A stretch of DNA of 50,990 nt from a bacterium (GTDB lineage Bacteria > Zhuqueibacterota > Zhuqueibacteria > Zhuqueibacterales > Zhuqueibacteraceae), in NCBI GenBank assembly GCA_044869275.1, contig JBIOXB010000050.1, positions 1 through 50,990 on the forward strand. The letters are read 5' to 3'. The position numbers were made by a program, and so were the translations under genes. How positions within the stretch are numbered: position 1 is the first letter of the stretch; each line of letters starts with the position of its first letter. The notes below the pieces were generated by a model. It did no database searches, was not told where the DNA came from, and saw only the letters and a list, made by a program, of their open reading frames with translations. Shown here piece after piece: positions 1 to 50,990 of this stretch.

Positions 1-1144
1 GCGGTGCAAAAAATCCGATGCTGCCGGTGTAAATGCCGCGCGGCTCCTGTTCCAGTTCGCGAATGATTTGCATCGTGCGGATTTTTGGCGCGCCGGTCAC
101 CGAGCCGCAGGGAAACAAGCTGCGCACGAAGTCGAGCGCCGTGGTTTGCGGCCGCAATTTTGCCTTGATGGTGGAAGTCGCCTGCCAAACCGTTTCGTAA
201 CCCTCCAGCTCGAAAAAACGCGATACCTGCACACTGCCGGTCGCCGCGATTCTCCCGGCATCGTTGCGCAACAAATCCACAATCATCAAATTCTCGGCGC
301 GATTCTTTTTCGAATGCCATAACGCCTGCCGTTGCCGCTCGTCCTGCTCAGGCGTGCCGCCGCGCGGCGCCGTGCCTTTCATGGGCCGGAGGGTGAGATT
401 GTCATCGTCCACGCGAAAAAACAGCTCCGGGGAAAAAGACAAGATGGCGTGATTACCGCAGGACAACAAAGCGGAGTAAGCCACGTGCTGCCTTTGCCGC
501 AAACGGCAATACAGGTCCGCGGGCGAGCTGGTAAACGGAAAATTGAGCTTGAAGGTAAAATTGACCTGGTAGGTGTCGCCGGCGGCGATATAATCCTTAA
601 TGGCAGCGATAGCCTGGTGATATTGAGCTTCTGAAAGCGCAGGCGTAACATGGCGCGGAGCGAGGCGTTCCGGGGTTTCCGCGTGGCTGTGTGCGGCAAG
701 CGCGATCTTTACGGCTGCTTCTGCCCCGTTTTCCCATGTGCGATGCTGTTGGTGGTAAATCAGCGGCGCGTCATAGATGCCGAACCACAGCAGCGGAACG
801 CGTGAAGAAAGAGGCGCCTCCAATCGTTTTTCAAAAGCACAGCCGGCTTCATAACTTAAGAAACCGGCGGCATAGTAACCTGCCTGCAACGCTCGTTGAA
901 TTTGAGACAAGCAGCTCTCCACCTGCTCCAAGCGCATGCCCAGCACCACGTCTCTGGGATTCAAGAATAGAAAGGTCCGGTTCTCCTCGCCGGTTGGGCG
1001 GGAGGTTTCCAACACTATTGCCTGTTGCTGTTGGGTTACCCATGCCAGAACCGAGGGCCGCAGCATGCCATGCTCGTCGAATAAATCGGCGGATTGAGCA
1101 GAAAACACAGGCATGTTTTGCGTCGAACCGCTATCTGCTCTCAT
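1..1144 (-). CDS. pabB: Aminodeoxychorismate synthase component I (chorismate-binding enzyme), 3' end runs off the window
   Basis: Not in the ORF track (no stop in window). Manual translation gives AGFLSYEAG, IKDYIAAGDTYQVNFT and LFPCGSVTGAPKIRTMQIIRELEQEPRGIYTGSIG. Start is ATG 1144 (overlapping the upstream gene's end) or ATG 1114. Confidence 0.9.
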   Translation of the reverse strand, partial: MRADSGSTQNMPVFSAQSADLFDEHGMLRPSVLAWVTQQQQAIVLETSRPTGEENRTFLFLNPRDVVLGMRLEQVESCLSQIQRALQAGYYAAGFLSYEAGCAFEKRLEAPLSSRVPLLWFGIYDAPLIYHQQHRTWENGAEAAVKIALAAHSHAETPERLAPRHVTPALSEAQYHQAIAAIKDYIAAGDTYQVNFTFKLNFPFTSSPADLYCRLRQRQHVAYSALLSCGNHAILSFSPELFFRVDDDNLTLRPMKGTAPRGGTPEQDERQRQALWHSKKNRAENLMIVDLLRNDAGRIAATGSVQVSRFFELEGYETVWQATSTIKAKLRPQTTALDFVRSLFPCGSVTGAPKIRTMQIIRELEQEPRGIYTGSIGFFAP

Positions 1145-2594
1145 CGCTTTTCTTCTCCATGAAAGCAAGCATCATCCTCCGCATCAGTTCCTCGCCATAA
1201 TCCGCCATGTACGGCCCGAAGAAGGACATAATGCGCGATTCATAGGCGGGATAATGATAGTATTTCCCCGGCACGAGATAGCCAATGTAGCTGCCGTTGA
1301 AGCTCGTGAACAGGGCTTGATAACCATGCGTGGCGGCAAAGTCTTTCAATGGCGCCGACAGCTCGCCGCTGAAATCACAAGGCGCGCCGATCCAAAGCAG
1401 GCGGTCAAGCGCGAGCAATTGCAAATACGTGTCGTTTTCATAGACCAATTTTTCTGCCAGCCACGGCGCCAGGCGAAAATCGTCCGTGATCCGCAGATGC
1501 AGCGGCGGCAGATTCACCGGCAAGCCCAGAGTGCGCAGCGAGGCTTCGGAGTGAAACTTGGCTCTTGGTAAATGCGCCAGCAAGCTATCCGCCAGGCCTT
1601 CGCCGATGGCGCGCGCTTGGTCGAAATCCTTGCCTTCGCCCGCGGGGCGGTGGCTGCCCACGGCGCCGGCAAAAAAGATCGCCACACCGGGTAATGACTT
1701 TTCAATTCTAGCGCGCCAAAAGCCAGGATAATCCGCGGACAACAACATATTGTCAAAAGCCAGCACCGTGGCATGCGCAGCGTATGCGCCGATAACGCCG
1801 TAATCGCCGTCACGCTGCTGCAAGGCAATGAACGAGAAGCCCTCATCAACCTGGCCTTTTTCGCCAACGAGACGATTCGCCACATAGCGCGGCGCAGAAA
1901 ACTCACCGCAAGCAAAACTGGCCGGAGACAAATCTGCCAGCGCGCGGCGAATGGCTAGCACGGATTGGTCAATAATCCATTGCAAAACTTGAGGATCGTA
2001 ATCACCCGCAAATTGTTCGGCCAGCACGCCCTCACCCCATGCACCCAGGCTGGAATGCGTATGCGTCGCACCGAACAAGATCTGCGATCGTTGCAGGCCG
2101 AATTCCGGGCTCACCTGCCGCATCACACCCTCGGCCATGGCGCGCGAGACAATCAGCGCATCCAAGCTGAGGCACACGATTTTTTGTTCGCCCACTTGCA
2201 GCGTCAGAGCGCTGGCATATAAGCTATCGTGTACGCCTTGCGCTTGCTGGCCATGGCGCTTGCTGTAACCCGCCAGCGGCAATTCCCAGAATGCATTTTG
2301 CATGCTTGTGGCGTTGGAGTTCTTTTTGGTTTTTGATGCGGGTTGCCTATGCCACGGAGGAATCAATGTCGTGCGGCTCCAGCCTGCTTGCAAAGCTCCT
2401 CTTGTTTCCACCGCGCCGGTCGCAATCAGATCTCGCAAGCGCGCGCGAGTGGCGGCGTAATAATCGGTTTGAAAATAGGGCGTATCATCCACCAGCCGCA
2501 CGGCGAGGATGACCATCGCGGCTGCAATCGTGAGCAGAATGAGAAAGAGCCGGCGAATTTTTCTTTGAGGCGAAGCAACGCGAGTCATATGCAA
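1131..2594 (-). CDS. Neutral/alkaline ceramidase N-terminal-domain family hydrolase, membrane anchored
   Basis: N-terminal TM; GVHDSLYASAL, GATHTHSS, AAHATVL, SADYPG motifs typical of this family. Confidence 0.75.
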   Translation of the reverse strand: MHMTRVASPQRKIRRLFLILLTIAAAMVILAVRLVDDTPYFQTDYYAATRARLRDLIATGAVETRGALQAGWSRTTLIPPWHRQPASKTKKNSNATSMQNAFWELPLAGYSKRHGQQAQGVHDSLYASALTLQVGEQKIVCLSLDALIVSRAMAEGVMRQVSPEFGLQRSQILFGATHTHSSLGAWGEGVLAEQFAGDYDPQVLQWIIDQSVLAIRRALADLSPASFACGEFSAPRYVANRLVGEKGQVDEGFSFIALQQRDGDYGVIGAYAAHATVLAFDNMLLSADYPGFWRARIEKSLPGVAIFFAGAVGSHRPAGEGKDFDQARAIGEGLADSLLAHLPRAKFHSEASLRTLGLPVNLPPLHLRITDDFRLAPWLAEKLVYENDTYLQLLALDRLLWIGAPCDFSGELSAPLKDFAATHGYQALFTSFNGSYIGYLVPGKYYHYPAYESRIMSFFGPYMADYGEELMRRMMLAFMEKKSDESR

Positions 2595-2838
2595 AATCCT
2601 TGGTGCGAAACCCCCGACAGTTTCTCGAGTTTCTCATAAAGAAGCACAAACTTTGTTCCTCCGGCAAGAAAAATTTTGTGCAGTCTGCTTTGGATTTGCT
2701 CTTGCGCTGATGGTCCTATTTCTGTATCTTCCCTTGCGTATGAGAGTTTTCAGTCGTCTGCGCGAGGGCGGGATTGTTTTGCAATCAAACCATGCTTTGT
2801 CGGTTTTTTTTGTGAACCAAATACCTTAGGAGGAAATC

Positions 2839-3765
2839 ATGCTTGCCGATCTCGGCTACAAAGACCAGTTGTTTGTGATGCCGTTCGACCATCGCGGCTC
2901 GTTTATGGCCAAAATGTTCGGCATCAAGGGCCGCCAGCCCACCGCGGCAGAGACCAAGGAAATTGCCGCGACCAAGAGAATCGTGTATGATGGTTTTCTG
3001 CAAGCCTTGAGCCAGGGTGTGCCTAAAGACAAGGCCGCGATACTGGTAGATGAGCAATTCGGCGCGGAATGCGTGACCGACGCATTGAAGCGAGGCATCA
3101 AAGTCGCCATGCCCGCGGAAAAAAGCGGGCAGGACGAATTCGATTTCGAATACGGCGAGGAGTTCGGCGCCCACCTCGAAAAATTCAATCCCACCTTCGT
3201 GAAAGTGCTGGTGCGCTATAATTCCGAGGACGACGAGCAATTGAATCAACGCCAGGCGACGCGGCTGGCGCGGCTCAGCGCCTACTGTCATAAGACCAAG
3301 CGCAAATTCATGTTCGAGCTGCTGGTGCCGGCACTGGACGCCCAGTTGGCACGGCTCGGCGGCGACAAGAAAAAATTCGACACTGAAATGCGGCCGGGCT
3401 TGATGGAGAAAGCGATTGCGGAATTGCAGTCGGCTGGCATCGAGCCGGATGTGTGGAAGCTCGAAGGCCTGGAGCGGGCGCAAGATTACAAAGCCATCGT
3501 GGCGCAGGCGCGCAGCAAGGGCCGCGATAATGTCGGCATGATTGTGCTGGGCCGCGGCGAAAACGCCGAAAAAGTTTATCACTGGCTCAAGATTGGCGCA
3601 AAGGTGGAGGGTGTGATCGGGTTTGCCGTCGGCCGCACGGTATTCTGGGATCCGCTGGTCGGTTATCGTGAAAAGAAGCACAGTCGCGAAGACGCCGTAG
3701 CTCAGGTCGCGAAAAATTACAAGGGCTTGGTGGATTTGTTTACCCAGGCAAAGGCACAAGCATAG
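2839..3765 (+). CDS. DUF2090 / IolC-C-terminal-like aldolase (2-deoxy-5-keto-D-gluconate-6-phosphate aldolase domain)
   Basis: PFDHRGSF, ILVDEQFG, FVKVLVRY, PDVWKLEG, VLGRG, GFAVGRTVFW; RBS AGGAGG upstream. Confidence 0.85.
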   Translation: MLADLGYKDQLFVMPFDHRGSFMAKMFGIKGRQPTAAETKEIAATKRIVYDGFLQALSQGVPKDKAAILVDEQFGAECVTDALKRGIKVAMPAEKSGQDEFDFEYGEEFGAHLEKFNPTFVKVLVRYNSEDDEQLNQRQATRLARLSAYCHKTKRKFMFELLVPALDAQLARLGGDKKKFDTEMRPGLMEKAIAELQSAGIEPDVWKLEGLERAQDYKAIVAQARSKGRDNVGMIVLGRGENAEKVYHWLKIGAKVEGVIGFAVGRTVFWDPLVGYREKKHSREDAVAQVAKNYKGLVDLFTQAKAQA

Positions 3766-3788
3766 GTGGAATTGATCTGCAACAAAGC

Positions 3789-3822
3789 AGGGACGTTTTC
3801 ATTCGTAAAACGTCCCTTTTTT
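3789..3822 (+). terminator. Rho-independent terminator
   Basis: 11-bp stem AGGGACGTTTT/AAAACGTCCCT followed by a T-run, just after the aldolase stop. Confidence 0.85.
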
Positions 3823-3960
3823 GTTGCTGTGAGGAAATACTGTAGCAATCACATTGCCGGAACGCTGTGTGTTGGATGGGCTGAAACGTGAAACCACAAC
3901 CCTCTCGTCGTAGTTTCAAATGACGAAATCCCACGTTCAAATCACCGGTTCGTTTTCGAT

Positions 3961-6324
3961 ATGACCGTTTTCTTGTCGCTTCTTGGTTTGATCGCCGCCA
4001 TGCTGGCAGTGCAGGGCGTCATTCTTCTGGCGCACCGTTACCAGCATCGCATGGGCACGATGCTGCTGGGCGCGGTCACCAGCACCGTCATGTTCGGTGT
4101 GTGGATGTTCGCCGGCGTCGTGCCAGTGCTGCGCCTGACGGATGATATCATGGTGCCGCTGCTCTCCGTCATTTTTTATTCCAATCTGGTGGCGGCGATC
4201 TTGATCGTGTACATTTGCGACGGCACCAAGGCCGCGCGCCGGCTGCTGTTGGTCATGCTTGCGGCTTTCGTGTTCACGATCGTCCTGCAGGAAATCATCG
4301 ATGGGCTGCGGCAGCTTGACGTGATCACCGCTTTCCGCCCGTTGGCGAACGAGCCTTATAACCGAAATTTTCGTATTTTGGTGGCCGCGGTGGTGACCCT
4401 GGTTGTTGCTTTTCTTTCCATTATTTTTGCGTATCAGTTTTTCGCCAATAATTTCGCTTTGTGGCCGCGCAGCCTGCGCATACTGCTGGTGTTGGTGCTG
4501 GTCTTTCTCCTCGATGGCCTGCTCTTTGTCGCGCTAGGCTTTTTCGGCGATCCACGCTTTGCGCTTTTTGTGCAGAGCCAGGTTGTTACCAAAGTTTTCA
4601 CGGCGTTGGTTCTCGCACCGGGCATCGTGCGTTACGTCACGCATGTTTTGCGCACCCAAACGGAACCGGGCGCCGAAGGCCGCCCGGTGTTCGACGTGTT
4701 GAGCACCGTGACGGAAATGGACCGGGAGATGACCACGATCATTACCAACATGGTCGATGGCCTCATGCTTTTCACCATCGATGGCACGGTGACGCGCGCC
4801 AATGCCGCTGCCGAAAAATTACTGGGAAGATCGCTTGCCGGCATGCGCTTGGACGATCCGACGTGGCGCCTGACTTCCGCCGATGGCACCCATCTGCCCG
4901 CGAGTGATTCTCCGCTCATCCGGGTGTTGCGCGAGCGCCGGCCGATTGAAAATGCCGAGATTGGAATTCGCCAGCCCGATGGTTCGCTGCACATCCTGGC
5001 GGTGAATACGGCGCCCATGTTCGATTCGCAAAAGCGCTTGCGGGGCGCGCTCGCGACGTTTCGCGACATTACCCAGCGCAAGCAGGTTGACGAATCGCTT
5101 GCCGCTTCGCAAGATTTTCTGAAACGCCTCATCGATCAAGCGCCCATCGGCATCGCCGTCTTCGACCGGGAAGGCTTCGCCGAACATGCCAACAAGACTT
5201 TCATGAAGCTGCTCGGCTTGGCTTCGCCCAATCAAGTGATCGGACAGATCAATCTTTTCAAGGACAAGCTGTTTGCCAGCGGGGACATCCTGAAATACTT
5301 CGTGCAAGCGTTCAAAGGCAAGATCGTGGCCATTCCGCCGAAGGTCATCGACATGTCGAACGGGCGCATGTTTGATCTCGAAGGTTTTACTTTCCCGGAA
5401 AACGGCGGTGCACAAAGCCCTCTCAAGATCATTTCTCATGATTTATTTCCGGTGTACGACCGCCGCGACAAAGTCACCAGAGTGGTCGCCCTGGTCACCG
5501 ATCTCACGGAGCGCACCAAGGCGGAGCATCGGCAGCAGCAGATTTCATCGCGCTATCAAGACATGGTGTCACGCATTTCGGATTACCTCTTCAGCGCCAA
5601 GATCGAGCACGGCAGCCTGCAATACGAATTCTGCACGCCGGCGGTGGAAAAAGTCACCGGCTATCCGGAAGAGTTTTTTTTGAAGGACGATTGGTTTTGG
5701 TTTACGATCATCGATGCGAGCGACAAGCCGCGCGTGCAGCAGGAGCTCGTCAGATTGCTCGAGCGGCGCGAGGCGAGCGAAGGGGTCATCGAATATCGCA
5801 TTCGCGCGCGGCGCGGCGAGACGCGTTGGGTGCAATCTCGTTTTACGGTGCTGCGCGACGCCAAAGACGGCGTCGAGCGTTTGATCGGCGCGGTATCGGA
5901 CATCAGCGCGCGCAAAGAGGTGGAGGAAGCGCTGCGCCAATCCGTGAATAAATTCCGCGGGCTGATCGAAAGCATGCACGATTTTGTCTTGACCATGGAT
6001 TTGCACGGCCGCATCACCTATGCCAATCCCATGTTCAATCAAGTCTTCGATCATGGCGGCCGTGCGGTTTTGGGCAAAGAGATTTATCGTTATCTGCATC
6101 CGGACGATCGCGAGAGAGTCGCGGAACAATTGCGCGCGCTCATGGCTTCCGAAACGCCGGTGCGGCGGCAGGAAATCCGCCTGCGTAATGCTCAGGAAGA
6201 ATATGTTGCGCTGCTGATGAATGCCGACGGACAATACGATGAGAGCGGCCATCTCAACGGCATCATCATCGTCGCCAGCACGGTGGCGGCGCGGAAAAGC
6301 GAAGGAAACGGCCGGTCAAAATAG
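3961..6324 (+). CDS. Membrane sensor-like protein: multi-TM N-terminus (VUT/YhhQ-like) plus four PAS/PAC domains, no kinase or cyclase output
   Basis: About 225 hydrophobic residues, then PAS repeats ending in FRDITQRK, VTDLTERTK and VSDISARK, and a fourth PAS (HPDDRE). The stop is followed directly by a terminator. Confidence 0.8.
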   Translation: MTVFLSLLGLIAAMLAVQGVILLAHRYQHRMGTMLLGAVTSTVMFGVWMFAGVVPVLRLTDDIMVPLLSVIFYSNLVAAILIVYICDGTKAARRLLLVMLAAFVFTIVLQEIIDGLRQLDVITAFRPLANEPYNRNFRILVAAVVTLVVAFLSIIFAYQFFANNFALWPRSLRILLVLVLVFLLDGLLFVALGFFGDPRFALFVQSQVVTKVFTALVLAPGIVRYVTHVLRTQTEPGAEGRPVFDVLSTVTEMDREMTTIITNMVDGLMLFTIDGTVTRANAAAEKLLGRSLAGMRLDDPTWRLTSADGTHLPASDSPLIRVLRERRPIENAEIGIRQPDGSLHILAVNTAPMFDSQKRLRGALATFRDITQRKQVDESLAASQDFLKRLIDQAPIGIAVFDREGFAEHANKTFMKLLGLASPNQVIGQINLFKDKLFASGDILKYFVQAFKGKIVAIPPKVIDMSNGRMFDLEGFTFPENGGAQSPLKIISHDLFPVYDRRDKVTRVVALVTDLTERTKAEHRQQQISSRYQDMVSRISDYLFSAKIEHGSLQYEFCTPAVEKVTGYPEEFFLKDDWFWFTIIDASDKPRVQQELVRLLERREASEGVIEYRIRARRGETRWVQSRFTVLRDAKDGVERLIGAVSDISARKEVEEALRQSVNKFRGLIESMHDFVLTMDLHGRITYANPMFNQVFDHGGRAVLGKEIYRYLHPDDRERVAEQLRALMASETPVRRQEIRLRNAQEEYVALLMNADGQYDESGHLNGIIIVASTVAARKSEGNGRSK

Positions 6325-6346
6325 GTTGGCGAAATTTAGCGCAAAG

Positions 6347-6381
6347 AAAAAAGCCCAAGGTGAAAGCCCGGGCTTTTTTTT
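6347..6381. terminator. Bidirectional intrinsic terminator between the convergent PAS gene and higA
   Basis: AAAAAAGCCC...GGGCTTTTTTTT, with A/T tails on both sides. Confidence 0.8.
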
Positions 6382-6421
6382 GGCATGAAGACAATTTGTG
6401 ATGCGACAACAAGAACGGCAA

Positions 6422-6832
6422 TCACACAAAAACCGCTGGAGAAACGTTAAATCTTTTGCTCAAGGCCTTAATTTGTGCAATATTGAGCGCTCTCTTTCCG
6501 TTGAGAATTTCTGACACGACGCCCTGGCTGCCGATTTCTGGCAAATCCGTTTGCCTTAACTTGCGCTCAGCCATCAAATGTTTGAGAGTCGATATGGGGT
6601 CTCCAACTGGCTCGGGAACATTTTTGCTTTCGTAATCCTGAATTAAGGTACCAAGGATGTCAATCAGCGATTCGATCGTGTCGTTTGGTTCCGCGCTGAC
6701 TTCATCAATCAGTTCATCCAGCAGCTTGACGGCCTTCTTATACTGCTCTTCGGAACGGAGAGTAGATACAACTTTAGAAACAGTCGGCCATGCTTTGATC
6801 GTTGCGGCTACATTTGGATGTAATTGGCTCAT
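6422..6832 (-). CDS. higA: HigA-family antitoxin (HTH)
   Basis: LKHLMAERKLRQTDLPEIGSQGVVSEILNGKRALN HTH; ATG overlaps the higB stop (ATGA). Confidence 0.9.
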   Translation of the reverse strand: MSQLHPNVAATIKAWPTVSKVVSTLRSEEQYKKAVKLLDELIDEVSAEPNDTIESLIDILGTLIQDYESKNVPEPVGDPISTLKHLMAERKLRQTDLPEIGSQGVVSEILNGKRALNIAQIKALSKRFNVSPAVFV

Positions 6833-7122
6833 GCTTCTTTTTTCCATTTCTCTTTGTTGTATTCTTCGTGAGTCAAGATGTGCCTGATATAAATGCGTTT
6901 TTCCTGGTAAACAATATATGCTATCAATCTCACTTTATTTCCGCCAACGTCAAAAACCACTAATCTCCCTACTTTATCAGCACTCGGATAAATTCTGCGT
7001 AATTCATAAAATGAAGTAATGTCATTGTGTTTGGCCAAGCGATACCAGTGGTCAAGCGCGGATATAGAATCGGGATGCTTGTCACCGAATTCCAGAATCC
7101 GTTTTCGTGAGATAACGTGCAC
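6829..7122 (-). CDS. higB: HigB-family mRNA interferase toxin
   Basis: MHVISRKR...YPSADKVGRLVVFDVGGNKVRLIA...IRHILTHEEY; toxin upstream of antitoxin; GTG start at 7122. Confidence 0.9.
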   Translation of the reverse strand: MHVISRKRILEFGDKHPDSISALDHWYRLAKHNDITSFYELRRIYPSADKVGRLVVFDVGGNKVRLIAYIVYQEKRIYIRHILTHEEYNKEKWKKEA

Positions 7123-7128
7123 ACGATG

Positions 7129-7157
7129 AATGTATCTCAAATTGAGATAAATGGCAA
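7129..7157 (-). promoter_or_regulatory. sigma70-type promoter of higBA with a palindromic operator in the spacer
   Basis: Minus strand TTGCCA-N17-TACATT; perfect inverted repeat TATCTCAA-A-TTGAGATA at 7133-7149. Confidence 0.75.
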
Positions 7158-7177
7158 GAAATATTTTCGCCTTTACA

Positions 7178-7286
7178 CCAGTACACTGTTACCATAGTTT
7201 TTTAGTCATGGTGAGCGGAGTCGAACCATGCCGCCCTTCGACTTCGCTCAGGGTGACCTTCAAAAATTAAGGTTACAATGCACTAG
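7178..7286. repeat. Nested imperfect palindrome (REP/MITE-like)
   Basis: Inner arms GTCATGGTGAGCGGAGTCGAA / TTCGACTTCGCTCAGGGTGAC; outer arms CCAGTACACTGTTACC / GGTTACAATGCACTAG. Confidence 0.65.
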
Positions 7287-7727
7287 TTGCATATGAGATA
7301 TATTCCCCCCTCTTTACTTCTCTTCGATAATACTCCCGCACGATCATTGCAAAATCTTAACTGTCAGGTACCACGCGCGATTTGGGTGTGCGGCAACACT
7401 GCGCGAGTTTTCTTCTTTTCGCAATGCCATCGCCATTTTCGTCTATTGGTAGGTATTCTAAACAGGGTGAAAGGGAGAAGAGCTGCGCCTTGTGCCTGTT
7501 GCCGAATGACCGGAATGACTTTCCTTAAATACGCGAAGTACGCATGGCTAAGGAGAGCGATCTTGTCGTGCCGGGAGCCGGGACCACAAATACCTACGGC
7601 GCGCGGGTTGATTTAATTGAAAACCCCTTACGTATTCTTGCTGTTCTGGACGTACATACTGCATGTTATGTGCAAATGAGGTTCAATTGGACGCGGTGGG
7701 CTTGATCATTTGTTCAGCGGAATAAAT

Positions 7728-10649
7728 ATGTGGCCTAACGAACTAAGGAAGGGTCGAGACATCATTCGCATTTCAGCCTGCACGTGGATTACCGCCTGCA
7801 TCGTTTCCCTTCAGGTCTCTCCCCTCTTTTCGCAAGAGAGCCGTATTTTCGACAAAGAAAAAGTCGTGCGCTACGATGAGCGGCTGAAGTTCTATCTCGA
7901 CCAAAAAACCAGAGATCATCTCGTGGAGATGGCGGCCAAAGAGCGCGTGCAGCTGGAGACGGTCAAGAATCTCGTGCTCGAGATTAAACAACGCGGCGCA
8001 GCGGGCGTGAGCCGCGACGAGGCCGGCTTCAATCTGATTTACGGCGAGATGCAAAAAATGACGGCCGATTACTCCGCGGAGCTGGACGCTATTCTGGCCA
8101 TTTTGGATGAGATTCAAGCCCTGTCGCAAACGCTCGATCAGGAAAAACGCCATGATCTGCTCGAACAATTCGGCGATTTGAAGGACCGGTTGCTGGCCAC
8201 GATCGACAGCCGCACCATCTACAAAAAGTCCATCGGCACCACGAGCTACAAAACCGGCTTGATGCGCGAATATAACGTCGAAGTCGATTCGCTGCTGCGC
8301 ATGTACCACCGCCTGGAAAAATTCGAGCGCACGGCCACCGCGCGCCGCGACACTTCTGCCGTGCAGCTGGCCCGCCAGCAAAAGAAAAAGCTGCAAACGA
8401 TCATGGCGGCTTCGCCGGGTGAAACCACTGCTGCGCCGAAAGTCACCTCCGCTTATTTGCATGAAGTGGACGAGATTCTGAAGCTATTGACCGAGCTGGA
8501 CCAGCTCGAGCGGCCGGCGGCCAAGCAAGCGCTCGAGACGGCGATCGAAGCAGAGCAATTGCGCCGCGAATTGGTCACCCATTTGGACAAGAATCTGATG
8601 GCGCTGCTCGGTTTCTCCCAACATGCCGCAGACCGCGCGACATTGGAAGAGTCGTTTCAAGCCTGGCGCACGAAGCAGATCGCCGCATACGAGGTGCGGC
8701 GCACGAAATACGCCATCGTAAAAAAGAACTTGCTCGAAACCGGCGCGGTGAAAGAGCGCAGTCGCATGCTCAATCGCGATTTGAGCGACGCGCTGTTGAA
8801 TTATGCCTCCGAGAGTTACGACGTCGCCGACCTGCAGTTCGGCACGGTGATGGAAGAGTATGGCCATTTTTTTTCGAACTGGGAAGCGGTGCGTTTTTAT
8901 CGCACGGAATGTCTGTACGCGCGCGGCATTTTTGCCGAAGCCACCAGCGCGTACAACCAGCTCTTGCGCGATTTTCCGGCCGGCAAATTCCGGGAAACGG
9001 TTTTGCTGCGTTTACTCACGATGGCGCATCATCTCAACCAAGTTGAGCCCTTTTTCGCTTATTATCGCCAACTGACGGCGTTGTCGCCGGCAGCGGACGC
9101 GAAGATCGTCGATCGCGCGCAGTACTTGGCCGGCTATTATCAGCTCAGACTTGGCCACTACGGCGCGGCAGATTCGACCCTGGGTTCGATATCCAGCGGC
9201 AAATACGCGCAGGCGGCCAGTTATTTGCGCGGCATCGCACAGGCCCATCGCGGCAACCTGGCCGCGGCCATGATTTCTTTCAAGCAAGCTGCGGGCACGG
9301 AAGCTTTCCCCTGGAGCGGTGCGGGGCAGACTTCCATTCGCAACCATGCCCTGCTGCGGATGGGATATTTGCATTATGAGCGCGGTGAATATGCCGAAGC
9401 AGCGAAGTATTTCGACCAAGTTTCGCGTGGCGCGGAGCAGCGCGAGCCAAGTGTGCTGGGCAAAGCGTGGGCGCTCGTGCAGCAAGACAGCGTGAGCCGC
9501 GCGGTCGCACAATTGCGCACCCTGACGCAGGGCAATTTGATGTCCGATTACGTCTATGAAGCGCTGGTGCTGAGCGCGCACTGCAAGCGTTTGCTGCACG
9601 AGCCCGAGGCTGCCATGCGTGACCTGCGTTACGTCACCAGCGCGCGCGGAATCTTGGAGCTATCACGCGACTACCATGAGGAACGCAATCAAATCGTGGC
9701 GCAAATGAGCGAGCTCGACCGTATGGAACGGGACGCGCTGGAGCACCAGGACCAGTCTTTGTATGATCTCGTGTCCCAGGCACGGCAATCACTGCAAGCC
9801 ACGCTGGTGAGCTTCAACTATCACGGCCCGCAAGGCAATTTGCGCAGCGAAGAATTTGCTGAAGAACGCCGCAACATTTTCAATCAACTGCAGCAGCTCG
9901 ATGAAGTGATCGCGAACGCACAAGCCATGGGTATGGAGGAGGTCGCGCAAGAGGCCGTCGCGCGCCGCAATCGCCTGATCAAGACTTTGGAAACTTATCG
10001 CGCCGACCAGTCCATGCAGGCCGTCAATTATCTCGTCGAATATCCCATGGCGATCAAGGAAAGCGGGCTGGAATATCGCCGGGAAGTGATTGGCAACCTG
10101 GCAGCACATTTGACGAGCGAGCAAGAGCGCGTGAGCGCAAACCTCGACAGTCTGGGCGTACTGGCAGCGAAGAGCGCTGGCGGCTCGGCGAAGCTGGGCC
10201 TGGATTTGAAGATATTGCAGGAAGATTTGAACCATCTCAAGTTTCGCATGGATCGTTTCCAAACCTGGCTGGCAAGTTATAAAGTCAGCGAAGCGCACAG
10301 CAATTTTGATCAATGGGCGGACTATTCCGGTTTCGAGCTGAGTGACCTGGCTTTTCAGGAAATCACGCAGCGCGAACAACGCATCGCCTCGGCTTCGCAG
10401 AATTTGACTTCCATTCAAAACCTGCTGGAAGGGCGCAAAACCGACTTGGAAATGTTCCTGAAGCACATCGACACCGAGATGAAGCGTATAGAGGAAGAGA
10501 TCGTCGAAGAGCAAATCCGCCTCGACAAGCTCGAGCATGAGAAGTATTTCGAGAACGTCTATTTCGACAAGTCGGAAGCGGAATTCCGCACTGAAAAAGT
10601 CGAAGAGAAAAACAGCGGTATGGATGATTTACTGCGTGATCAGGAGTGA
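7728..10649 (+). CDS. Large exported TPR/coiled-coil protein (GltC-like by context)
   Basis: Signal-peptide-like N-terminus, central TPRs (AVRFYRTECLYARG, ALLRMGYLHYERGEYAEAAKYF), helical termini. Start uncertain (7710 TTG or 7728 ATG). Confidence 0.75.
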   Translation: MWPNELRKGRDIIRISACTWITACIVSLQVSPLFSQESRIFDKEKVVRYDERLKFYLDQKTRDHLVEMAAKERVQLETVKNLVLEIKQRGAAGVSRDEAGFNLIYGEMQKMTADYSAELDAILAILDEIQALSQTLDQEKRHDLLEQFGDLKDRLLATIDSRTIYKKSIGTTSYKTGLMREYNVEVDSLLRMYHRLEKFERTATARRDTSAVQLARQQKKKLQTIMAASPGETTAAPKVTSAYLHEVDEILKLLTELDQLERPAAKQALETAIEAEQLRRELVTHLDKNLMALLGFSQHAADRATLEESFQAWRTKQIAAYEVRRTKYAIVKKNLLETGAVKERSRMLNRDLSDALLNYASESYDVADLQFGTVMEEYGHFFSNWEAVRFYRTECLYARGIFAEATSAYNQLLRDFPAGKFRETVLLRLLTMAHHLNQVEPFFAYYRQLTALSPAADAKIVDRAQYLAGYYQLRLGHYGAADSTLGSISSGKYAQAASYLRGIAQAHRGNLAAAMISFKQAAGTEAFPWSGAGQTSIRNHALLRMGYLHYERGEYAEAAKYFDQVSRGAEQREPSVLGKAWALVQQDSVSRAVAQLRTLTQGNLMSDYVYEALVLSAHCKRLLHEPEAAMRDLRYVTSARGILELSRDYHEERNQIVAQMSELDRMERDALEHQDQSLYDLVSQARQSLQATLVSFNYHGPQGNLRSEEFAEERRNIFNQLQQLDEVIANAQAMGMEEVAQEAVARRNRLIKTLETYRADQSMQAVNYLVEYPMAIKESGLEYRREVIGNLAAHLTSEQERVSANLDSLGVLAAKSAGGSAKLGLDLKILQEDLNHLKFRMDRFQTWLASYKVSEAHSNFDQWADYSGFELSDLAFQEITQREQRIASASQNLTSIQNLLEGRKTDLEMFLKHIDTEMKRIEEEIVEEQIRLDKLEHEKYFENVYFDKSEAEFRTEKVEEKNSGMDDLLRDQE

Positions 10650-10739
10650 CCATGCCAGACTGCCCGAGCCGTTGTTTCGCATCAACTTTCAGACTAACCG
10701 TGACGATGGCAAACGGAATGGCCTTGGGCCAAACCTGCT

Positions 10740-13700
10740 ATGAACCGGAGGACGTCATTGTATATAGGGCTTAGGACGCTCGCATTGCTGTTGTTGGCGT
10801 TATGGCCGGCTATTTTCGAGGCAAGCCCCGGCATGGCGCAAACACGCAGCGGAAATAGAGCCGGCACCCCACGCGCGGCCAGCGGCAAGGAAAAATTGCC
10901 CGCGGGCGCCAAGCGCGATTCGGTGCTGAAGGGCTACAGCATCAACGATTTGCTGGAATACAAAGATTTTTATGAAGGCCATCGGCTGCGCATGGAAGGC
11001 GAGCGTGTGCGCTTGCGGGAGAAGGGCATCCGGGACATGGAGGCCTTCATTCAGAACTCCCCGGACAGCCGCATTCTCGACAAGGTGATCATGCGCCTGG
11101 CCGAGTTGTATTATGAAAGCGCGCTGGAGCTTTATACCAGCGCACAGGAACAATTCACGGTGCAGCTCGAGCAATTCGACAAGGGCCTGCTGGCGGAACA
11201 GCCGAAAGAACCGCGCAAAGATTACGGCCGCGCGCTGGCTTTGTATCAGCGCATTCTCGATGAATATCCGCGCAGCGCGCTGCGTGACGATGCGCAATAC
11301 AATATCGCCTTCTTGACCGAAGATCTCGGCATGCGCGAACCCGCCGTGCAGCTCTTCGAGAAATTCGTCGAGGAGTACACCGACAGCCGCTATCTGCCTG
11401 ATGCTCTCTTTCGCATCGCGGAGTATTATTTCAACCCGCCGGTGCATGACCTGCAACGCGCCATCCCGATCTACCAGCGCGTGATGAAATACGAGGACAG
11501 CCCCAAGTACGTTGAGGCGTTGTATCGTTTGGGGTGGGCGCATTACAAGCAAAACAATTATCCCGAGGCGATTTCATACTTTACGCTGGTGGCGGATGAT
11601 TTGCAGCGCGCCCAAGAACTCGATCCCCACAACAAAATTACCAATCCCGGCTTGGCCAGCGAATCCATCGAATATATCGGCATTTCTTTTCTGGAATTCA
11701 AAGGCGTGGACGGCGCTGCGGATTTCATCGCGGCGTTAGGGGGCCGCGAGTACGGCGCGGATATTCTGCGACAGATTGGCGACATCTACATGAATGTCAA
11801 AGAAGAGTACGACAACGCCATTCATTCCTATCGCTTGTTGCTGCGTTTGTACCCCTATGCACCCGAAGCGCCCGTCGTGCGCGCGAAGATCGCCGAATCC
11901 TTTCGCGCGTTGGAAAATGAAGAAATGGCTTATATGAATCGCGACAGCTTGTTTCTGAGCTATCGTGAAGGCACACCGTGGTGGGAAAAGAATACCAAAG
12001 AAGAAGTGCGGGCCAAAGGCAGAAGCCTGGCGGAGCGCGCCTTGCGGGAGAATATCAACCTCCTGCTGAGGCGTGCAGACGAGCTGGCCGACGACGGCTT
12101 GTACGCGCAGGCCGTGAACGACAGCCGTAAATACCTCTCGGCTTTTCCGAAGGACACGACCGCGGCACAGATTCATTGGAACCTCGCACTCACGCTCGAC
12201 ACCAAGCTGCGCACCATGAACGACGCGTTTGGCGAGTATATCAATATCAGCAATCTGTACTGGAACAGCCGCTTTCAAAAGCTCGCGGCGGAAAATGCCA
12301 TCGCGCTGGCGCAGGAGATGGTGTCGGTCGATAGCGTACAGAAACCCGAGACCCTGCCGTTGAGCTTGGGCGAGATGAAAAGCGTCGTGCAAATGGATTC
12401 CACCAAGGCCCGGCATGTGCTCAAGCTCGAGCTGAGGCCAATGGCGCCGGGCGAGCAGAAGCTCGCCACCGCGCTGGACAATTATATCAAGATCTTCCCG
12501 CATGAGATGGCGACGACCGAGCGCCTGGCGCAAGCGGGTGCGCTGTTCTACAACAAGAACGACTTTTCCAGCGCGTTGAAATACTTCAAGACCCTGCTGC
12601 GCCATTTTCCGGAAAGCTCGGAAGCGGCCTATGCGCAGTATCTCACCATGGAAAGCTACTTCGGCAAGCTCGATTACAAGAGCTGCGAGATCGTGGCCAA
12701 GCGCATTAAAGTGATCGGCCATTCGGAATTCATGGGCAAAGCCGAGCAGCGTTTGGCGGAATCGATCTTTTTGCAGGCCGAGGGCCTGGCGAACGCCGAG
12801 CAGCACGTGCGCGCTGCGGAGGAATACCGCCGCGTATTTGAAGAAGTGCCCACGGCGGAATTTGCCGATCTGGCCTTATACAACGCCGGCCTCGAATTCG
12901 ATCAGGCGCAAGAGTATCGCCGTGCGGTGGAAACTTATGCGACGCTCGCAGACCAGTTCCCCAAATCGCCGCACTATCTCAGCGCGCTGAACAACATGGC
13001 GTATGACTACGGCGAGCTTGCCGATCATCTGAACGCCGCGCTCACGTTTGAGAAGTTGGCGAATGAGGAGCCGGATTCGGCCAAGGCGGAGGTCAATCTC
13101 TTCAACGCCAGCGTGTTTTTTGTGCGGGCGCTGGATTGGCCGCGCGCCATTCGCGTCAATCGCCGCTTCGTGGAGAGATATCCGCGGTCCAAAGACACGC
13201 CGGATTTGTACTACGACATAGCCAACTTTCATTTGAAGCTGGGAGAATTCGAAAGCGCGAACAAAGTCTATGGAGAATATGGCGAGCGCTTTCCGAACTC
13301 GCCGCGCACGGTGGAGACGTTTTATCGCCGCGGCGAATATTACGAGGGGCAAAACAATCTTGAGCTGGCACGCTCGGAATATGAGAAAGCCATCGTCAAA
13401 AGCGATGGCTTTCGCAAAAGCAACAACGACTTCAATCCTTTCTTCGCGGCGGAAGCCTTGTTTCGCTTGTGCGAGCTGAAGTATCGCAATTTCGCGCAAA
13501 TCCGTTTCCGCTTGCCGGCCGCGGCAATGGAAGAAAGCAAGCAGCGCAAGAAGAATGCGGTGATTGACATCGTGGACAGCTACACGCGGGTGGCTGGCTA
13601 CGGCACGCTGCGGTTGTATGAAGCGACTTACAAAATCGGTGCTTCGTATGAGGAATTCGCACAAACCTGGGCGGATCAGGAAATCCCCGAAGTCAACGAT

Positions 13701-15338
13701 GAGCGCCGCATCGTCGCCAAAAAGGAAATCAACCAAACCGCGGCGCTGCTTTTCGAGCGTGCTTTATCGGCTTACAAAAACGCGGCCATCGCTTTGGAGC
13801 GCCTGGTGCAGCGACACAGCCAAGCGCTGGCGGATTCCAGCTCTCAGCCGGACACGAGTGCGGTGCGCACGGGAAAAGTAGCCCAGCCCGACACCACATT
13901 GCTGGTGGGGCGCCCCTGGATTGCAAAGAGCAAAGAGAAAATTTCCGAAGTCATATTCGACATCGCTGAGCTGAATCATTCGTCCATGCAACAGTTGTTG
14001 GAAGCGCCGCTGCCGGACAATATGGACAAAATCTCGGCACTGGAGTTTCGCCGGCAGTTGCTCGACAATTTCGTCAAACCCATCGTCGCGCAGATTCTGT
14101 CCGCCCATCAACGCAACATTCAGCAATGTGATTCGCTACAGATCGAAAGCGCGTGGGTCGAGCAATCGCGCAAAAGAATAGTGGAAACGAACAACCTGCT
14201 GGCCCGGGAATACGTCAAGCTGGCGCAGCGCGCGTTGGAGCAGTATGGCGAAAACCTCGGCGCGCACAAAAACTTCGTGGCCGAAGGCGATGTACGTACC
14301 GTCGATGTGCAGGAAGCCATGGCGAACTTGATCGATTTCAATGGCAAATTTGCCCAGGCGGCATTCGCGACTTACTTAGAAACGTTGGGCCACGGCCAGC
14401 GGGCGCACGTTCGTCCGCAGGCGCTTGCCGAGACCCAGGACGCCATGCTGCAATTCGCTTTCTTGCATGCGCGTTCGGCGGATTCACTGGCGGCTGCGGC
14501 GGAGAAAGAGCGCCGCGCCTGCGAAGATAAATTGCGCGGCGGTGCACCGGCGATCTATCAGGAGGCTTTATTCGCCTACGAAGACAATGCGCTCGCTCTG
14601 AAGGACGCGCACAAAGAAGTATTGGCCGCAGGTTTTGCAGCAATGCGGGCGCAGGACATTCGCAACACCTGGTCGGAAAAAATTGCGCTGGCGCTGGTGC
14701 GCAGCGATCCGGTGAAATACGCCGGTGAGCTGGGCCTGGCCATCGCGGACACCACACTGCCCACAGATGCGGCTTGGCAAGCGGCTTCGGGCTATGTTGC
14801 GGGATGGACCGATCTCACTGCCACGGGAACGCAGTGGGTGGCCGCGCAAACCATCGGCGACGGCACGCAGTTCGCCGGCTATGCGACAAAGCGCCTGTGG
14901 CTCCCAGCCACGAACGCGCAGGATTCGGTGCAATCCGACACCAGCGCGGCGCGGCAAGTGCTGGCGAACAAGGCGGGCAAGACTGTGTACTTTCGCAGGG
15001 TGTTCGCGGTGCAAGGACTGCCCGTGGCAGGTCAGATTCAAATCGCCACCTCGGGCTCATATAATTTGTTCGTCAACGGGGAATTCATGGCGCAAGTCGT
15101 AAAGACCGGCAACGACGGCAGCGCGCCGCGTGTTCATCATGTACTGGAATTTCTCAAGCCCGGGGAAAACGTCCTGGCGCTCGAGGTACAGGCATCCGGC
15201 CACGCAGCTGATGCATTGGAAGCGATAGTGTTCCTGAAGAGTTTGCCGGGCTGGGAACAACGCCAGACGGAATTACAAGCGCAAAAAGAAGCGAACGACG
15301 AAGCCTCGGTGCAACCGAGAGTCGCGCCCAAGTTATAA
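10740..15338 (+). CDS. 1532-aa exported TPR protein (AgmU/GltD-like) with a C-terminal galactose-binding-like beta-sandwich
   Basis: Signal peptide; many TPRs (DDAQYNIAF, DALFRIAEYYF, EALYRLGWAHYK); C-terminal VYFRRVF...YNLFVNGE...LKPGENVLALEV. Confidence 0.8.
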   Translation: MNRRTSLYIGLRTLALLLLALWPAIFEASPGMAQTRSGNRAGTPRAASGKEKLPAGAKRDSVLKGYSINDLLEYKDFYEGHRLRMEGERVRLREKGIRDMEAFIQNSPDSRILDKVIMRLAELYYESALELYTSAQEQFTVQLEQFDKGLLAEQPKEPRKDYGRALALYQRILDEYPRSALRDDAQYNIAFLTEDLGMREPAVQLFEKFVEEYTDSRYLPDALFRIAEYYFNPPVHDLQRAIPIYQRVMKYEDSPKYVEALYRLGWAHYKQNNYPEAISYFTLVADDLQRAQELDPHNKITNPGLASESIEYIGISFLEFKGVDGAADFIAALGGREYGADILRQIGDIYMNVKEEYDNAIHSYRLLLRLYPYAPEAPVVRAKIAESFRALENEEMAYMNRDSLFLSYREGTPWWEKNTKEEVRAKGRSLAERALRENINLLLRRADELADDGLYAQAVNDSRKYLSAFPKDTTAAQIHWNLALTLDTKLRTMNDAFGEYINISNLYWNSRFQKLAAENAIALAQEMVSVDSVQKPETLPLSLGEMKSVVQMDSTKARHVLKLELRPMAPGEQKLATALDNYIKIFPHEMATTERLAQAGALFYNKNDFSSALKYFKTLLRHFPESSEAAYAQYLTMESYFGKLDYKSCEIVAKRIKVIGHSEFMGKAEQRLAESIFLQAEGLANAEQHVRAAEEYRRVFEEVPTAEFADLALYNAGLEFDQAQEYRRAVETYATLADQFPKSPHYLSALNNMAYDYGELADHLNAALTFEKLANEEPDSAKAEVNLFNASVFFVRALDWPRAIRVNRRFVERYPRSKDTPDLYYDIANFHLKLGEFESANKVYGEYGERFPNSPRTVETFYRRGEYYEGQNNLELARSEYEKAIVKSDGFRKSNNDFNPFFAAEALFRLCELKYRNFAQIRFRLPAAAMEESKQRKKNAVIDIVDSYTRVAGYGTLRLYEATYKIGASYEEFAQTWADQEIPEVNDERRIVAKKEINQTAALLFERALSAYKNAAIALERLVQRHSQALADSSSQPDTSAVRTGKVAQPDTTLLVGRPWIAKSKEKISEVIFDIAELNHSSMQQLLEAPLPDNMDKISALEFRRQLLDNFVKPIVAQILSAHQRNIQQCDSLQIESAWVEQSRKRIVETNNLLAREYVKLAQRALEQYGENLGAHKNFVAEGDVRTVDVQEAMANLIDFNGKFAQAAFATYLETLGHGQRAHVRPQALAETQDAMLQFAFLHARSADSLAAAAEKERRACEDKLRGGAPAIYQEALFAYEDNALALKDAHKEVLAAGFAAMRAQDIRNTWSEKIALALVRSDPVKYAGELGLAIADTTLPTDAAWQAASGYVAGWTDLTATGTQWVAAQTIGDGTQFAGYATKRLWLPATNAQDSVQSDTSAARQVLANKAGKTVYFRRVFAVQGLPVAGQIQIATSGSYNLFVNGEFMAQVVKTGNDGSAPRVHHVLEFLKPGENVLALEVQASGHAADALEAIVFLKSLPGWEQRQTELQAQKEANDEASVQPRVAPKL

Positions 15339-15345
15339 TGAGAGG

Positions 15346-15816
15346 ATGAAGATGAACAAAAAAGTCATTTGGAGTTTCATCCTTCTGGCGCTGCCCATTC
15401 TGGCGCAGGCGCAAGAAAACCCGCCGTCCCAGGAGATGGCAAGGCCACAGACGCCGAGCCGGCCGGATTCTTTGCAGGCGTGGAAGAAGCTCAATCAAGA
15501 TCGCGGCCAGCGGCCCGCTGCCGAGGCCGCCGCCGGCCTTAAAGGCGCGGCAGAGAAAAAAGATGAGCCCGCCACCGAAGAAATCGATCTCGGCACGTTT
15601 GCGATTCAAGCCGTGATTGAAAAACCGAACGTTGACATCATTCCCAAACGCACCGCGCCGGATTGGGAAGACATGCACGTGCTCGAGCGCAGCTTCGGCC
15701 AGGAGCTGAAGGAAGTTCCGGAGGAGCTGATGCTCAATGACGAAGAATTGGATCGTGCGCAAAAATTGGAGACGTTGAAGAAGGCCGGTCCGCCGCCGGA
15801 AGATAAGAAGAAGTAG
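15346..15816 (+). CDS. Small exported protein resembling CglF/GltF
   Basis: Signal peptide (ILAQA|QE), low-complexity linker, then EIDLGTFAIQAVIEKPNVDII...LERSFGQELKE, resembling the GltF-type IDF..I.G...KP....R.F..EL pattern. Confidence 0.6.
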   Translation: MKMNKKVIWSFILLALPILAQAQENPPSQEMARPQTPSRPDSLQAWKKLNQDRGQRPAAEAAAGLKGAAEKKDEPATEEIDLGTFAIQAVIEKPNVDIIPKRTAPDWEDMHVLERSFGQELKEVPEELMLNDEELDRAQKLETLKKAGPPPEDKKK

Positions 15817-15935
15817 AGCGAAACGATTTGCGCCTTACGCATACTTCGGGTCAGGCGTGAAATGAAATACGTCAGTAGTGGTTTAAAGACCTCATGTGTT
15901 ACTCGTAACCCCCGCACATTTATTGGAGGCTATTC

Positions 15936-16598
15936 ATGGAAGCTTTTTGGTCGGAATTAATCAATGCCTTTCGTTGGGATGACGACGGCAGCACGTTCAT
16001 GTACTTGATCCTGTTTGTCGGCGCCTATGCGCTGGCAGTGGCCGTCGAGCGTTCCTATTTTTTGATGGTACGCTCGAACATCAACGCGGACAAGTTCATG
16101 GGTGAGATTCGCAAACTGGTGCGCGCCGGTGAATTCAAAAAAGCACTTGCGCTTTGCGAAGCGGCGCCGCAAAAAGCCTTGCCGCGCGTCGTGGGCGCAA
16201 GCTTGCGCAAAGTCGCGGAAAATGAACAGGCGGATTTTCGCTCCATTCAAAACAGCGTCGACGAGTGCACGCTCGAGATCATTCCCAGCCTGCACAATCG
16301 CACCGGCTCCCTGGCGATGTTGTCCAACGTGGCGACCTTGCTCGGACTGATGGGCACGGTCTATGGCTTCATCATTTCCTTTAAAGCGGTGTCCTCGGCC
16401 GGTATCGATGCCGCGGAAAAAGCGCGCATGCTCGCAGCGGGTATCAGCGCCTCCATGACCGCCACCATCTTGGGTCTGGCCGTGGCCATTCCGGCGATCA
16501 TGTTCTATACGTTTCTCTACAATCGCACCGCCAAGATTATCGACGAAATCGACGAGCACACCGTGAAGTTGATCAATCTTCTCACCGGGAATAAATAA
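15936..16598 (+). CDS. MotA/TolQ/ExbB proton-channel protein (AglR-like)
   Basis: ATLLGLMGTVYG and GISASMTATILGLAVAIPA TM motifs; RBS GGAGG. Confidence 0.9.
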   Translation: MEAFWSELINAFRWDDDGSTFMYLILFVGAYALAVAVERSYFLMVRSNINADKFMGEIRKLVRAGEFKKALALCEAAPQKALPRVVGASLRKVAENEQADFRSIQNSVDECTLEIIPSLHNRTGSLAMLSNVATLLGLMGTVYGFIISFKAVSSAGIDAAEKARMLAAGISASMTATILGLAVAIPAIMFYTFLYNRTAKIIDEIDEHTVKLINLLTGNK

Positions 16599-16601
16599 GC
16601 C

Positions 16602-17141
16602 ATGGCTTTTAAACCTTCACTGCGCCGCCATCACAAAGTGGTGAGCACGGAATTGAATCTCAATCCTCTCCTGGATGTGATGACGGCTTTGATTCCGCTG
16701 ATGCTCGCCAACGCACAGTTGGCAAAGATCGGCGTTATTGACTTGAACCTGCCGCCCGCGGTCACGGCGAGCGCCGGACAAGGCGCTGCCGGACTGCCGA
16801 AGGAGACCGCGCGCAACCTGGATTTGGTGGTGACCATTACGGACAAGGGTTTCTACATTGCCAGCGCACTGTCCGCGCGGGACACGGCGGCCAGCGCCCC
16901 CGCCATCGGAATTCTTGCCAATGGCGAGTACGATTTTCATGCGCTTTCCCAAAAGCTCCATGAAATCAAGCAAAAAGTGGGGAGCGAATTTGCCGATGCG
17001 GAATCCGTCGTCATACAGGCGGAATCCAAAATCCGTTATCAAACTCTCGTCAGCACGATGGACGCGGCACGCAACCATCAGACCGAGGGCAAGATCGAAG
17101 TGCTTTTCCCAAATGTCGCTTTGAGCGCAGGAATTTTGTAA
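16602..17141 (+). CDS. ExbD/TolR family protein (AglQ-like)
   Basis: ELNLNPLLDVMTALIP with the conserved Asp; YQTLVSTMDAAR...LFPNVAL. Confidence 0.88.
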   Translation: MAFKPSLRRHHKVVSTELNLNPLLDVMTALIPLMLANAQLAKIGVIDLNLPPAVTASAGQGAAGLPKETARNLDLVVTITDKGFYIASALSARDTAASAPAIGILANGEYDFHALSQKLHEIKQKVGSEFADAESVVIQAESKIRYQTLVSTMDAARNHQTEGKIEVLFPNVALSAGIL

Positions 17142-17183
17142 GGTTCCATCTGACAACGGTTTTCAATTTCTTTCTGAGCGCAT

Positions 17184-17690
17184 ATGGCTTTCATACCTTC
17201 CCGAATCAAGAAACACAAAACCGAGATGCCCGAAGCCAAGCTGAACTTGACTTCGATGCTGGATACATTCACGGTTTTGTTGATTTTTCTGCTGCAAATC
17301 TATTCGACCGACGGACAGCTCATCTCGCCTTCGCAGTTTCTGACACTGCCCAATTCCAACGTCGACCAGCCGCCGGAAGTCGGGCTGGACGTGGTGGTTT
17401 CAAAAAATATGATTCTCGTCAACCACGAAAAGGTGGTCACCATGGAAGACGTCTTGGCCAACGACCCCAAGGTTCTCGAGAACGGCATCATCAAGCCGCT
17501 GCGGGAGCGCCTGCTGTATTACAGCTCGCAGGCGAAAAAAATGGAAACCGACTACGGCGTGAAATTTTCCGGCAAAGTGGTGATTCAAGGCGACAAAGAT
17601 CTGCCTTACGTCGAGCTGGTCAAGGTCATGCGCACCTGCGGCGTGGCCGATTATCCCAACATGCGGCTGGCGGTTTATCGCACCGAATAG
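17184..17690 (+). CDS. ExbD/TolR family protein (AglS-like)
   Basis: LNLTSMLDTFTVLLIFLL; IQGDKDLPY..LVKVMRTC. Confidence 0.88.
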   Translation: MAFIPSRIKKHKTEMPEAKLNLTSMLDTFTVLLIFLLQIYSTDGQLISPSQFLTLPNSNVDQPPEVGLDVVVSKNMILVNHEKVVTMEDVLANDPKVLENGIIKPLRERLLYYSSQAKKMETDYGVKFSGKVVIQGDKDLPYVELVKVMRTCGVADYPNMRLAVYRTE

Positions 17691-17783
17691 GGGCCGGGGG
17701 AGTTTTTGGTTGGATTTTCGCAAGCCGCGAGATCCCGATTCAAGGATGAAGATGAACGGACAAAAACGGAACGGCAGCGTGAG

Positions 17784-18920
17784 ATGAGCCCGCAAATGCC
17801 ACAAGACAGCACCTCGACCGGGAAAAACTCCTGGACTGAAAACGACCGCTCGGGCAATGATCTGATCGAGCTCGAGCCTTTTCCCAAAGAATTCCAAGTG
17901 AGCATCTGGGAAAATCTCGACCGCCGTTTCACCGGCGTTTTGCTCGGCAGCCTCTTGATGAATTCTTTGCTGGTCGGCTATTTTCTTCAGAATGCTTCCC
18001 TGTACATCCAAGACAAGCACATTGCCATGGTGCAACAGCAATTTGCCCGACTGGTGTTGGACAAGAGTGAAGTCACCCTGGCGACCCCTGAGACGCCGGC
18101 CGAACTGCTCGCGCCGGCAGCCACGCAGGAGCAAATGGAGCAGAATACGGAGGCAACTAAAGCCGGAAGACGAGGCGGCCGAACAAGCTCGGGAGCCGGA
18201 CGAACCGGCGCCTCGAGCGGACAAGCCCCCGCCGGTACCGGACGAATAGGCGGCAGCGCAACGCGCAGCAGAACCGACGTCGGTCGCGCGGGAATTTTGG
18301 GGTTGCTCTCCAGTAGCAGCAGCATGTCCGGCGGTGAAGCGGTAGATGATATTTTGGGTGAGGCCAATGTTGTTTCCGACATGGACAAGGCACTTTCCGC
18401 AGGTTTGGCACGTGCCGGCGGCGGGGGCCGGGAACAATTAAAAGGCGAACTGGGCACCGGCCCGGGTGGCGGGGTGCGCGGCAGCCGTGAAACTGGAGGC
18501 GGCAATATCGATGCAATGGTCGAAGGCTTGGGCGAAGGCACGGCCAAAGGCGTATCGCGTACGGGCGAACTGGTCATCAGGAATGAAGAGCCTTTGATCG
18601 AAGCTGAGGAGGGTGGCACTGGCAGCGGCCGTTCGCAGGACGAGGTGGCAGCGATCGTGGCGCGGCACACCGGGGCGATTCAATCCTGCTACCAAAGCGA
18701 ATTGCGCCGCAGCCCGAACTTGCAAGGCAAGCTCGTCGTGCGCTTTGTGATCGCGCCGCAAGGCATGGTGGAAAGCGTCACCGTCGTCTCTTCAACGCTG
18801 AACAATGAGAGCGTGGAAAAATGCGTGGTGAATCGCATCCGCCGCTGGGACGATTTTGGCGCGATCGATCCGAAGAAGGGGAAAATGACCATCCGGCAAA
18901 TTTATACGTTCGGGTATTGA
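17784..18920 (+). CDS. TonB-like energy transducer with AgmX/PglI C-terminal domain (GltG-like)
   Basis: Single TM, Gly-rich linker with GILGLL, C-terminal IQSCYQSELRRSPNLQGKLVVRFVI...VEKCVVNRIRRW. Start uncertain (17706-17796). Confidence 0.85.
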   Translation: MSPQMPQDSTSTGKNSWTENDRSGNDLIELEPFPKEFQVSIWENLDRRFTGVLLGSLLMNSLLVGYFLQNASLYIQDKHIAMVQQQFARLVLDKSEVTLATPETPAELLAPAATQEQMEQNTEATKAGRRGGRTSSGAGRTGASSGQAPAGTGRIGGSATRSRTDVGRAGILGLLSSSSSMSGGEAVDDILGEANVVSDMDKALSAGLARAGGGGREQLKGELGTGPGGGVRGSRETGGGNIDAMVEGLGEGTAKGVSRTGELVIRNEEPLIEAEEGGTGSGRSQDEVAAIVARHTGAIQSCYQSELRRSPNLQGKLVVRFVIAPQGMVESVTVVSSTLNNESVEKCVVNRIRRWDDFGAIDPKKGKMTIRQIYTFGY

Positions 18921-18986
18921 TCTGCGGTTATTCCACCACAAGTGAAATCTGTGCTTTTTGAGCAAAGAAATCCAAAGCCGCGCCGG

Positions 18987-20246
18987 TCAAAAGCCATAGT
19001 ACCACGGAATCACATATCGCAAGAAGACGGCCAGACACAAGGAACTCATCAAGTTCATCAGGAACCCGGAAACGATCATGAGGGGCAAGGAGACGTGCTT
19101 GACGCCGCCGTAGATGAGCGCATTCGCCGGCGTCGCAATGGGCAGCATGAAGGCATTGGTGGATGCCAGGCCCACGGCGATGAGTGCCACCAGCGGATTC
19201 AAGCCCAAACTTGAGGCGAGCTCATGCACGAGCGGGAACAGCACCACCGAGACCGTGGTATTACTCAAGGGTTCAGTGGCCAGAGTGGTGATAAACGCAA
19301 GAAAGAAGTAGAGCACTATCCGGGGCATGTGTCTGGGGATGATCCCTCCAAGATTTTTTGCCAGCCATTGCGGCGCTTCTATGAATATGAAGAATGCGCT
19401 CAGGCCCAGCGCCAGCAAGACAAAGACAAAGCCCGCCACTGGAAGTTTGTGAAAACAGTCTGAAATTTTGAGCAAAGCCTTGCGCTTCTGCCCTGCCTCG
19501 GGATAGAGCGGCGCAAAGAGCAACGTCAAGAAGCCGAGGCCGAAACCGGCTGCTATTTGGTCCCATAAACTCCAACTAAGCTTGAGGCCCAACGCAGAGA
19601 AGTTATTGCTGGGTTGCGGCAGAAGGAGCTGCAAAACGGAATGCAGCATCCAAAAGCCGAACCAGAATGCCACGACGCGCCAGGCGAACCGGGTAAAGCC
19701 GCTACGCTCGGGGGCGAGGCGAAACGGCGGAAGGTCGATTCCTTGATGGCGCTCGGCGGCGGGCACGAAGATATAGCTGATCTGTGTCCACGCCAGCAAC
19801 AACAAAATGGCGACCAGCGGCAGGCTCCAACCGAACCAGGACAGGAAGTTTATTTTTTCCCCGCCGGGCACTTCCAATATCTGTATTGCTCCGATAATCA
19901 AAGCATTGGCCGGACTGCCGACCAAGGATCCCATGCCGCCGATGTTGCAGCCATACATGGCGATAATGGCCATCACGGTCGTCAAACGGCGGGCAACAGC
20001 CGGCTCGCGGCGCCGCTCCAGATCGAGACGCACGGCTTCGAGAATCGGCAGCAAGGTGAGCGCCGCAATGAAATTCGGCATGAACATCGCCATGAACGCA
20101 GCGGCCGGCGCGAGATAGAGCAGGAAGCGTATGAATGAATGACGGCGGTTATGGAACAGCCGCGCAAAGATCGACTCGGCCAAACCGTAACGCACGTTCA
20201 AGCGGGAGAGCAGGAAGCCGGTGGCGAACAGAAAGATGTAGGACAT
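18987..20246 (-). CDS. SLC13/DASS family permease
   Basis: NIGGMGSLVGSPAN, INFLSWF, TEPLSNT, AFMLPIATPANA. Confidence 0.88.
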   Translation of the reverse strand: MSYIFLFATGFLLSRLNVRYGLAESIFARLFHNRRHSFIRFLLYLAPAAAFMAMFMPNFIAALTLLPILEAVRLDLERRREPAVARRLTTVMAIIAMYGCNIGGMGSLVGSPANALIIGAIQILEVPGGEKINFLSWFGWSLPLVAILLLLAWTQISYIFVPAAERHQGIDLPPFRLAPERSGFTRFAWRVVAFWFGFWMLHSVLQLLLPQPSNNFSALGLKLSWSLWDQIAAGFGLGFLTLLFAPLYPEAGQKRKALLKISDCFHKLPVAGFVFVLLALGLSAFFIFIEAPQWLAKNLGGIIPRHMPRIVLYFFLAFITTLATEPLSNTTVSVVLFPLVHELASSLGLNPLVALIAVGLASTNAFMLPIATPANALIYGGVKHVSLPLMIVSGFLMNLMSSLCLAVFLRYVIPWYYGF

Positions 20247-20270
20247 GCGTGTTTTACCCGAGTCAAAAAA

Positions 20271-20340
20271 TCGAGGATGGAAGATAGATGATCGAAAGAA
20301 AAAGTCTGGCGATCATCTATTTTCAATCATCTATCCTCGA
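20271..20340. repeat. Intergenic hairpin built of degenerate 7-mer repeats
   Basis: TCGAGGATGGAAGATAGATGATCG ... CGATCATCTATTTTCAATCATCTATCCTCGA. Confidence 0.6.
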
Positions 20341-20350
20341 ATCCGGCTGA

Positions 20351-20485
20351 TCAATGTACTTTTCTCATCATCCGGCGAATCGCTGGCGTCAGAGCGGCCA
20401 GCAAGGCAGCGGAGAGCAGCAGGCCCGCGGCGATGCCGCCGTAGAGTGCCCATGTAGAAAATGGAGCAGCCGCTATCGCGGCGCG
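20351..20485 (-). pseudogene. Remnant of a POT/PTR2 (DtpT-like) peptide transporter
   Basis: Minus strand reads RRDSGCSIFYMG (cf. the POT motif RRDxGFSIFYMGIN), then in another frame LYGGIAAGLLLSAALLAALTPAIRRMMRKVH-stop (typical POT C-terminus). Confidence 0.65.
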
Positions 20486-20489
20486 ACCC

Positions 20490-22151
20490 TCACCAATAAT
20501 ACACGTTGAGCACGACAAAAACAATTAGCGCCAAAATCGCGTAAAACTCGGGCTTCTTCATGAACGGAATTGGGGCCGTCGCTTTTTCTTGGGCCAATCC
20601 TTTGACCAAGCCAACCAGCTCTGTTTTCGGTTTCTTCTCGGTAAACAAGCTGATCGCAATGGTGACGCTAAAACAGATCAACCAGGCCCACCAGGCACGC
20701 CAAAAATTGGCGGCCATGTCGCTGGCCTGCGCAGAAAGTGTAATGCTGGCGGGGCTGATCCAGGCATATTTGACCGCCAGAAAGAGAATGAAGGAAGATC
20801 CCATGCCGGCCACCAGTCCCCAAAAAGCGCCATTCGGCGTGATCCACCAGACAAACATGCCGAGCAGCATCGTGGCAAATAGCGGGGCGTTGACCCACGA
20901 AAAGATCGCTTGCATGTAGTCCATAATGCTGGGAAAGCTTTTCGCCCAGTATGCGGTGCCGACGCTGAGAATGATGCCGACGATCGTGGTCACGCGGCCC
21001 ACCCGGAGCAAATGCTCGTCGGAAGCCTTTTTGTTGATCAGGGTGCGATAAATATCATACGTCCACACGGTGTTGAAGGCGCTCACGTTGCCGGCTTGTC
21101 CGGCCATGAATCCGGCGAGCAGCGCGGTGATGCCGAGACCGGCGAGGCCGGTGGGGTAATAGCGCTGTATCAGCAGCGGCAGCGCGGAGTCGTAATTTAC
21201 CTGGCCGTTGTCCTGAAGCAGGGCGAATCCGCTTTGAGAATCATTGGCGAGTGCCAGCGCGATGAGGCCGGCCATGATCACCAGGAAGGGCAGGGCCATT
21301 TTGAAGAACGAGGCGATAATCGGCGTCATACGCGCGGCGCGCAAATCTTTGGCTGAGAAGGCGCGCTGCACCACGAGGAAATCCGTGGTCCAATAGCCGA
21401 AGGAAAGCACCCAGCCAAGACCCAGCACGATGCCCGCCCACGTAATCACCATGCCGTTTTGAGACGGGTCCGCAGAGGTGGACCAGAGCGTGCTGAATGA
21501 TTCGGGAATGCGGTTGAAGACCGCGTTGACGCCGCCGAGCTCGACAATGCCCAAGAGCGAGACGAGAAACAGCCCGAACCAGATGAGAAAGAATTGAATG
21601 ATTTCGGTGAAGATGGCAGAAAGCAGCCCGCTCATGGTGATATACAGGCCGACGGTGACGGCGGACATCCACATGCTCACGTCCCAGTTCCAGCCCAGAA
21701 ACGTATGCAGCACCAGTGCCATGGCATACAGATTGATGCCGGAAACCAACAAGGTCATCACGCCAAAGGCGATGCCGTTGAGCACCCGCGTTTTTTCGTC
21801 GAAGCGCAGCTTCAGGTACCCGGGCACGGAGTGAATACGGCTGCTGTAATAGAAAGGCATCATGTAGATGCCGAGGAAGAGCATGGCGGGAATGGCGCCG
21901 ACCCAATAAAAGTGCGCGACGTACATGCCATACTTGAAGGTATTGCCGGTCATGCCGAGAAGCTCGAGCGCCCCCAGATTTGCCGAGAGAAAGGCAAGAC
22001 CCGCCACCCACGAGCTGTTTTTTCTTCCCGCCAAAAAAAAGTCTTCCTGATTTTTGGTGAAACGCTTGAGATAAAATCCCAGCCCCAAGATAAAGGCAAA
22101 ATAGATTCCGATGATCAGCCAATCGACGAAAGTCAGACCGAAAGAGACCAT
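20490..22151 (-). CDS. Sodium:solute symporter (SSS/SLC5)
   Basis: DFFLAGR, SANLGALE, GYWTTDFLVVQRAFSA, SAFNTVWTYDIY; RBS GAGGAGG. Confidence 0.92.
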   Translation of the reverse strand: MVSFGLTFVDWLIIGIYFAFILGLGFYLKRFTKNQEDFFLAGRKNSSWVAGLAFLSANLGALELLGMTGNTFKYGMYVAHFYWVGAIPAMLFLGIYMMPFYYSSRIHSVPGYLKLRFDEKTRVLNGIAFGVMTLLVSGINLYAMALVLHTFLGWNWDVSMWMSAVTVGLYITMSGLLSAIFTEIIQFFLIWFGLFLVSLLGIVELGGVNAVFNRIPESFSTLWSTSADPSQNGMVITWAGIVLGLGWVLSFGYWTTDFLVVQRAFSAKDLRAARMTPIIASFFKMALPFLVIMAGLIALALANDSQSGFALLQDNGQVNYDSALPLLIQRYYPTGLAGLGITALLAGFMAGQAGNVSAFNTVWTYDIYRTLINKKASDEHLLRVGRVTTIVGIILSVGTAYWAKSFPSIMDYMQAIFSWVNAPLFATMLLGMFVWWITPNGAFWGLVAGMGSSFILFLAVKYAWISPASITLSAQASDMAANFWRAWWAWLICFSVTIAISLFTEKKPKTELVGLVKGLAQEKATAPIPFMKKPEFYAILALIVFVVLNVYYW

Positions 22152-22312
22152 AAGTTTTTCCTCCTCACTCCGGGCAACACTTTTCGATTCGTAAAGTAAG
22201 GTTCAGTTGGCGCCACCACTCGAGCAGCCCTCCCGAAGCTTCGCGAGCTTTCACAGCATTGGCGCACGCTCGGAAGTGGCTCCCCCTCCCTATGCGCAAC
22301 GAGGTTCATCCT

Positions 22313-22516
22313 TCATTCTACCGTCTTGTTCCGATTCGTGAATAGAAACATCAACCCCGCGAACGTCATGATGCCACCCCACCACAAGCCCGGGTGGAGA
22401 TGTGCGAGCACGGTGGGCTGTGCCGGAGGATTAAAGACTTGATATACTCCGGCCAGCGTGATGATGCTGCCCATGCTCAAGAGCAGCAGACCGACGAAAT
22501 ACCAGATGGGTTTCAT
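22313..22516 (-). CDS. Small two-TM membrane protein, probable SSS accessory subunit
   Basis: MKPIWYFVGLLLL...LHPGLWWGGIM; RBS AAGGAG; lies between two SSS genes. Confidence 0.7.
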   Translation of the reverse strand: MKPIWYFVGLLLLSMGSIITLAGVYQVFNPPAQPTVLAHLHPGLWWGGIMTFAGLMFLFTNRNKTVE

Positions 22517-22639
22517 GAGGCAATGCTCCTTCTTTAGGTGAAATCTCTGCAAAGAAAAGCACGGATAGATGAACTCCCATGGATAATCTTCTCCGCCGAG
22601 GAGGAGTTTTTTGATTGCGGCTCGTCCGCCTGCGGCATT

Positions 22640-24451
22640 TTAACGGCTGCTGCTTCCAGCCCAAAGCTGGTTGATCACACGGAGCAGAATGAAGCCGCTG
22701 AGGAGAAATACTCCCAGAAGCATCAGCGCATAGTTCATGCGGCCGTAAAGGAAGTTGCCCACGACAAACAAAGCCGACCAGATCATGGTGCAGCCCGCGA
22801 CCCAGCCGAGCAATGCCAGGGGAATGTTCTCGTGCGTGGCCTGAGCTTCTGCCACAGAAACGCCGGATTCTTGACGGATGCTCCTCCAGCCCGGACCAAA
22901 GGGCCTGATCTTTTTGTAAAATTCGACTAGAGTACGGCGATCAGTCTGCGGCCCCAAAAAGGTGACGAGCACCCAGCACGCCGTGGTGAAAGCAATGGTG
23001 ATCAGCAGCGAAGCGTGTGTGCTGAGGTGCGCGCCGTTTTTGTTGAGAATCAGAATCACCATGGAAACCAAGAAGGAACTGATCATCGCGCTCACTTCGC
23101 TCCAGGCGTTGACGCGCCACCAAAACCAGCGGACGAGATAGAGCAAACCGGTGCCGGCGCCAACCTGGAGAATGATGTTGAAGGCATCGAGAGCGGTGTC
23201 TAAAACGAAGGTCAATGCGGAAGCGCAGAAGAACAACAGGATGGTGGCGAGGCGGCCGATCAAGACGTAATGTTTCTCGCTGGCGTCACTCTTGATGAAG
23301 CGCCGGTAGAAATCGTGCACGAGATAAGACGCGCCCCAATTCAGATGGGTCAGGATCGTCGAGGAGTTGGCTGCAATCAAGCCGCCCACCATGAGCCCGA
23401 CAAAGCCCACGGGCAAAAACTTCAGCATGGCCGGATAGGCAATGTCATGTCCGAGCAATTGCGGGTCGAGATTCGGGAAGGCATTTTGGATGTCCGACAA
23501 TTCCGGATAGACCAGCAGCGAAGCCAGCCCCACCAAAATCCAAGGCCATGGCCGCAGCACGTAATGGGCTACGTTGAAAAACAAAACCGCGCCGAGCGAG
23601 TCTTTTTCGGACTTCGAGGCCAACATGCGTTGGGCAATATAACTGCCGCCGCCGGGCTCCGCCCCCGGGTACCAAACCGCCCACCATTGCACCGCGATCG
23701 GCATGATGAAAACCGCGATGGCCATGTCCAGATTGTTGGTGAAGTCCGGCAGGATGCTGAGATAATTCAGTCCCCCGGGGCCTTTCATCGCGGAAAGCTT
23801 TTCTACCAGACCCTGCAGCCCACCCACTTGCGGCAAGTTAACCGCAAAGTAAGCTGCCGCAATCACGGCGGTCATCTTGATGAAGAACTGGATCATGTCG
23901 ATGACCAGCACGCCCCACAAACCGGAATGCGTGGCAAAAACGACGTTCAATATGCCGACGAAAAGCAGCGTCTGCCAGCGTTGCAGTCCGAACAGAATAC
24001 CCGCGATCTTGCACGCCGCCAAATTCACCGTCGCCATGATCATGCAATTGAAGAACAGGCCCAAATAGACCGAGCGAAATCCGCGCACGAAGCTCGCCGC
24101 CCTGCCCGAGTAACGAATCTCGTAGAACTCGAGATCCGTCATGACACCTGAGCGGCGCCACAAACGGGCGTAGAAAAACACCGTGGCGATGCCGGTCAAG
24201 GTAAAGGCCCACCAGACCCAATTGCCCGCCACGCCATTCCGGCGCACAATGTCGGTCACGAGATTGGGGGTGTCGCTGCTGAACGTGGTGGCCACCATGG
24301 ACAAGCCGGCCAGCCACCACGGCACCGCGCGCCCGGAAACGAAGAACTCGGAGGTGCTCTTGCCCGCGCGTTTGCCGAAAAACAAGGCGGGAGCAAAACA
24401 GATGATCAAGGACGCTGCGATGATGATCCAATCGAGAAGATGGATATGCAT
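22640..24451 (-). CDS. Sodium:solute symporter (SSS/SLC5)
   Basis: EFFVSGRAVPWWLAGLSMVATTFSSDTP, GAEPGGGSYIAQRMLA, THLNWGASYLVHD. Confidence 0.92.
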   Translation of the reverse strand: MHIHLLDWIIIAASLIICFAPALFFGKRAGKSTSEFFVSGRAVPWWLAGLSMVATTFSSDTPNLVTDIVRRNGVAGNWVWWAFTLTGIATVFFYARLWRRSGVMTDLEFYEIRYSGRAASFVRGFRSVYLGLFFNCMIMATVNLAACKIAGILFGLQRWQTLLFVGILNVVFATHSGLWGVLVIDMIQFFIKMTAVIAAAYFAVNLPQVGGLQGLVEKLSAMKGPGGLNYLSILPDFTNNLDMAIAVFIMPIAVQWWAVWYPGAEPGGGSYIAQRMLASKSEKDSLGAVLFFNVAHYVLRPWPWILVGLASLLVYPELSDIQNAFPNLDPQLLGHDIAYPAMLKFLPVGFVGLMVGGLIAANSSTILTHLNWGASYLVHDFYRRFIKSDASEKHYVLIGRLATILLFFCASALTFVLDTALDAFNIILQVGAGTGLLYLVRWFWWRVNAWSEVSAMISSFLVSMVILILNKNGAHLSTHASLLITIAFTTACWVLVTFLGPQTDRRTLVEFYKKIRPFGPGWRSIRQESGVSVAEAQATHENIPLALLGWVAGCTMIWSALFVVGNFLYGRMNYALMLLGVFLLSGFILLRVINQLWAGSSSR

Positions 24452-24555
24452 GCTTTTCTCCCTCTCGTGGTGGAAGTTGAAATCCGGCGTACGATTGAAT
24501 TTAGCCAGAACAACTGGCGCCAGCTATCGGTTTGGCGAAACACAACGTCATTGCT

Positions 24556-25809
24556 TCATGCAGTTTTGGCATTGGCGTTCGTATTCGGGACGATATCGAG
24601 ATTGAGCTCACCCTCCCAGCGCGCCATGACGGCCGAAGCCAGGCAATTTCCCACGACGTTTACGGTCGTGCGTCCCATGTCCATCAGCTCATCCACGCCA
24701 AGAATGATGGCCACGCCTTCGAGCGGCAAGCCGAAGCTCGCCAAGGTGCCCGAAAGGATCACCAATGCTGCCCGCGGCACACCGGCCACGCCTTTGCTGG
24801 TGAGCATGAGTGTAAGCATCATCAGCACTTGCTGCGTGGCGGACAATTCGATACCGGCCGCCTGCGCCACAAAGATCGAGGCCACAGCCAGATAAAGCGT
24901 GGAACCGTCGAGATTGAAGGAGTACCCCGTGGGCAAGACAAACGAGACGATGCGATTGGGTACGCCGAAGAGGCGCATTTGCTTGAGCGCATCGGGCAGC
25001 GCCGCGTCCGAAGAAGTGGTGGAAAACGCGATCAACGCAGGTTCGCGCACGGCGCGGAAAAATTTTTTGACGGGAATTTTCGCAATGATCATCACGGGCA
25101 CGAACACCAGGAGCACGAAGACGATCAGTGCGCCGTATAGAGTCAACACCAGCTTGCCCAGGTTGATCAACACGCCCATGCCGCTGTGGCCCACGGTATA
25201 GGCCATCGCGGCGCCGATGCCGAAAGGCGCGAATTTCATCACGAAGCCGGTGAATTTGAACATCACCTCGGCGAGGCCTTCAAAGAAACTGAGCATCGTT
25301 TCCTTGGGCTTGCCTTTCACCTGCGTGAGCGCCGCGGCAAACAAAATGGCGAAGAAAACCACTTGCAGCACATCGTTGGTGGCGGCGGCTTCGATGATGC
25401 TCTGCGGCACGATGTGCTCGATCACCCCTTGCAGGGTGGTTTTCTTGGCGGCATACTCTTGTCCCTGCGCCGTCGAGGCCGGCAGCGCCACACCAACGCC
25501 AGGTTTGGTGAGGTTGACGGCCACCAGCCCAATCGCCAGCGCCAGCGTGGTGACGATCTCGAAGTAAATGATCGCGCGCAGCGCCAGCCGTCCGACCACC
25601 TTCAAATCGTCGCTGTGGCCGGCAATGCCGATCACCAGCGTGCCGAACAGCAACGGCACGATGATGGATTTGATCATGCGCAGAAAGATATTCGAGACGA
25701 TTCTGACGTTTTGCGAGAACTCGGGAAAGAGCCAGCCCACAAAAACGCCGACGACCATTGCGATGACAATCCATTGGGTGAGGCTGATGCGGCGCAGCAG
25801 ATTGAGCAT
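24556..25809 (-). CDS. Dicarboxylate/amino acid:cation symporter (DAACS, GltP-like)
   Basis: AFSTTSSDAALP, PTGYSFNLDGS, TSKGVAGVP, DMGRTTVNVVGN. Confidence 0.93.
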   Translation of the reverse strand: MLNLLRRISLTQWIVIAMVVGVFVGWLFPEFSQNVRIVSNIFLRMIKSIIVPLLFGTLVIGIAGHSDDLKVVGRLALRAIIYFEIVTTLALAIGLVAVNLTKPGVGVALPASTAQGQEYAAKKTTLQGVIEHIVPQSIIEAAATNDVLQVVFFAILFAAALTQVKGKPKETMLSFFEGLAEVMFKFTGFVMKFAPFGIGAAMAYTVGHSGMGVLINLGKLVLTLYGALIVFVLLVFVPVMIIAKIPVKKFFRAVREPALIAFSTTSSDAALPDALKQMRLFGVPNRIVSFVLPTGYSFNLDGSTLYLAVASIFVAQAAGIELSATQQVLMMLTLMLTSKGVAGVPRAALVILSGTLASFGLPLEGVAIILGVDELMDMGRTTVNVVGNCLASAVMARWEGELNLDIVPNTNANAKTA

Positions 25810-25822
25810 GAAGCATTTTCCT

Positions 25823-26308
25823 TTACATGGAGGCTTTTTTCAGCAGCGCAATCTGCCCGGCGTGATAAAGATCGTGCTGCACAACGCCGTGCAGCGTAAT
25901 GTAACACGAGACACCGCCGCCGGTTTCGCGGCTTTGCTCGGTGATCAGAATATCCGCCAGCCGCGCCTCGGTTAAGCCCCGCACGGTTTTCATCAACGCC
26001 TCCTGCCGTTGGGCGAGCTTGCTGAGCGTCTTTTGCCACGCGGCAGCGCTGGTGTCCGTCACCGCCGGCCAATCGCCTTCCACAGGCAATCGCACCGGCT
26101 CGCCCTCGAGGCGCCGGCGCACGACGTCCTTCCAACCGGCAATGTGCAAGACGATTTCCCAAATCGTATGCGCGTTCGCGATCGGTCTCGCCGCCGCACT
26201 CTCGGCGGTGACCGCGGAGAGCACTTCTTGCAAAGCAGGCCCGGACCACGAATCTTTTTCGAAGGCGCGTTGGAGTTGTTCGGTGATTCTGTTGATCTCG
26301 CTCATCAT
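25823..26308 (-). CDS. DinB/YfiT family protein
   Basis: HTIWEIVLHIAGW and HGVVQHDLYHAGQI His motifs; start MMSEIN after GAGGA. Confidence 0.85.
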   Translation of the reverse strand: MMSEINRITEQLQRAFEKDSWSGPALQEVLSAVTAESAAARPIANAHTIWEIVLHIAGWKDVVRRRLEGEPVRLPVEGDWPAVTDTSAAAWQKTLSKLAQRQEALMKTVRGLTEARLADILITEQSRETGGGVSCYITLHGVVQHDLYHAGQIALLKKASM

Positions 26309-26405
26309 CCCAATCCTCTTGCAAGCCCAAAGAGACATGTGCAAATATTTCGGTTCATCTTCGGCACTCCGCTGCAACGAAAACTCTTGCGTTTCCGCAG
26401 TGCTT

Positions 26406-27908
26406 TCAGACGTTCTCGCTTGCGCGTTGCCGCGCCATGACGCTGCGTTTGCGGCTGTAACCAAAGTAAATCAGGAGACCGAGGGCGAGCCAGATGATGA
26501 GTCGCAGCCAGTTTTCAGAGGGTAGGCTGAACATGAGCAACAGGCAGCTTAGAATTCCCAGGATGGGGACAAGTGGCACCAACGGCGCGCGAAATGGGCG
26601 CTCGATTTCAGGATGAGTGCGGCGCATGATCCACACCGCGGCGCACACAATCGCGAAAGCCATCAGCGTTCCCATATTGACGAGATTGAGCAAAATGTTA
26701 ATAGGCAAGAAGGCGGCCATCGCGCCCACGAAAATGCCCGTGAGAATTGTTGATTTATAGGGTGTGCGGAAACGGTCGTGCACCGCGCCAAAAAAGCTCG
26801 CGGGCAGCAGGCCGTCACGCGACATGGCCAGTAGCACCCGCGGCAGGCTCAACATCAAGACCAACATGACGGAAGTGATGCCGGCCACTCCGGCAAGCGC
26901 GAGTAGAAATTTCGCCCAACCTAATCCCACTTGCTCGAACGCTGCTGCGATCGGCGCGTTGACGTCAAGTTTATTGTAGGGAACCATACCGGTCATGACC
27001 GCAACGACGGCGACATAAAGAATGGTGCAAATGAAGAGAGAAGCAATGATACCGATGGGCACGTCGCGTTGCGGCTTTTTCGCTTCTTCGGCGTGCGTTG
27101 AAACCGAATCAAAACCAATGTACGCAAAGAAAGCGAGCGCGGCGCCCGCAAGCATGCCAACGGGCCGGCCGCCGGCATCGGACTGGCCGAGCACGGTGGT
27201 GCCGAACATGCTGAGGCCGGTGTAACCATACGGCGCGAAGTTGTTCCAATTGTCGGGATTCATGAAGAACGCGCCGACGGCGATGACAAAAATAACGGCG
27301 GTTACTTTGACGAAAACCATGGTCGCATTGAAGCTCGCGCTTTCGCGAATGCCGACGACCAAAATGATGGTGCAAAGCGTGACCACGAGCACCGCCGGCA
27401 GATTGATCAGCGCACCGGTGGCGACAAATTTACCGATATTGGGATCGTAATTGATGACCGGCCCGCTGATGGCCTTCGGCAACACGATATCGAAAGAACC
27501 AAGCACCGATTGGAAGTAGCCGGACCAGCCATTGGCCACGGTGGCCGAGCCGACGGCATATTCGAGCACGAGATCCCATCCAATAATCCATGCGAAGATT
27601 TCGCCGAGTGTGGTGTAAGCGTAAGTGTAAGCCGAACCCGCGACCGGCGCCATGGAGGCGAACTCGGCATAGCACAAAGCGGCGAAAATGCATACCACAC
27701 CGGCAACGACATAAGACAGCATCAGTGCCGGGCCGGCAGTTTGTTGCGCAATGACACCGGTGGTCACGAAGATGCCGGCGCCGATGATCGCGCCGACTCC
27801 GAGGCTGGTGAGCTGAATCGGCCCGAGCACGCGGCGCAAGCGATTCTCGCCTTTCATCTCCTCGTGAATCATGTGGATGGGTTTTTTGGCAAAGAGGTTA
27901 CTGGCCAT
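26406..27908 (-). CDS. APC-family amino acid permease
   Basis: GVGAIIGAGIF, ALCYAEFASM, FFAYIGFDSVSTHAEEAK. Confidence 0.93.
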   Translation of the reverse strand: MASNLFAKKPIHMIHEEMKGENRLRRVLGPIQLTSLGVGAIIGAGIFVTTGVIAQQTAGPALMLSYVVAGVVCIFAALCYAEFASMAPVAGSAYTYAYTTLGEIFAWIIGWDLVLEYAVGSATVANGWSGYFQSVLGSFDIVLPKAISGPVINYDPNIGKFVATGALINLPAVLVVTLCTIILVVGIRESASFNATMVFVKVTAVIFVIAVGAFFMNPDNWNNFAPYGYTGLSMFGTTVLGQSDAGGRPVGMLAGAALAFFAYIGFDSVSTHAEEAKKPQRDVPIGIIASLFICTILYVAVVAVMTGMVPYNKLDVNAPIAAAFEQVGLGWAKFLLALAGVAGITSVMLVLMLSLPRVLLAMSRDGLLPASFFGAVHDRFRTPYKSTILTGIFVGAMAAFLPINILLNLVNMGTLMAFAIVCAAVWIMRRTHPEIERPFRAPLVPLVPILGILSCLLLMFSLPSENWLRLIIWLALGLLIYFGYSRKRSVMARQRASENV

Positions 27909-27983
27909 TTTGGCAGATCCAAGTTTTGTGAAGGGATAATCGCCAACACTCGGCGTGTTTTCAATCAACGTGGCGCAGCTTGC

Positions 27984-28451
27984 TCATAACTGCAATTCCA
28001 TATATGTCGTGCCTGGAACCGGATTATAGCGGTACGCTGGAATCTCCTGAAAGCCTAACCTCCGGTACAGGGCCTGTGCCGGAGCCATCGCGGGGAGAGT
28101 GTCCAGTCGCATGCGCTCGTAGCCAGCCGCACGCGCACAGCCGATGATGGCGCGCGCGAGCGCTTCGCCAAAGCCGTGACCTTGCCACGAGGGTCGCACG
28201 TACAACCGCTTCATCTCGCAGATCGCCGGCGGCGCCAGCGGCCGGACCGCGACGCATCCCACCGGGGTCTCGCCCTCGACCGCAAGCAATAATGCGCCTG
28301 AGGGAGGGACGTAGGCTCCGGGGAGTGTCGCGAGTTCCGTGGCGAAGTCTTGGAAGTCGAGATTGATCCCGATCCAGCCGGCATACTCTTCGAAAAGCAT
28401 GCGGGCGGCTGCGACCTCGTCCGGAGTTTGCACTTGCTTTATCGTGCCCAC
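27984..28451 (-). CDS. GNAT N-acetyltransferase
   Basis: CEMKRLYVRPSWQGHGFGEALA (acetyl-CoA motif A), RLDTLP..APAQALYRRLGF. Confidence 0.9.
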   Translation of the reverse strand: MGTIKQVQTPDEVAAARMLFEEYAGWIGINLDFQDFATELATLPGAYVPPSGALLLAVEGETPVGCVAVRPLAPPAICEMKRLYVRPSWQGHGFGEALARAIIGCARAAGYERMRLDTLPAMAPAQALYRRLGFQEIPAYRYNPVPGTTYMELQL

Positions 28452-28549
28452 TTGAGAATAAAGGTAATTCCTGGGCTACAGAGTGCCTCTTCACCTGCGC
28501 TGCGTTTTCCAGCGAAAACCGCGGGAAGAGGCAGACAGGAGCATCCGCG

Positions 28550-30061
28550 CTAGCGCCGCTTGGCGGCTTCCTGAGCGAGCATATGTTTCATAACGCTATG
28601 TTTGCGACTATAGCTAAAATAGATCACAAAGCCGATCGCCAGCCAAATGAACAGCCGCCACCAGTTTTCCGCCGGCAATGAAAACATCAGCAGCAAGCAC
28701 AGGGCGATGCCGAGAATCGGCGTCAGCATGCCGAACGGCGCGCGGAAGGGACGCTCGGCCTCGGGATGTTTGCGGCGCATGATGAGCACGGCGGCACAAA
28801 CGATCACGAAGGCGAGCAAGGTACCGATGTTGACGAGTTCGGCCAGAATGCGCAAGGGCACGAGCGCGGAGGCAAATGCGACAAAAATGCCGGTCAGGAT
28901 CGTCGATTTCCACGGCGTGCGAAAACGCTCATGCACATCACCGAAGAAACTCGGGGGCACCAGACCGTCGCGCGCCATGGCCAGCAACACGCGGGGCTGG
29001 CTGAGCATCATCACCAGCAAAACCGAGGTGATTCCGGCAAGGGCGCCGAGCGAAATGAAGAACTGCGCCCAAGTCAAACCCACTTGTTTGAATGCATTGG
29101 AAACCGGCGCATCGATGTCGATTTGATTATAAGGAACCATGCCCGTCAATATTGCGGAAACGGCGATGTACAGCAGCGTGCAAACGATCAACGAGGTGAT
29201 GATGCCGATGGGCACGTCGCGCTGGGGATTGCGCGCTTCTTCGGCATGCGTGGACACGGAATCGAACCCGATATAAGCGAAAAAGATGGTTGCCGCGCCG
29301 GCGAGCATGCCGAGCGGCTCACCTCCCAATCCCGTCTGGCCGAATAAAGTATGGCCGAAGAAACTGACGCCGGTCAAGCCATAGGGCGCAAATGGCGTCC
29401 AATGATCTGCATTCACATAAAACACGCCCACGCCGATGACCAGGAAAACCACGGCAAGTTTGATCAGCACCATGGTGTTGTTGAAGCGCGAGCTTTCGCG
29501 AATGCCGACCACGAGAATCAACGTGACGAGAGCCGTAATCACCACCGCCGGCAGATCGAAAAGCGTACCTGTGGCCGCCAGTTGTCCTGTATCTGGGTTG
29601 AAATCAAAAGGAGCGTTACCGAGGGCATGCGGGATGCTGATGCCAAATATGCCGATAAAATCCTGAAAATAATGCGACCAGCCGTGCGCGACTGTGGCAG
29701 AGCCGACGGCATACTCGAGCACCAAATCCCAACCGATGATCCACGCAAACAATTCGCCGAGCGTCGCATACGCATAAGTATAGGCTGAGCCTGCGACGGG
29801 TACCATCGAGGCGAACTCGGCATAGCACAGCGCCGCAAAGACGCAAGCCACGCCGGCCACGACGAACGAAAGCATGAGTGCCGGGCCGGTCTTGTCGTGC
29901 GCCGCCACACCCGTGAGCACGAAAATACCCGTGCCGATGATGGCGCCCACGCCGAGACTGGTGAGCGAGGCTGGACCGAGCACACGCCGCAACCGGTTCT
30001 CGCCTTTCATTTCTTCGAGCAGCAGCGCAAGCGGTTTTCTGGCAAAAAGCTGGCTGGACAT
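28550..30061 (-). CDS. APC-family amino acid permease (close paralog of 26406-27908)
   Basis: GVGAIIGTGIF, ALCYAEFASM, FFAYIGFDSVSTHAEEAR. Confidence 0.93.
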   Translation of the reverse strand: MSSQLFARKPLALLLEEMKGENRLRRVLGPASLTSLGVGAIIGTGIFVLTGVAAHDKTGPALMLSFVVAGVACVFAALCYAEFASMVPVAGSAYTYAYATLGELFAWIIGWDLVLEYAVGSATVAHGWSHYFQDFIGIFGISIPHALGNAPFDFNPDTGQLAATGTLFDLPAVVITALVTLILVVGIRESSRFNNTMVLIKLAVVFLVIGVGVFYVNADHWTPFAPYGLTGVSFFGHTLFGQTGLGGEPLGMLAGAATIFFAYIGFDSVSTHAEEARNPQRDVPIGIITSLIVCTLLYIAVSAILTGMVPYNQIDIDAPVSNAFKQVGLTWAQFFISLGALAGITSVLLVMMLSQPRVLLAMARDGLVPPSFFGDVHERFRTPWKSTILTGIFVAFASALVPLRILAELVNIGTLLAFVIVCAAVLIMRRKHPEAERPFRAPFGMLTPILGIALCLLLMFSLPAENWWRLFIWLAIGFVIYFSYSRKHSVMKHMLAQEAAKRR

Positions 30062-30155
30062 CAGTTTTCCTCCGCACGTGAAGATGAGTTGCTTATAGAC
30101 GGACTTGGGGAATGATAAAGCAGAGCGCCTTTCTATCTCGTTATGGCAGAATAAC

Positions 30156-31538
30156 TCAAGTCTTTGACTTGCGGCGCCAAAATAGGTAAACGGGCAGACC
30201 GGTGAGCACCAGTCCCAGGCCTGGCCAAGTATAACTCGGCTTGAAGATCAAGAGGTCGATCATAATCAACGTCGCAAAAACGATGTACAAAGCCGGGATC
30301 ACGGGATAGCCCCAGGCTTTGTAGGGACGCGGCGCCTCCGGCCGTTTGCGGCGCAAAACGAAAATGCCGACGACGGTGAGCACATAAAACAGCAGCGCCG
30401 CGAAAATGACATAGTCGAGCAAATCGCCGTACGTGCCGGAAAGGGTGAGCAGCGCGGCCCAGACCCCTTGCAAGACCAGACCGTTGGCAGGCACGCCGTG
30501 TGCATTGAGCTCCCCGGCTTTCTTGAAGAACAGGCCGTTTTGCGCCATGGCATAATAAACGCGCGCGCCCGCCAGAATCAAACCGTTGACGCATCCAAAG
30601 GTCGAAATCATGATCGCGATCGCCATGATGACCGCGGCGTTCCCGCCAAATATGGTTTGGGCGGCGGCGGTGGCCACGCGATCTTCGGGAGCGTGCTGAA
30701 TGGCCTCCATGGGCAGCGCGGCGAGATATGATATATTGGCCAGTATGTAAAGCACGGTGACAAGTATAGTGCCGTACATCATGGCGCGCGGCACGGTGCG
30801 GTGCGGTTCCTTTACTTCGGCCGCGGCAAAGCCGATATTGTTCCAGGCATCGGAAGAGAATAGCGAGCCGACCATCGCGGTGCCGAGCGCAATCATCAAT
30901 GCCATGGTGGACAAGGCCTGGCCCTCGAAGAGCGGCGTCCAAAAGTCTGCCGTATGCAGGGCCGCGGTACGATTGCTGCCGACAAAAAGTGTGAGCAAAA
31001 TAAGCAGCGCGAGCGCCCCTACTTTGGCGGCCGTGAAAAGATTTTGCACGATTTTTCCGGTTTGCAGGCCGCGCGTATTGGTAAAGGTCAGTAGCGCGAC
31101 CACTGCGATGCCGACCAAACGCTGGGTGGAGAACGATACCGGGCCGAGGGCAAACAGAGTGTTACTAGCGGAAATGGAGGGCATCAGCACTCCCAGGAAT
31201 TTTGCAAAAGCCACCGCCACGGCTGCAATGGTGCCGGTTTGAATGACGAGAAAGAGTGTCCAACCATACAAGAACCCCCACAGCGGACCATGCGCTTCGC
31301 GCAAATAAATGTATTGGCCGCCGGCATCGGGGAACATCGCCGCAAGTTCGCCATAACTCAGCGCTCCAACGATGGTGAGCAAACCGGTGATGACCCACAC
31401 CATCAACAACCATCCCGGCGCTCCCACTTGCCGGGCGATATCGGCGGAAACAATAAAGATGCCGGAGCCGATCATGGAGCCGGCCACGATCATGGTGGAG
31501 TCAAGCAGGCCAAGGCCTCGAACGAATTTGGACGACAT
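30156..31538 (-). CDS. APC-family permease (LAT/SteT-like)
   Basis: Real start MSSKFVRGL after AGGAGG; GSMIGSGIF, ALSYGELAAMFP.AGG, FSSDAWNN. Confidence 0.9.
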   Translation of the reverse strand: MSSKFVRGLGLLDSTMIVAGSMIGSGIFIVSADIARQVGAPGWLLMVWVITGLLTIVGALSYGELAAMFPDAGGQYIYLREAHGPLWGFLYGWTLFLVIQTGTIAAVAVAFAKFLGVLMPSISASNTLFALGPVSFSTQRLVGIAVVALLTFTNTRGLQTGKIVQNLFTAAKVGALALLILLTLFVGSNRTAALHTADFWTPLFEGQALSTMALMIALGTAMVGSLFSSDAWNNIGFAAAEVKEPHRTVPRAMMYGTILVTVLYILANISYLAALPMEAIQHAPEDRVATAAAQTIFGGNAAVIMAIAIMISTFGCVNGLILAGARVYYAMAQNGLFFKKAGELNAHGVPANGLVLQGVWAALLTLSGTYGDLLDYVIFAALLFYVLTVVGIFVLRRKRPEAPRPYKAWGYPVIPALYIVFATLIMIDLLIFKPSYTWPGLGLVLTGLPVYLFWRRKSKT

Positions 31539-31573
31539 ATTCCTCCTGCGTGGGTGAAAAAGCGGAAGATTCA

Positions 31574-32806
31574 CTAAGCTAAAATACCGGCGACCGCCGC
31601 GACCATGCAGGTGGCGAGTGTCCCGCCGATCATGGCGCGCAAGCCCAAACGCGAAAGATCGCCGCGGCGCTCCGGACAAAGCCCGCTGTACCCGCCGATC
31701 TGAATGCCGATGCTGGCGAAATTGGCAAAACCGCAAAGGGCATAGCTGGCAATCAATTGCCCGCGCGGCGTCAGCCACGTGCCGTTGGTCTGCTTGAGCA
31801 TTTCGCTCATGTCCTGGTAGGCAATCAGCTCGGTGAGCACGACCTTTTTGCCGAGCAGGGTCGCGACTTTCGCCACATCCTCCGCCGGCACGCCCATGAC
31901 CCACGAAAGCGGCCAGAAGAGCCATCCAAAAATTTGCTCGAAGCTGGTGCCCACCTTGCCCAGGGCAAAATTAATCATGGCGGTGAGCGCGACAAAGGAG
32001 ATCAACATGGCCGCGACATTGACCGCCAGGTGCAAGCCGTCGGTGGTGCCGCGCGCCGCCGCATCAATCACGTTGGCATCGACGCGTGGAATCTCGATCT
32101 TGGTCGTACCCAGCGTGACCGGCTCGTGGCTTTCGGGCAGCATGAGCTTGCCGATCACGATCGAGGCGGGCGCGCACATCACGCTGCAGGCGATCAAATG
32201 GCCGGCAATATCGGGAATGTATTCGCGCAACATGCCCACGTATGCGATCAGCACGCCGCCGGCGGTGGTCGCAAAGCCGGCAATCATGCAAGCGTTCAGC
32301 TCGGATAATGTCAGGGTGGCAATGTAAGGACGGATGACCAGCGGCGCTTCCGTTTGCCCAACGAAAATATCGGACACCGTGGAAAAACTTTCGGCACCGC
32401 TCACGCCGAGGAATCTGGAGATGAAGCGCGCCATGTTGCGGATGATGAAGGGCATCACACGCAGATGGTAGAGCACGGCCATGAACGACGCGAAGAAGAT
32501 GATGGTCGGCAAAATCTGGGTGGCGAAAACGAATCCGACCGGTGGGGTGGGTACGCCCAGCGAGTTGAACACAAATTTAGCGCCTTCACTGCTGAAAGAA
32601 AGCAATTTGTCCACGAAATCGTTGGCGTATTTGAAAACGTACTTGACGGGGGTGTGCAGCACCAAAACGGCAAAGCCGATCAACAACAGCATGCCCAGAC
32701 CGATCGTGCGCCAATTCACATTTTTACGCAATGCCGCTGGGCAAAACAAATAGGCGATTCCCATGATGGCGATGATGCCGAACACGCCAATCGCACGTTC
32801 TACCAT
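31574..32806 (-). CDS. nupC: Concentrative nucleoside transporter (CNT/NupC family)
   Basis: LPTIIFFASF, IFVGQTEAPL, GFATTAGG, YALCGFANFASIGIQIGG. Confidence 0.9.
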   Translation of the reverse strand: MVERAIGVFGIIAIMGIAYLFCPAALRKNVNWRTIGLGMLLLIGFAVLVLHTPVKYVFKYANDFVDKLLSFSSEGAKFVFNSLGVPTPPVGFVFATQILPTIIFFASFMAVLYHLRVMPFIIRNMARFISRFLGVSGAESFSTVSDIFVGQTEAPLVIRPYIATLTLSELNACMIAGFATTAGGVLIAYVGMLREYIPDIAGHLIACSVMCAPASIVIGKLMLPESHEPVTLGTTKIEIPRVDANVIDAAARGTTDGLHLAVNVAAMLISFVALTAMINFALGKVGTSFEQIFGWLFWPLSWVMGVPAEDVAKVATLLGKKVVLTELIAYQDMSEMLKQTNGTWLTPRGQLIASYALCGFANFASIGIQIGGYSGLCPERRGDLSRLGLRAMIGGTLATCMVAAVAGILA

Positions 32807-33022
32807 GCCTCCTCCTTCCGTGTGGTAATGAACATGTAAAATGGGCTGTACCTCTTAAAAAAGCAAGCACAAAATGGTGAGTTCACAATGCCATGCTTTC
32901 TGAGCGAGCGAACACGGTATACTCTCTGCTTACCCATTCTGTCTTTGCTTTGAGCAGCCCCCTGTGCAAAAGACAAGACCGACAGAATGCGTCAATACCG
33001 ACATAATCTGCCGCATCCATCG

Positions 33023-36000
33023 TTAGTCGCGGCCCGAGATGACCGCATAAATTGCCGGCGTAACCAGCAAGCCCAAAATGGCTGCGCTCGATATGCCGCC
33101 GATGGTCGCCAAGGCCAGCGCATACCACAGTCCCGTTTTGTCGGCGGCGATCACCATGGGCAGCAGGCCCGCGATCGTGGTCAGAGAGGTCATTAGGATC
33201 GGCCGGAGGCGGTGGCTCGCACCTGCAATGATCGCGGCGTGTTTTTCGAGACCGCGCTCGCGCAGTTGATTGATGTGATCTACCATGATGATCGCGTTGT
33301 TGACAACGATGCCGCCCAGCAAGACCACGCCAATGTAGGCCGAGCGGTCAAAAGGTTGATCCGTCATCCAGAAAACCGCGAATACTCCGATCAAAGCCAG
33401 GGGAACGGCCGTCATGATGATGAAGGGCTGCTGGTAAGATTCGAACAAGGCCGCGGTGACCATGAAAATGAGCAAAAGCGATAGGGCGATAACCTTCCAT
33501 AGTTCTCTTTCTACTCCCTCGTTTTCCCGGCCCCATTGCGGCTGTTCAAGTCTGTAACCCGGCGGCAGAAGCGTGTGCTTTGCGATGCTTTCGGCAAAAC
33601 GCCTGGCCAGCTTCCACGGTCCGCGGAACTCAAACGTGATCCAGCGTTGATATTGCTGATTCTCGCGCGCGATTGAAGATTGCGCCGGACGCTCCTCGAG
33701 GTGGGCGATTTCGCGCAGATGCACCTGCTGTCCCTCTTCGCCGCGCAACGTCAAGGTGAAAAGGCTTTGCAGTTCGAGCCGTTCGAAATCGGAGAACTTG
33801 ACGCGATAAATCATAGGCTCACCGTGTACCTGCATTTCCTGCCGGGTGAAATCTTCCCGCAAATAAGCGCCCAACTGTGCCAAGGTGCTTTGCACGGTCA
33901 GGCCATAGCCGCGCAATTTTTGGCGATCAATCGCCAGCACCGTTTCAAAGCCGGTATCGTTCGTATACCAACCCGTGCCGGAGGTGTTCACACGGCTCAC
34001 GCGTGGATGCCGTGACAAGACACGCCCGATTTCTTCTGCGAATTTCTTCACCTCGGCGTAGCTGTAGCCCAAGACGCGCAGGGGAAATTGCTGGGAGACA
34101 TTATCCACACCGGTTGCAAAGCCAGGCCCAAAACCGGATATGCCTATTCCAACACCGGCAATCCGAGTGGCAAGCAGCGTTAGTTGCTCTTTCAAGAGAA
34201 GCGGTGACAGCGAGGTTCGCGCCGCTTCGGTGAAGCTGAGGCGCAAAGTTACATTTTCGGCGGAGACTTGTGTAAAGACACGGTCAACTTGAGGTTGGTT
34301 GACGATACGTTCTTCAAAAAATCTCGCAATGGCATCCGCCCGTTCTAATTGCGCACCGGTCGGAAGCTGCACCCAAGCGACAATGTGAGTTTCTTCGCCC
34401 CATTTCCACGGCGAGCCGCGCGTGACTTTTTTGAGGAAAACATAAAGCGAACCGCCAAACAAGCCGAGCGCAAGCAGGAGGGTGAGCCAACGGAAACGGA
34501 GAATAGTCACCAGGAGCCGTTGATAAGCAAGGTGAAAGGGTAAGCGGAGGAAAGGGGCCGTGGGGAAAACGGAGGCGGGAGGATTTCTTGGTGAAGCTCG
34601 TTTCTTGAGAACTTCTTTTCGCGAGGAAAGCCGCGCGGCTAGAGTCGGCGTCAACGCGAAGGCTACCAACAGACTTGCTGCGAGCGAGGCGCATACGGCT
34701 AATGCGAATGACTGATAGTACTCGCGCAGCTCTCCCGCCAGGTAAAGAAAGGGAATGAATGCTACCACCGCCGTCAAAGTCGAAGCAAGAATCGCCACGC
34801 CCACCTCCGCCGTCCCCCGCGCCGCGATTTCGATGTCGTCTTGACCGTCAATGGAATTGCTTTTGCTCTCCCATTCTCCCTGTCCCCCCGTCTCCCTCTC
34901 CCCTAGTCTCCCTCTCTCACCCTCACCGGCACGCAGCCGCGCAATATTCTCCACGACCACGATCGCATTATCCACCAGTATGCCAATTCCCAAAGCAAAA
35001 CCCGCGAGCGTGAGCAGATTGAGTCCCAATCCCGCCATGCCGAATAAATTGAGAGCGAGTAATACCGCCAAAAAGACTGTAGCGATGACGATGCCGGAGG
35101 CGCGCCACGAGCGTAAAAACAGAAGCAAGACCGACAACACCACCAGCAAGCTGACGCACGAGCGCACGAAGAGATCGCGCAAATCGGTCCGCAGGCGCGC
35201 AGTTTCGTCTTGCGCGTTGAGCAGCCGCAGATCGCCGGGGAAAGTTCCTTTCAGTGTTTCTATTTTTTGACAAACGGCATCGGCGACCTGCAACGAATTG
35301 GTTCCGGGCTGGCGCAGAATGCGAAGCATGACCGCCGGCTTGCCGTCGATGCGCGTGACCGTGAGCGGCGGGACGATTTGAAATTGTAATGTGGCTATTT
35401 GATTGAGAGTAAGCGTAATGCCGTTCTTGGTGAGGGGCAGTTGTGCCAACCGGTCAATGGTCTCCTCAAAGCTTTCAAGAACCAAATCAACTTGCTGTGC
35501 GGCGTTGACCAGGCGCCCGACGGGCCGCCGTAGTTGTGCGGAGACCAGGGCCTGTTGCACTTCGGCCAAAGTCAGAGCATAAGTTTCCAGCCTCGCGCGA
35601 TCGACTAAAATGTGCAGCTCGCGCTCTTCGCCACCAAGCACTTCGACCGCGGCGATGCCGTTGAGCGACAGCAGCGGGCCGCGTAATTTTTCTAACGCGA
35701 ACGTGCGCAGCGCATGCGGCGGCAAATCTCCGGCAAGCTGATAGCTGAGGAATCCTTCGGTCTGGAATTCTTTGGGAATGTATGCTTCAATCTGGGGGGT
35801 GGAAACTCCAAAGGGCAATTCTCGCGCGAGATTGCTCAGCTTCTCGCCGAGCTCCAGCGTGATGAAATCCATTTCTGCACGGCGATTGAACTCGATCGCC
35901 ACCCGCATGCGGCCTTCAAAGGACTCCGAACTGGCTTTGCGCACGTGCGGCAGTGTATGCGCAACCGCTTCAATCGGTGAAGTCACAAACGCTTCGACAT

Positions 36001-36175
36001 TCTCCGGCGCGCTTCCCGGCCAGGAGGCCGTGACCGACAGTTTGGGAAAATCCACCTCGGGCGCGAGCTCCAGCGGCAGATGCCAGGCCTGATAAAGACC
36101 TGTTGCCGCGGCGGCCATCATGAACATGGCGACAGCGACCGGACGGCGGATGAGTCTGCGCAGCAAGGATTGCAT
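33023..36175 (-). CDS. RND efflux transporter permease (AcrB/CusA superfamily)
   Basis: PLELAPEVDFP, VTSPIE, GILVDNAIVVVENI, GIVVNNAIIMVD, RLRPILMTSLTT. Confidence 0.93.
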   Translation of the reverse strand: MQSLLRRLIRRPVAVAMFMMAAAATGLYQAWHLPLELAPEVDFPKLSVTASWPGSAPENVEAFVTSPIEAVAHTLPHVRKASSESFEGRMRVAIEFNRRAEMDFITLELGEKLSNLARELPFGVSTPQIEAYIPKEFQTEGFLSYQLAGDLPPHALRTFALEKLRGPLLSLNGIAAVEVLGGEERELHILVDRARLETYALTLAEVQQALVSAQLRRPVGRLVNAAQQVDLVLESFEETIDRLAQLPLTKNGITLTLNQIATLQFQIVPPLTVTRIDGKPAVMLRILRQPGTNSLQVADAVCQKIETLKGTFPGDLRLLNAQDETARLRTDLRDLFVRSCVSLLVVLSVLLLFLRSWRASGIVIATVFLAVLLALNLFGMAGLGLNLLTLAGFALGIGILVDNAIVVVENIARLRAGEGERGRLGERETGGQGEWESKSNSIDGQDDIEIAARGTAEVGVAILASTLTAVVAFIPFLYLAGELREYYQSFALAVCASLAASLLVAFALTPTLAARLSSRKEVLKKRASPRNPPASVFPTAPFLRLPFHLAYQRLLVTILRFRWLTLLLALGLFGGSLYVFLKKVTRGSPWKWGEETHIVAWVQLPTGAQLERADAIARFFEERIVNQPQVDRVFTQVSAENVTLRLSFTEAARTSLSPLLLKEQLTLLATRIAGVGIGISGFGPGFATGVDNVSQQFPLRVLGYSYAEVKKFAEEIGRVLSRHPRVSRVNTSGTGWYTNDTGFETVLAIDRQKLRGYGLTVQSTLAQLGAYLREDFTRQEMQVHGEPMIYRVKFSDFERLELQSLFTLTLRGEEGQQVHLREIAHLEERPAQSSIARENQQYQRWITFEFRGPWKLARRFAESIAKHTLLPPGYRLEQPQWGRENEGVERELWKVIALSLLLIFMVTAALFESYQQPFIIMTAVPLALIGVFAVFWMTDQPFDRSAYIGVVLLGGIVVNNAIIMVDHINQLRERGLEKHAAIIAGASHRLRPILMTSLTTIAGLLPMVIAADKTGLWYALALATIGGISSAAILGLLVTPAIYAVISGRD

Positions 36176-36257
36176 GCTTCAACGATTGTTACCGGGTGGG
36201 CGGGAGCCTGGCCTGAGCCGGTGCTTCAGAGGAAGCGCTGCTTCGCGCAATCCGGTT

Positions 36258-36719
36258 TCATTCGAGCGCAACCTGAACGACCGCCAAGTCTGTTCTGTTG
36301 GAAATTTCCTCCATTCCCGGCCATTCGTTTGTCTGCATGGCCAGATGGAACCAATTTTCTATTTCCTGGTGCCCATCATTTTTTACCATAAAGAGCACAA
36401 CCGCGAAACCCTTGCCGGAAACACCCCGTTCGGAAATCGTCTCCGTCCAATTGGAGGCGTTTCGGGCAATCTCTTTTTGCGGCCACAGCAACCGGCCGAT
36501 TTTAATCGCAAGCCAGACGTGATGATTTTCAGAAATTCCCCGCAATTCCCCGCTGACCGTGAATGTGGTGGGTACAATGCCGTTTTCCCGGGGGGAGAGA
36601 ATGTCGCCACTGGGATAAAAAGGAATTAGAGCAGCAATCACCGTGGCCACAGTTCCAATGATCGCGGTGATCAGCGCAATTCCTCCGATTGTTTTCCAGA
36701 GCGATTTATTCTGCACCAT
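36258..36719 (-). CDS. Hypothetical membrane-anchored protein with a beta-rich soluble domain
   Basis: N-terminal TM, ILSPRENGIV..TFTVSG Ig-like start; overlaps the formyltransferase end. Confidence 0.6.
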   Translation of the reverse strand: MVQNKSLWKTIGGIALITAIIGTVATVIAALIPFYPSGDILSPRENGIVPTTFTVSGELRGISENHHVWLAIKIGRLLWPQKEIARNASNWTETISERGVSGKGFAVVLFMVKNDGHQEIENWFHLAMQTNEWPGMEEISNRTDLAVVQVALE

Positions 36720-37593
36720 TCGGGCACTTGCCTTCTTTTGACCGTGCTGCACTGGATTCGCAATCCCTTGGGGTTGATCGAGCAGGAATGCCTACGGGGG
36801 CATACTTCAGCAATTCCAAGTAACCGTTTCTTAACCTGAGCATGCGTTTAGCTGCATCAAAACGATCGTGAAATTTGAATTCAAATAGAAAAAACATTTG
36901 GTTTTGAAAATTGCAGACCAGGGGATATTGCCCGCGAAAGGCGCGTGAAACCCTGAGCACCTCCGCATGAGATGAAGCTTCATCAATCACAAAGTCCATC
37001 ACGTTCAATCTTGGATAATACCTGGCTTTGCTTTCATCCTGCGGGGAAAAGCTCAGTTCATGCAACTGCAGTTTTTCCCAAAATGCTCCGACCGCCCTTT
37101 TCCCGGCGCGGGCCGCTTTGAAGAACAACGTGCGATTGTCGTCATTTGGTTCTATTCCAAAACTGGCCTGTACGCAGATTGGCCCCGCGTCAAAATTTTG
37201 ATCGATGCGATGCAGGGTCACTCCTCCTTGAGTTTCATCATGCAGCAGTTGCTGCATGACGGGTTCCGGCCCTCGATACTTTGGCAATAGGGAAGCATGG
37301 ATATTGACGATGGGACAGGAGGTGGAATCGATGAAGCTCGGCGGTATCTTGTGCGGCCATCCCGCCATCAGGATTGCATCCAATTCTTTATCTGCAAAAA
37401 CTGCATAACTTTCTTTTGACGAATAAAGGCACACAAACGCAGTTTGGAATAACTCTGCAAACTTATATCCGCTGGCGGAATCGGCGACCATGATGAGATC
37501 CAGTGCACAGTTTTTCAGAAGGCTTGGATCTTGGAGAAAAACTGCTCCCCAGGGTCCAGAAGCTATAAATCCTATCCTATTCAATTTTACCAA
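36706..37593 (-). CDS. N10-formyl-THF-dependent formyltransferase (Fmt-like)
   Basis: VNIHASLLPKYRGPEP and GVTLHRIDQNFDAGPI; RBS AGGAGG before TTG. Confidence 0.88.
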   Translation of the reverse strand: MVKLNRIGFIASGPWGAVFLQDPSLLKNCALDLIMVADSASGYKFAELFQTAFVCLYSSKESYAVFADKELDAILMAGWPHKIPPSFIDSTSCPIVNIHASLLPKYRGPEPVMQQLLHDETQGGVTLHRIDQNFDAGPICVQASFGIEPNDDNRTLFFKAARAGKRAVGAFWEKLQLHELSFSPQDESKARYYPRLNVMDFVIDEASSHAEVLRVSRAFRGQYPLVCNFQNQMFFLFEFKFHDRFDAAKRMLRLRNGYLELLKYAPVGIPARSTPRDCESSAARSKEGKCPNGAE

Positions 37594-37711
37594 CCCTCCT
37601 GAATCTGCAGCGATTTTTTTTTCTCAGGGTATTCATCAGAACCAAATTTTGCGAAATTAAGCCTAATCCGCGTCATCCGTGGTCAAGGGAGCGTGAGACA
37701 AGAATGCAGGA

Positions 37712-39946
37712 CTATATGCCAGCCCGATCATCAAATTCCTCGGCTATCATATGTCCTTTTAAAAGCCGGCCGTTCAGAATCTTTTTATACGACCTGGAGG
37801 CATGGCGCAACGATCGCAGAAGCGGAATAGCATGACCTTGCCAACTGGTCAGCGGGAGCCTCATGCACCATGCAACCAGGGGCGAAACAAACCAAAGCGC
37901 GAGAACGGGGCTTGCCGCGGGTAATGCCTCCGGCCGCAGAAATGCCAAGCAACTCAACGTTCCGAGCGAGATGGCCGGAGCGGCCCACATCGATTTGTAA
38001 GTGCTCCACAAATCCACCGGGGCAATGTTTTCGCTGTCTTCCGCAGTGGTCCATTCCAACAAGCGCTGGTGTGTAAAAAATCTTCGCCAAACCGCAGACA
38101 AAATCGTCTGCAAGCTGAAGACGGCATCGTAAGGCAAGCTAACCATCCAAAACCCCAGCTTGCCGGCCTCCCTGGCAAACGATTGCAGGGCAGCATGAAG
38201 TTGGTCAGCTCGACGTTGTGGGCTGGGCTTGCGGAGCAAATCCATTATTAACTTCAGAACCAGCGGAAATCCGTTTATGCCTGCCAAAAATACGCTGCCC
38301 AGCCACGCCGGCCACCAGAACATCCAGCTCATGATCAGAAACAGTGTGGTTCCAAGTTGAAGAAGACTGCGCCTAAGATTATCAATAATCTTCCAGCGCG
38401 AAAGCAGCGTGATCGGATTTTTGTGCAGCACATCTTGAGGGCCGCGAACATGCGGCAGCAACCAGCAGGCATTCTGCCAATCCCCCCTGATCCATCGGCG
38501 CCGGCGCGCCGCTTCTGCGGCGTAACTCGAGGGATACTGCTCAAAGAAAATAATGTCACTCACCAGCCCGGAGCGCGCATAAAAACCTTCGAGATGATCA
38601 TGGCTGATCACGCGATTCTCAGGGATGCGCCCTTTCATGCACTTTATGAATATGTCGAGATCATAAATCCCCTTGCCCACAAAAGTGCCGTTGTCGAACA
38701 AATCCTGATAGACGTCAGCAGCTATTGACGATCGGGAGTCAATGGGCGGTTCACTCCAATAGAGTTCCGTAAAGATCGACCTTTGCGCTCCGCTTGCCGG
38801 TTTCGCAATCATTCGTGGCTGGAGAATCCCATAGCCTTCTCGCACGCATTTTTGTTCGTCATCAAACTCCGGTGCATTGAGCGGATGTGCCATGGTCGCG
38901 ATCAGAGGTCGTATGGCATCGCGCGGCAGTTCGGTGTCGGCATCGACGGTGACCACATACCTGATGCTCTGAAGAATCGAGGTGTCGCCAACGATCAGAG
39001 AAAAGCAATGCGAAGTCCCGGCGCGCAACAGTGAATGCAGCTCGGCGAGCTTCCCACGTTTGCGTTCGTGCCCCATCCACAGTTTTTCGTGGTGATTCCA
39101 TCGGCGCGGCCGGTGAAAGAGGAAAAAAATGGGATTTTTTCCTCGCCTATACTTTTGATTCAGCGCAACGATGCCATTTTGTGCTTGCCGGAGAAGCAGT
39201 TCGTCCCGCGGATTGATTTCCTGCTTGGAGTCACAGAAATCAGTCAGCAAAGAAAAATAAATATTCGGATCGTTGTTCCGCAAATAATGGGTTTCGAGGG
39301 CTGCCAGCAAATCATGAACCACCTGGGGATTACTCAGAAAGCACGGCACAGTGACGAGCGTCCGCATGGCGGGTGGAACACCGGCAGAAAAATCCATGCG
39401 GGGAAGCCGCCGCGGAGGTGCGAGAAACGCAACCAGCCAGTTGGCAACCAAAACCGCGAATTGACTTGCACAAAGCAGTGACGAAGCCGCAGCGAGGGCG
39501 AAAGACCACACACGCAACTGCTCAGAATGAGACAAGATCAAAATAGCCGCGGCGAGACCGGCAGTCATCACCGTGATAAATCCGAGATACAAAAAGATTG
39601 CTCCTCGCTTCACCATCGTCTGAAGCATTCGAGCGGCAGATTTCTCCGCATGCGCCGCCCGTTCTAGCCCAGCGTATCCTTGGCCCATCAGGTAAAAGCC
39701 AACATGCGCCGCACGGTCGTTCTTACCCTTGACGGCAGCGGCTTCCGCTGCCAATTTTACCGCCAGCCGGGCAATCTCGCCCTCCCAGTACGGGCTCCGT
39801 CCCGAGATCGCATGAACCGCATCGCCATAGAGCGCGCGTGTGTGGGCGTCCATGTCAGCATAAACACCGCCTGGATCCCGGCTGAGAATCTGCTCGACGA
39901 CTTTATGGGTTTCGGCAAGCGCGGGTTCCCTCTTGCCGGAAGACAT
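37712..39946 (-). CDS. Stand-alone NdvB/Cgs-type (GT84-like) glycosyltransferase module with TM helices
   Basis: RDPGGVYADMD, LPRMDFSAGVP, WMGHERKRGKL, TVDADT, GYGILQPR, FVGKGIYD, SHDHLEG, RRRRWIRGDWQ; about 744 aa, no downstream cyclase or phosphorylase domains. Start 39946 or 39961. Confidence 0.85.
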   Translation of the reverse strand: MSSGKREPALAETHKVVEQILSRDPGGVYADMDAHTRALYGDAVHAISGRSPYWEGEIARLAVKLAAEAAAVKGKNDRAAHVGFYLMGQGYAGLERAAHAEKSAARMLQTMVKRGAIFLYLGFITVMTAGLAAAILILSHSEQLRVWSFALAAASSLLCASQFAVLVANWLVAFLAPPRRLPRMDFSAGVPPAMRTLVTVPCFLSNPQVVHDLLAALETHYLRNNDPNIYFSLLTDFCDSKQEINPRDELLLRQAQNGIVALNQKYRRGKNPIFFLFHRPRRWNHHEKLWMGHERKRGKLAELHSLLRAGTSHCFSLIVGDTSILQSIRYVVTVDADTELPRDAIRPLIATMAHPLNAPEFDDEQKCVREGYGILQPRMIAKPASGAQRSIFTELYWSEPPIDSRSSIAADVYQDLFDNGTFVGKGIYDLDIFIKCMKGRIPENRVISHDHLEGFYARSGLVSDIIFFEQYPSSYAAEAARRRRWIRGDWQNACWLLPHVRGPQDVLHKNPITLLSRWKIIDNLRRSLLQLGTTLFLIMSWMFWWPAWLGSVFLAGINGFPLVLKLIMDLLRKPSPQRRADQLHAALQSFAREAGKLGFWMVSLPYDAVFSLQTILSAVWRRFFTHQRLLEWTTAEDSENIAPVDLWSTYKSMWAAPAISLGTLSCLAFLRPEALPAASPVLALWFVSPLVAWCMRLPLTSWQGHAIPLLRSLRHASRSYKKILNGRLLKGHMIAEEFDDRAGI

Positions 39947-39987
39947 CTGGCTTCTTTCCATACTCTTTTGCAAAGGCCCATTTTGCG

Positions 39988-41052
39988 TTAATTCGTGCCC
40001 ACCAATCCTCTGAGCGTTGTTGCACAGTGCTCTTCCTGATCGGAGATGGTCATCAGTCTTTTGGAAATACGAGGCAAGATCTCTTCCGCATTCTGCTTGC
40101 CTGCTTTCACCAGCATGTTTCTGACCACCACCCAATGTTCACATATTTCATTGAGCTGACTGGAGCAGTTTTCCAATCGCTTCTCTTGCAAAGCAGCCGC
40201 CGCGCCATGCAAGAAAGTCGAGAACCATTTTCTTTGGGTCGCCAAGGTCTGCAGTTGCATGGGGTCGAGAATTTGCGCGAGGCCTGCCTTTGGATCGCCG
40301 CCGCTTTGGTGGCTCCAGGAAAGCAGGTCTTGAGCCAATGCTCTTATACCGCTGATGCCGGCAAAAATGCCGGCATAATGATTGTTGTCCAGCATGATAT
40401 CCGTTGCCATTCTTAGAATTCTTTGCAGGGTTGATTCATGATATGGAGCCGGCGTTTCGGGGAACTGAAATTCGTAAACCGTATTGCCGGCGGAGTGCAA
40501 AGCATGCAAAAAGTCCGGCAAGCCTACGTCCTTTTCAACAAATTCGATCATGAACGTGTTTTTAACGAAGACATGTTCATACTCTATCAATTTGGTGGTG
40601 CTGTTTTTGCGGTCCAGGCCTATGAGTATGCACATATGAAAAAAATGCGAGTACATAAAGTTGTAGCGGTAATGAGGCAGGTAATATTGATCCAACATCA
40701 CGAGCAAAGGCTCATTTTGGGCGAGCCTTTGTTCCAGCTGTTCCTGAACAGAATGGCCGGAGTTCATATGTTTTGCCCGCATGTTGATCTGGTCGATTTC
40801 ACGGAGATGGCGCTCAAAATGCGTGAAACAATGCACCGCTGGCACAGGCACGGCTTTTTGCTCCCGGTGCGAGACGGGATTGCTTCTATAATAGAAATCG
40901 TACTCTTTACACATCACGAGATCCAAATTCTCGTACCCATGGTAACGCAGAATCCCTCCGATTGAAGAAAACGTACAGTGATACGGCACGATCGCGTTCC
41001 CGCTCTTGGCCGGGACGTAGGGAAGGCATTTATTGAGGTCGATAGTGCTCAT
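39988..41052 (-). CDS. BtrH N-terminal-domain protein (papain-like fold, putative ACP-dependent acyltransferase)
   Basis: YHCTFSS (Cys), PLLVMLDQYYLPHY, HFFHMCILIGLD (His), GISGIRALAQDL helical C-domain; RBS GGAGG. Confidence 0.75.
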   Translation of the reverse strand: MSTIDLNKCLPYVPAKSGNAIVPYHCTFSSIGGILRYHGYENLDLVMCKEYDFYYRSNPVSHREQKAVPVPAVHCFTHFERHLREIDQINMRAKHMNSGHSVQEQLEQRLAQNEPLLVMLDQYYLPHYRYNFMYSHFFHMCILIGLDRKNSTTKLIEYEHVFVKNTFMIEFVEKDVGLPDFLHALHSAGNTVYEFQFPETPAPYHESTLQRILRMATDIMLDNNHYAGIFAGISGIRALAQDLLSWSHQSGGDPKAGLAQILDPMQLQTLATQRKWFSTFLHGAAAALQEKRLENCSSQLNEICEHWVVVRNMLVKAGKQNAEEILPRISKRLMTISDQEEHCATTLRGLVGTN

Positions 41053-41053
41053 G

Positions 41054-41671
41054 TTATCCCCCTCCCCTCGCGCCCTGCATGGTCAAGCAAAAGATATGCA
41101 TGGAGGGGTTATCAGGAAATTCAATCTGGCGTAGTCCTCTTTGCTCATTTAATTCGATCTTTTGCATCCACAAATGCGGCTTGATTCTTGTTTTCCTGAA
41201 CCCGGGAATTTCAAAATATGAAACATCACCCTCCGGCGTGTGATAATGGCTGCATGCCAGGGCAGGGGCATCGTTGAAAAAGGAATCTTGACAGAAGAAT
41301 TCGCTCAAAGCGAGTTCCCTTTTTTCTGGGATGCCATCTGCATAATGCAAGGTTAGGGTGTCTTTAAAGCTTCCATTCTCTGACGCGCCAATCACAAAAA
41401 TGCGCGCATAGCACCTCGGCGGAACGGCCACGCAGTTTCCGCACAAAGCGAGATTATTACCCTTGCCGTCGCTTTTGTCTGGGAACCAAAAGGGCACGTG
41501 CTCATGCTCAAAGATAGATTCGGATTCAGGTAATTCTTCGGCCGGAAAGGTTTTCTCCCAGGAGTCGAAGTCCCCGTCCCCGCGATTGGCATCATAAGAG
41601 ATGCCATCATTGTTGAAGAATCCCGACAGATCGATAATTTCAAAGTGCCGGGCGTTCCTCCGAAGTGGCAT
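41054..41671 (-). CDS. Hypothetical beta-sandwich protein resembling accessory domains of glycoside hydrolases
   Basis: IDLSGFFNNDGIS...GDFD...FPAEELP...VPFWFP...NNLAL.G...LHYADG...IEFPDNPSMHIFCLT. Confidence 0.6.
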   Translation of the reverse strand: MPLRRNARHFEIIDLSGFFNNDGISYDANRGDGDFDSWEKTFPAEELPESESIFEHEHVPFWFPDKSDGKGNNLALCGNCVAVPPRCYARIFVIGASENGSFKDTLTLHYADGIPEKRELALSEFFCQDSFFNDAPALACSHYHTPEGDVSYFEIPGFRKTRIKPHLWMQKIELNEQRGLRQIEFPDNPSMHIFCLTMQGARGGG

Positions 41672-41963
41672 TGGGTATGCAGCTCTCTGCTTTTTTGCTC
41701 GAAAGACCGGAACCGCTTTTCCTCAAGTTCTCTATTTCTTCGACCAGATGTGTCAGGCTATTGACCTCGGCAAGGGTAATATCGTCCCTGAAACGGATCT
41801 GGAATTCCTCTTCAATAGCTGCAATAAAACTCATGAGCGCGAGGCTGTCCAGATCGAAGAGTTCCGTCACGCTTTGGTTGAGATCCGTCAAAGCGCGAAC
41901 ATGGCCGTCATTGCATTTACCCGGCGCAATTTCCAGGAGCTTTGCAAGAATTTTCTGATCCAT
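41640..41963 (-). CDS. Acyl carrier protein
   Basis: LFDLDSLALMSFIAAIEEEFQIRF: phosphopantetheine Ser in a DSL motif. Confidence 0.85.
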   Translation of the reverse strand: MDQKILAKLLEIAPGKCNDGHVRALTDLNQSVTELFDLDSLALMSFIAAIEEEFQIRFRDDITLAEVNSLTHLVEEIENLRKSGSGLSSKKAESCIPNATSEERPAL

Positions 41964-41969
41964 ATGCGG

Positions 41970-42443
41970 TTACCGGGAGAAGATCGAATCAACGGCCGCT
42001 TCGAATGCTGCGATATTATGATTCTCATAGACCGAGAATGAAGTTCGCTCGTCATTGAGATCGTGGCGTTCGACAATAATGGGGCTCTTGCGATTCTCAT
42101 AAACTTGTAACGCTTCATTGGGAATCGTCACCATCCGGAGGGCAGGGCCGAAAGCAATGTTCTTGAAGTAGTTTTCATAGATCAGCGCGTTGGTGAATAC
42201 CAATGTTCTGTCCAAATTTTTGTGATACCAATAATTGGCCAGAAACTGGTTGCAGAAACCACAGCCCTGTGAGGTCAGGATCACATAGAATCTCGCGCTG
42301 TCGGATTGACTCGTGATGAGCTTGATTTCGGCGGAGGTGAGCCCAGGTTCAGGCATGGGCGTGGAGGAACGAGAACACCCGCCCAGGAAGCCCGCGAGGC
42401 ACAACCCCACAATGAGCCAACGGTTCCGGTCTGGTCGCATCAT
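41970..42443 (-). CDS. Lipoprotein with a thioredoxin-like CxxC motif
   Basis: Lipobox LGGC; FYVILTSQGCGFCNQF; later KSPIIV (candidate cis-Pro). Confidence 0.65.
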   Translation of the reverse strand: MMRPDRNRWLIVGLCLAGFLGGCSRSSTPMPEPGLTSAEIKLITSQSDSARFYVILTSQGCGFCNQFLANYWYHKNLDRTLVFTNALIYENYFKNIAFGPALRMVTIPNEALQVYENRKSPIIVERHDLNDERTSFSVYENHNIAAFEAAVDSIFSR

Positions 42444-42466
42444 TCTGCCTTTTCGACATGAAGAAA

Positions 42467-43552
42467 CTATTCTGGCTCCAAAGAGACAATTCTCCATCCG
42501 GTAAGCGTTCTTTGGATGTCGTTCGCCTCGTCTTCATCGCTTTCGCTCACAAAATAGACGTGCTCAGCATCATTGCACCGCACGTTCGAGCCTAGTTTTT
42601 CACGCATGGCATAATTCAAAGTGATGGTGTCGAGGGCGTTGAGTTGCAAATCAAAAATAAAAAGCTTTGTCGTCCGGGTCTGTTCATCCGTTCTTCCATC
42701 TTCGATTTCTGCAACAATAAATTTGCCGAGTATGTGCAATCCACAAACACGGCTGTTGTTAAACAAGTACTCTTTCATCTCCTCAAAGGTGGCGGCAGAA
42801 CTAAAATCTAAATTCTTCTTTTCAACCTTAAACTCTGAATCCCTGATCAAACAAGACTGCTCTTCAAAGTTTTTGAGGTTCATGAGGTGTATGGTGTTTT
42901 CAGCCGGGCTGGCATAGAAAACGACGTCTCCCCGGCTTGCCAAGCCTCCGGAACCTGCATAGAACATCAGCATATCATGCTGAGAATTTCTCAACCCAAA
43001 TGTTCGCACCATTGACTTTTTGCCCACATCATAAACAGCAATAAAGTGAGCTCTCCGCCCGCCAGCCAAATACAGGACAAACCTATTGTCAAAATAAATG
43101 AAATTGCTTATCGCTTCTGAGAATCCAGTGATTTCCTTGAGGGGGAGTCCGTTTTCTTGATAAAGAATGAACTTTACAGCATTTTCATCCCACACAAAAA
43201 TTGTGTCGCCACGAGATTTTATCTTGTGGGGAGATCCGTATTCATAGGGCCCTTGACCCCACCGGCCCAAAGTATCAATTTGACGGCCCTTCTCATTATA
43301 TAACACCAAATTGGCGGGTTGGATGCTTGAGACCACGAATTTATTCTGCCCGACTGGTGCGACACTTGCTATGTGGCTCAATTTTCTCAAGTTTTCTTCC
43401 AAGTCTACTCTTTTTGCTTCCACCAGCGCCAGCGTTTGATGACTGCCAACCAATTTAGTTTGTGCAAAGGCGAGCGCCTGCATGAATAATACCATCGAAA
43501 TCGTGAACCTATCTGTGCACAGTCTTATACGAAGAAAGTTCAGCATAAACAT
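42467..43552 (-). CDS. Exported 6-bladed beta-propeller protein
   Basis: Signal peptide; LYNEKGRQIDTLGRWGQGPYEY, DTIFVWD repeats. Confidence 0.8.
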   Translation of the reverse strand: MFMLNFLRIRLCTDRFTISMVLFMQALAFAQTKLVGSHQTLALVEAKRVDLEENLRKLSHIASVAPVGQNKFVVSSIQPANLVLYNEKGRQIDTLGRWGQGPYEYGSPHKIKSRGDTIFVWDENAVKFILYQENGLPLKEITGFSEAISNFIYFDNRFVLYLAGGRRAHFIAVYDVGKKSMVRTFGLRNSQHDMLMFYAGSGGLASRGDVVFYASPAENTIHLMNLKNFEEQSCLIRDSEFKVEKKNLDFSSAATFEEMKEYLFNNSRVCGLHILGKFIVAEIEDGRTDEQTRTTKLFIFDLQLNALDTITLNYAMREKLGSNVRCNDAEHVYFVSESDEDEANDIQRTLTGWRIVSLEPE

Positions 43553-43616
43553 TTTTCCATGGCGAATGATGCAGCAATTTGCAAGGGTCTGAATAAACGT
43601 CGAAGGTGATAACTTC

Positions 43617-43718
43617 TACTACAACGTTAAGTTCACATTTTTGCACCAAAAACTGCACTGTCATCCCGAAGCATCGGGATGACAAGTCTAGTGGTGGCGT
43701 TGACTTAACGTTGTAGTA
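43617..43718. mobile_element. MITE-like element: perfect terminal inverted repeats around a REP-like hairpin
   Basis: TACTACAACGTTAAGT (43617-43632) / ACTTAACGTTGTAGTA (43703-43718); inner TGTCATCCCGA-AGCA-TCGGGATGACA (43659-43684). Confidence 0.7.
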
Positions 43719-43769
43719 CTACTATCCACCTTTGATGGTTTGGCTTTGGCCCTTTTGCTTTCGCAGTCG

Positions 43770-43925
43770 TCAGAAGCAAGGATAGCAAGGGCGAGGACCT
43801 CCATTCACGCACATCCAAAAACCATCGGAGTAGACAAAGATATGCCACACATCGTGTGCGCACGAAGGACCTTCGTGCAAATAAACCATGTTTTTTGAAG
43901 GAATGGGCTTCATCACTTTTTTCAT
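43770..43925 (-). CDS. Cys/Trp-rich precursor peptide 3 (51 aa): MKKVMKPIPSKNMVYLHEGPSCAHDVWHIFVYSDGFWMCVNGGPRPCYPCF
   Basis: Manually translated, absent from the ORF track; RBS AAGGAGG; homologous to the two upstream peptides. Confidence 0.9.
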   Translation of the reverse strand: MKKVMKPIPSKNMVYLHEGPSCAHDVWHIFVYSDGFWMCVNGGPRPCYPCF

Positions 43926-43949
43926 GGTTTTCCTCCTTGAGCCACAGGA

Positions 43950-44123
43950 TTAGCAACGGCCGATGGCGGCAACGCATGGAGCACATATCCATTGGCCGCT
44001 TGAGACGCACCTCCACGCACCAGTGCTATTGATTTCCATGTGCCAAATCGGGGCGCAACACCAAGGGCCTTCATACAGATGAAGTTCGCTCTTTAAGCGT
44101 GTGGGTTTGATCGTTTTTTTCAT
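43950..44123 (-). CDS. Cys/Trp-rich precursor peptide 2 (57 aa): MKKTIKPTRLKSELHLYEGPWCCAPIWHMEINSTGAWRCVSSGQWICAPCVAAIGRC
   Basis: Manually translated, absent from the ORF track; RBS GGAG; same leader and Cys spacing as its neighbours. Confidence 0.9.
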   Translation of the reverse strand: MKKTIKPTRLKSELHLYEGPWCCAPIWHMEINSTGAWRCVSSGQWICAPCVAAIGRC

Positions 44124-44156
44124 GGCTTTTCTCCGTAGGATGGGTGAAGCTGTTGA

Positions 44157-44327
44157 TCAAACGGGACAGCATCCCTTGCACACTTGAATTCCTCCAGTTA
44201 CACAAGTCCAGCTGCCGTCTGGAAAGTGTTGCACATACCATAGATGAGTACAACACCAAACACCGCTGCTAAATTCATAAAGATATAGTTTCTCTCCAGA
44301 ACGGATGCTTTTGATCGTTTTCTTCAT
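44157..44327 (-). CDS. Cys/Trp-rich precursor peptide 1 (56 aa): MKKTIKSIRSGEKLYLYEFSSGVWCCTHLWYVQHFPDGSWTCVTGGIQVCKGCCPV
   Basis: RBS GGAGGA before ATG 44327; paralog of peptides 2 and 3. Confidence 0.9.
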   Translation of the reverse strand: MKKTIKSIRSGEKLYLYEFSSGVWCCTHLWYVQHFPDGSWTCVTGGIQVCKGCCPV

Positions 44328-44387
44328 GGGTATTCCTCCAGTTGATGCAATAAACCGCATAAGCCAATGTCCAGAGACAGTTCGTCA

Positions 44388-44753
44388 CTATTCGAGCACG
44401 ATCACTGAATGATAGCCCTCATACGGAGGCGGAATCTTTTTCTTTCTGGGGTTGAGCGGATCGTTGATCCAGTCTTTGCCATTGATAAAAAACCTGTACT
44501 CCAAAGTCTTATGCGGATTCAATATCGTCATCACCCATACCGAATCATGGTTTTCCATCGGTGCCATCAGCCAGCTGCCATTGGCATCGGAGCCAAATTC
44601 GACTTTTTCGTAGTTGTTATTTCTAAGCCGGAATTCCACGATTTCGTCCGTCACCTTGACTGATTTCGGCACCTGGCTGTTTTCCTTTCGAAGACAGGAG
44701 CTTTGAACACAAATCAGCAACCCCAGCAGAAGGCAACGGTAGCGGGTTTTCAT
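44388..44753 (-). CDS. Lipoprotein with a CBM48/AMPK-glycogen-binding-like domain
   Basis: Lipobox-like QSSC; VEFGSDANGSW..PM....VW....LEYRFFINGKDWINDPLNP. Confidence 0.75.
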   Translation of the reverse strand: MKTRYRCLLLGLLICVQSSCLRKENSQVPKSVKVTDEIVEFRLRNNNYEKVEFGSDANGSWLMAPMENHDSVWVMTILNPHKTLEYRFFINGKDWINDPLNPRKKKIPPPYEGYHSVIVLE

Positions 44754-44764
44754 ATGATTCCCCA

Positions 44765-46495
44765 TCACGACGCTGCAAGCAAGCGATCCACCGTATTGGA
44801 AACGACTTTTTCAAAATCTCGTTTGGTGGCGTTGTCAAAGCACACCGTCTGAAAGACAGGCTGCCCGGTTTTTGCGGCAACATATTGCGAAATGCGCTGC
44901 ACGAGTTCTTCCGGATCGGAAGGGTTGGTCATCAGTATGGTTTTGTCCGGCAAGGCGGCCGTAAAAAAATGCTCCGAAAAAATGCAACCATAGTAATAAG
45001 GATCGGGACTCATCACACCGCTTTGCGCGCCGGCGATGATAACGTCATATTGCCCTTTATCCATTTCCGAGAGCACTCGGCGCAAGAGAGGGATATGAAA
45101 ATCCAACGGCATTTGCAGCGAGTTCATGGCACCGTATCCGGAGGGAAATGTGAATTCCACGCCGAAACATCCGCAGTGATGCTCAGTGCCAATCTGCCCA
45201 ACGCGGTGTCCCCTTTTCTGGAATTCATGTCGCAATGCCAATTGCATGGTGAACTTGCCTTGTTGTGCGCTGGTGCCAAAGACACCCAGCACCGGCGTAT
45301 CAAAGGCCTTCTTCTCCGGAACGCTTTTCAAAATCTTGATCGCATCCACATGGGTTATTTTTGGAATTTCAAGCCATAACCCCGCCGATTCGAATCTATT
45401 CCGCCACTCCTCCTCCTCGCACGGCGGCAGAAACGAGAATACATTGACATGATGGTTGACGGCATATTCCAAAGCCTCTCGCAGCAGGTCTTTTCGTTGC
45501 GCCGCGCTGGCTTGGTCCAAATAACCCACAAGTAAAGTATCGATACCTTGTGAATCCTCGGGCAGGCCGTGTTGCACCTCGAGGGTTGCGTCACAATTCT
45601 CCAGGACTTGATCGGTGCGCTTGCCGCAGTGCTGGCTCAGCTTGAAGTCGGCAATCCACCCAATTTCATATGGCAACTTATTTCTGAAACGCACAAAGCT
45701 GTGCATTTCCTTGTAAAAGGGATAGAGGCCGGCTTTTTTTATTTTGCGATAAAAGTCATTCCACGGCAGCACGGGCGAAGGATTCAAATCGATCTCACGC
45801 TTGAAAGCTGCGCGCATTTGCAGGAACGAGAGCATCGCAGAGAACTGCTTCGAGATATTCCTGCCAAGCAATTGCTCTGCGAGTGTGCGCGTACAAAGCG
45901 CAGTCGCAAAACTGGACCCTCCGAGGAATACTTGTGAGCCGTTCTTCCACCTTACCCGTTGCCTCGAGCCTCGAAAGATGAAATGGTGTTTTTTGTTCTG
46001 TTCCCATCCCCATTCCGTTTGGTTCTTGTGCGCGCCGCTTTTGACGCTGATCACACCCTCGAAGTTGGCCGGGTAGGTGGTGTAATCTTCATCATTCCAG
46101 GCACACACGAGCACGATCCCCTTTGCAACCGCAAGCTTCACGACTTCTTGCAGTTGGTATTTCGCTTCCGGATCGATCGTACCTATCGAGCAATTCAGTA
46201 GATCGATCTCATCCTGCAAGACGCAGTGCAATGCGCGTCGCAGCTTGGGGATCTCGACATGGGCTTCCCGATCGAAGGCCTTGTAAATGAACAAGCGTAT
46301 CTCTTCGGGAGTAAAGTTGCGCGTAATCAAATCTGCACAGGCCGTGCCGTGACCGATTTGGTCCTCGTATGCCGCCGTGGCCATCGCTCCGGTTTCGACA
46401 TGAATGCCCTTTTCCACAAAGCGCATCAAGCGTTGATCCTGAGTATCTATGCCACTGTCAATAATTCCGATTCTAAGCGGCATATGTGCGCGCAT
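44765..46495 (-). CDS. S8 subtilase fused to a DUF1611/TIGR04066-like P-loop domain (putative peptide maturase)
   Basis: Triad IIDSGI / DQIGHGTAC / GGSSFATA, oxyanion CAWND; C-terminal PVLGVFGTSAQQGKFTMQLALR...GQIGTE...IIAGAQSG; RBS AGGAG before ATG 46495. Confidence 0.8.
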   Translation of the reverse strand: MRAHMPLRIGIIDSGIDTQDQRLMRFVEKGIHVETGAMATAAYEDQIGHGTACADLITRNFTPEEIRLFIYKAFDREAHVEIPKLRRALHCVLQDEIDLLNCSIGTIDPEAKYQLQEVVKLAVAKGIVLVCAWNDEDYTTYPANFEGVISVKSGAHKNQTEWGWEQNKKHHFIFRGSRQRVRWKNGSQVFLGGSSFATALCTRTLAEQLLGRNISKQFSAMLSFLQMRAAFKREIDLNPSPVLPWNDFYRKIKKAGLYPFYKEMHSFVRFRNKLPYEIGWIADFKLSQHCGKRTDQVLENCDATLEVQHGLPEDSQGIDTLLVGYLDQASAAQRKDLLREALEYAVNHHVNVFSFLPPCEEEEWRNRFESAGLWLEIPKITHVDAIKILKSVPEKKAFDTPVLGVFGTSAQQGKFTMQLALRHEFQKRGHRVGQIGTEHHCGCFGVEFTFPSGYGAMNSLQMPLDFHIPLLRRVLSEMDKGQYDVIIAGAQSGVMSPDPYYYGCIFSEHFFTAALPDKTILMTNPSDPEELVQRISQYVAAKTGQPVFQTVCFDNATKRDFEKVVSNTVDRLLAAS

Positions 46496-48089
46496 CGCCT
46501 GGCTCCTGGATATACCGTTCGCACCGCATGTCGTCCGGAGGACGCGACTCAAATAGATATTCTCCGTGCTCGATCATAATTGATTTCCGGGCATTCAACC
46601 AGGCGAGCAGGCCCGCTTTGATCTGCGCTTTGAGGGTGAGATCGAGAGAATTAAAGCCCTCATCGACAACAAGCAGGCGCGGATTTTTGACCACCGCACT
46701 GACGAGCACCGCGGCTTGTTTTTGACCCCGCGAGATGGCTTCGGAATGCTCCGAGATGAGCGTCGAGAATCCACTCGGAAAAGCCGACATGAGCGCTTCC
46801 AGCCTTTGCGCCCGCAGCAACTGGAGGACTTCCTGCGCGGAAACCTCGCGCCCGGCGATGATGCGAATATTGTCAAGCAGCGTTCCCGGAAATACCATCG
46901 GGTCCGACGGAATCAAAAACCATTTTTCATTCACCACTTTGCCGCTCAAATCGTCAAATCCGGACAATATCTGCGAGAAAGTGGTCTTGCCCGCACCGTT
47001 TTCCGCGGTAAGATGAAAGAGGAATTTATCCGTTCGAGGCAGCAGAATGCCGCTTTTCAAGGTGCCGTTGAAAAATGGATGGTTGGTTCTGTCGGTTAAT
47101 GGATCAGTCGTCGCCTGCTCCGGGGATTCGAAAGCCAGCATCTCGTGAATTCTAAGGGTCGCAACGCGGTCTATTTTTGCGGATACTGCTGTTTGCCCCA
47201 ATCCCATCGCTATTTGGCTGGCCCGCCCGGCATACATGATCAACGCGAACACCTTTCCCGCCGTAAACGTGCCCGAGCGGTGATCAAAGCGTATGATGCA
47301 CAAAACGGCAATCGTACCCACCAGCAAATTGGCGAGGGCCAGCGCTTGATTTATTTTTTGCGCCTGATGTGCAAATTGGACTTGTTCCTGTTCCATTTGT
47401 TCCGCCAGGCGCCGGAAGTTTTGGAGATGAAAGGGCAACAATCCCCAGGAGAAAGTCAACGCTGGTTGTTGCATGCCCTGTTGAAAAGTTTGCATGAAAG
47501 AAGATCCCAGAGCTCGGAGCGTTGCCGCGCGCGCATTCAAGTAATTGTTCCCGAGATAGGTTATGGCGAAGACCAGCGGCAGGTAAACCATCAGGAGCAC
47601 CCCGACGTGCCAAGACATATAATGCAAAATTGCCAAAGTGCCAAAGAGCAGCACACTTTGAAAAATCACGCTGTGAGACAAATCAATGACGAAGGATTTG
47701 ACTGAGTACACATCTTGCGTAAGACGCGTCAAAACGTCGTTGGGATAGAATTTTTTCCAAAAGCTGCGCCTTTGAGTCAGAGCAGAATGATAGACGGACG
47801 AGATCACGTCGATCATCAAACTTTCGCTCACCCAGGCCGCTAAAATAGTGTAACACCAGGAGAATCCGATGGTGAGCAATACCAATCCCCCAAAAGCAGC
47901 CATTCCCCAAGCAAAAATCCTCCCTGTCTCAAGGCCGATGATCGCATCGATCGTTCTTTGGAATTGTATGGGGATGAGTAATTGGCACGCCAGCAATAAC
48001 CCCAGGATGAGAAACAGAATAAGTTCTTGCTTCCAAAACTTTTTCCAAAAGGGAAAGATGAATTCAATTATGGTCCTGAAATCAGACAT
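46473..48089 (-). CDS. ABC exporter (fused TMD-NBD), no C39 peptidase domain
   Basis: Six TM, DVLTRLTQDV, Walker A-like AENGAGKTT, signature ISRGQKQ, Walker B LVVDEG, H-loop IEH. Confidence 0.88.
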   Translation of the reverse strand: MSDFRTIIEFIFPFWKKFWKQELILFLILGLLLACQLLIPIQFQRTIDAIIGLETGRIFAWGMAAFGGLVLLTIGFSWCYTILAAWVSESLMIDVISSVYHSALTQRRSFWKKFYPNDVLTRLTQDVYSVKSFVIDLSHSVIFQSVLLFGTLAILHYMSWHVGVLLMVYLPLVFAITYLGNNYLNARAATLRALGSSFMQTFQQGMQQPALTFSWGLLPFHLQNFRRLAEQMEQEQVQFAHQAQKINQALALANLLVGTIAVLCIIRFDHRSGTFTAGKVFALIMYAGRASQIAMGLGQTAVSAKIDRVATLRIHEMLAFESPEQATTDPLTDRTNHPFFNGTLKSGILLPRTDKFLFHLTAENGAGKTTFSQILSGFDDLSGKVVNEKWFLIPSDPMVFPGTLLDNIRIIAGREVSAQEVLQLLRAQRLEALMSAFPSGFSTLISEHSEAISRGQKQAAVLVSAVVKNPRLLVVDEGFNSLDLTLKAQIKAGLLAWLNARKSIMIEHGEYLFESRPPDDMRCERYIQEPGDARTYAA

Positions 48090-48146
48090 GGACGTTGACT
48101 TGAGCCTGCGGCCTGCATCTTGCCAATATGTTTTGTGTCTGCTTCT

Positions 48147-48411
48147 TCAATACCTGTACCACAGTTTTGTGGATTGTTCGAGTCGGCGCCGGATTCTTTC
48201 AAATCAGACAATTATGTTTGCCTGCAGTTGGAATTTCGAGCGCGCTGCAACAGCGCCGCGAATTGGATTTTGCACTGCCCGGCAGCGCAGTTTTCTACAA
48301 GTCAAATCAAAATAAAGGCAACTCTGCTGCTGCAAAATGTATTATCCGACGCGGCCTCTGCAATTTAATCTCTGGAAAACCAAGAGGATGGGTTGCTGGT
48401 GCAAAATGCAC
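48147..48411 (-). promoter_or_regulatory. sigma54-type promoter region of the peptide cluster (-24/-12, IHF site, enhancer repeats)
   Basis: Minus TGGTAC-AGGTA-TTGA (48147-48161); IHF consensus AATCAG-ACAA-TTA (48202-48214); TGCAAAAT repeats at 48263-48275 (rc), 48331-48341 and palindrome GTGCAAAATGCAC 48399-48411. Confidence 0.6.
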
Positions 48412-48422
48412 AGTCCCCCATC

Positions 48423-49349
48423 TTAAAGCTTATATTGAACCATTTTGCGCTTGAGAGTGCTGCGGTCGATATGCAAAATTCTGCTTGCGTGTGTCAAGTT
48501 GTTCCTGGTTTCTTCCAAAACCGCCGCAATATGCCGACGCTCGAGCTCTTCCAGGCTCCAGCACTGTGTTTTGGCTTTGGATAATAGCGTCTCGCAGCGC
48601 AGGTCCAAATCAAAATCTTGTGGCAGTAACTCTGAGTTCTTGCAGTTGACCAAAGCCTTGACGATGGCGTTTATCAGCTCGCGCACGTTGCCGAGCCAGG
48701 AATGATGGAGAAGCAGTTCGTGCGCCGCTGGAGTAAAGTGCGCAGTTTTGCCCAGCTTTGCGCTGTAAACTTTCAGGTAATGCTCAGCCAGCGGCAAAAT
48801 GTCTTCCTTGCGTTCACGCAGAGAGGGAATAGTAACGCTGAATTGATCCAGGCGAAAATATAGATCACGGCGGAAATCGCCTTTTTCAACAAGCTCGCGC
48901 AGATTTGCGTTCGTGGCGGCAATCAAACGAAACCTTGAGCACAATTCTTGCCGCCCGCCCAGACGGCGGAATAGGCCACCGCTTTCTACGACGTGCAAAT
49001 AATTAGTTTGTACTTCCAGGCTCAGGTTTTGAATCTCATCCAGGAAAAGCGTGCCCCCATTTGCCTGTTCGAGCAAGCCGATTTGTTGCACGCTGGCGCT
49101 GGTAAAGGCACCTTTTTCATGGCCGAAAAGCATGCTTTCGACTATGTTTTGCGGCGTGGCGCCCACATCCAACATCACAAAGGCGCCGGCCCTTTGCGCG
49201 CTCGCGCCATGAATGTGGCGCGCGATCAAGGTTTTGCCGGTACCGGTTTCGCCATAAAGGAGAATGCTAATCGAGGTTGGAGCGACCTCCCGGAGCTTGT
49301 GCAGAACTTCCTGCATGGCGCGGCTTTTGTAAAGAATCGTGGCTTCCAT
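48423..49349 (-). CDS. sigma54-dependent Fis-family enhancer-binding protein lacking an N-terminal sensory domain
   Basis: GETGTGKT, ESMLFGHEKGAFTSA, GGTLFLDEI, RLIAATN, FRRDLYFRL, WLGNVREL, C-terminal Fis HTH. Confidence 0.92.
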   Translation of the reverse strand: MEATILYKSRAMQEVLHKLREVAPTSISILLYGETGTGKTLIARHIHGASAQRAGAFVMLDVGATPQNIVESMLFGHEKGAFTSASVQQIGLLEQANGGTLFLDEIQNLSLEVQTNYLHVVESGGLFRRLGGRQELCSRFRLIAATNANLRELVEKGDFRRDLYFRLDQFSVTIPSLRERKEDILPLAEHYLKVYSAKLGKTAHFTPAAHELLLHHSWLGNVRELINAIVKALVNCKNSELLPQDFDLDLRCETLLSKAKTQCWSLEELERRHIAAVLEETRNNLTHASRILHIDRSTLKRKMVQYKL

Positions 49350-49553
49350 ACCAGTTTCCGTGAATGATCGGGTTCATGATGAGGTGCGCTTGCTTCGGCA
49401 AGGCGAAAGTGATTGGGTGAAGGGGAGAGAGGGAGAAAAGGAGAAAGAGGCGTGATGAGGTTGCAGAGTTTCTCGTAACTAAGGAGGATGTCGCTGGGAT
49501 TCACCATCTTCCCATACCCCAAAATTTAAAGCTCTGTCCCTCCAAATTGCGAG

Positions 49554-49589
49554 CGGCCACAAAATAGAATTTTGTTGTGGCCGAGTCAA
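49554..49589 (-). promoter_or_regulatory. sigma70-type promoter with an overlapping inverted-repeat operator upstream of the sigma54 activator
   Basis: Minus TTGACT-N17-TATTTT; inverted repeat CGGCCACAA-N12-TTGTGGCCG. Confidence 0.6.
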
Positions 49590-49884
49590 GTACTTTCTTC
49601 AGTGCGGCCGTGTTTTTAGACGGTTGCACGAGGCGATTTTCGAGGCGAAGAGTGGATTTGTGGTGAGAATTCGTAATTTTTTTATTCGGGGCCAGTCTTC
49701 GATTCAAAGTCATGAGAGGCAGGCTTTCATGCTTTAGCTAAATTCCGTGAAACTCATCTCAACGCACTAGGGGCGCAAAAAGTCCAGCACAATTCGATCA
49801 CTACTCGAAACCTGGGTGACATCGCTTGCCAGAGCGATTTTCTTTTGACCGACGTCAGCGTTTATGGCTAAATCGGGAGGGCGT

Positions 49885-50990
49885 TTGTATAAAAGAGTCT
49901 ATCTCGCCATTTCATTGTTGCTCGCCGGCGGCTTGCTGGCTGCCTGGTTTGTTCTCACTTCCTCGCCCCACTCGGATTCCGGCGAAACAAATGATGTTCC
50001 CGACCTCGGCGTGGAAGCCCCTATTTCCGTCAAGGCCATGCACGCGCGGCGGGGCACGCTGGTGTTGCGCTTGACCGCCAATGGGTATACCAAAGCCAAT
50101 CGTCAAATCCCACTGGCGGCACAAGTCGCCGGCGTGGCGGATTCGCTAACAATTTATGAAGGCAAAGCCGTCCGCCCGCATGAACTGTTATTGCGGCTCA
50201 ACGATGCGGATTACAATCTCGCCGTGTCGGAAGCGCAGGAGCAGCTCAATCAGGCCATGATCACATACGGCCAGCAACGTGCCGAGCGCATCATTGCGAA
50301 CGTGCGTATCGATACGCTGCAAGGCTATTACCTCGATCTCCGCCGCACGGAAAGAGCCTACGCGCAGGCGCAGCGCGATCATGCCGGCGGCAAAATCTCG
50401 GAACAGGAGCTATTCTTGTTGAAGAGCGAGCACGAAGCTGCAAAGCTTTTTGCGGAAGAAGGCAAACAAATCCTCATCGCTTCGCGCACCGGCCTTACCA
50501 AAGCCATGATCAGCCTGCAGCGCGCGCAGCTCAATCTTGCGCGCACCCGTATCATCGCGCCCTGCCATGGCATGATCGCCAACCTCAAAATTGCCCTCGG
50601 ACAGCCCATTAGCGCCGGCATGGAATGCTTCACCCTGGTGAATCTCGATACGATTCTCGTTGCAGCTGAGGTTCTGGAAAGTGAAGCGCCACTCGTGCAC
50701 ATGGGACGCCGCGCCGCCGTGACGTTTTCAGCTTTTCCCGGGCAAGTTTTTGAAGGCAGAATCGTCGCCATCAATCCGCTCGTGGACCTTGAAAGACGCG
50801 TGCGGCGGACCGTGGTCGCCATTGCGAACAAAGATCACACACTGCTTCCGGGGCTTTATGGGCAAGTCAAGATTGAGTCTCAATTCCTCCAGGATCGCTT
50901 GATTGTGCCGAAAGAGGCGATTGTGGTGCGTGATCACAGGAAGGTGGTGTTTATCGTGAGATCGGAAGGAGTGGGGGAGAGGGGGACGGG
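49885..50990 (+). CDS. RND efflux periplasmic adaptor (membrane fusion protein), runs off the window
   Basis: Not in the ORF track; TTG after GGAGG (or ATG 49864). TM, AAQVAGVADSLTIYEGKAV, helical hairpin, IIAPCHGMI, FEGRIVAINP, LLPGLY, LIVPKEAIV. Confidence 0.88.
   Translation, partial: MYKRVYLAISLLLAGGLLAAWFVLTSSPHSDSGETNDVPDLGVEAPISVKAMHARRGTLVLRLTANGYTKANRQIPLAAQVAGVADSLTIYEGKAVRPHELLLRLNDADYNLAVSEAQEQLNQAMITYGQQRAERIIANVRIDTLQGYYLDLRRTERAYAQAQRDHAGGKISEQELFLLKSEHEAAKLFAEEGKQILIASRTGLTKAMISLQRAQLNLARTRIIAPCHGMIANLKIALGQPISAGMECFTLVNLDTILVAAEVLESEAPLVHMGRRAAVTFSAFPGQVFEGRIVAINPLVDLERRVRRTVVAIANKDHTLLPGLYGQVKIESQFLQDRLIVPKEAIVVRDHRKVVFIVRSEGVGERGT

Follow-up and report, generated by a model that had tools for sequence, protein, structure and literature searches.

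A minus-strand gene cluster for small cysteine-rich peptides with a conserved S8-DUF1611 and carrier-protein core

What could a bacterium make from a cluster in which three short Cys- and Trp-containing ORFs lie among a protease fusion, a carrier protein, a formyltransferase and a glycosyltransferase (GT)? A first-pass annotation of the window (the whole stretch of 50,990 nucleotides analysed here) had proposed a Gram-negative, radical-SAM-free variant of a clostridial peptide system, defined by this enzyme set. The co-oriented cluster that it had drawn at 36258..49349 was confirmed, every ORF being present and 15/15 genes lying on the minus strand; to call the genes largely overlapping was an overstatement, overlap being found at 3 of the 14 junctions and gaps of 1-333 nt elsewhere. 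The claimed families were recovered (sigma54 activator, ABC exporter, Peptidase_S8 with DUF1611, DUF5128 propeller, PP-binding ACP, BtrH_N with DUF4872, Formyl_trans_N and Cgs-type GT), LanM and YcaO were, as claimed, not found among the cluster ORFs with Pfam and NCBIfam, and LpxB marks the host as diderm, in agreement with the Gram-negative assignment. We conclude that the cluster is genuine and bacterial, and that it encodes small Cys-rich peptides, which are probably cut from a leader, capped via a carrier protein and closed by disulfides. Genes, folds, catalytic residues and co-occurrence form the direct basis of the pathway model described below; the reactions, the product and expression are predictions from sequence.

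The three small ORFs, A1 (56 aa, 44157..44327), A2 (57 aa, 43950..44123) and A3 (51 aa, 43770..43925), all on the minus strand, are paralogues with 39-43% pairwise identity, each preceded by an SD-like motif. They share a Lys-rich leader (17 aa in A1) ending in L-Y/H-E, and their predicted cores, starting from Glu, have 39 aa with 6 Cys and 3 Trp (A1), 40 aa with 6 Cys and 4 Trp (A2) and 34 aa with 4 Cys and 2 Trp (A3). No Pfam or NCBIfam family matched them over cut-off, tblastn at E<=1e-3 found no further paralogues in the genome, and among its 82,461 small-ORF candidates A1-A3 were the only 3 loci reaching at least 22 bits with a leader HMM, which was seeded with A1-A3 themselves. As the first-pass annotation had anticipated, peptides of this type recur beside S8-DUF1611 fusions in other genomes: 23 matches of at least 12 bits (13 of them HMM seeds, several from duplicate loci), with a leader ending in L/A-Y, usually followed by E/D, all lie on the strand of the fusion, and a Bacillus plasmid outside the seed has two annotated 44-aa ORFs with the same leader style between ACP and fusion. 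P1' is Glu in all nine (9/9) peptides of the window and its close clade. TIGR04065, the clostridial precursor model, matched neither the window peptides (0/3) nor the related ones (0/11). With the leader HMM, precursors turned up in no more than 19 of the 89 related loci; among 25 long loci free of radical SAM, a less strict pattern yielded credible candidates in about 3, so some family members may have substrates of another kind. For the window, we consider it very probable that A1-A3 are the precursors of a ribosomally synthesized peptide (RiPP) pathway with the S8-DUF1611 fusion and the ACP as its core.

The core enzyme (44765..46495, minus strand) is an S8 protease (residues about 1-235) joined in one polypeptide to a domain of the DgcN/DUF1611 fold (about 243-576). 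It has no signal or pro-domain, which suggests a cytoplasmic location. The model (pLDDT 91) matched 2g0t with a Z of 27.7, 2obn with 23.2 and thermitase with 23.8. The S8 domain has the subtilisin fold with an Asp-His-Ser triad and an oxyanion Asn, and these residues (D13, H49, S195 and N134) are invariant in 25/25 close homologues; its best NCBIfam match is the leader protease QhpE, at 110 bits below the cut-off of 165. It is quite likely that this cytoplasmic protease would cut L-Y/H-E on the C-terminal side of its Tyr/His, removing the 17-aa leader and leaving an N-terminal Glu.

The partner that travels with the fusion is an acyl/peptidyl carrier protein (41640..41963, minus strand; PP-binding, 25 bits) with an intact phosphopantetheine Ser40; D39 and S40 are invariant in 15/15 sequences. 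It occurs in 69 of the 89 related loci, and in 66 of the 71 with at least 400 nt downstream; under a strict count, 40 of these 71 have it at -120 to +300 nt from the end of the fusion. The accessory genes are much rarer (BtrH-like 27, sandwich 9, formyltransferase 1, GT 0, each of 89), thus the data do not support the enzyme set listed by the first-pass annotation as defining the system: only S8-DUF1611 and ACP are conserved. Neither is absence of a radical SAM enzyme the mark of a special variant, being the majority state (27 of 35 well-flanked related loci). The fusion loci span at least six phyla. It must be noted that the tree was a quick search without bootstrap, covering 58 sequences between 500 and 800 aa after removal of duplicates and partial ORFs, that long branches meet in it, and that the close clade consists of few genomes (L047, L048 and L072, in our locus numbering, are one MAG, and only L049 has at least 5 kb on both sides).

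It is instructive to compare this core with the clostridial CLI_3235/CcpM cassette (e.g. SacP23 of Paenibacillus polymyxa), which consists of a TIGR04065 precursor, a TIGR04068 radical SAM enzyme, TIGR04066, a TIGR04069 ACP-related protein and an S8 protease. The relation claimed earlier is supported, the fusion scoring 81 bits with TIGR04066, though below the cut-off of 200. Shared features, according to excerpts of PMC10731318 and PMC4573289, are the S8 protease, the TIGR04066-like domain, the ACP, the ABC exporter, and a short Lys-rich leader with a Cys-rich core. The window differs in lacking the TIGR04068 radical SAM enzyme, as the first-pass annotation had stated (0 of the genome's 28 PF04055 matches are on its contig C50, which is cut), in fusing the S8 and TIGR04066-like parts, with all models below cut-off (TIGR04069 gave no match for the ACP), in its even-Cys, Trp-rich cores with a thioredoxin-type partner, and in the added AziU2/BtrH-fold pair, formyltransferase and GT. 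S8-DUF1611 plus ACP is a conserved core, i.e. the clostridial cassette without CcpM. In excerpts of the same papers TIGR04066 is guessed to be an immunity protein and the role of the ACP is untested (PMC10731318, PMC4573289). The radical-SAM-free clusters isolate these two components, and the window offers a direct test, since it has three short substrates for which both the cleavage site and the masses are predicted.

What the DUF1611 half, to which the first-pass annotation had assigned no role, might do is suggested by its fold. DgcN reportedly N-acetylates Glu with acetyl-CoA, and the title of its PDB entry, "N-acetyltransferase DgcN", agrees. The half has the two-domain DUF1611 fold and P-loop of DgcN (7XRJ), TM0796 (2G0T) and Ava_3511 (2OBN), at Z values of 20-28; against 7xrj alone Z was 20.4 (rmsd 3.9, 282 aligned), with the P-loop and flanking motifs in alignment. 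The likeness is distant (14% identity, hhalign probability 30%), and unlike DgcN, which takes part in D-Glu conversion (excerpts of PMC10845958), the window domain is fused to a protease and has an ACP and peptides, not a racemase, as its neighbours. We lean slightly towards a step in which the new alpha-amine is acylated by an ACP-carried group, with the DgcN-fold half as the likeliest catalyst, because it is this half, and not BtrH, that travels with the ACP. A predicted DUF1611-ACP complex lends weak support, scoring 0.45 against 0.17 for the best control (runs 0.59, 0.45 and 0.09; pLDDT of the partner 73-77). Of 157 solved pairs 116 attained the mark, as did 2 of 215 mismatches, but 18 of the 157 and both mismatches did so with values of at most 0.60. 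Acylation of a peptide amine would resemble that of selidamides, lipolanthines, goadvionins, lipoavitides and aphotorhaptins, in the last four of which the N-terminus is acylated after leader removal. These use GNAT enzymes (excerpts of PMC13647313), whereas no GNAT family was found with Pfam or NCBIfam among the 15 cluster ORFs. If DUF1611 acylates the freed N-terminus from the ACP, it would be a new type of RiPP acyltransferase beside the GNATs, present in at least six phyla.

Export and oxidation would complete the pathway. The ABC exporter (46473..48089, minus strand; ABC_membrane and ABC_tran) has no C39 peptidase domain, and L005, L044, L045, L046 and L049 have genes 42-60% identical to it immediately upstream of the fusion. 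A lipoprotein with a thioredoxin-type signature (41970..42443, minus strand; lipobox Cys23, CxxC at 61) is a candidate disulfide catalyst: C61, C64 and P121 are invariant in 11/11 aligned neighbours, one neighbour is of the AhpC-TSA/Redoxin type, and L049 has MauE. Together with the even Cys count of 9/9 cores from the window and its close clade (four genomes), against 2/7 in radical-SAM loci, this is consistent with the hypothesis of disulfide-stapled peptides put forward earlier. It appears fairly likely that the peptides leave through the ABC and RND systems and that the CxxC lipoprotein closes 2-3 disulfides in them. Taken as a whole, the model favoured here, in which the leader is cleaved, the N-terminal Glu thus exposed is acylated in an ACP-dependent manner, and the peptide is exported and closed by disulfides, could equally well prove right or wrong. 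Among the smaller components, the 6-bladed beta-propeller (42467..43552, minus strand; DUF5128, E 4.5e-6), an accessory and probably exported protein, has relatives in 6/89 loci, and a single-pass membrane protein (36258..36719, minus strand) has no family over cut-off and occurs in 0/89. The small lipoprotein-like protein at 44388..44753 (minus strand), found in 5/89 loci, all of the close clade, had been named CBM48; a CBM48/AMPK-CBM-like sandwich is indicated by Atlas features (0.95-0.96 to AMPK1_CBM/CBM_48 clusters), and a Pfam match was not obtained.

Two of the accessory genes form an AziU2/U3-type pair, as judged by fold, profile and alignment, which the first-pass annotation had missed. 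The first encodes an AziU2/Azi28-family beta-sandwich (41054..41671, minus strand), predicted as partner subunit of the BtrH-fold protein; its model (pLDDT 96) matches 7wuw_A with a Z of 27.5 (rmsd 2.7, 191 aligned), the next match having 7.7, and the profile E against AziU2/Azi28 is 1e-50, thus by fold and profile it belongs to the AziU2 subunit family of aziridine synthase. The second (39988..41052, minus strand) is a BtrH/AziU3/CtaG-fold protein with BtrH_N and DUF4872, for which a word-indexed search for near relatives matched itself only. In alignment with AziU3 orthologues Cys26, His139 and Glu157 fall at the triad positions, the third residue being Glu, not Asp. A papain-like triad and an adjoining carrier protein are features that it shares with the carrier-protein-dependent amide ligases BtrH, AsbE and CtaG, which move acyl groups off carrier proteins (PMC12865890). 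Unlike these, the window protein has no loading enzyme nearby and has an AziU2-type partner, and its acceptor would be a ribosomal peptide or an ACP-bound unit. The N10-formyl-THF-dependent formyltransferase (36706..37593, minus strand; Formyl_trans_N E 7e-21) has the catalytic Asn/His/Asp motifs and is 47% identical to a gene adjoining the ACP in L045. Other acyl-transfer enzymes take the place of the BtrH-like gene in L061 (a BtrH-PCP-condensation fusion) and L104 (GNATs). The formyltransferase, the sandwich and the GT were each not found in 5/5 incomplete close-clade genomes searched, for which completeness figures are lacking, so that nothing firm follows. We suggest, tentatively and with the balance somewhat against it, that the formyltransferase and the AziU2/BtrH-fold pair build the cap carried by the ACP or add to it; an N-formyl-aminoacyl unit, moved by Cys ping-pong transfer by analogy with BtrH, AsbE and CtaG, would be one example.

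The division of labour could also be the reverse. The DUF1611 domain with its Walker-A-like loop could be an ATPase, kinase or ligase, and would then act as an ATP-dependent activator, loading the ACP via an acyl-phosphate or phosphorylating a hydroxyl, and the BtrH-fold pair, whose characterised relatives transfer acyl groups from carrier proteins, would acylate the peptide. The P-loop (G407-T408...G413-K414) is invariant in 25/25 close homologues, MinD-type ATPases are the next fold matches (Z 12.8-13.3), and among the tailoring domains DUF1611 alone binds nucleotide. The cluster contains nothing else that would load the ACP (adenylation, ATP-grasp, FabH), which also speaks against the favoured model, as does the single AcpS-type PPTase match of the genome. 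We nevertheless regard the reversed roles as unlikely, as most loci with fusion and ACP have no BtrH-like gene in their available flanks, many have a Cys-less BtrH subtype that lacks the nucleophile, and the closest DUF1611 protein to have been characterised bears the title N-acetyltransferase.

Less probable still is that the operon serves two functions. S8, ABC, thioredoxin and propeller would then form a simple system for a secreted, disulfide-bonded peptide, and the ACP, sandwich, BtrH, GT and formyltransferase genes a block that makes or decorates a glycan or small molecule rather than the peptides. The acyl acceptor of BtrH is an aminosugar antibiotic (PMC12865890), among solved structures the formyltransferase is closest to sugar N-formyltransferases, the CBM-like sandwich is attached to many glycosidases (GH38/GH2/GH10/GH39/GH95) as an accessory module, a CBM48-like lipoprotein is present, and the GT is in no related locus. 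However, ACP and protease fusion stay together in different phyla, and the fusion has ACP-sandwich-BtrH as neighbours in L049, L057 and L092, and ACP-formyltransferase-BtrH-like in L045, all without the GT.

We consider it very unlikely that the pair is a cyclase, forming a small N-heterocycle (aziridine or similar) by displacement of an activated hydroxyl, either of an amino acid bound to the ACP or of the peptide itself, and thus an electrophilic cap. The AziU3/U2 aziridine synthase acts by sulfate displacement (PMC12559475; PMC11168924), the gene order sandwich to BtrH-fold is that of AmCP/DADH clusters, true AziU3 orthologues have their Cys/His/Asp at the positions of the window protein's triad, and hhalign (93%, E 3e-7) places the latter in the AziU3 superfamily. 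It is remote from AziU3 all the same, scoring 7-12 bits with AziU3 orthologues of AmCP clusters against 49-57 with L049/L057, and AziU3 was not among its PDB sequence matches. In this peptide-precursor cluster there are no AmCP/DADH pathway or sulfation genes, nor a sulfotransferase, transketolase or aminotransferase, LysW had no match in the 94%-complete genome (the control matched in 4/14), and such pairs are also found in FabH/ACP clusters without AmCP, the sandwich riding on many glycosidases as well. An AziU2/U3-type complex within a ribosomal-peptide cluster would be new enzymology.

The GT (37712..39946, minus strand) is specific to this locus and, by alignment, is a trimmed Cgs/NdvB-type GT84 enzyme without the primer Tyr; the first-pass annotation had named it Cgs-type but missed the trimming and the lost Tyr. 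It aligns with residues 301-958 of 2799 in 8rf9 (E 9e-110) and, like Cgs/NdvB, has the GT domain motifs (DxD, ERKRGK, SHD and RxRWxRGDWQ) and the membrane helices, after which the ORF ends. Unlike Cgs/NdvB it lacks about 300 N-terminal residues, leaving a short N-terminal domain, as well as the cyclase and phosphorylase, and has Arg405 in place of the primer Tyr, which is present in 119/119 homologues and, as Tyr694, essential in Cgs (excerpts of PMC10901819). It keeps 153 of 183 near-invariant columns, the minimum among the 119 homologues being 92%; the 30 lost residues are more than in any of these. Further Cgs pieces were not found in the genome. A standalone family of trimmed Cgs enzymes was considered, but a case for it could not be made, the best homologue having 49% identity and 6/119 being similarly truncated, several on short contigs or fragment-like. 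That the primer-less derivative adds beta-1,2-glucose in trans, possibly to the peptide, is doubtful; an enzyme of Cgs descent that, without a primer of its own, glucosylates another molecule would, if true, be new enzymology. The GT might instead be the remnant of a decaying Cgs, of which a genome from the same genus encodes a 2909-aa version, and the tailoring genes passengers, or a radical SAM enzyme encoded past the contig cut or elsewhere in the genome (28 matches) might complete an ordinary ranthipeptide pathway. This is highly improbable, since simulated neutral decay to the GT's level left no stop in 1/300 runs, the catalytic motifs are kept with 5 changes clustering in residues 401-410, related strains from two other studies carry GT pieces with no coding indel among the differences listed (40 of 330), the GT differences among these being synonymous in 2/2 cases, and L049, on a complete chromosome, has no radical SAM gene within 10 kb on either side.

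The boldest reading, rather unlikely in its entirety, would make S8-DUF1611 plus ACP an undescribed class of N-capped RiPPs, cut and then acylated by one polypeptide with radical SAM optional, the cap, possibly a strained N-heterocycle, being built on the ACP by the formyltransferase and AziU2/U3-type complex, and the disulfide-stapled core glucosylated in trans by the primer-less Cgs derivative. A literature search, with most subscription journals outside its scope, found no characterised product of this enzyme set, no report joining BtrH, RiPP, ACP and precursor, and only unrelated mentions of DUF1611. The fusion profile matched 5/166 other genomes of the phylum (E<=1e-30) and 0/18 in the family, the distribution thus being patchy.

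As to regulation and limits of the cluster, the sigma54-type activator (48423..49349, minus strand; Sigma54_activat E 3e-57, HTH_8 by Pfam) consists of AAA and HTH domains only, without an N-terminal sensor domain, and has a variant GAFTSA loop. It is separated from the next gene by 333 nt and is matched in 2/89 related loci; its membership is uncertain. No exact sigma54 site was found in the intergenic regions of the cluster, and a sigma70 promoter scan gave chance level (12 vs 12.1). The highest-ranked terminator-like site, a 12-bp hairpin 3' of the precursors (43658..43685, minus strand), belongs to a dispersed repeat with 61 blastn matches in the genome, thus it is not specific terminator evidence for A3. 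The cluster probably reaches to an RND permease (33023..36175, minus strand; ACR_tran), co-oriented and 82 nt downstream, and to a divergent RND periplasmic adaptor (49864..50990, plus strand; HlyD_D23, TIGR01730 over cut-off), within which the contig stops at 50990, 0.5-1.6 kb beyond the divergent promoter; no overlapping contig was found in the assembly. RND or adaptor genes also flank the fusion in L050, L056, L065, L082, L103 and L105.

The minus-strand cluster at 36258-49349 is a variant of a known, unexplained cassette, to which two unusual recruited enzymes have been added. Judging from published descriptions of the CcpM cassette (PMC10731318, PMC4573289), it works in the same way, but it differs from it in having neither a radical SAM enzyme nor a TIGR04065 match. 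The lack of a radical SAM enzyme, reported in the first-pass annotation, held in the genome-wide comparison: none of the 28 matches in the genome lies on this contig. The 15 minus-strand ORFs listed there are also present and, in family scans, belong to the families named. The genes had been described as largely overlapping, but overlaps occur at only 3 of the 14 junctions, the remaining gaps being 1-333 nt long. Searches of the open literature, with few subscription journals among it, turned up no characterised cluster that combines these enzymes. The N-acylated RiPPs already known use GNATs (PMC13647313).

The host genome (6.67 Mb, 94% complete) encodes LpxB, and the GC content falls from about 0.56 to 0.46-0.52 across the cluster. 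The contig ends within a divergent RND adaptor gene, and no contig overlapping this end was found in the genome. In two other studies, related strains yielded contigs that match pieces all along the cluster, and every indel listed for them is intergenic. In the ABC exporter gene (46473-48089, minus strand) the region encoding the ATPase domain (46473-47100) is shortened, and the Walker A and signature motifs in it are altered; 9 of the 14 differences listed there against a related strain are non-synonymous.

Related loci (n=89; 39 from metagenomes and 50 from genomes, several of them near-duplicates) were scanned with local HMMs. The ACP was found in 69 of them and in 66 of the 71 with at least 400 nt downstream, radical SAM enzymes in 20, and in 8 of the 35 flanked on each side by 5 kb or more. 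On the basis of these frequencies we conclude that the core of the system is the S8-DUF1611 fusion plus the ACP, and that the radical SAM enzyme is optional. The BtrH-like gene was detected in 27/89 loci, the CxxC protein in 13, the beta-sandwich in nine, the propeller in six, the CBM48-like lipoprotein in five, the formyltransferase in one, and the glycosyltransferase and the membrane protein in none. A quick tree placed the window in a five-row clade with Bacteroidota and Ignavibacteriota MAG loci (SH-aLRT 100).

The fusion (44765-46495, minus strand; 576 aa) matched 848 proteins among 7999 candidates, about 30 of which form a close group with 43-72% identity. Its S8 residues D13, H49, S195 and N134 are invariant in 25/25 close homologues; neither a pro-peptide nor a signal peptide was found in it. 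Structure comparison of the model (pLDDT 91) related the N-terminus to subtilisins and the C-terminus to DUF1611 structures: 2g0t (Z 27.7), 2obn (Z 23.2) and 7xrj (Z 20.4), the last entitled N-acetyltransferase DgcN. The predicted complex between the DUF1611 half and the ACP (41640-41963, minus strand) scored 0.45 against 0.17 for the best control, in a range (up to 0.60) that contained, among the passes in the calibration, 18 of 157 solved pairs as well as both passing mismatches; it lends weak support to such a pairing.

The three candidate precursors A1-A3 (43770-44327, minus strand) have SD-like motifs at each ORF, share 39-43% mutual identity, and are the only strong matches in the genome to a leader HMM seeded with them. 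Peptides with the same leader directly follow the fusion in five of nine close-clade loci (three of the five from one MAG); in the other four the sequence stops at or shortly past the fusion. The leader ends in L-Y/H and is followed by Glu in 9/9 window and close-clade peptides, whose cores are otherwise hypervariable. For the predicted cores of A1, A2 and A3 without modification, the calculated monoisotopic masses are 4318.87, 4347.92 and 3875.62 Da in the reduced state and 4312.82, 4341.87 and 3871.59 Da when all Cys are oxidised. Across the 89 loci leader-HMM peptides were found in 19, with few in the long Latescibacterota loci, which counts against the generality of the precursor pattern. 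The cultured Rosettibacter primus and a relative (L063:3107-8732 and L065:6442-12136) encode a precursor of 132-133 aa that has this leader and 11 Cys, together with a PapB-like radical SAM enzyme, the fusion and an ACP; R. primus offers a tractable host for the fusion family. Upstream of a close-clade fusion (L050:5084-5275) lies a 63-aa Cys-rich ORF with a signal peptide, unlike the L-Y-E leaders.

The number of Cys residues is even in 9/9 window and close-clade cores versus 2/7 in radical-SAM loci, these samples not being independent. In the CxxC lipoprotein (41970-42443, minus strand) C61, C64 and P121 are kept in 11/11 aligned neighbours, chosen partly by position; one neighbour is an AhpC-TSA protein, and MauE occurs in the close-clade locus L049. 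Disulfide closure of the cores after export would therefore fit these observations.

Most likely, the translated precursors would be cut after residue 17 and Glu18 acylated from the ACP, with the DUF1611 domain as the probable catalyst. The cap would then be elaborated by the formyltransferase and the AziU2/BtrH-fold pair, and the capped peptide exported before its disulfides are closed, possibly with glucosylation. Since there is no obvious ACP-loading enzyme among the cluster genes, we also retain the reading that DUF1611 may be an ATP-dependent activator.

The 205-aa sandwich protein (41054-41671, minus strand) has no Pfam match. Its model (pLDDT 96) resembles AziU2 (7wuw_A; Z 27.5, rmsd 2.7, 191 aligned residues; next-best Z 7.7), and its profile matches AziU2/Azi28 with E 1e-50. 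Among its 852 relatives it occurs as an accessory module of glycosidases; one of the 46 scanned is joined to BtrH_N. In all four plasmid regions examined (of 25 matches) the next gene is BtrH-N or DUF6005; two of these regions are AmCP/DADH NRPS clusters, a third is a FabH/ACP cluster and the fourth is of another kind. The FabH/ACP cluster with the AziU2/BtrH pair, on a Bacillus mycoides plasmid (L114:5182-11832), has no amino-group carrier protein. According to two reports, AziU3/U2 is an aziridine synthase working by sulfate displacement (PMC12559475) and shares its fold with CtaG/BtrH (PMC12865890). In the BtrH-fold protein (39988-41052, minus strand) Cys26, His139 and Glu157 align with the AziU3/CtaG triad. 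That the pair closes a ring is a minority reading, because the BtrH-fold protein is only distantly related to AziU3 orthologues (7-12 bits, versus 49-57 bits to L049/L057), and AmCP, DADH and sulfotransferase genes were absent from the cluster family scan, with no LysW match in the 94%-complete genome either. Most likely, the two proteins form an AziU2/U3-type complex performing carrier-dependent acyl transfer. Also encoded next to the fusion is a second subfamily of BtrH-like proteins (L045:9663-10769, L059:12123-13187, L033:380-1432), in which the catalytic Cys is missing and a WEHK motif is conserved. In L049:4537-6559 a transposase insertion splits the AziU2-like gene of an otherwise complete close-clade cluster.

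The formyltransferase (36706-37593, minus strand) has its catalytic motifs. A 47% identical copy, the single such one, is flanked in L045 by the ACP on one side and a Cys-less BtrH-like gene on the other, and this position ties the enzyme to the carrier module, not to the glycosyltransferase.

The glycosyltransferase (37712-39946, minus strand) aligns to residues 301-958 of the 2799-residue Cgs and retains every catalytic motif. Tyr694 of Cgs is an essential autoglucosylated primer (PMC10901819); the residue is Tyr in 119/119 homologues and Arg405 here. Residues 401-410 carry four further changes, and His451 adjoins the catalytic Asp. Only 153 of 183 near-invariant columns are kept, below every homologue; in simulated random decay to this level the open frame survived in 1 of 300 runs. 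The two differences listed for related strains are both synonymous. The gene sits between two genes recurring in relatives, and no homologue above 49% identity was found. The core of A2 has no Tyr. It would be reasonable to read this sequence as a glucosyltransferase no longer tied to a primer of its own.

The fusion and ACP also occur in other settings. A Bacillus mycoides plasmid (NZ_CP035996.1; L117:7295-10696) encodes them with two 44-aa leader peptides and a DUF692 enzyme, and similar fusions are found on six Bacillus plasmids. In a Latescibacterota locus (L061:12278-14971) the domain scan revealed a BtrH-PCP-condensation fusion of about 900 aa just downstream of S8-DUF1611 and the ACP; a local HMM detected a counterpart of about 900 aa in L058:12279-14981, also from Latescibacterota. 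It is possible that these loci are RiPP-NRPS hybrids. At L104:2072-9356 and L106:10097-14478 the fusion and ACP have three GNATs and one radical SAM enzyme as neighbours, and no leader peptide was detected; these loci may represent a non-peptide use of the module.

Elsewhere on the contig, genes for large TPR proteins and, after them, ExbB/ExbD lie at 7710-18920. The minus strand at 18987-32806 carries a long series of transporter genes (citrate-type, two SSF, SDF, three APC permeases and a nucleoside transporter). On another contig of the genome (C200, 2835-12765) six radical SAM matches lie inside 10 kb.

Follow-up and report, generated by a model that had tools for sequence, protein, structure and literature searches.

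What do three short open reading frames (ORFs) encode that lie in tandem beside a gene for a subtilase fused to a DUF1611 domain, and what would the neighbouring genes do with their products? We considered both questions within a window of 50,990 nt, that is, the whole stretch of DNA that was analysed. The ORFs are probably genuine, translated, leader-dependent precursors belonging to one biosynthetic and export operon on the minus strand (approximately 39988-48089), and their products would be cleaved, possibly acylated from an acyl carrier protein (ACP), exported and folded through disulfides.

The three precursor ORFs

44157..44327, minus strand: precursor A, 56 aa from the MKK start; leader (residues 1-18) MKKTIKSIRSGEKLYLYE; core of 38 aa with 6 Cys and 3 Trp; SD GGAGG at 44335-44339
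43950..44123, minus strand: precursor B, 57 aa; leader ending in LHLYE; core of 39 aa with 6 Cys and 4 Trp; SD GGAG at 44131-44134
43770..43925, minus strand: precursor C, 51 aa; leader ending in VYLHE; core of 33 aa with 4 Cys and 2 Trp; SD AGGAGG at 43932-43937

The initial annotation described three tandem ORFs, two of them under the ORF cutoff, each with its own ribosome binding site, an MKKxxK start, L-[YH]-E at residues 16-18 and a fixed spacing of Cys, Trp and Gly in the core, and this description holds throughout. The coordinates are exact, an SD lies 7-8 nt 5' of each ATG, the start and the L-[YH]-E triplet are found in 3/3 precursors, and all three peptides match the core expression G..C....W.......G.W.CV..G...C..C. 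Counted from an upstream ATG at 44360, ORF A reaches 67 aa, so that only B and C fall below the 60-aa cutoff. The protein alignment has 16 invariant columns, namely (pepA numbering) M1, K2, K3, K6, L16, E18, G22, C25, W30, G38, W40, C42, V43, G46, C50 and C53. The leader is hydrophilic, opens with a Lys-rich MKKxIK[PS] and contains the box [LV][YH]L[YH]E. Neither a hydrophobic signal of the Sec type (maximal 9-aa Kyte-Doolittle mean of 0.37 or less over the first 22 residues of A, B and C) nor GG at the leader/core junction (0/3) is present, as had also been claimed.

Judged by their codons, the window ORFs behave as real genes and not as chance frames. Between the paralogues pS is 0.63-0.88, a range in which it is saturated, and pN is 0.26-0.45 (pN/pS approximately 0.4-0.55), and more than one codon is used at 10 of the 16 invariant residues. 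In the 6.67-Mb genome, a profile built from the precursors detected A, B and C at E 1e-30 to 2e-32 and nothing else better than E 0.59. In run X3, from another metagenome, the variants fall mostly on core residues: the pepA core carries nine nonsynonymous and two synonymous changes, while both changes in the neighbouring lipoprotein gene are synonymous. Among the X3 variants listed every Cys and Trp of pepA is unchanged; one listed variant alters the otherwise invariant Gly38.

Of the three, precursor C alone has been called as a protein in public libraries (P0001). When 1.84 billion representative proteins were searched with a profile, precursor C itself was returned together with P0007 (E 9e-4), a 104-aa singleton with the core spacing of the window precursors, on a 791-nt contig that gives no gene context; five further matches, all long repeat proteins, were discounted. 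Searched against NCBIfam, including TIGR04065, at E values up to 10, the window precursors and 12 relatives gave noise alone. The AF2 model of precursor C, built upon four alignment rows, has a pLDDT of 54.5, which leaves the idea of a disulfide mini-domain without fold support.

The fused protease and its leader box

44765..46552, minus strand: S8 subtilase and DUF1611_C/TIGR04066-like P-loop domain in one protein, predicted cytoplasmic

The start of this gene is ambiguous (TTG at 46552, or ATG at 46495 or 46483). Its S8 half carries the catalytic motifs for Asp (IDSGID), His (GHGTA) and Ser (GGSSFA), all conserved in the alignment, and Pfam Peptidase_S8 (PF00082) is matched at 38.2 bits, above the cut-off of 21.8. 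The best PDB matches are to intracellular serine proteases and subtilisins, and within NCBIfam the S8 half scores highest with QhpE (110 bits, under the cut-off of 165). A P-loop-like GTSxxQGKFT is also present. DUF1611 (PF07755, cut-off 25) scores 26.7 bits with the C-terminal half alone and 24.8 with the whole protein; in the homologue from locus L020 it reaches 61.2 bits. TIGR04066 matches the C-terminal half at 81 bits (E 8e-23) under a cut-off of 200, and on these scores the domain is homologous to that family and outside the equivalog. The predicted complex of S8-DUF1611 with the precursors had a score of 0.03 (mark 0.32) and was weighed neither for nor against their interaction. Relatives of the fused protein numbered 193 in one metagenome scan. 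DUF1611 and RiPP occur together in no paper that our literature search returned, the whole word DUF1611 being found in unrelated papers only, and in the literature searched no member of the S8-DUF1611 (TIGR04066-like) and ACP set has been characterised biochemically.

The initial annotation had named a lack of homologous peptides beside homologous maturases as what should count against its reading; such peptides do occur there, which speaks for it. Homologues of S8-DUF1611 with 43-67% identity, from Ignavibacteria and Bacteroidota MAGs, are followed by small ORFs bearing an MKK...[LIVF][YH]L[YH]E leader, and the cores behind this shared leader are Cys-rich and unrelated. Altogether the box [LIVF][YH]L[YH]E adjoins S8-DUF1611 at six of the seven loci examined from other genomes (L007, L008, L009, L011 with two copies, L020 and L021); at the seventh, L010, the sequence stops short of the expected precursor position. 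The relatives in L020 and L021, at 35% identity, have longer precursors with VYLYE, and a protein search added a further leader-box peptide, P0011. The box is found in 11/11 peptides compared, with leaders of 17-19 residues in nine and 23 in two. Each of the 11 cores has an even number of Cys, the cores being unrelated between loci, and in several relatives GG or GGG stands straight after the YLYE box. Looser Cys-rich ORFs of the form MKK..K[PK]...LY..E were seen at 18 of 80 metagenome loci, the strict YLYE expression at none of the 80; in L108-L110, which belong to the window's own phylum, no precursor was found either by regular expression or by eye. Taken as a comparison of sequences, the evidence supports reading the ORFs as RiPP-type precursors with a leader and a variable core.

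Neighbouring genes and a proposed route

46473..48089, minus strand: ABC exporter, fused permease and ATPase, 538 aa
44388..44768, minus strand: putative 126-aa lipoprotein, its gene separating the maturase gene from the precursors
43617..43721, no strand assigned: dispersed palindromic repeat, directly 3' of precursor C, with 57 matches in the genome
42467..43552, minus strand: secreted 6-bladed beta-propeller, DUF5128-like
41970..42497, minus strand: putative CxxC (CGFC) lipoprotein, read as thioredoxin-like
41640..41963, minus strand: acyl carrier protein with a DS phosphopantetheine motif
41054..41671, minus strand: AziU2/Azi28 homologue, 205 aa
39988..41052, minus strand: putative papain-like, carrier-protein-dependent transacylase of the BtrH/CtaG/AziU3 kind

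The ABC protein matches only ABC_membrane and ABC_tran in Pfam, by which no C39 peptidase domain was detected; its homologue adjoins S8-DUF1611 in L007 (E 2e-131). Locus L020 carries a 687-aa ABC protein. Homologues of the 126-aa lipoprotein occur in 4/5 close loci (L008, L009, L010 and L011), and no Pfam family was found for it above cut-off. The beta-propeller, identified through Pfam DUF5128 (26.5 bits, cut-off 22.9), has counterparts 3' of the precursors in L007, L008 and L011. The CxxC protein is syntenic in 4/4 close loci and its CxxC invariant in the 4/4 syntenic proteins; its family matches are weak (ResA, E 1e-3 for the L007 protein; DsbC, E 0.2 against the PDB), so that, on the CxxC and non-significant matches, it might loosely be termed thioredoxin-like. 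Loci L007 and L010 also carry MauE.

The ACP scores 25 bits against PF00550 (cut-off 20.8) and its DS is invariant in 6/6 aligned cluster ACPs. It matches generic ACP models only, and not TIGR04069; the L007 ACP reaches 25.5 bits against that model, which has a cut-off of 70. The 205-aa protein is identified from its profile as an AziU2 homologue, with PDB matches to 8gs1_A (E 1.2e-28) and 7wuw_A (E 1.5e-28) covering 190 of 199 profile positions. Its AF2 model (pLDDT 58.5) was left aside, the sequence match with the PDB being decisive, and a protein atlas search returned unnamed clusters only; similar proteins lie beside S8-DUF1611 in L029, L032 and L007.

The product of 39988..41052 contains BtrH_N and DUF4872, both above Pfam cut-offs, and is on this basis assigned as a putative transacylase of the CtaG/BtrH class. 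CtaG was reached by profile only (9quz_A, E 4.7e-6; AziU3, E 0.022), a single-sequence PDB search giving no match. Cys26, His136 and His139 are invariant in 4/4 sequences, and the YxC, HxxH and acidic position align with CtaG, the Cys and His being intact; by alignment alone, the triad acid would be Glu in the window protein and not Asp. Genes for formyltransferase-like and glycosyltransferase-like proteins also lie downstream of the precursors.

Based upon this inventory, the leader may be regarded as addressing the peptides to the cytoplasmic protease that joins S8 to a DUF1611/TIGR04066-like domain. The S8 domain would first cut the leader off at or just after Glu18, where conservation ends, or past the next Gly; the GG or GGG after YLYE in relatives means that the cut could lie further downstream. 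The freed N-terminus, the sole amine common to all three cores, may then accept an ACP-borne unit through the CtaG/BtrH-like transacylase, assisted by the AziU2-like protein; the DUF1611 domain might load or use the ACP. Next, the C39-less ABC transporter would move the peptide out, and beyond the cytoplasm the CxxC lipoprotein would oxidise the four or six Cys to two or three disulfides. The beta-propeller and the 126-aa lipoprotein would serve in folding, in binding or in immunity. What this route yields is most likely a diversifying peptide family, secreted and of the bacteriocin or signal type.

The putative core-modifying enzymes of the cluster are the DUF1611 domain, the ACP, and the CtaG-like and AziU2-like proteins, the last three of which the initial annotation had not named. 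That they make a ribosomal/thiotemplated hybrid, in which the N-terminus is capped from the cluster ACP by the CtaG/BtrH-type ligase with the AziU2-like protein while DUF1611 handles the ACP, is a tentative suggestion to which we give clearly less weight than to the precursors themselves. BtrH and AsbE use carrier-bound donors and free acceptors, as described in PMC12865890. A literature search for BtrH, RiPP and ACP together returned nothing relevant.

Alternatively, the peptides may leave the cell with disulfides only, as class-II bacteriocins or signals, the S8 domain merely trimming the leader and the downstream modifying genes serving another product. By single-sequence phmmer the ACP/AziU2-like/BtrH-like trio occurs at just 4 of 88 S8-DUF1611 loci (the window, L007, L029 and L032), so it may be an add-on or may indeed serve another product; the ACP itself, on the other hand, recurs near S8-DUF1611 at 24 of 87 other loci in the same kind of search, and in L029 and L032 the trio follows S8-DUF1611 directly and in this order. 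A terminator-like hairpin within the repeat (minus strand, 43685-43658; 12-bp stem, then a T run) separates the precursors from the downstream genes, and the even number of Cys (11/11) together with a CxxC partner would suffice for a stable product. SacP23, from the related Bacillota cassette, is reported in PMC10731318 to be active upon heterologous expression; the same paper includes an ACP-related protein in the cassette, which counts the other way. The fusion of DUF1611 to the protease itself argues for chemistry beyond cleavage. We consider a disulfide-only product unlikely, albeit deserving of some weight.

For the preferred reading, namely leader-dependent precursors that are possibly acylated, the window offers a clean entry point, having three defined substrates, a short and sharply bounded leader box and an intact enzyme set, and the S8-DUF1611 and ACP gene set is widespread. 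Since no radical SAM gene belongs to the window set, a mass shift would directly report the action of DUF1611, the ACP or the CtaG-like protein. Were ACP capping true, this would be the first ribosomal-peptide pathway to employ the recently recognised carrier-protein-dependent papain-fold ligases, and S8-DUF1611 proteins would gain their first assigned function; were it false, the cluster would still bring a leader family and a Trp/Cys-rich peptide scaffold that are both new.

Described systems, regulation and origin

Among described systems the Bacillota CLI_3235/CcpM cassette comes closest; it comprises a TIGR04065 precursor, the TIGR04068 radical SAM protein CcpM, TIGR04066, an ACP-related protein (TIGR04069), a subtilase and an ABC transporter, an example being the SacP23 cluster in Paenibacillus polymyxa (PMC10731318). 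The cassette shares with the window a short leader (19 aa in SacP23) before a Cys-rich core, and a set with TIGR04066-type and ACP-type proteins, a subtilase and an ABC transporter. Unlike that cassette, the window has its subtilase and TIGR04066-like domain fused in one protein, its precursors match no TIGR04065, and its TIGR04066 score (81 bits) lies below 200. The window contig also lacks a radical SAM gene (0 of the genome's 28 PF04055 matches), whereas L020 and L021, at 35% identity, have CcpM-type radical SAM/SPASM proteins. In addition the window has the AziU2-like and CtaG/BtrH-like pair and the CxxC, propeller and small lipoprotein genes.

A BtrH_N and DUF4872 protein and an AziU2 homologue adjacent to a carrier protein also recall CtaG/BtrH/AsbE and AziU3/AziU2 (PDB 9QUZ, 7WUW, 8GS1). 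The known CtaG/BtrH/AsbE/AziU3 members belong to non-ribosomal pathways (closthioamide, butirosin, petrobactin and azinomycin). The window pair, in contrast, stands in an operon with ribosomal precursors and a leader protease.

In the QhpC/QhpD/QhpE/QhpF maturation of quinohemoprotein amine dehydrogenase (QHNDH), the cytoplasmic S8 protein QhpE cuts the leader of the gamma subunit QhpC, a small peptide with Cys and Trp; an ABC protein then exports QhpC to the periplasm, and it assembles with a beta-propeller subunit. By analogy, the window peptides might be small or cofactor-bearing subunits of a periplasmic complex with the beta-propeller. In NCBIfam the S8 half comes closest to QhpE, at a score below the curated cut-off; the C39-less ABC exporter and the secreted propeller are syntenic, MauE is found in L007 and L010, and Trp and Cys are invariant in the cores. 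A QhpD-type radical SAM gene is not found in cis, however, and three divergent paralogues, together with the different and unrelated cores behind one leader in the relatives, fit diversification of a product better than a subunit, as does a core whose variants are mostly nonsynonymous. We think a subunit role quite improbable. That the ORFs are chance or non-coding frames in a repeated intergenic segment is hardly credible: two are under the usual cutoffs and only precursor C has been called as a protein, but the coding-type codon pattern contradicts it, each ORF has its own SD, and the leader is kept beside homologous maturase genes in other phyla.

Returning to leader-dependent precursors, the LanP proteases of class I lanthipeptides, such as CylA (9ekq_A, a PDB match at E 8.8e-17) are likewise S8 proteases for the leaders of ribosomal peptides. 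The window differs from LanP systems in that no LanB, LanC or LanM family was found among the 14 neighbouring window proteins scanned, the protease is fused to DUF1611 and predicted to be cytoplasmic, and the leader motif is another one. From double-glycine bacteriocins with a C39-ABC transporter it differs in having neither the GG junction nor a C39 domain on the ABC protein, although relatives show GG after YLYE.

48423..49349, minus strand: sigma-54 activator with AAA+ and HTH (Pfam) and without a receiver domain, upstream of the operon

Upstream of the ABC gene, at 48146-48161, there is one weak -24/-12 candidate, with two mismatches. Across the window the sigma-54 promoter pattern is at chance level, with 39 occurrences against 37.6 expected, and an Rfam scan of 36000-50990 gave no match.

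The cluster, judged by composition and distribution, looks horizontally acquired from an Ignavibacteria-like lineage. Its GC is 46-52%, as compared with 54-59% elsewhere in the window; no match to the precursor peptides was found in 60 relatives, nor was the S8-DUF1611 gene found in the same-genus genome G001 (99% complete). The repeat at 43617..43721 folds as RNA at -66.7 kcal/mol (z -7.2), and in four metagenome runs it is present on many contigs with different flanks.

Precursor genes and their neighbours

From 49349 down to about 36700 every gene lies on the minus strand.

Features of the cluster, in gene order
48423–49349, minus: gene 1, sigma-54 activator without receiver domain
minus: gene 2, ABC exporter without C39 domain
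minus: gene 3, S8 subtilase fused to a DUF1611_C/TIGR04066-like P-loop domain (S8-DUF1611)
minus: gene 4, small lipoprotein, between S8-DUF1611 and the precursors
44335–44339, minus: Shine-Dalgarno of precursor A, GGAGG
44157–44327, minus: gene 5, precursor A (pepA), 56 aa
44131–44134, minus: Shine-Dalgarno of precursor B, GGAG
43950–44123, minus: gene 6, precursor B, 57 aa
43932–43937, minus: Shine-Dalgarno of precursor C, AGGAGG
43770–43925, minus: gene 7, precursor C, 51 aa
43617–43721: palindromic repeat, 105 nt, after precursor C
minus: secreted DUF5128-type beta-propeller
minus: CxxC lipoprotein
minus: ACP (PF00550, 25 bits)
minus: 205-aa protein, AziU2-like
minus: BtrH_N+DUF4872 protein (BtrH-like)
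36706–40135, minus: glycosyltransferase-like and formyltransferase-like genes, cluster membership uncertain

The three ORFs which the initial annotation had described as tandem precursor peptides are present at these positions on the minus strand, and each has, as proposed, its own ribosome-binding site, 7–8 nt upstream of its ATG. Their protein alignment contains 16 invariant columns, L-[YH]-E occupies residues 16–18 in all three, and the proposed Cys/Trp/Gly core pattern matches 3/3 by regular expression, so that the claimed motif position and core spacing hold. The same is true of the claim that neither a hydrophobic Sec signal nor a double-Gly site is present: residues 1–22 are hydrophilic (top 9-aa Kyte-Doolittle mean ≤0.37) and GG is absent from the leader/core junction of all three precursors. 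In the 6.67-Mb genome, a profile of precursors A–C had no match beyond the three themselves.

Comparison of the paralogues gave pS values of 0.63–0.88, at which synonymous sites are saturated, versus pN values of 0.26–0.45, and more than one codon is used for 10 of the 16 invariant residues. Such a pattern marks old duplicates retained under protein-level selection. Contigs of a further metagenome run (X3) carry diverged copies. Among the codon changes listed from these low-depth contigs, 9/11 in the pepA core are nonsynonymous, Cys and Trp codons are spared and one change alters the "invariant" Gly38 of pepA; in the lipoprotein gene beside the precursors, both changes listed (2/2) are synonymous.

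The sigma-54 activator consists of AAA+ and HTH parts only, with no sensor domain, and the sole -24/-12-like site in the adjoining intergenic region is weak (48146–48161, TGGTACAGGTATTGAA). Past the BtrH-like gene, on its strand, lie the formyltransferase-like gene and the glycosyltransferase-like one, whose 807-aa membrane product matches GT2 weakly. A formyltransferase homolog near S8-DUF1611 was seen in only one of 80 metagenome loci (L087).

Homologous loci and distribution

Scanning one genome per species, we found S8-DUF1611 homologs (43–67% identity) in Ignavibacteriaceae, Melioribacteraceae and Bacteroidetes MAGs. Small ORFs with an MKK...[LIVF][YH]L[YH]E leader directly adjoin the gene in L007, L008, L009 and L011 (two copies); L010 ends too early for such an ORF to show. 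Their cores contain Cys and are unrelated. The small lipoprotein, beta-propeller and CxxC protein are syntenic in close loci, and L007 additionally holds an ACP, a BtrH-like gene and MauE. Two more distant Bacteroidota loci, L020 and L021 (35% identity), encode precursors of 127 and 137 aa with KVYLYES, together with a PapB/CcpM-like radical SAM/SPASM enzyme, an ACP and an ANT(6)-like nucleotidyltransferase. Homologous peptides beside homologous maturases, whose absence was to count against the initial annotation, thus occur in L007, L008, L009, L011, L020 and L021, and homologous leaders travel with homologous S8-DUF1611 genes. The cores vary freely yet retain an even number of Cys, as seen in 11/11 peptides of this leader type, which represent some six independent kinds of core. 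Within the reach of sequence data, the reading as RiPP-type precursors with conserved leader and variable core is supported.

In the L007 cluster (Ignavibacteriaceae chromosome), which is flanked by a Mu-like portal gene and a DDE transposase, the AziU2-like gene (2534–2863, 4170–4556) is split by a Mutator-family transposase (2896–4227). The Melioribacteraceae MAG carrying L008, L009 and L011 has the cluster in three or more copies or variants on short contigs, each with its own precursor core (4 Cys in one precursor, 6 in the other three). In L020 (8278–9126) and L021 (11464–12330) the nucleotidyltransferase, aminoglycoside-6-adenylyltransferase-like, directly follows the ACP; between the radical SAM gene and S8-DUF1611 sits a gene for a conserved, secreted 522-aa protein that belongs to no known family. 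By their sequences, a 687-aa ABC protein and an adjacent 368–370-aa ORF there are a putative C39-type exporter and a putative HlyD-like protein.

A metagenome scan yielded 193 S8-DUF1611 relatives, from which 80 loci were kept. The strict [LIVF][YH]L[YH]E box was found in none of the 80, and looser MKK..K[PK]...LY..E Cys-rich ORFs in 18. ACPs are frequent neighbours, and radical SAM genes were seen at roughly one locus in three (single-sequence phmmer). In L029 and L032 the AziU2-like/BtrH-like pair directly follows S8-DUF1611 and ACP, the order of the window cluster. An 85-aa ORF in high-GC L029 (1000–1254), which starts MQMRENKVVLAKP...VVAYTSEGC and continues into Gly-rich hydrophobic sequence, is a candidate precursor with a variant leader box.

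Within the window's phylum S8-DUF1611 occurs in 6/167 genomes and the AziU2-like domain in 7/167; in L007's phylum S8-DUF1611 was found in 3/401 sampled genomes. Outside genome G000 the phylum's AziU2-like domain lies in open frames of 1180–1395 aa (G544–G548, G566), and no S8-DUF1611 gene was detected in those genomes. One genome of this phylum (L104/L107, G538:C288:17061–18706) has S8 and DUF1611 in neighbouring frames instead of a single protein, which reflects either a split form or a frameshift.

Candidate maturation enzymes and proposed pathway

The S8 half retains its Asp, His and Ser motifs, its closest solved relatives are intracellular subtilisins, and no signal peptide was seen at the N-terminus of S8-DUF1611. 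By eye, the N-termini of three accessory proteins look like signal or lipoprotein signals. The 205-aa protein matches no Pfam family and is clearly homologous to AziU2/Azi28 (E 1.2e-28). A profile of the BtrH-like proteins matches CtaG (9QUZ, E 4.7e-6) and, weakly, AziU3 (E 0.022); the Cys, His and acidic position of BtrH-like proteins align with their CtaG counterparts. The operon encodes an ACP together with a CtaG-like/AziU2-like pair whose nucleophile is intact, an unexpected carrier-protein ligase module in an S8-DUF1611 peptide-maturation cluster. To our knowledge, CtaG/BtrH/AziU3-AziU2 enzymes are on record only from non-ribosomal pathways. According to Gude et al. (PMC12865890), CtaG is a papain-like ligase that depends on a carrier protein and has a Cys-His-Asp triad; they name AziU2/U3 as a structural relative and give carrier-bound donors and free acceptors for BtrH and AsbE.

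We suggest that the S8 domain would bind the leader in the cytoplasm and cut it either at Glu18, where the conserved box ends, or past the following Gly, that the ABC transporter would export the peptide, and that the CxxC lipoprotein would make two to three disulfides in it. More speculatively, the CtaG-like enzyme might acylate the freed alpha-amine from ACP, the DUF1611 domain taking part in ACP handling. Apart from the alpha-amine, no amine is shared by the three cores, whose Lys counts are 1, 0 and 0. DgcN, a DUF1611 protein, is an acetyltransferase. ACP-dependent capping of a ribosomal peptide is the boldest of the readings, and we judge it less likely than not.

Known systems and origin of the cluster

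The nearest described system is the Bacillota CLI_3235/CcpM cassette, made up of TIGR04065/66/68/69 and a subtilase. These parts are given for the SacP23 cluster (PMC10731318), with a 19-aa leader and a 42-aa Cys-rich core. Because the window cluster differs from the cassette in precursor model, in radical SAM gene and in falling short of the curated cut-offs, it is a relative and not a member. The window contig carries no radical SAM gene (0/28 of the genome's PF04055 matches), and the cluster is a radical-SAM-free branch of S8-DUF1611 peptide-maturation clusters. It pairs a new leader family with a rare Trp/Cys core scaffold; the sole outside core homolog found among 1.84 billion representative proteins is the 104-aa singleton P0007. 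QHNDH maturation (QhpC/E/F) follows a similar logic; the window S8 matches QhpE below cut-off.

With its low GC (46–52% versus 54–59% for the rest of the contig) and the host's own dispersed repeat inserted behind precursor C, the cluster looks imported but resident. This repeat has 57 matches in the host genome, lies on many contigs with differing flanks in four metagenome runs, and looks like a REP/MITE-type element. Its RNA forms a very stable fold (-66.7 kcal/mol, z -7.2), and the terminator-like hairpin inside it (43685–43658) may lift the precursor:enzyme transcript ratio.

Follow-up and report, generated by a model that had tools for sequence, protein, structure and literature searches.

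Bacteroidetocins (class IIf) need a neighbouring thiol oxidoreductase, and their disulfides are themselves inferred, according to the published account (PMC6671954). The system of Bacillota that comprises TIGR04066, CLI_3235 (TIGR04065), CcpM (TIGR04068) and TIGR04069 is exemplified by the SacP23 cluster (PMC10731318) and by a further cluster from Roseburia (PMC4573289). Clusters of the TIGR04066 type occur widely, and most of what they produce awaits characterisation. NVEALA-type loci of Bacteroidota encode Sec-secreted Cys-rich peptides beside 6-bladed propellers of the DUF5128/BF3164 type, and in the tryptophan zipper (trpzip) each strand of a beta-hairpin carries Trp and the turn contains Gly. 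In this study we analysed a window, meaning the whole stretch of 50,990 nucleotides shown here, whose gene string on contig C50 is a radical-SAM-free variant of the TIGR04066 peptide system (S8-DUF1611, ACP, ABC). The features follow one another in this order:

48423-49349, minus strand: sigma-54 activator, which heads the gene string
46473-48089, minus strand: ABC exporter with membrane and ATPase domains
44765-46483, minus strand: S8 protease fused to a DUF1611/TIGR04066-like domain (Pfam S8 1e-9, DUF1611 1.5e-5)
44388-44732, minus strand: putative lipoprotein of 114 aa, no known family, tblastn matches at 6/93 loci
44157-44327, minus strand: precursor P1, 56 aa, 6-Cys core (C25, 26, 42, 50, 53, 54)
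about 44274-44327, minus strand: P1 leader, ending Y-L-Y-E, cleavage site deduced
43950-44123, minus strand: precursor P2, 57 aa, 6-Cys core with a terminal Cys (C22, 23, 39, 47, 50, 57)
about 44070-44123, minus strand: P2 leader
43770-43925, minus strand: precursor P3, 51 aa, 4-Cys core (C22, 39, 47, 50), predicted beta-hairpin
about 43872-43925, minus strand: P3 leader
43610-43725, no strand assigned: inverted-repeat element present in many copies (58 blastn segments genome-wide)
42467-43552, minus strand: exported 6-bladed beta-propeller, DUF5128-like
41970-42443, minus strand: CxxC lipoprotein with a lipoprotein-like start, CGFC at about 42252-42263
41640-41963, minus strand: acyl-carrier-like protein (PP-binding 2.3e-5)
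41054-41671, minus strand: protein of 205 aa without Pfam or NCBIfam match, at 4/93 S8-DUF1611 loci
39988-41052, minus strand: BtrH-like putative ACP-dependent acyltransferase (BtrH_N 2.6e-8, DUF4872 3.8e-12)
37712-40135, minus strand: GT2-like membrane glycosyltransferase, 807 aa, weak MdoH/GT2 matches, start uncertain
36706-37593, minus strand: formyltransferase-like protein (Formyl_trans_N 7e-21; orthologue in L011, 4e-77)

An RND gene comes after the formyltransferase gene, and downstream of it lies a transporter run (22640-32806, minus strand) with a sodium/solute symporter, a dicarboxylate symporter, three amino-acid permeases and a nucleoside transporter. The three precursor genes stand in tandem, each preceded by a purine-rich ribosome-binding site, and a promoter scan gave results at chance level only. 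Directly after P3, a terminator-like hairpin (43658-43685, minus strand) inside the inverted-repeat element could reduce read-through into the accessory genes. The element itself was rejected as a component of the system, being multi-copy and not specific to it; it is also present in unrelated sequencing runs.

The window has in common with the CLI_3235/TIGR04066 system a basic leader, S8 and TIGR04066-like domains, an ACP-like protein, an ABC exporter and Cys-rich precursors. In the window, however, a single fusion protein combines the S8 and TIGR04066-like domains, radical SAM is missing from the cluster, and genes for an exported CxxC protein, a propeller, a BtrH-like protein and a formyltransferase are added. 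All window scores lie below cut-off: the fusion protein reached 81-83 bits against TIGR04066 (cut-off 200; E 1.6e-23; profile positions 1-294 of 361) and 110 bits against QhpE (cut-off 165), and the BtrH-like protein reached 3e-12 against NF053550. The acyl-carrier-like protein matches PP-binding and not TIGR04069. The precursors gave no match to TIGR04065 at E up to 5, a model which we consider narrow since it matched in 0/4 genomes with radical-SAM loci, and in the ESM Atlas CLI_3235 clusters at 0.77-0.80 only, which is a weak lead. With the bacteroidetocins the window shares a small Cys peptide, an ABC exporter and a dedicated thiol oxidoreductase, the last presumed in the window (PMC6671954). 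In bacteroidetocins a peptidase-containing ABC transporter cleaves off a double-glycine leader, whereas the window has the Y-L-Y-E leader and no C39 peptidase match in its exporter; the bacteroidetocin core is also unrelated, and S8-DUF1611, ACP and propeller do not feature in that system. By analogy, the locus may be likened to a TIGR04066/CLI_3235 cluster in which radical SAM is replaced by bacteroidetocin-type oxidoreductase logic, while being a member of neither. In the window, as at NVEALA-type loci, a propeller gene comes after small Cys-rich genes in tandem, and a CxxC protein gene, frequent at such loci, is present too; the window's core itself occurs in such a setting (L140, L141, L144). 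Unlike in those loci, the core here has a RiPP-type leader, a cytoplasmic protease and an ABC exporter. No match to an NVEALA profile was seen.

The S8-DUF1611 fusion has no evident signal peptide and is the presumed leader peptidase and a possible acyltransferase. Its Asp, His, Ser and Asn residues do not vary across 25 close homologues, and their roles, including that of the oxyanion Asn, are assigned by analogy with subtilisins. The DUF1611 part, for which no PDB relative was found, is possibly a DgcN-like N-acyltransferase, and BtrH is presumably an ACP-dependent acyltransferase. In most loci of the close clade, the gene for the 114-aa putative lipoprotein comes immediately after S8-DUF1611. 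The 205-aa protein recurs at L015, L022, L023 and L058, accompanied at three of them by a BtrH-like gene. As the ACP, BtrH-like and GT2-like genes share one gene string, some Cys of the precursors might be S-acylated (by ACP/BtrH) or S-glycosylated (by the GT2-like ORF), or might enter intermolecular disulfides, and members with odd Cys numbers exist, as described below. ACP genes, however, also occur at loci with Cys-free cores (L070, L074), which points to an amine acceptor. The GT2-like ORF presumably resembles the N-terminal part of cyclic glucan synthases and sits between the BtrH-like and formyltransferase genes as an insertion; tblastn revealed a counterpart at 0/93 related loci, and its weak matches are membrane glucan synthases, for which reasons it was rejected as a glycocin transferase. 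Compared with glycocins, no SunS-type glycosyltransferase is conserved with the window peptides. The ORF probably stands outside the peptide system, and S-acylation, S-glycosylation and intermolecular bonding together are judged highly unlikely.

Reading the ORFs directly, we observed 6, 6 and 4 Cys in P1, P2 and P3 with four Cys invariant (Ca, Cb, Cc and Cd), as the original prediction had stated, and the W-x7-G-x-W motif with its PDG/STG/SDG turn is equally present; the two Trp and the turn Gly are conserved in all three. Behind the shared leader, the core pattern is Ca-x3/4-W-x9-W-x-Cb-x7-Cc-x2-Cd. P1-P3 are its sole convincing matches in the 6.67-Mb genome (HMM E ~1e-31; next best 0.13), and an extra regex match on contig C197 was rejected as a copy, as it is without the C-terminal Cys pair. 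Being tandem paralogues, the three represent roughly one evolutionary event, so that the Cys pattern of the window taken alone is no better than chance, and the use of three paralogues as statistical covariation was rejected. The extra C-terminal Cys falls one residue past Cd in P1 and seven past Cd in P2, that is, in different columns.

Direct homologue searches with P1-P3 returned only P3 itself, the ESM Atlas gave matches under 0.9 only, and the P3 core had no solved relative by sequence or fold. A HMMER scan of 1.84 billion proteins gave seven matches, with one credible relative, P0127 (104 aa, hydrophobic N-terminus); five others were also returned, of which the two inspected were repeat proteins and were rejected, and three were not read. 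P0127 displays the exact core spacing, for which about 0.004 matches would be expected by chance at rough residue frequencies. Once P0127 was added, the profile recovered tandem core pairs in L141, L140 and L144; in the core-profile searches of genomes, real homologues were found in G425, G1054 and G1214 only, and most weak matches were inspected and rejected. The five complete homologues of L140, L141 and L144 start with a Sec-like hydrophobic stretch, as judged by eye (L141A is incomplete, its gene being cut by the contig end), and a propeller gene comes after each core pair. L141 carries an orthologue of the window's propeller (38% identity, E 5e-86) and also encodes an S26 signal peptidase. 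The S8-DUF1611 profile had no match in these three Sec-type genomes, whose completeness was not given, while it matched 5/5 controls. Of the four core Cys, just Cb and Cc are retained in two remote relatives of the leader type, L015 and P0134 (E 0.01, leader included). Separately, L016 encodes a Sec-type 4-Cys peptide (5084-5275, plus strand) with propeller, CxxC and MauE genes, located directly upstream of an S8-DUF1611 C-terminal fragment, so that a single locus brings the two export types together. In L011 (5779-5964, plus strand) the Y-L-Y-E leader precedes a glycine-zipper core that has a Cys close to either end, and similar cores in L031 (16276-16624, plus strand) have double-glycine leaders, both near TlpA and MauE genes, which makes a second leader swap possible.

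For the leader family, 89 S8-DUF1611 loci plus L142 were considered and precursors were recognised by a basic leader that terminates in Y-[LA]-Y-E or a comparable motif, which yielded 23 distinct peptides from 21 loci, most loci yielding none; repeats were dropped (L073, L084, L085, L087-L091, L045, L047). At loci with a membrane-anchored CxxC protein and without radical SAM, the Cys counts were 2, 4, 6, 6, 6, 4, 2 and 5, the odd exception being L022, and with the window included 10/11 peptides of such oxidoreductase-type loci are even. Radical-SAM loci gave 11, 11, 3, 5, 4, 2, 5 and 3, hence 2/8 even and 6/8 odd. The contrast, in groups and peptides picked by eye with four even-type loci coming from one genome (G104) and a differing leader at L043, has a one-sided Fisher p=0.006; it stands at p=0.02 without the window (7/8 even) and is borderline when collapsed to core types (6/7 vs 2/7 even, p=0.051). 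The TlpA/MauE pair of L031 was assigned to separate double-glycine peptides further downstream. Seven peptides came from loci where neither type was seen (L044 among them being checked for radical SAM only), four with Cys-free cores and three ending CxxCH, and two leader-bearing orphans have 2 and 4 Cys. Across 166 further genomes from the phylum of the window, where 3/4 weak matches were inspected, a leader-type profile turned up no additional precursor that was credible; it gave one new precursor (L124/L142) in 401 genomes, where 2/12 weak matches outside G101, G102 and G104 were inspected. The Melioribacteraceae genome G104 holds at least four loci (L142, L013, L038 and L014 on contigs C116, C119, C124 and C128) whose five precursors fall into four unrelated core types and all have even numbers of Cys. 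Melioribacteraceae, including the named isolate Rosettibacter primus, which offers a culturable entry point, also carry precursors of 132-133 aa with the same leader and 11 Cys beside radical SAM (L029:3107-3505 and L031:6442-6843, plus strand).

The parity contrast bears on the proposal that the Cys form thioethers of the sacti- or ranthipeptide type through a radical SAM enzyme acting in trans, an idea put forward for CLI_3235/TIGR04068 clusters. This leader and the S8-DUF1611-ACP chassis do occur beside radical SAM in L029, L031, L043, L051, L052, L076 and L083, the genome has 28 radical SAM (PF04055) matches, and the contig ends at 50990. Against this, none of the 28 is on contig C50, where the start of the gene string falls inside the window, the radical-SAM substrates are mostly odd in Cys, and the Sec-type core homologues belong to genomes where the chassis was not found; thioethers thus seem very improbable. 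Counting against the disulfide reading, MauE is not encoded on C50, and one gene is present on C245. Disulfides, which the original prediction had favoured over thioethers or metal binding, gain from the parity contrast, the Sec-type homologues, the loss of CxxC in L144B and the lack of radical SAM on the contig. The further expectation, that odd counts would not be common, holds for most members, with exceptions in 2/11 complete core homologues (9/11 being even) and in 1/11 leader-type peptides of oxidoreductase loci. Each of the odd homologues, P0127 (5 Cys) and L141B (7 Cys), carries a single additional Cys, located 16 or 23 residues upstream in what may be a pro-region.

The presumed thiol-disulfide oxidoreductase is the CxxC lipoprotein, on the basis of its conserved CxxC and its position. 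It has no family match, its L141 orthologue retains the CxxC (24%, E 3e-13), and close-clade positional neighbours match Redoxin, AhpC-TSA, ResA and MauE. Positional analogues in L011, L014 and L142 are Redoxin/TlpA-like, while those in L013, L038 and L022 share the CxxC motif only; the comparison of the window protein with its analogues gave a motif-only match (hhalign probability 18.7). Its structural model is of low confidence (pLDDT 49), yet the elements run strand-CxxC-helix-strand-helix-strand-strand-helix, an order resembling that of thioredoxin, and a fold search with this model, too poor for searching, gave no fold match.

Concerning the pairing of the Cys, the original prediction was that the extra Cys of the N-terminal CC is bonded to the extra C-terminal Cys. 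This arrangement was seen in 3/5 CC cores (P1, P2 and L141B) and in none of the four non-CC cores (P3, P0127, L140A and L144B), with a Fisher p=0.12, and it failed in the remaining 2/5, where L140B and its orthologue L144A have CC without the C-terminal Cys and an extra Cys 9 residues upstream. The looser rule that CC goes with a nearby extra Cys holds in 5/5 vs 0/4 (p=0.008; collapsed 0.029), though it was framed post hoc. Among single-Cys homologues either CC position serves as Ca, so that either Cys of CC may be the extra one. The Cb-Cc spacing is 7 in 10/10 cores, whereas Cd shifts in L144B (C-x5-C) and Ca stands 3 or 4 residues before Trp; Ca and Cd are lost together in L015 and P0134, and the upstream loop added in L140B and L144A resembles the Cb-Cc loop. 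These features point to pairing of Cb with Cc and of Ca with Cd (in P3, C39-C47 and C22-C50), which on sequence grounds is the likeliest arrangement, with a little more in its favour than against it. Variant alleles were recovered as single contigs from unrelated runs, at depth 2.4-4.3 and covering parts of P1 and P3. The P1 allele of run X3 has 9 listed amino-acid changes between residues 34 and 52, none at Cys or Trp, a count of listed differences only, 10 further differences not being shown; its change at C54 is synonymous, as also in X4, the turn Gly is shifted by one residue, and H34Y lies opposite W40. The P3 variant replaces A23 with Arg, not Cys.

The same Cys arrangement was weighed as a knuckle binding one Zn or Cu ion, by which the peptides would be metal-binding minidomains. 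Such a knuckle would suit the C-terminal CxxC found in 9/10 aligned cores and the His that adjoins the first Trp in several of them. Leader-bearing Gly/Ala-rich bacteriocin-like peptides adjoining S8-DUF1611 (L017:9348-9653, L064:5835-6170 and L067:9524-9859, plus strand) end in a conserved CxxCH with basic residues, which is the c-type heme attachment motif; the products are possibly heme-tagged, and Cys in this leader superfamily can therefore serve cofactor binding. The broken CxxC spacing of L144B nevertheless argues against a metal knuckle, as do the two-Cys members L015 and P0134, the occurrence of extra Cys in local pairs (the post hoc 5/5 CC cores vs 0/4) and the Sec-type homologues, which would sit in an oxidising compartment. 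The best Pfam match to a zinc-finger-like family was at E 0.034 only, and we regard metal binding as unlikely.

The hairpin claimed in the original prediction was recovered by AlphaFold2, which, from 5 sequences, gave the P3 core two strands, 9-13 and 19-23, at a mean pLDDT of 71 and a pTM of 0.37. The register deduced from these predicted strand limits, antiparallel around S-D-G, is W27:N41, I29:C39 and V31:W37, and in P2 it sets E30 opposite R38. The S-D-G turn fits a 3:5 type I + G1 bulge. The cross-strand Trp pair did not survive, as this register leaves the two Trp apart and the second is replaced by F or I in 3/10 cores, all with long loop insertions, while the first is invariant in 10/10; support thus extends to the hairpin but not to the Trp pair. 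Both Trp would instead lie on one face, two rungs apart, flanking Cb, so that compared with trpzip they are not directly opposed in a predicted register of moderate confidence, and stability would probably come from disulfides. A hairpin of the trpzip kind, in which the Trp pair across the strands and the second CC Cys is bonded to the extra C-terminal Cys, agrees with the predicted hairpin, with L141B, which independently has CC and the extra Cys, and with P3, P0127, L140A and L144B, which have neither. It conflicts with the register and the missing second Trp, with L140B and L144A, and with the use of either CC position by single-Cys homologues, and is therefore considered doubtful.

Our best reading is that the Cys of P1-P3 form disulfides, in which we place good confidence. 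Nearly as firmly, we consider that P1-P3 are the precursors of small exported disulfide-locked beta-hairpin peptides, matured by the whole pathway proposed here; gene content and conservation come from sequence, and every chemical step is inferred from them. The cytoplasmic S8 domain would remove the leader after the conserved Y-[LA]-Y-E. The new N-terminus may then be acylated from ACP by DUF1611 or BtrH, or formylated, the weakest step and a tentative one. The ABC transporter would export the reduced peptide, whose Cys the CxxC lipoprotein would oxidise or isomerise outside the cytoplasm. Cb-Cc would close a short loop after strand 2 and Ca-Cd would tie the termini, and a third bond in P1 and P2 would join one Cys of the CC, in either register, to the extra terminal Cys. 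Both Trp would share one hydrophobic face around Cb, packing against the disulfide loop and not against each other, and the result would be a hairpin peptide with 2 or 3 disulfides. Outside the cell, the product would most likely serve as an antibacterial peptide or as a ligand, and the propeller, judging from co-occurrence, is its likely binding partner.

The disulfide inference taken alone is unsurprising; what the present analysis adds is a division of Cys parity according to neighbour and the presence of one core behind both Sec and RiPP leaders. In the literature covered, mostly at title and abstract level and largely outside subscription journals, there was no published description of the P1-P3 peptide family or of a disulfide branch, and no description of N-acylated disulfide-locked beta-hairpin mini-proteins as a combination was found. 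The occurrence of one core behind a RiPP-type leader and a Sec signal suggests a maturation pathway with a disulfide branch and exchangeable cargo. More speculatively, and we hold the following to be possible at best, S8-DUF1611-ACP may be a general chassis to cut, acylate and export, with the Cys chemistry depending on which exchangeable neighbour is present: radical SAM (mostly odd), exported CxxC/MauE (even) or none (Cys-free). The window locus might then be a Sec-secreted disulfide mini-protein, with propeller and CxxC partners, that swapped its signal peptide for a RiPP leader, or the reverse, and its products might be N-acylated disulfide-locked beta-hairpin mini-proteins. Since the cores of 33-39 residues are synthesisable and have simple expected masses, the radical-SAM-free branch is the easiest in which to test DUF1611, ACP and BtrH. 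One core family under two export routes would be natural leader swapping, and a leader that tolerates unrelated disulfide cores could help in producing constrained peptides.
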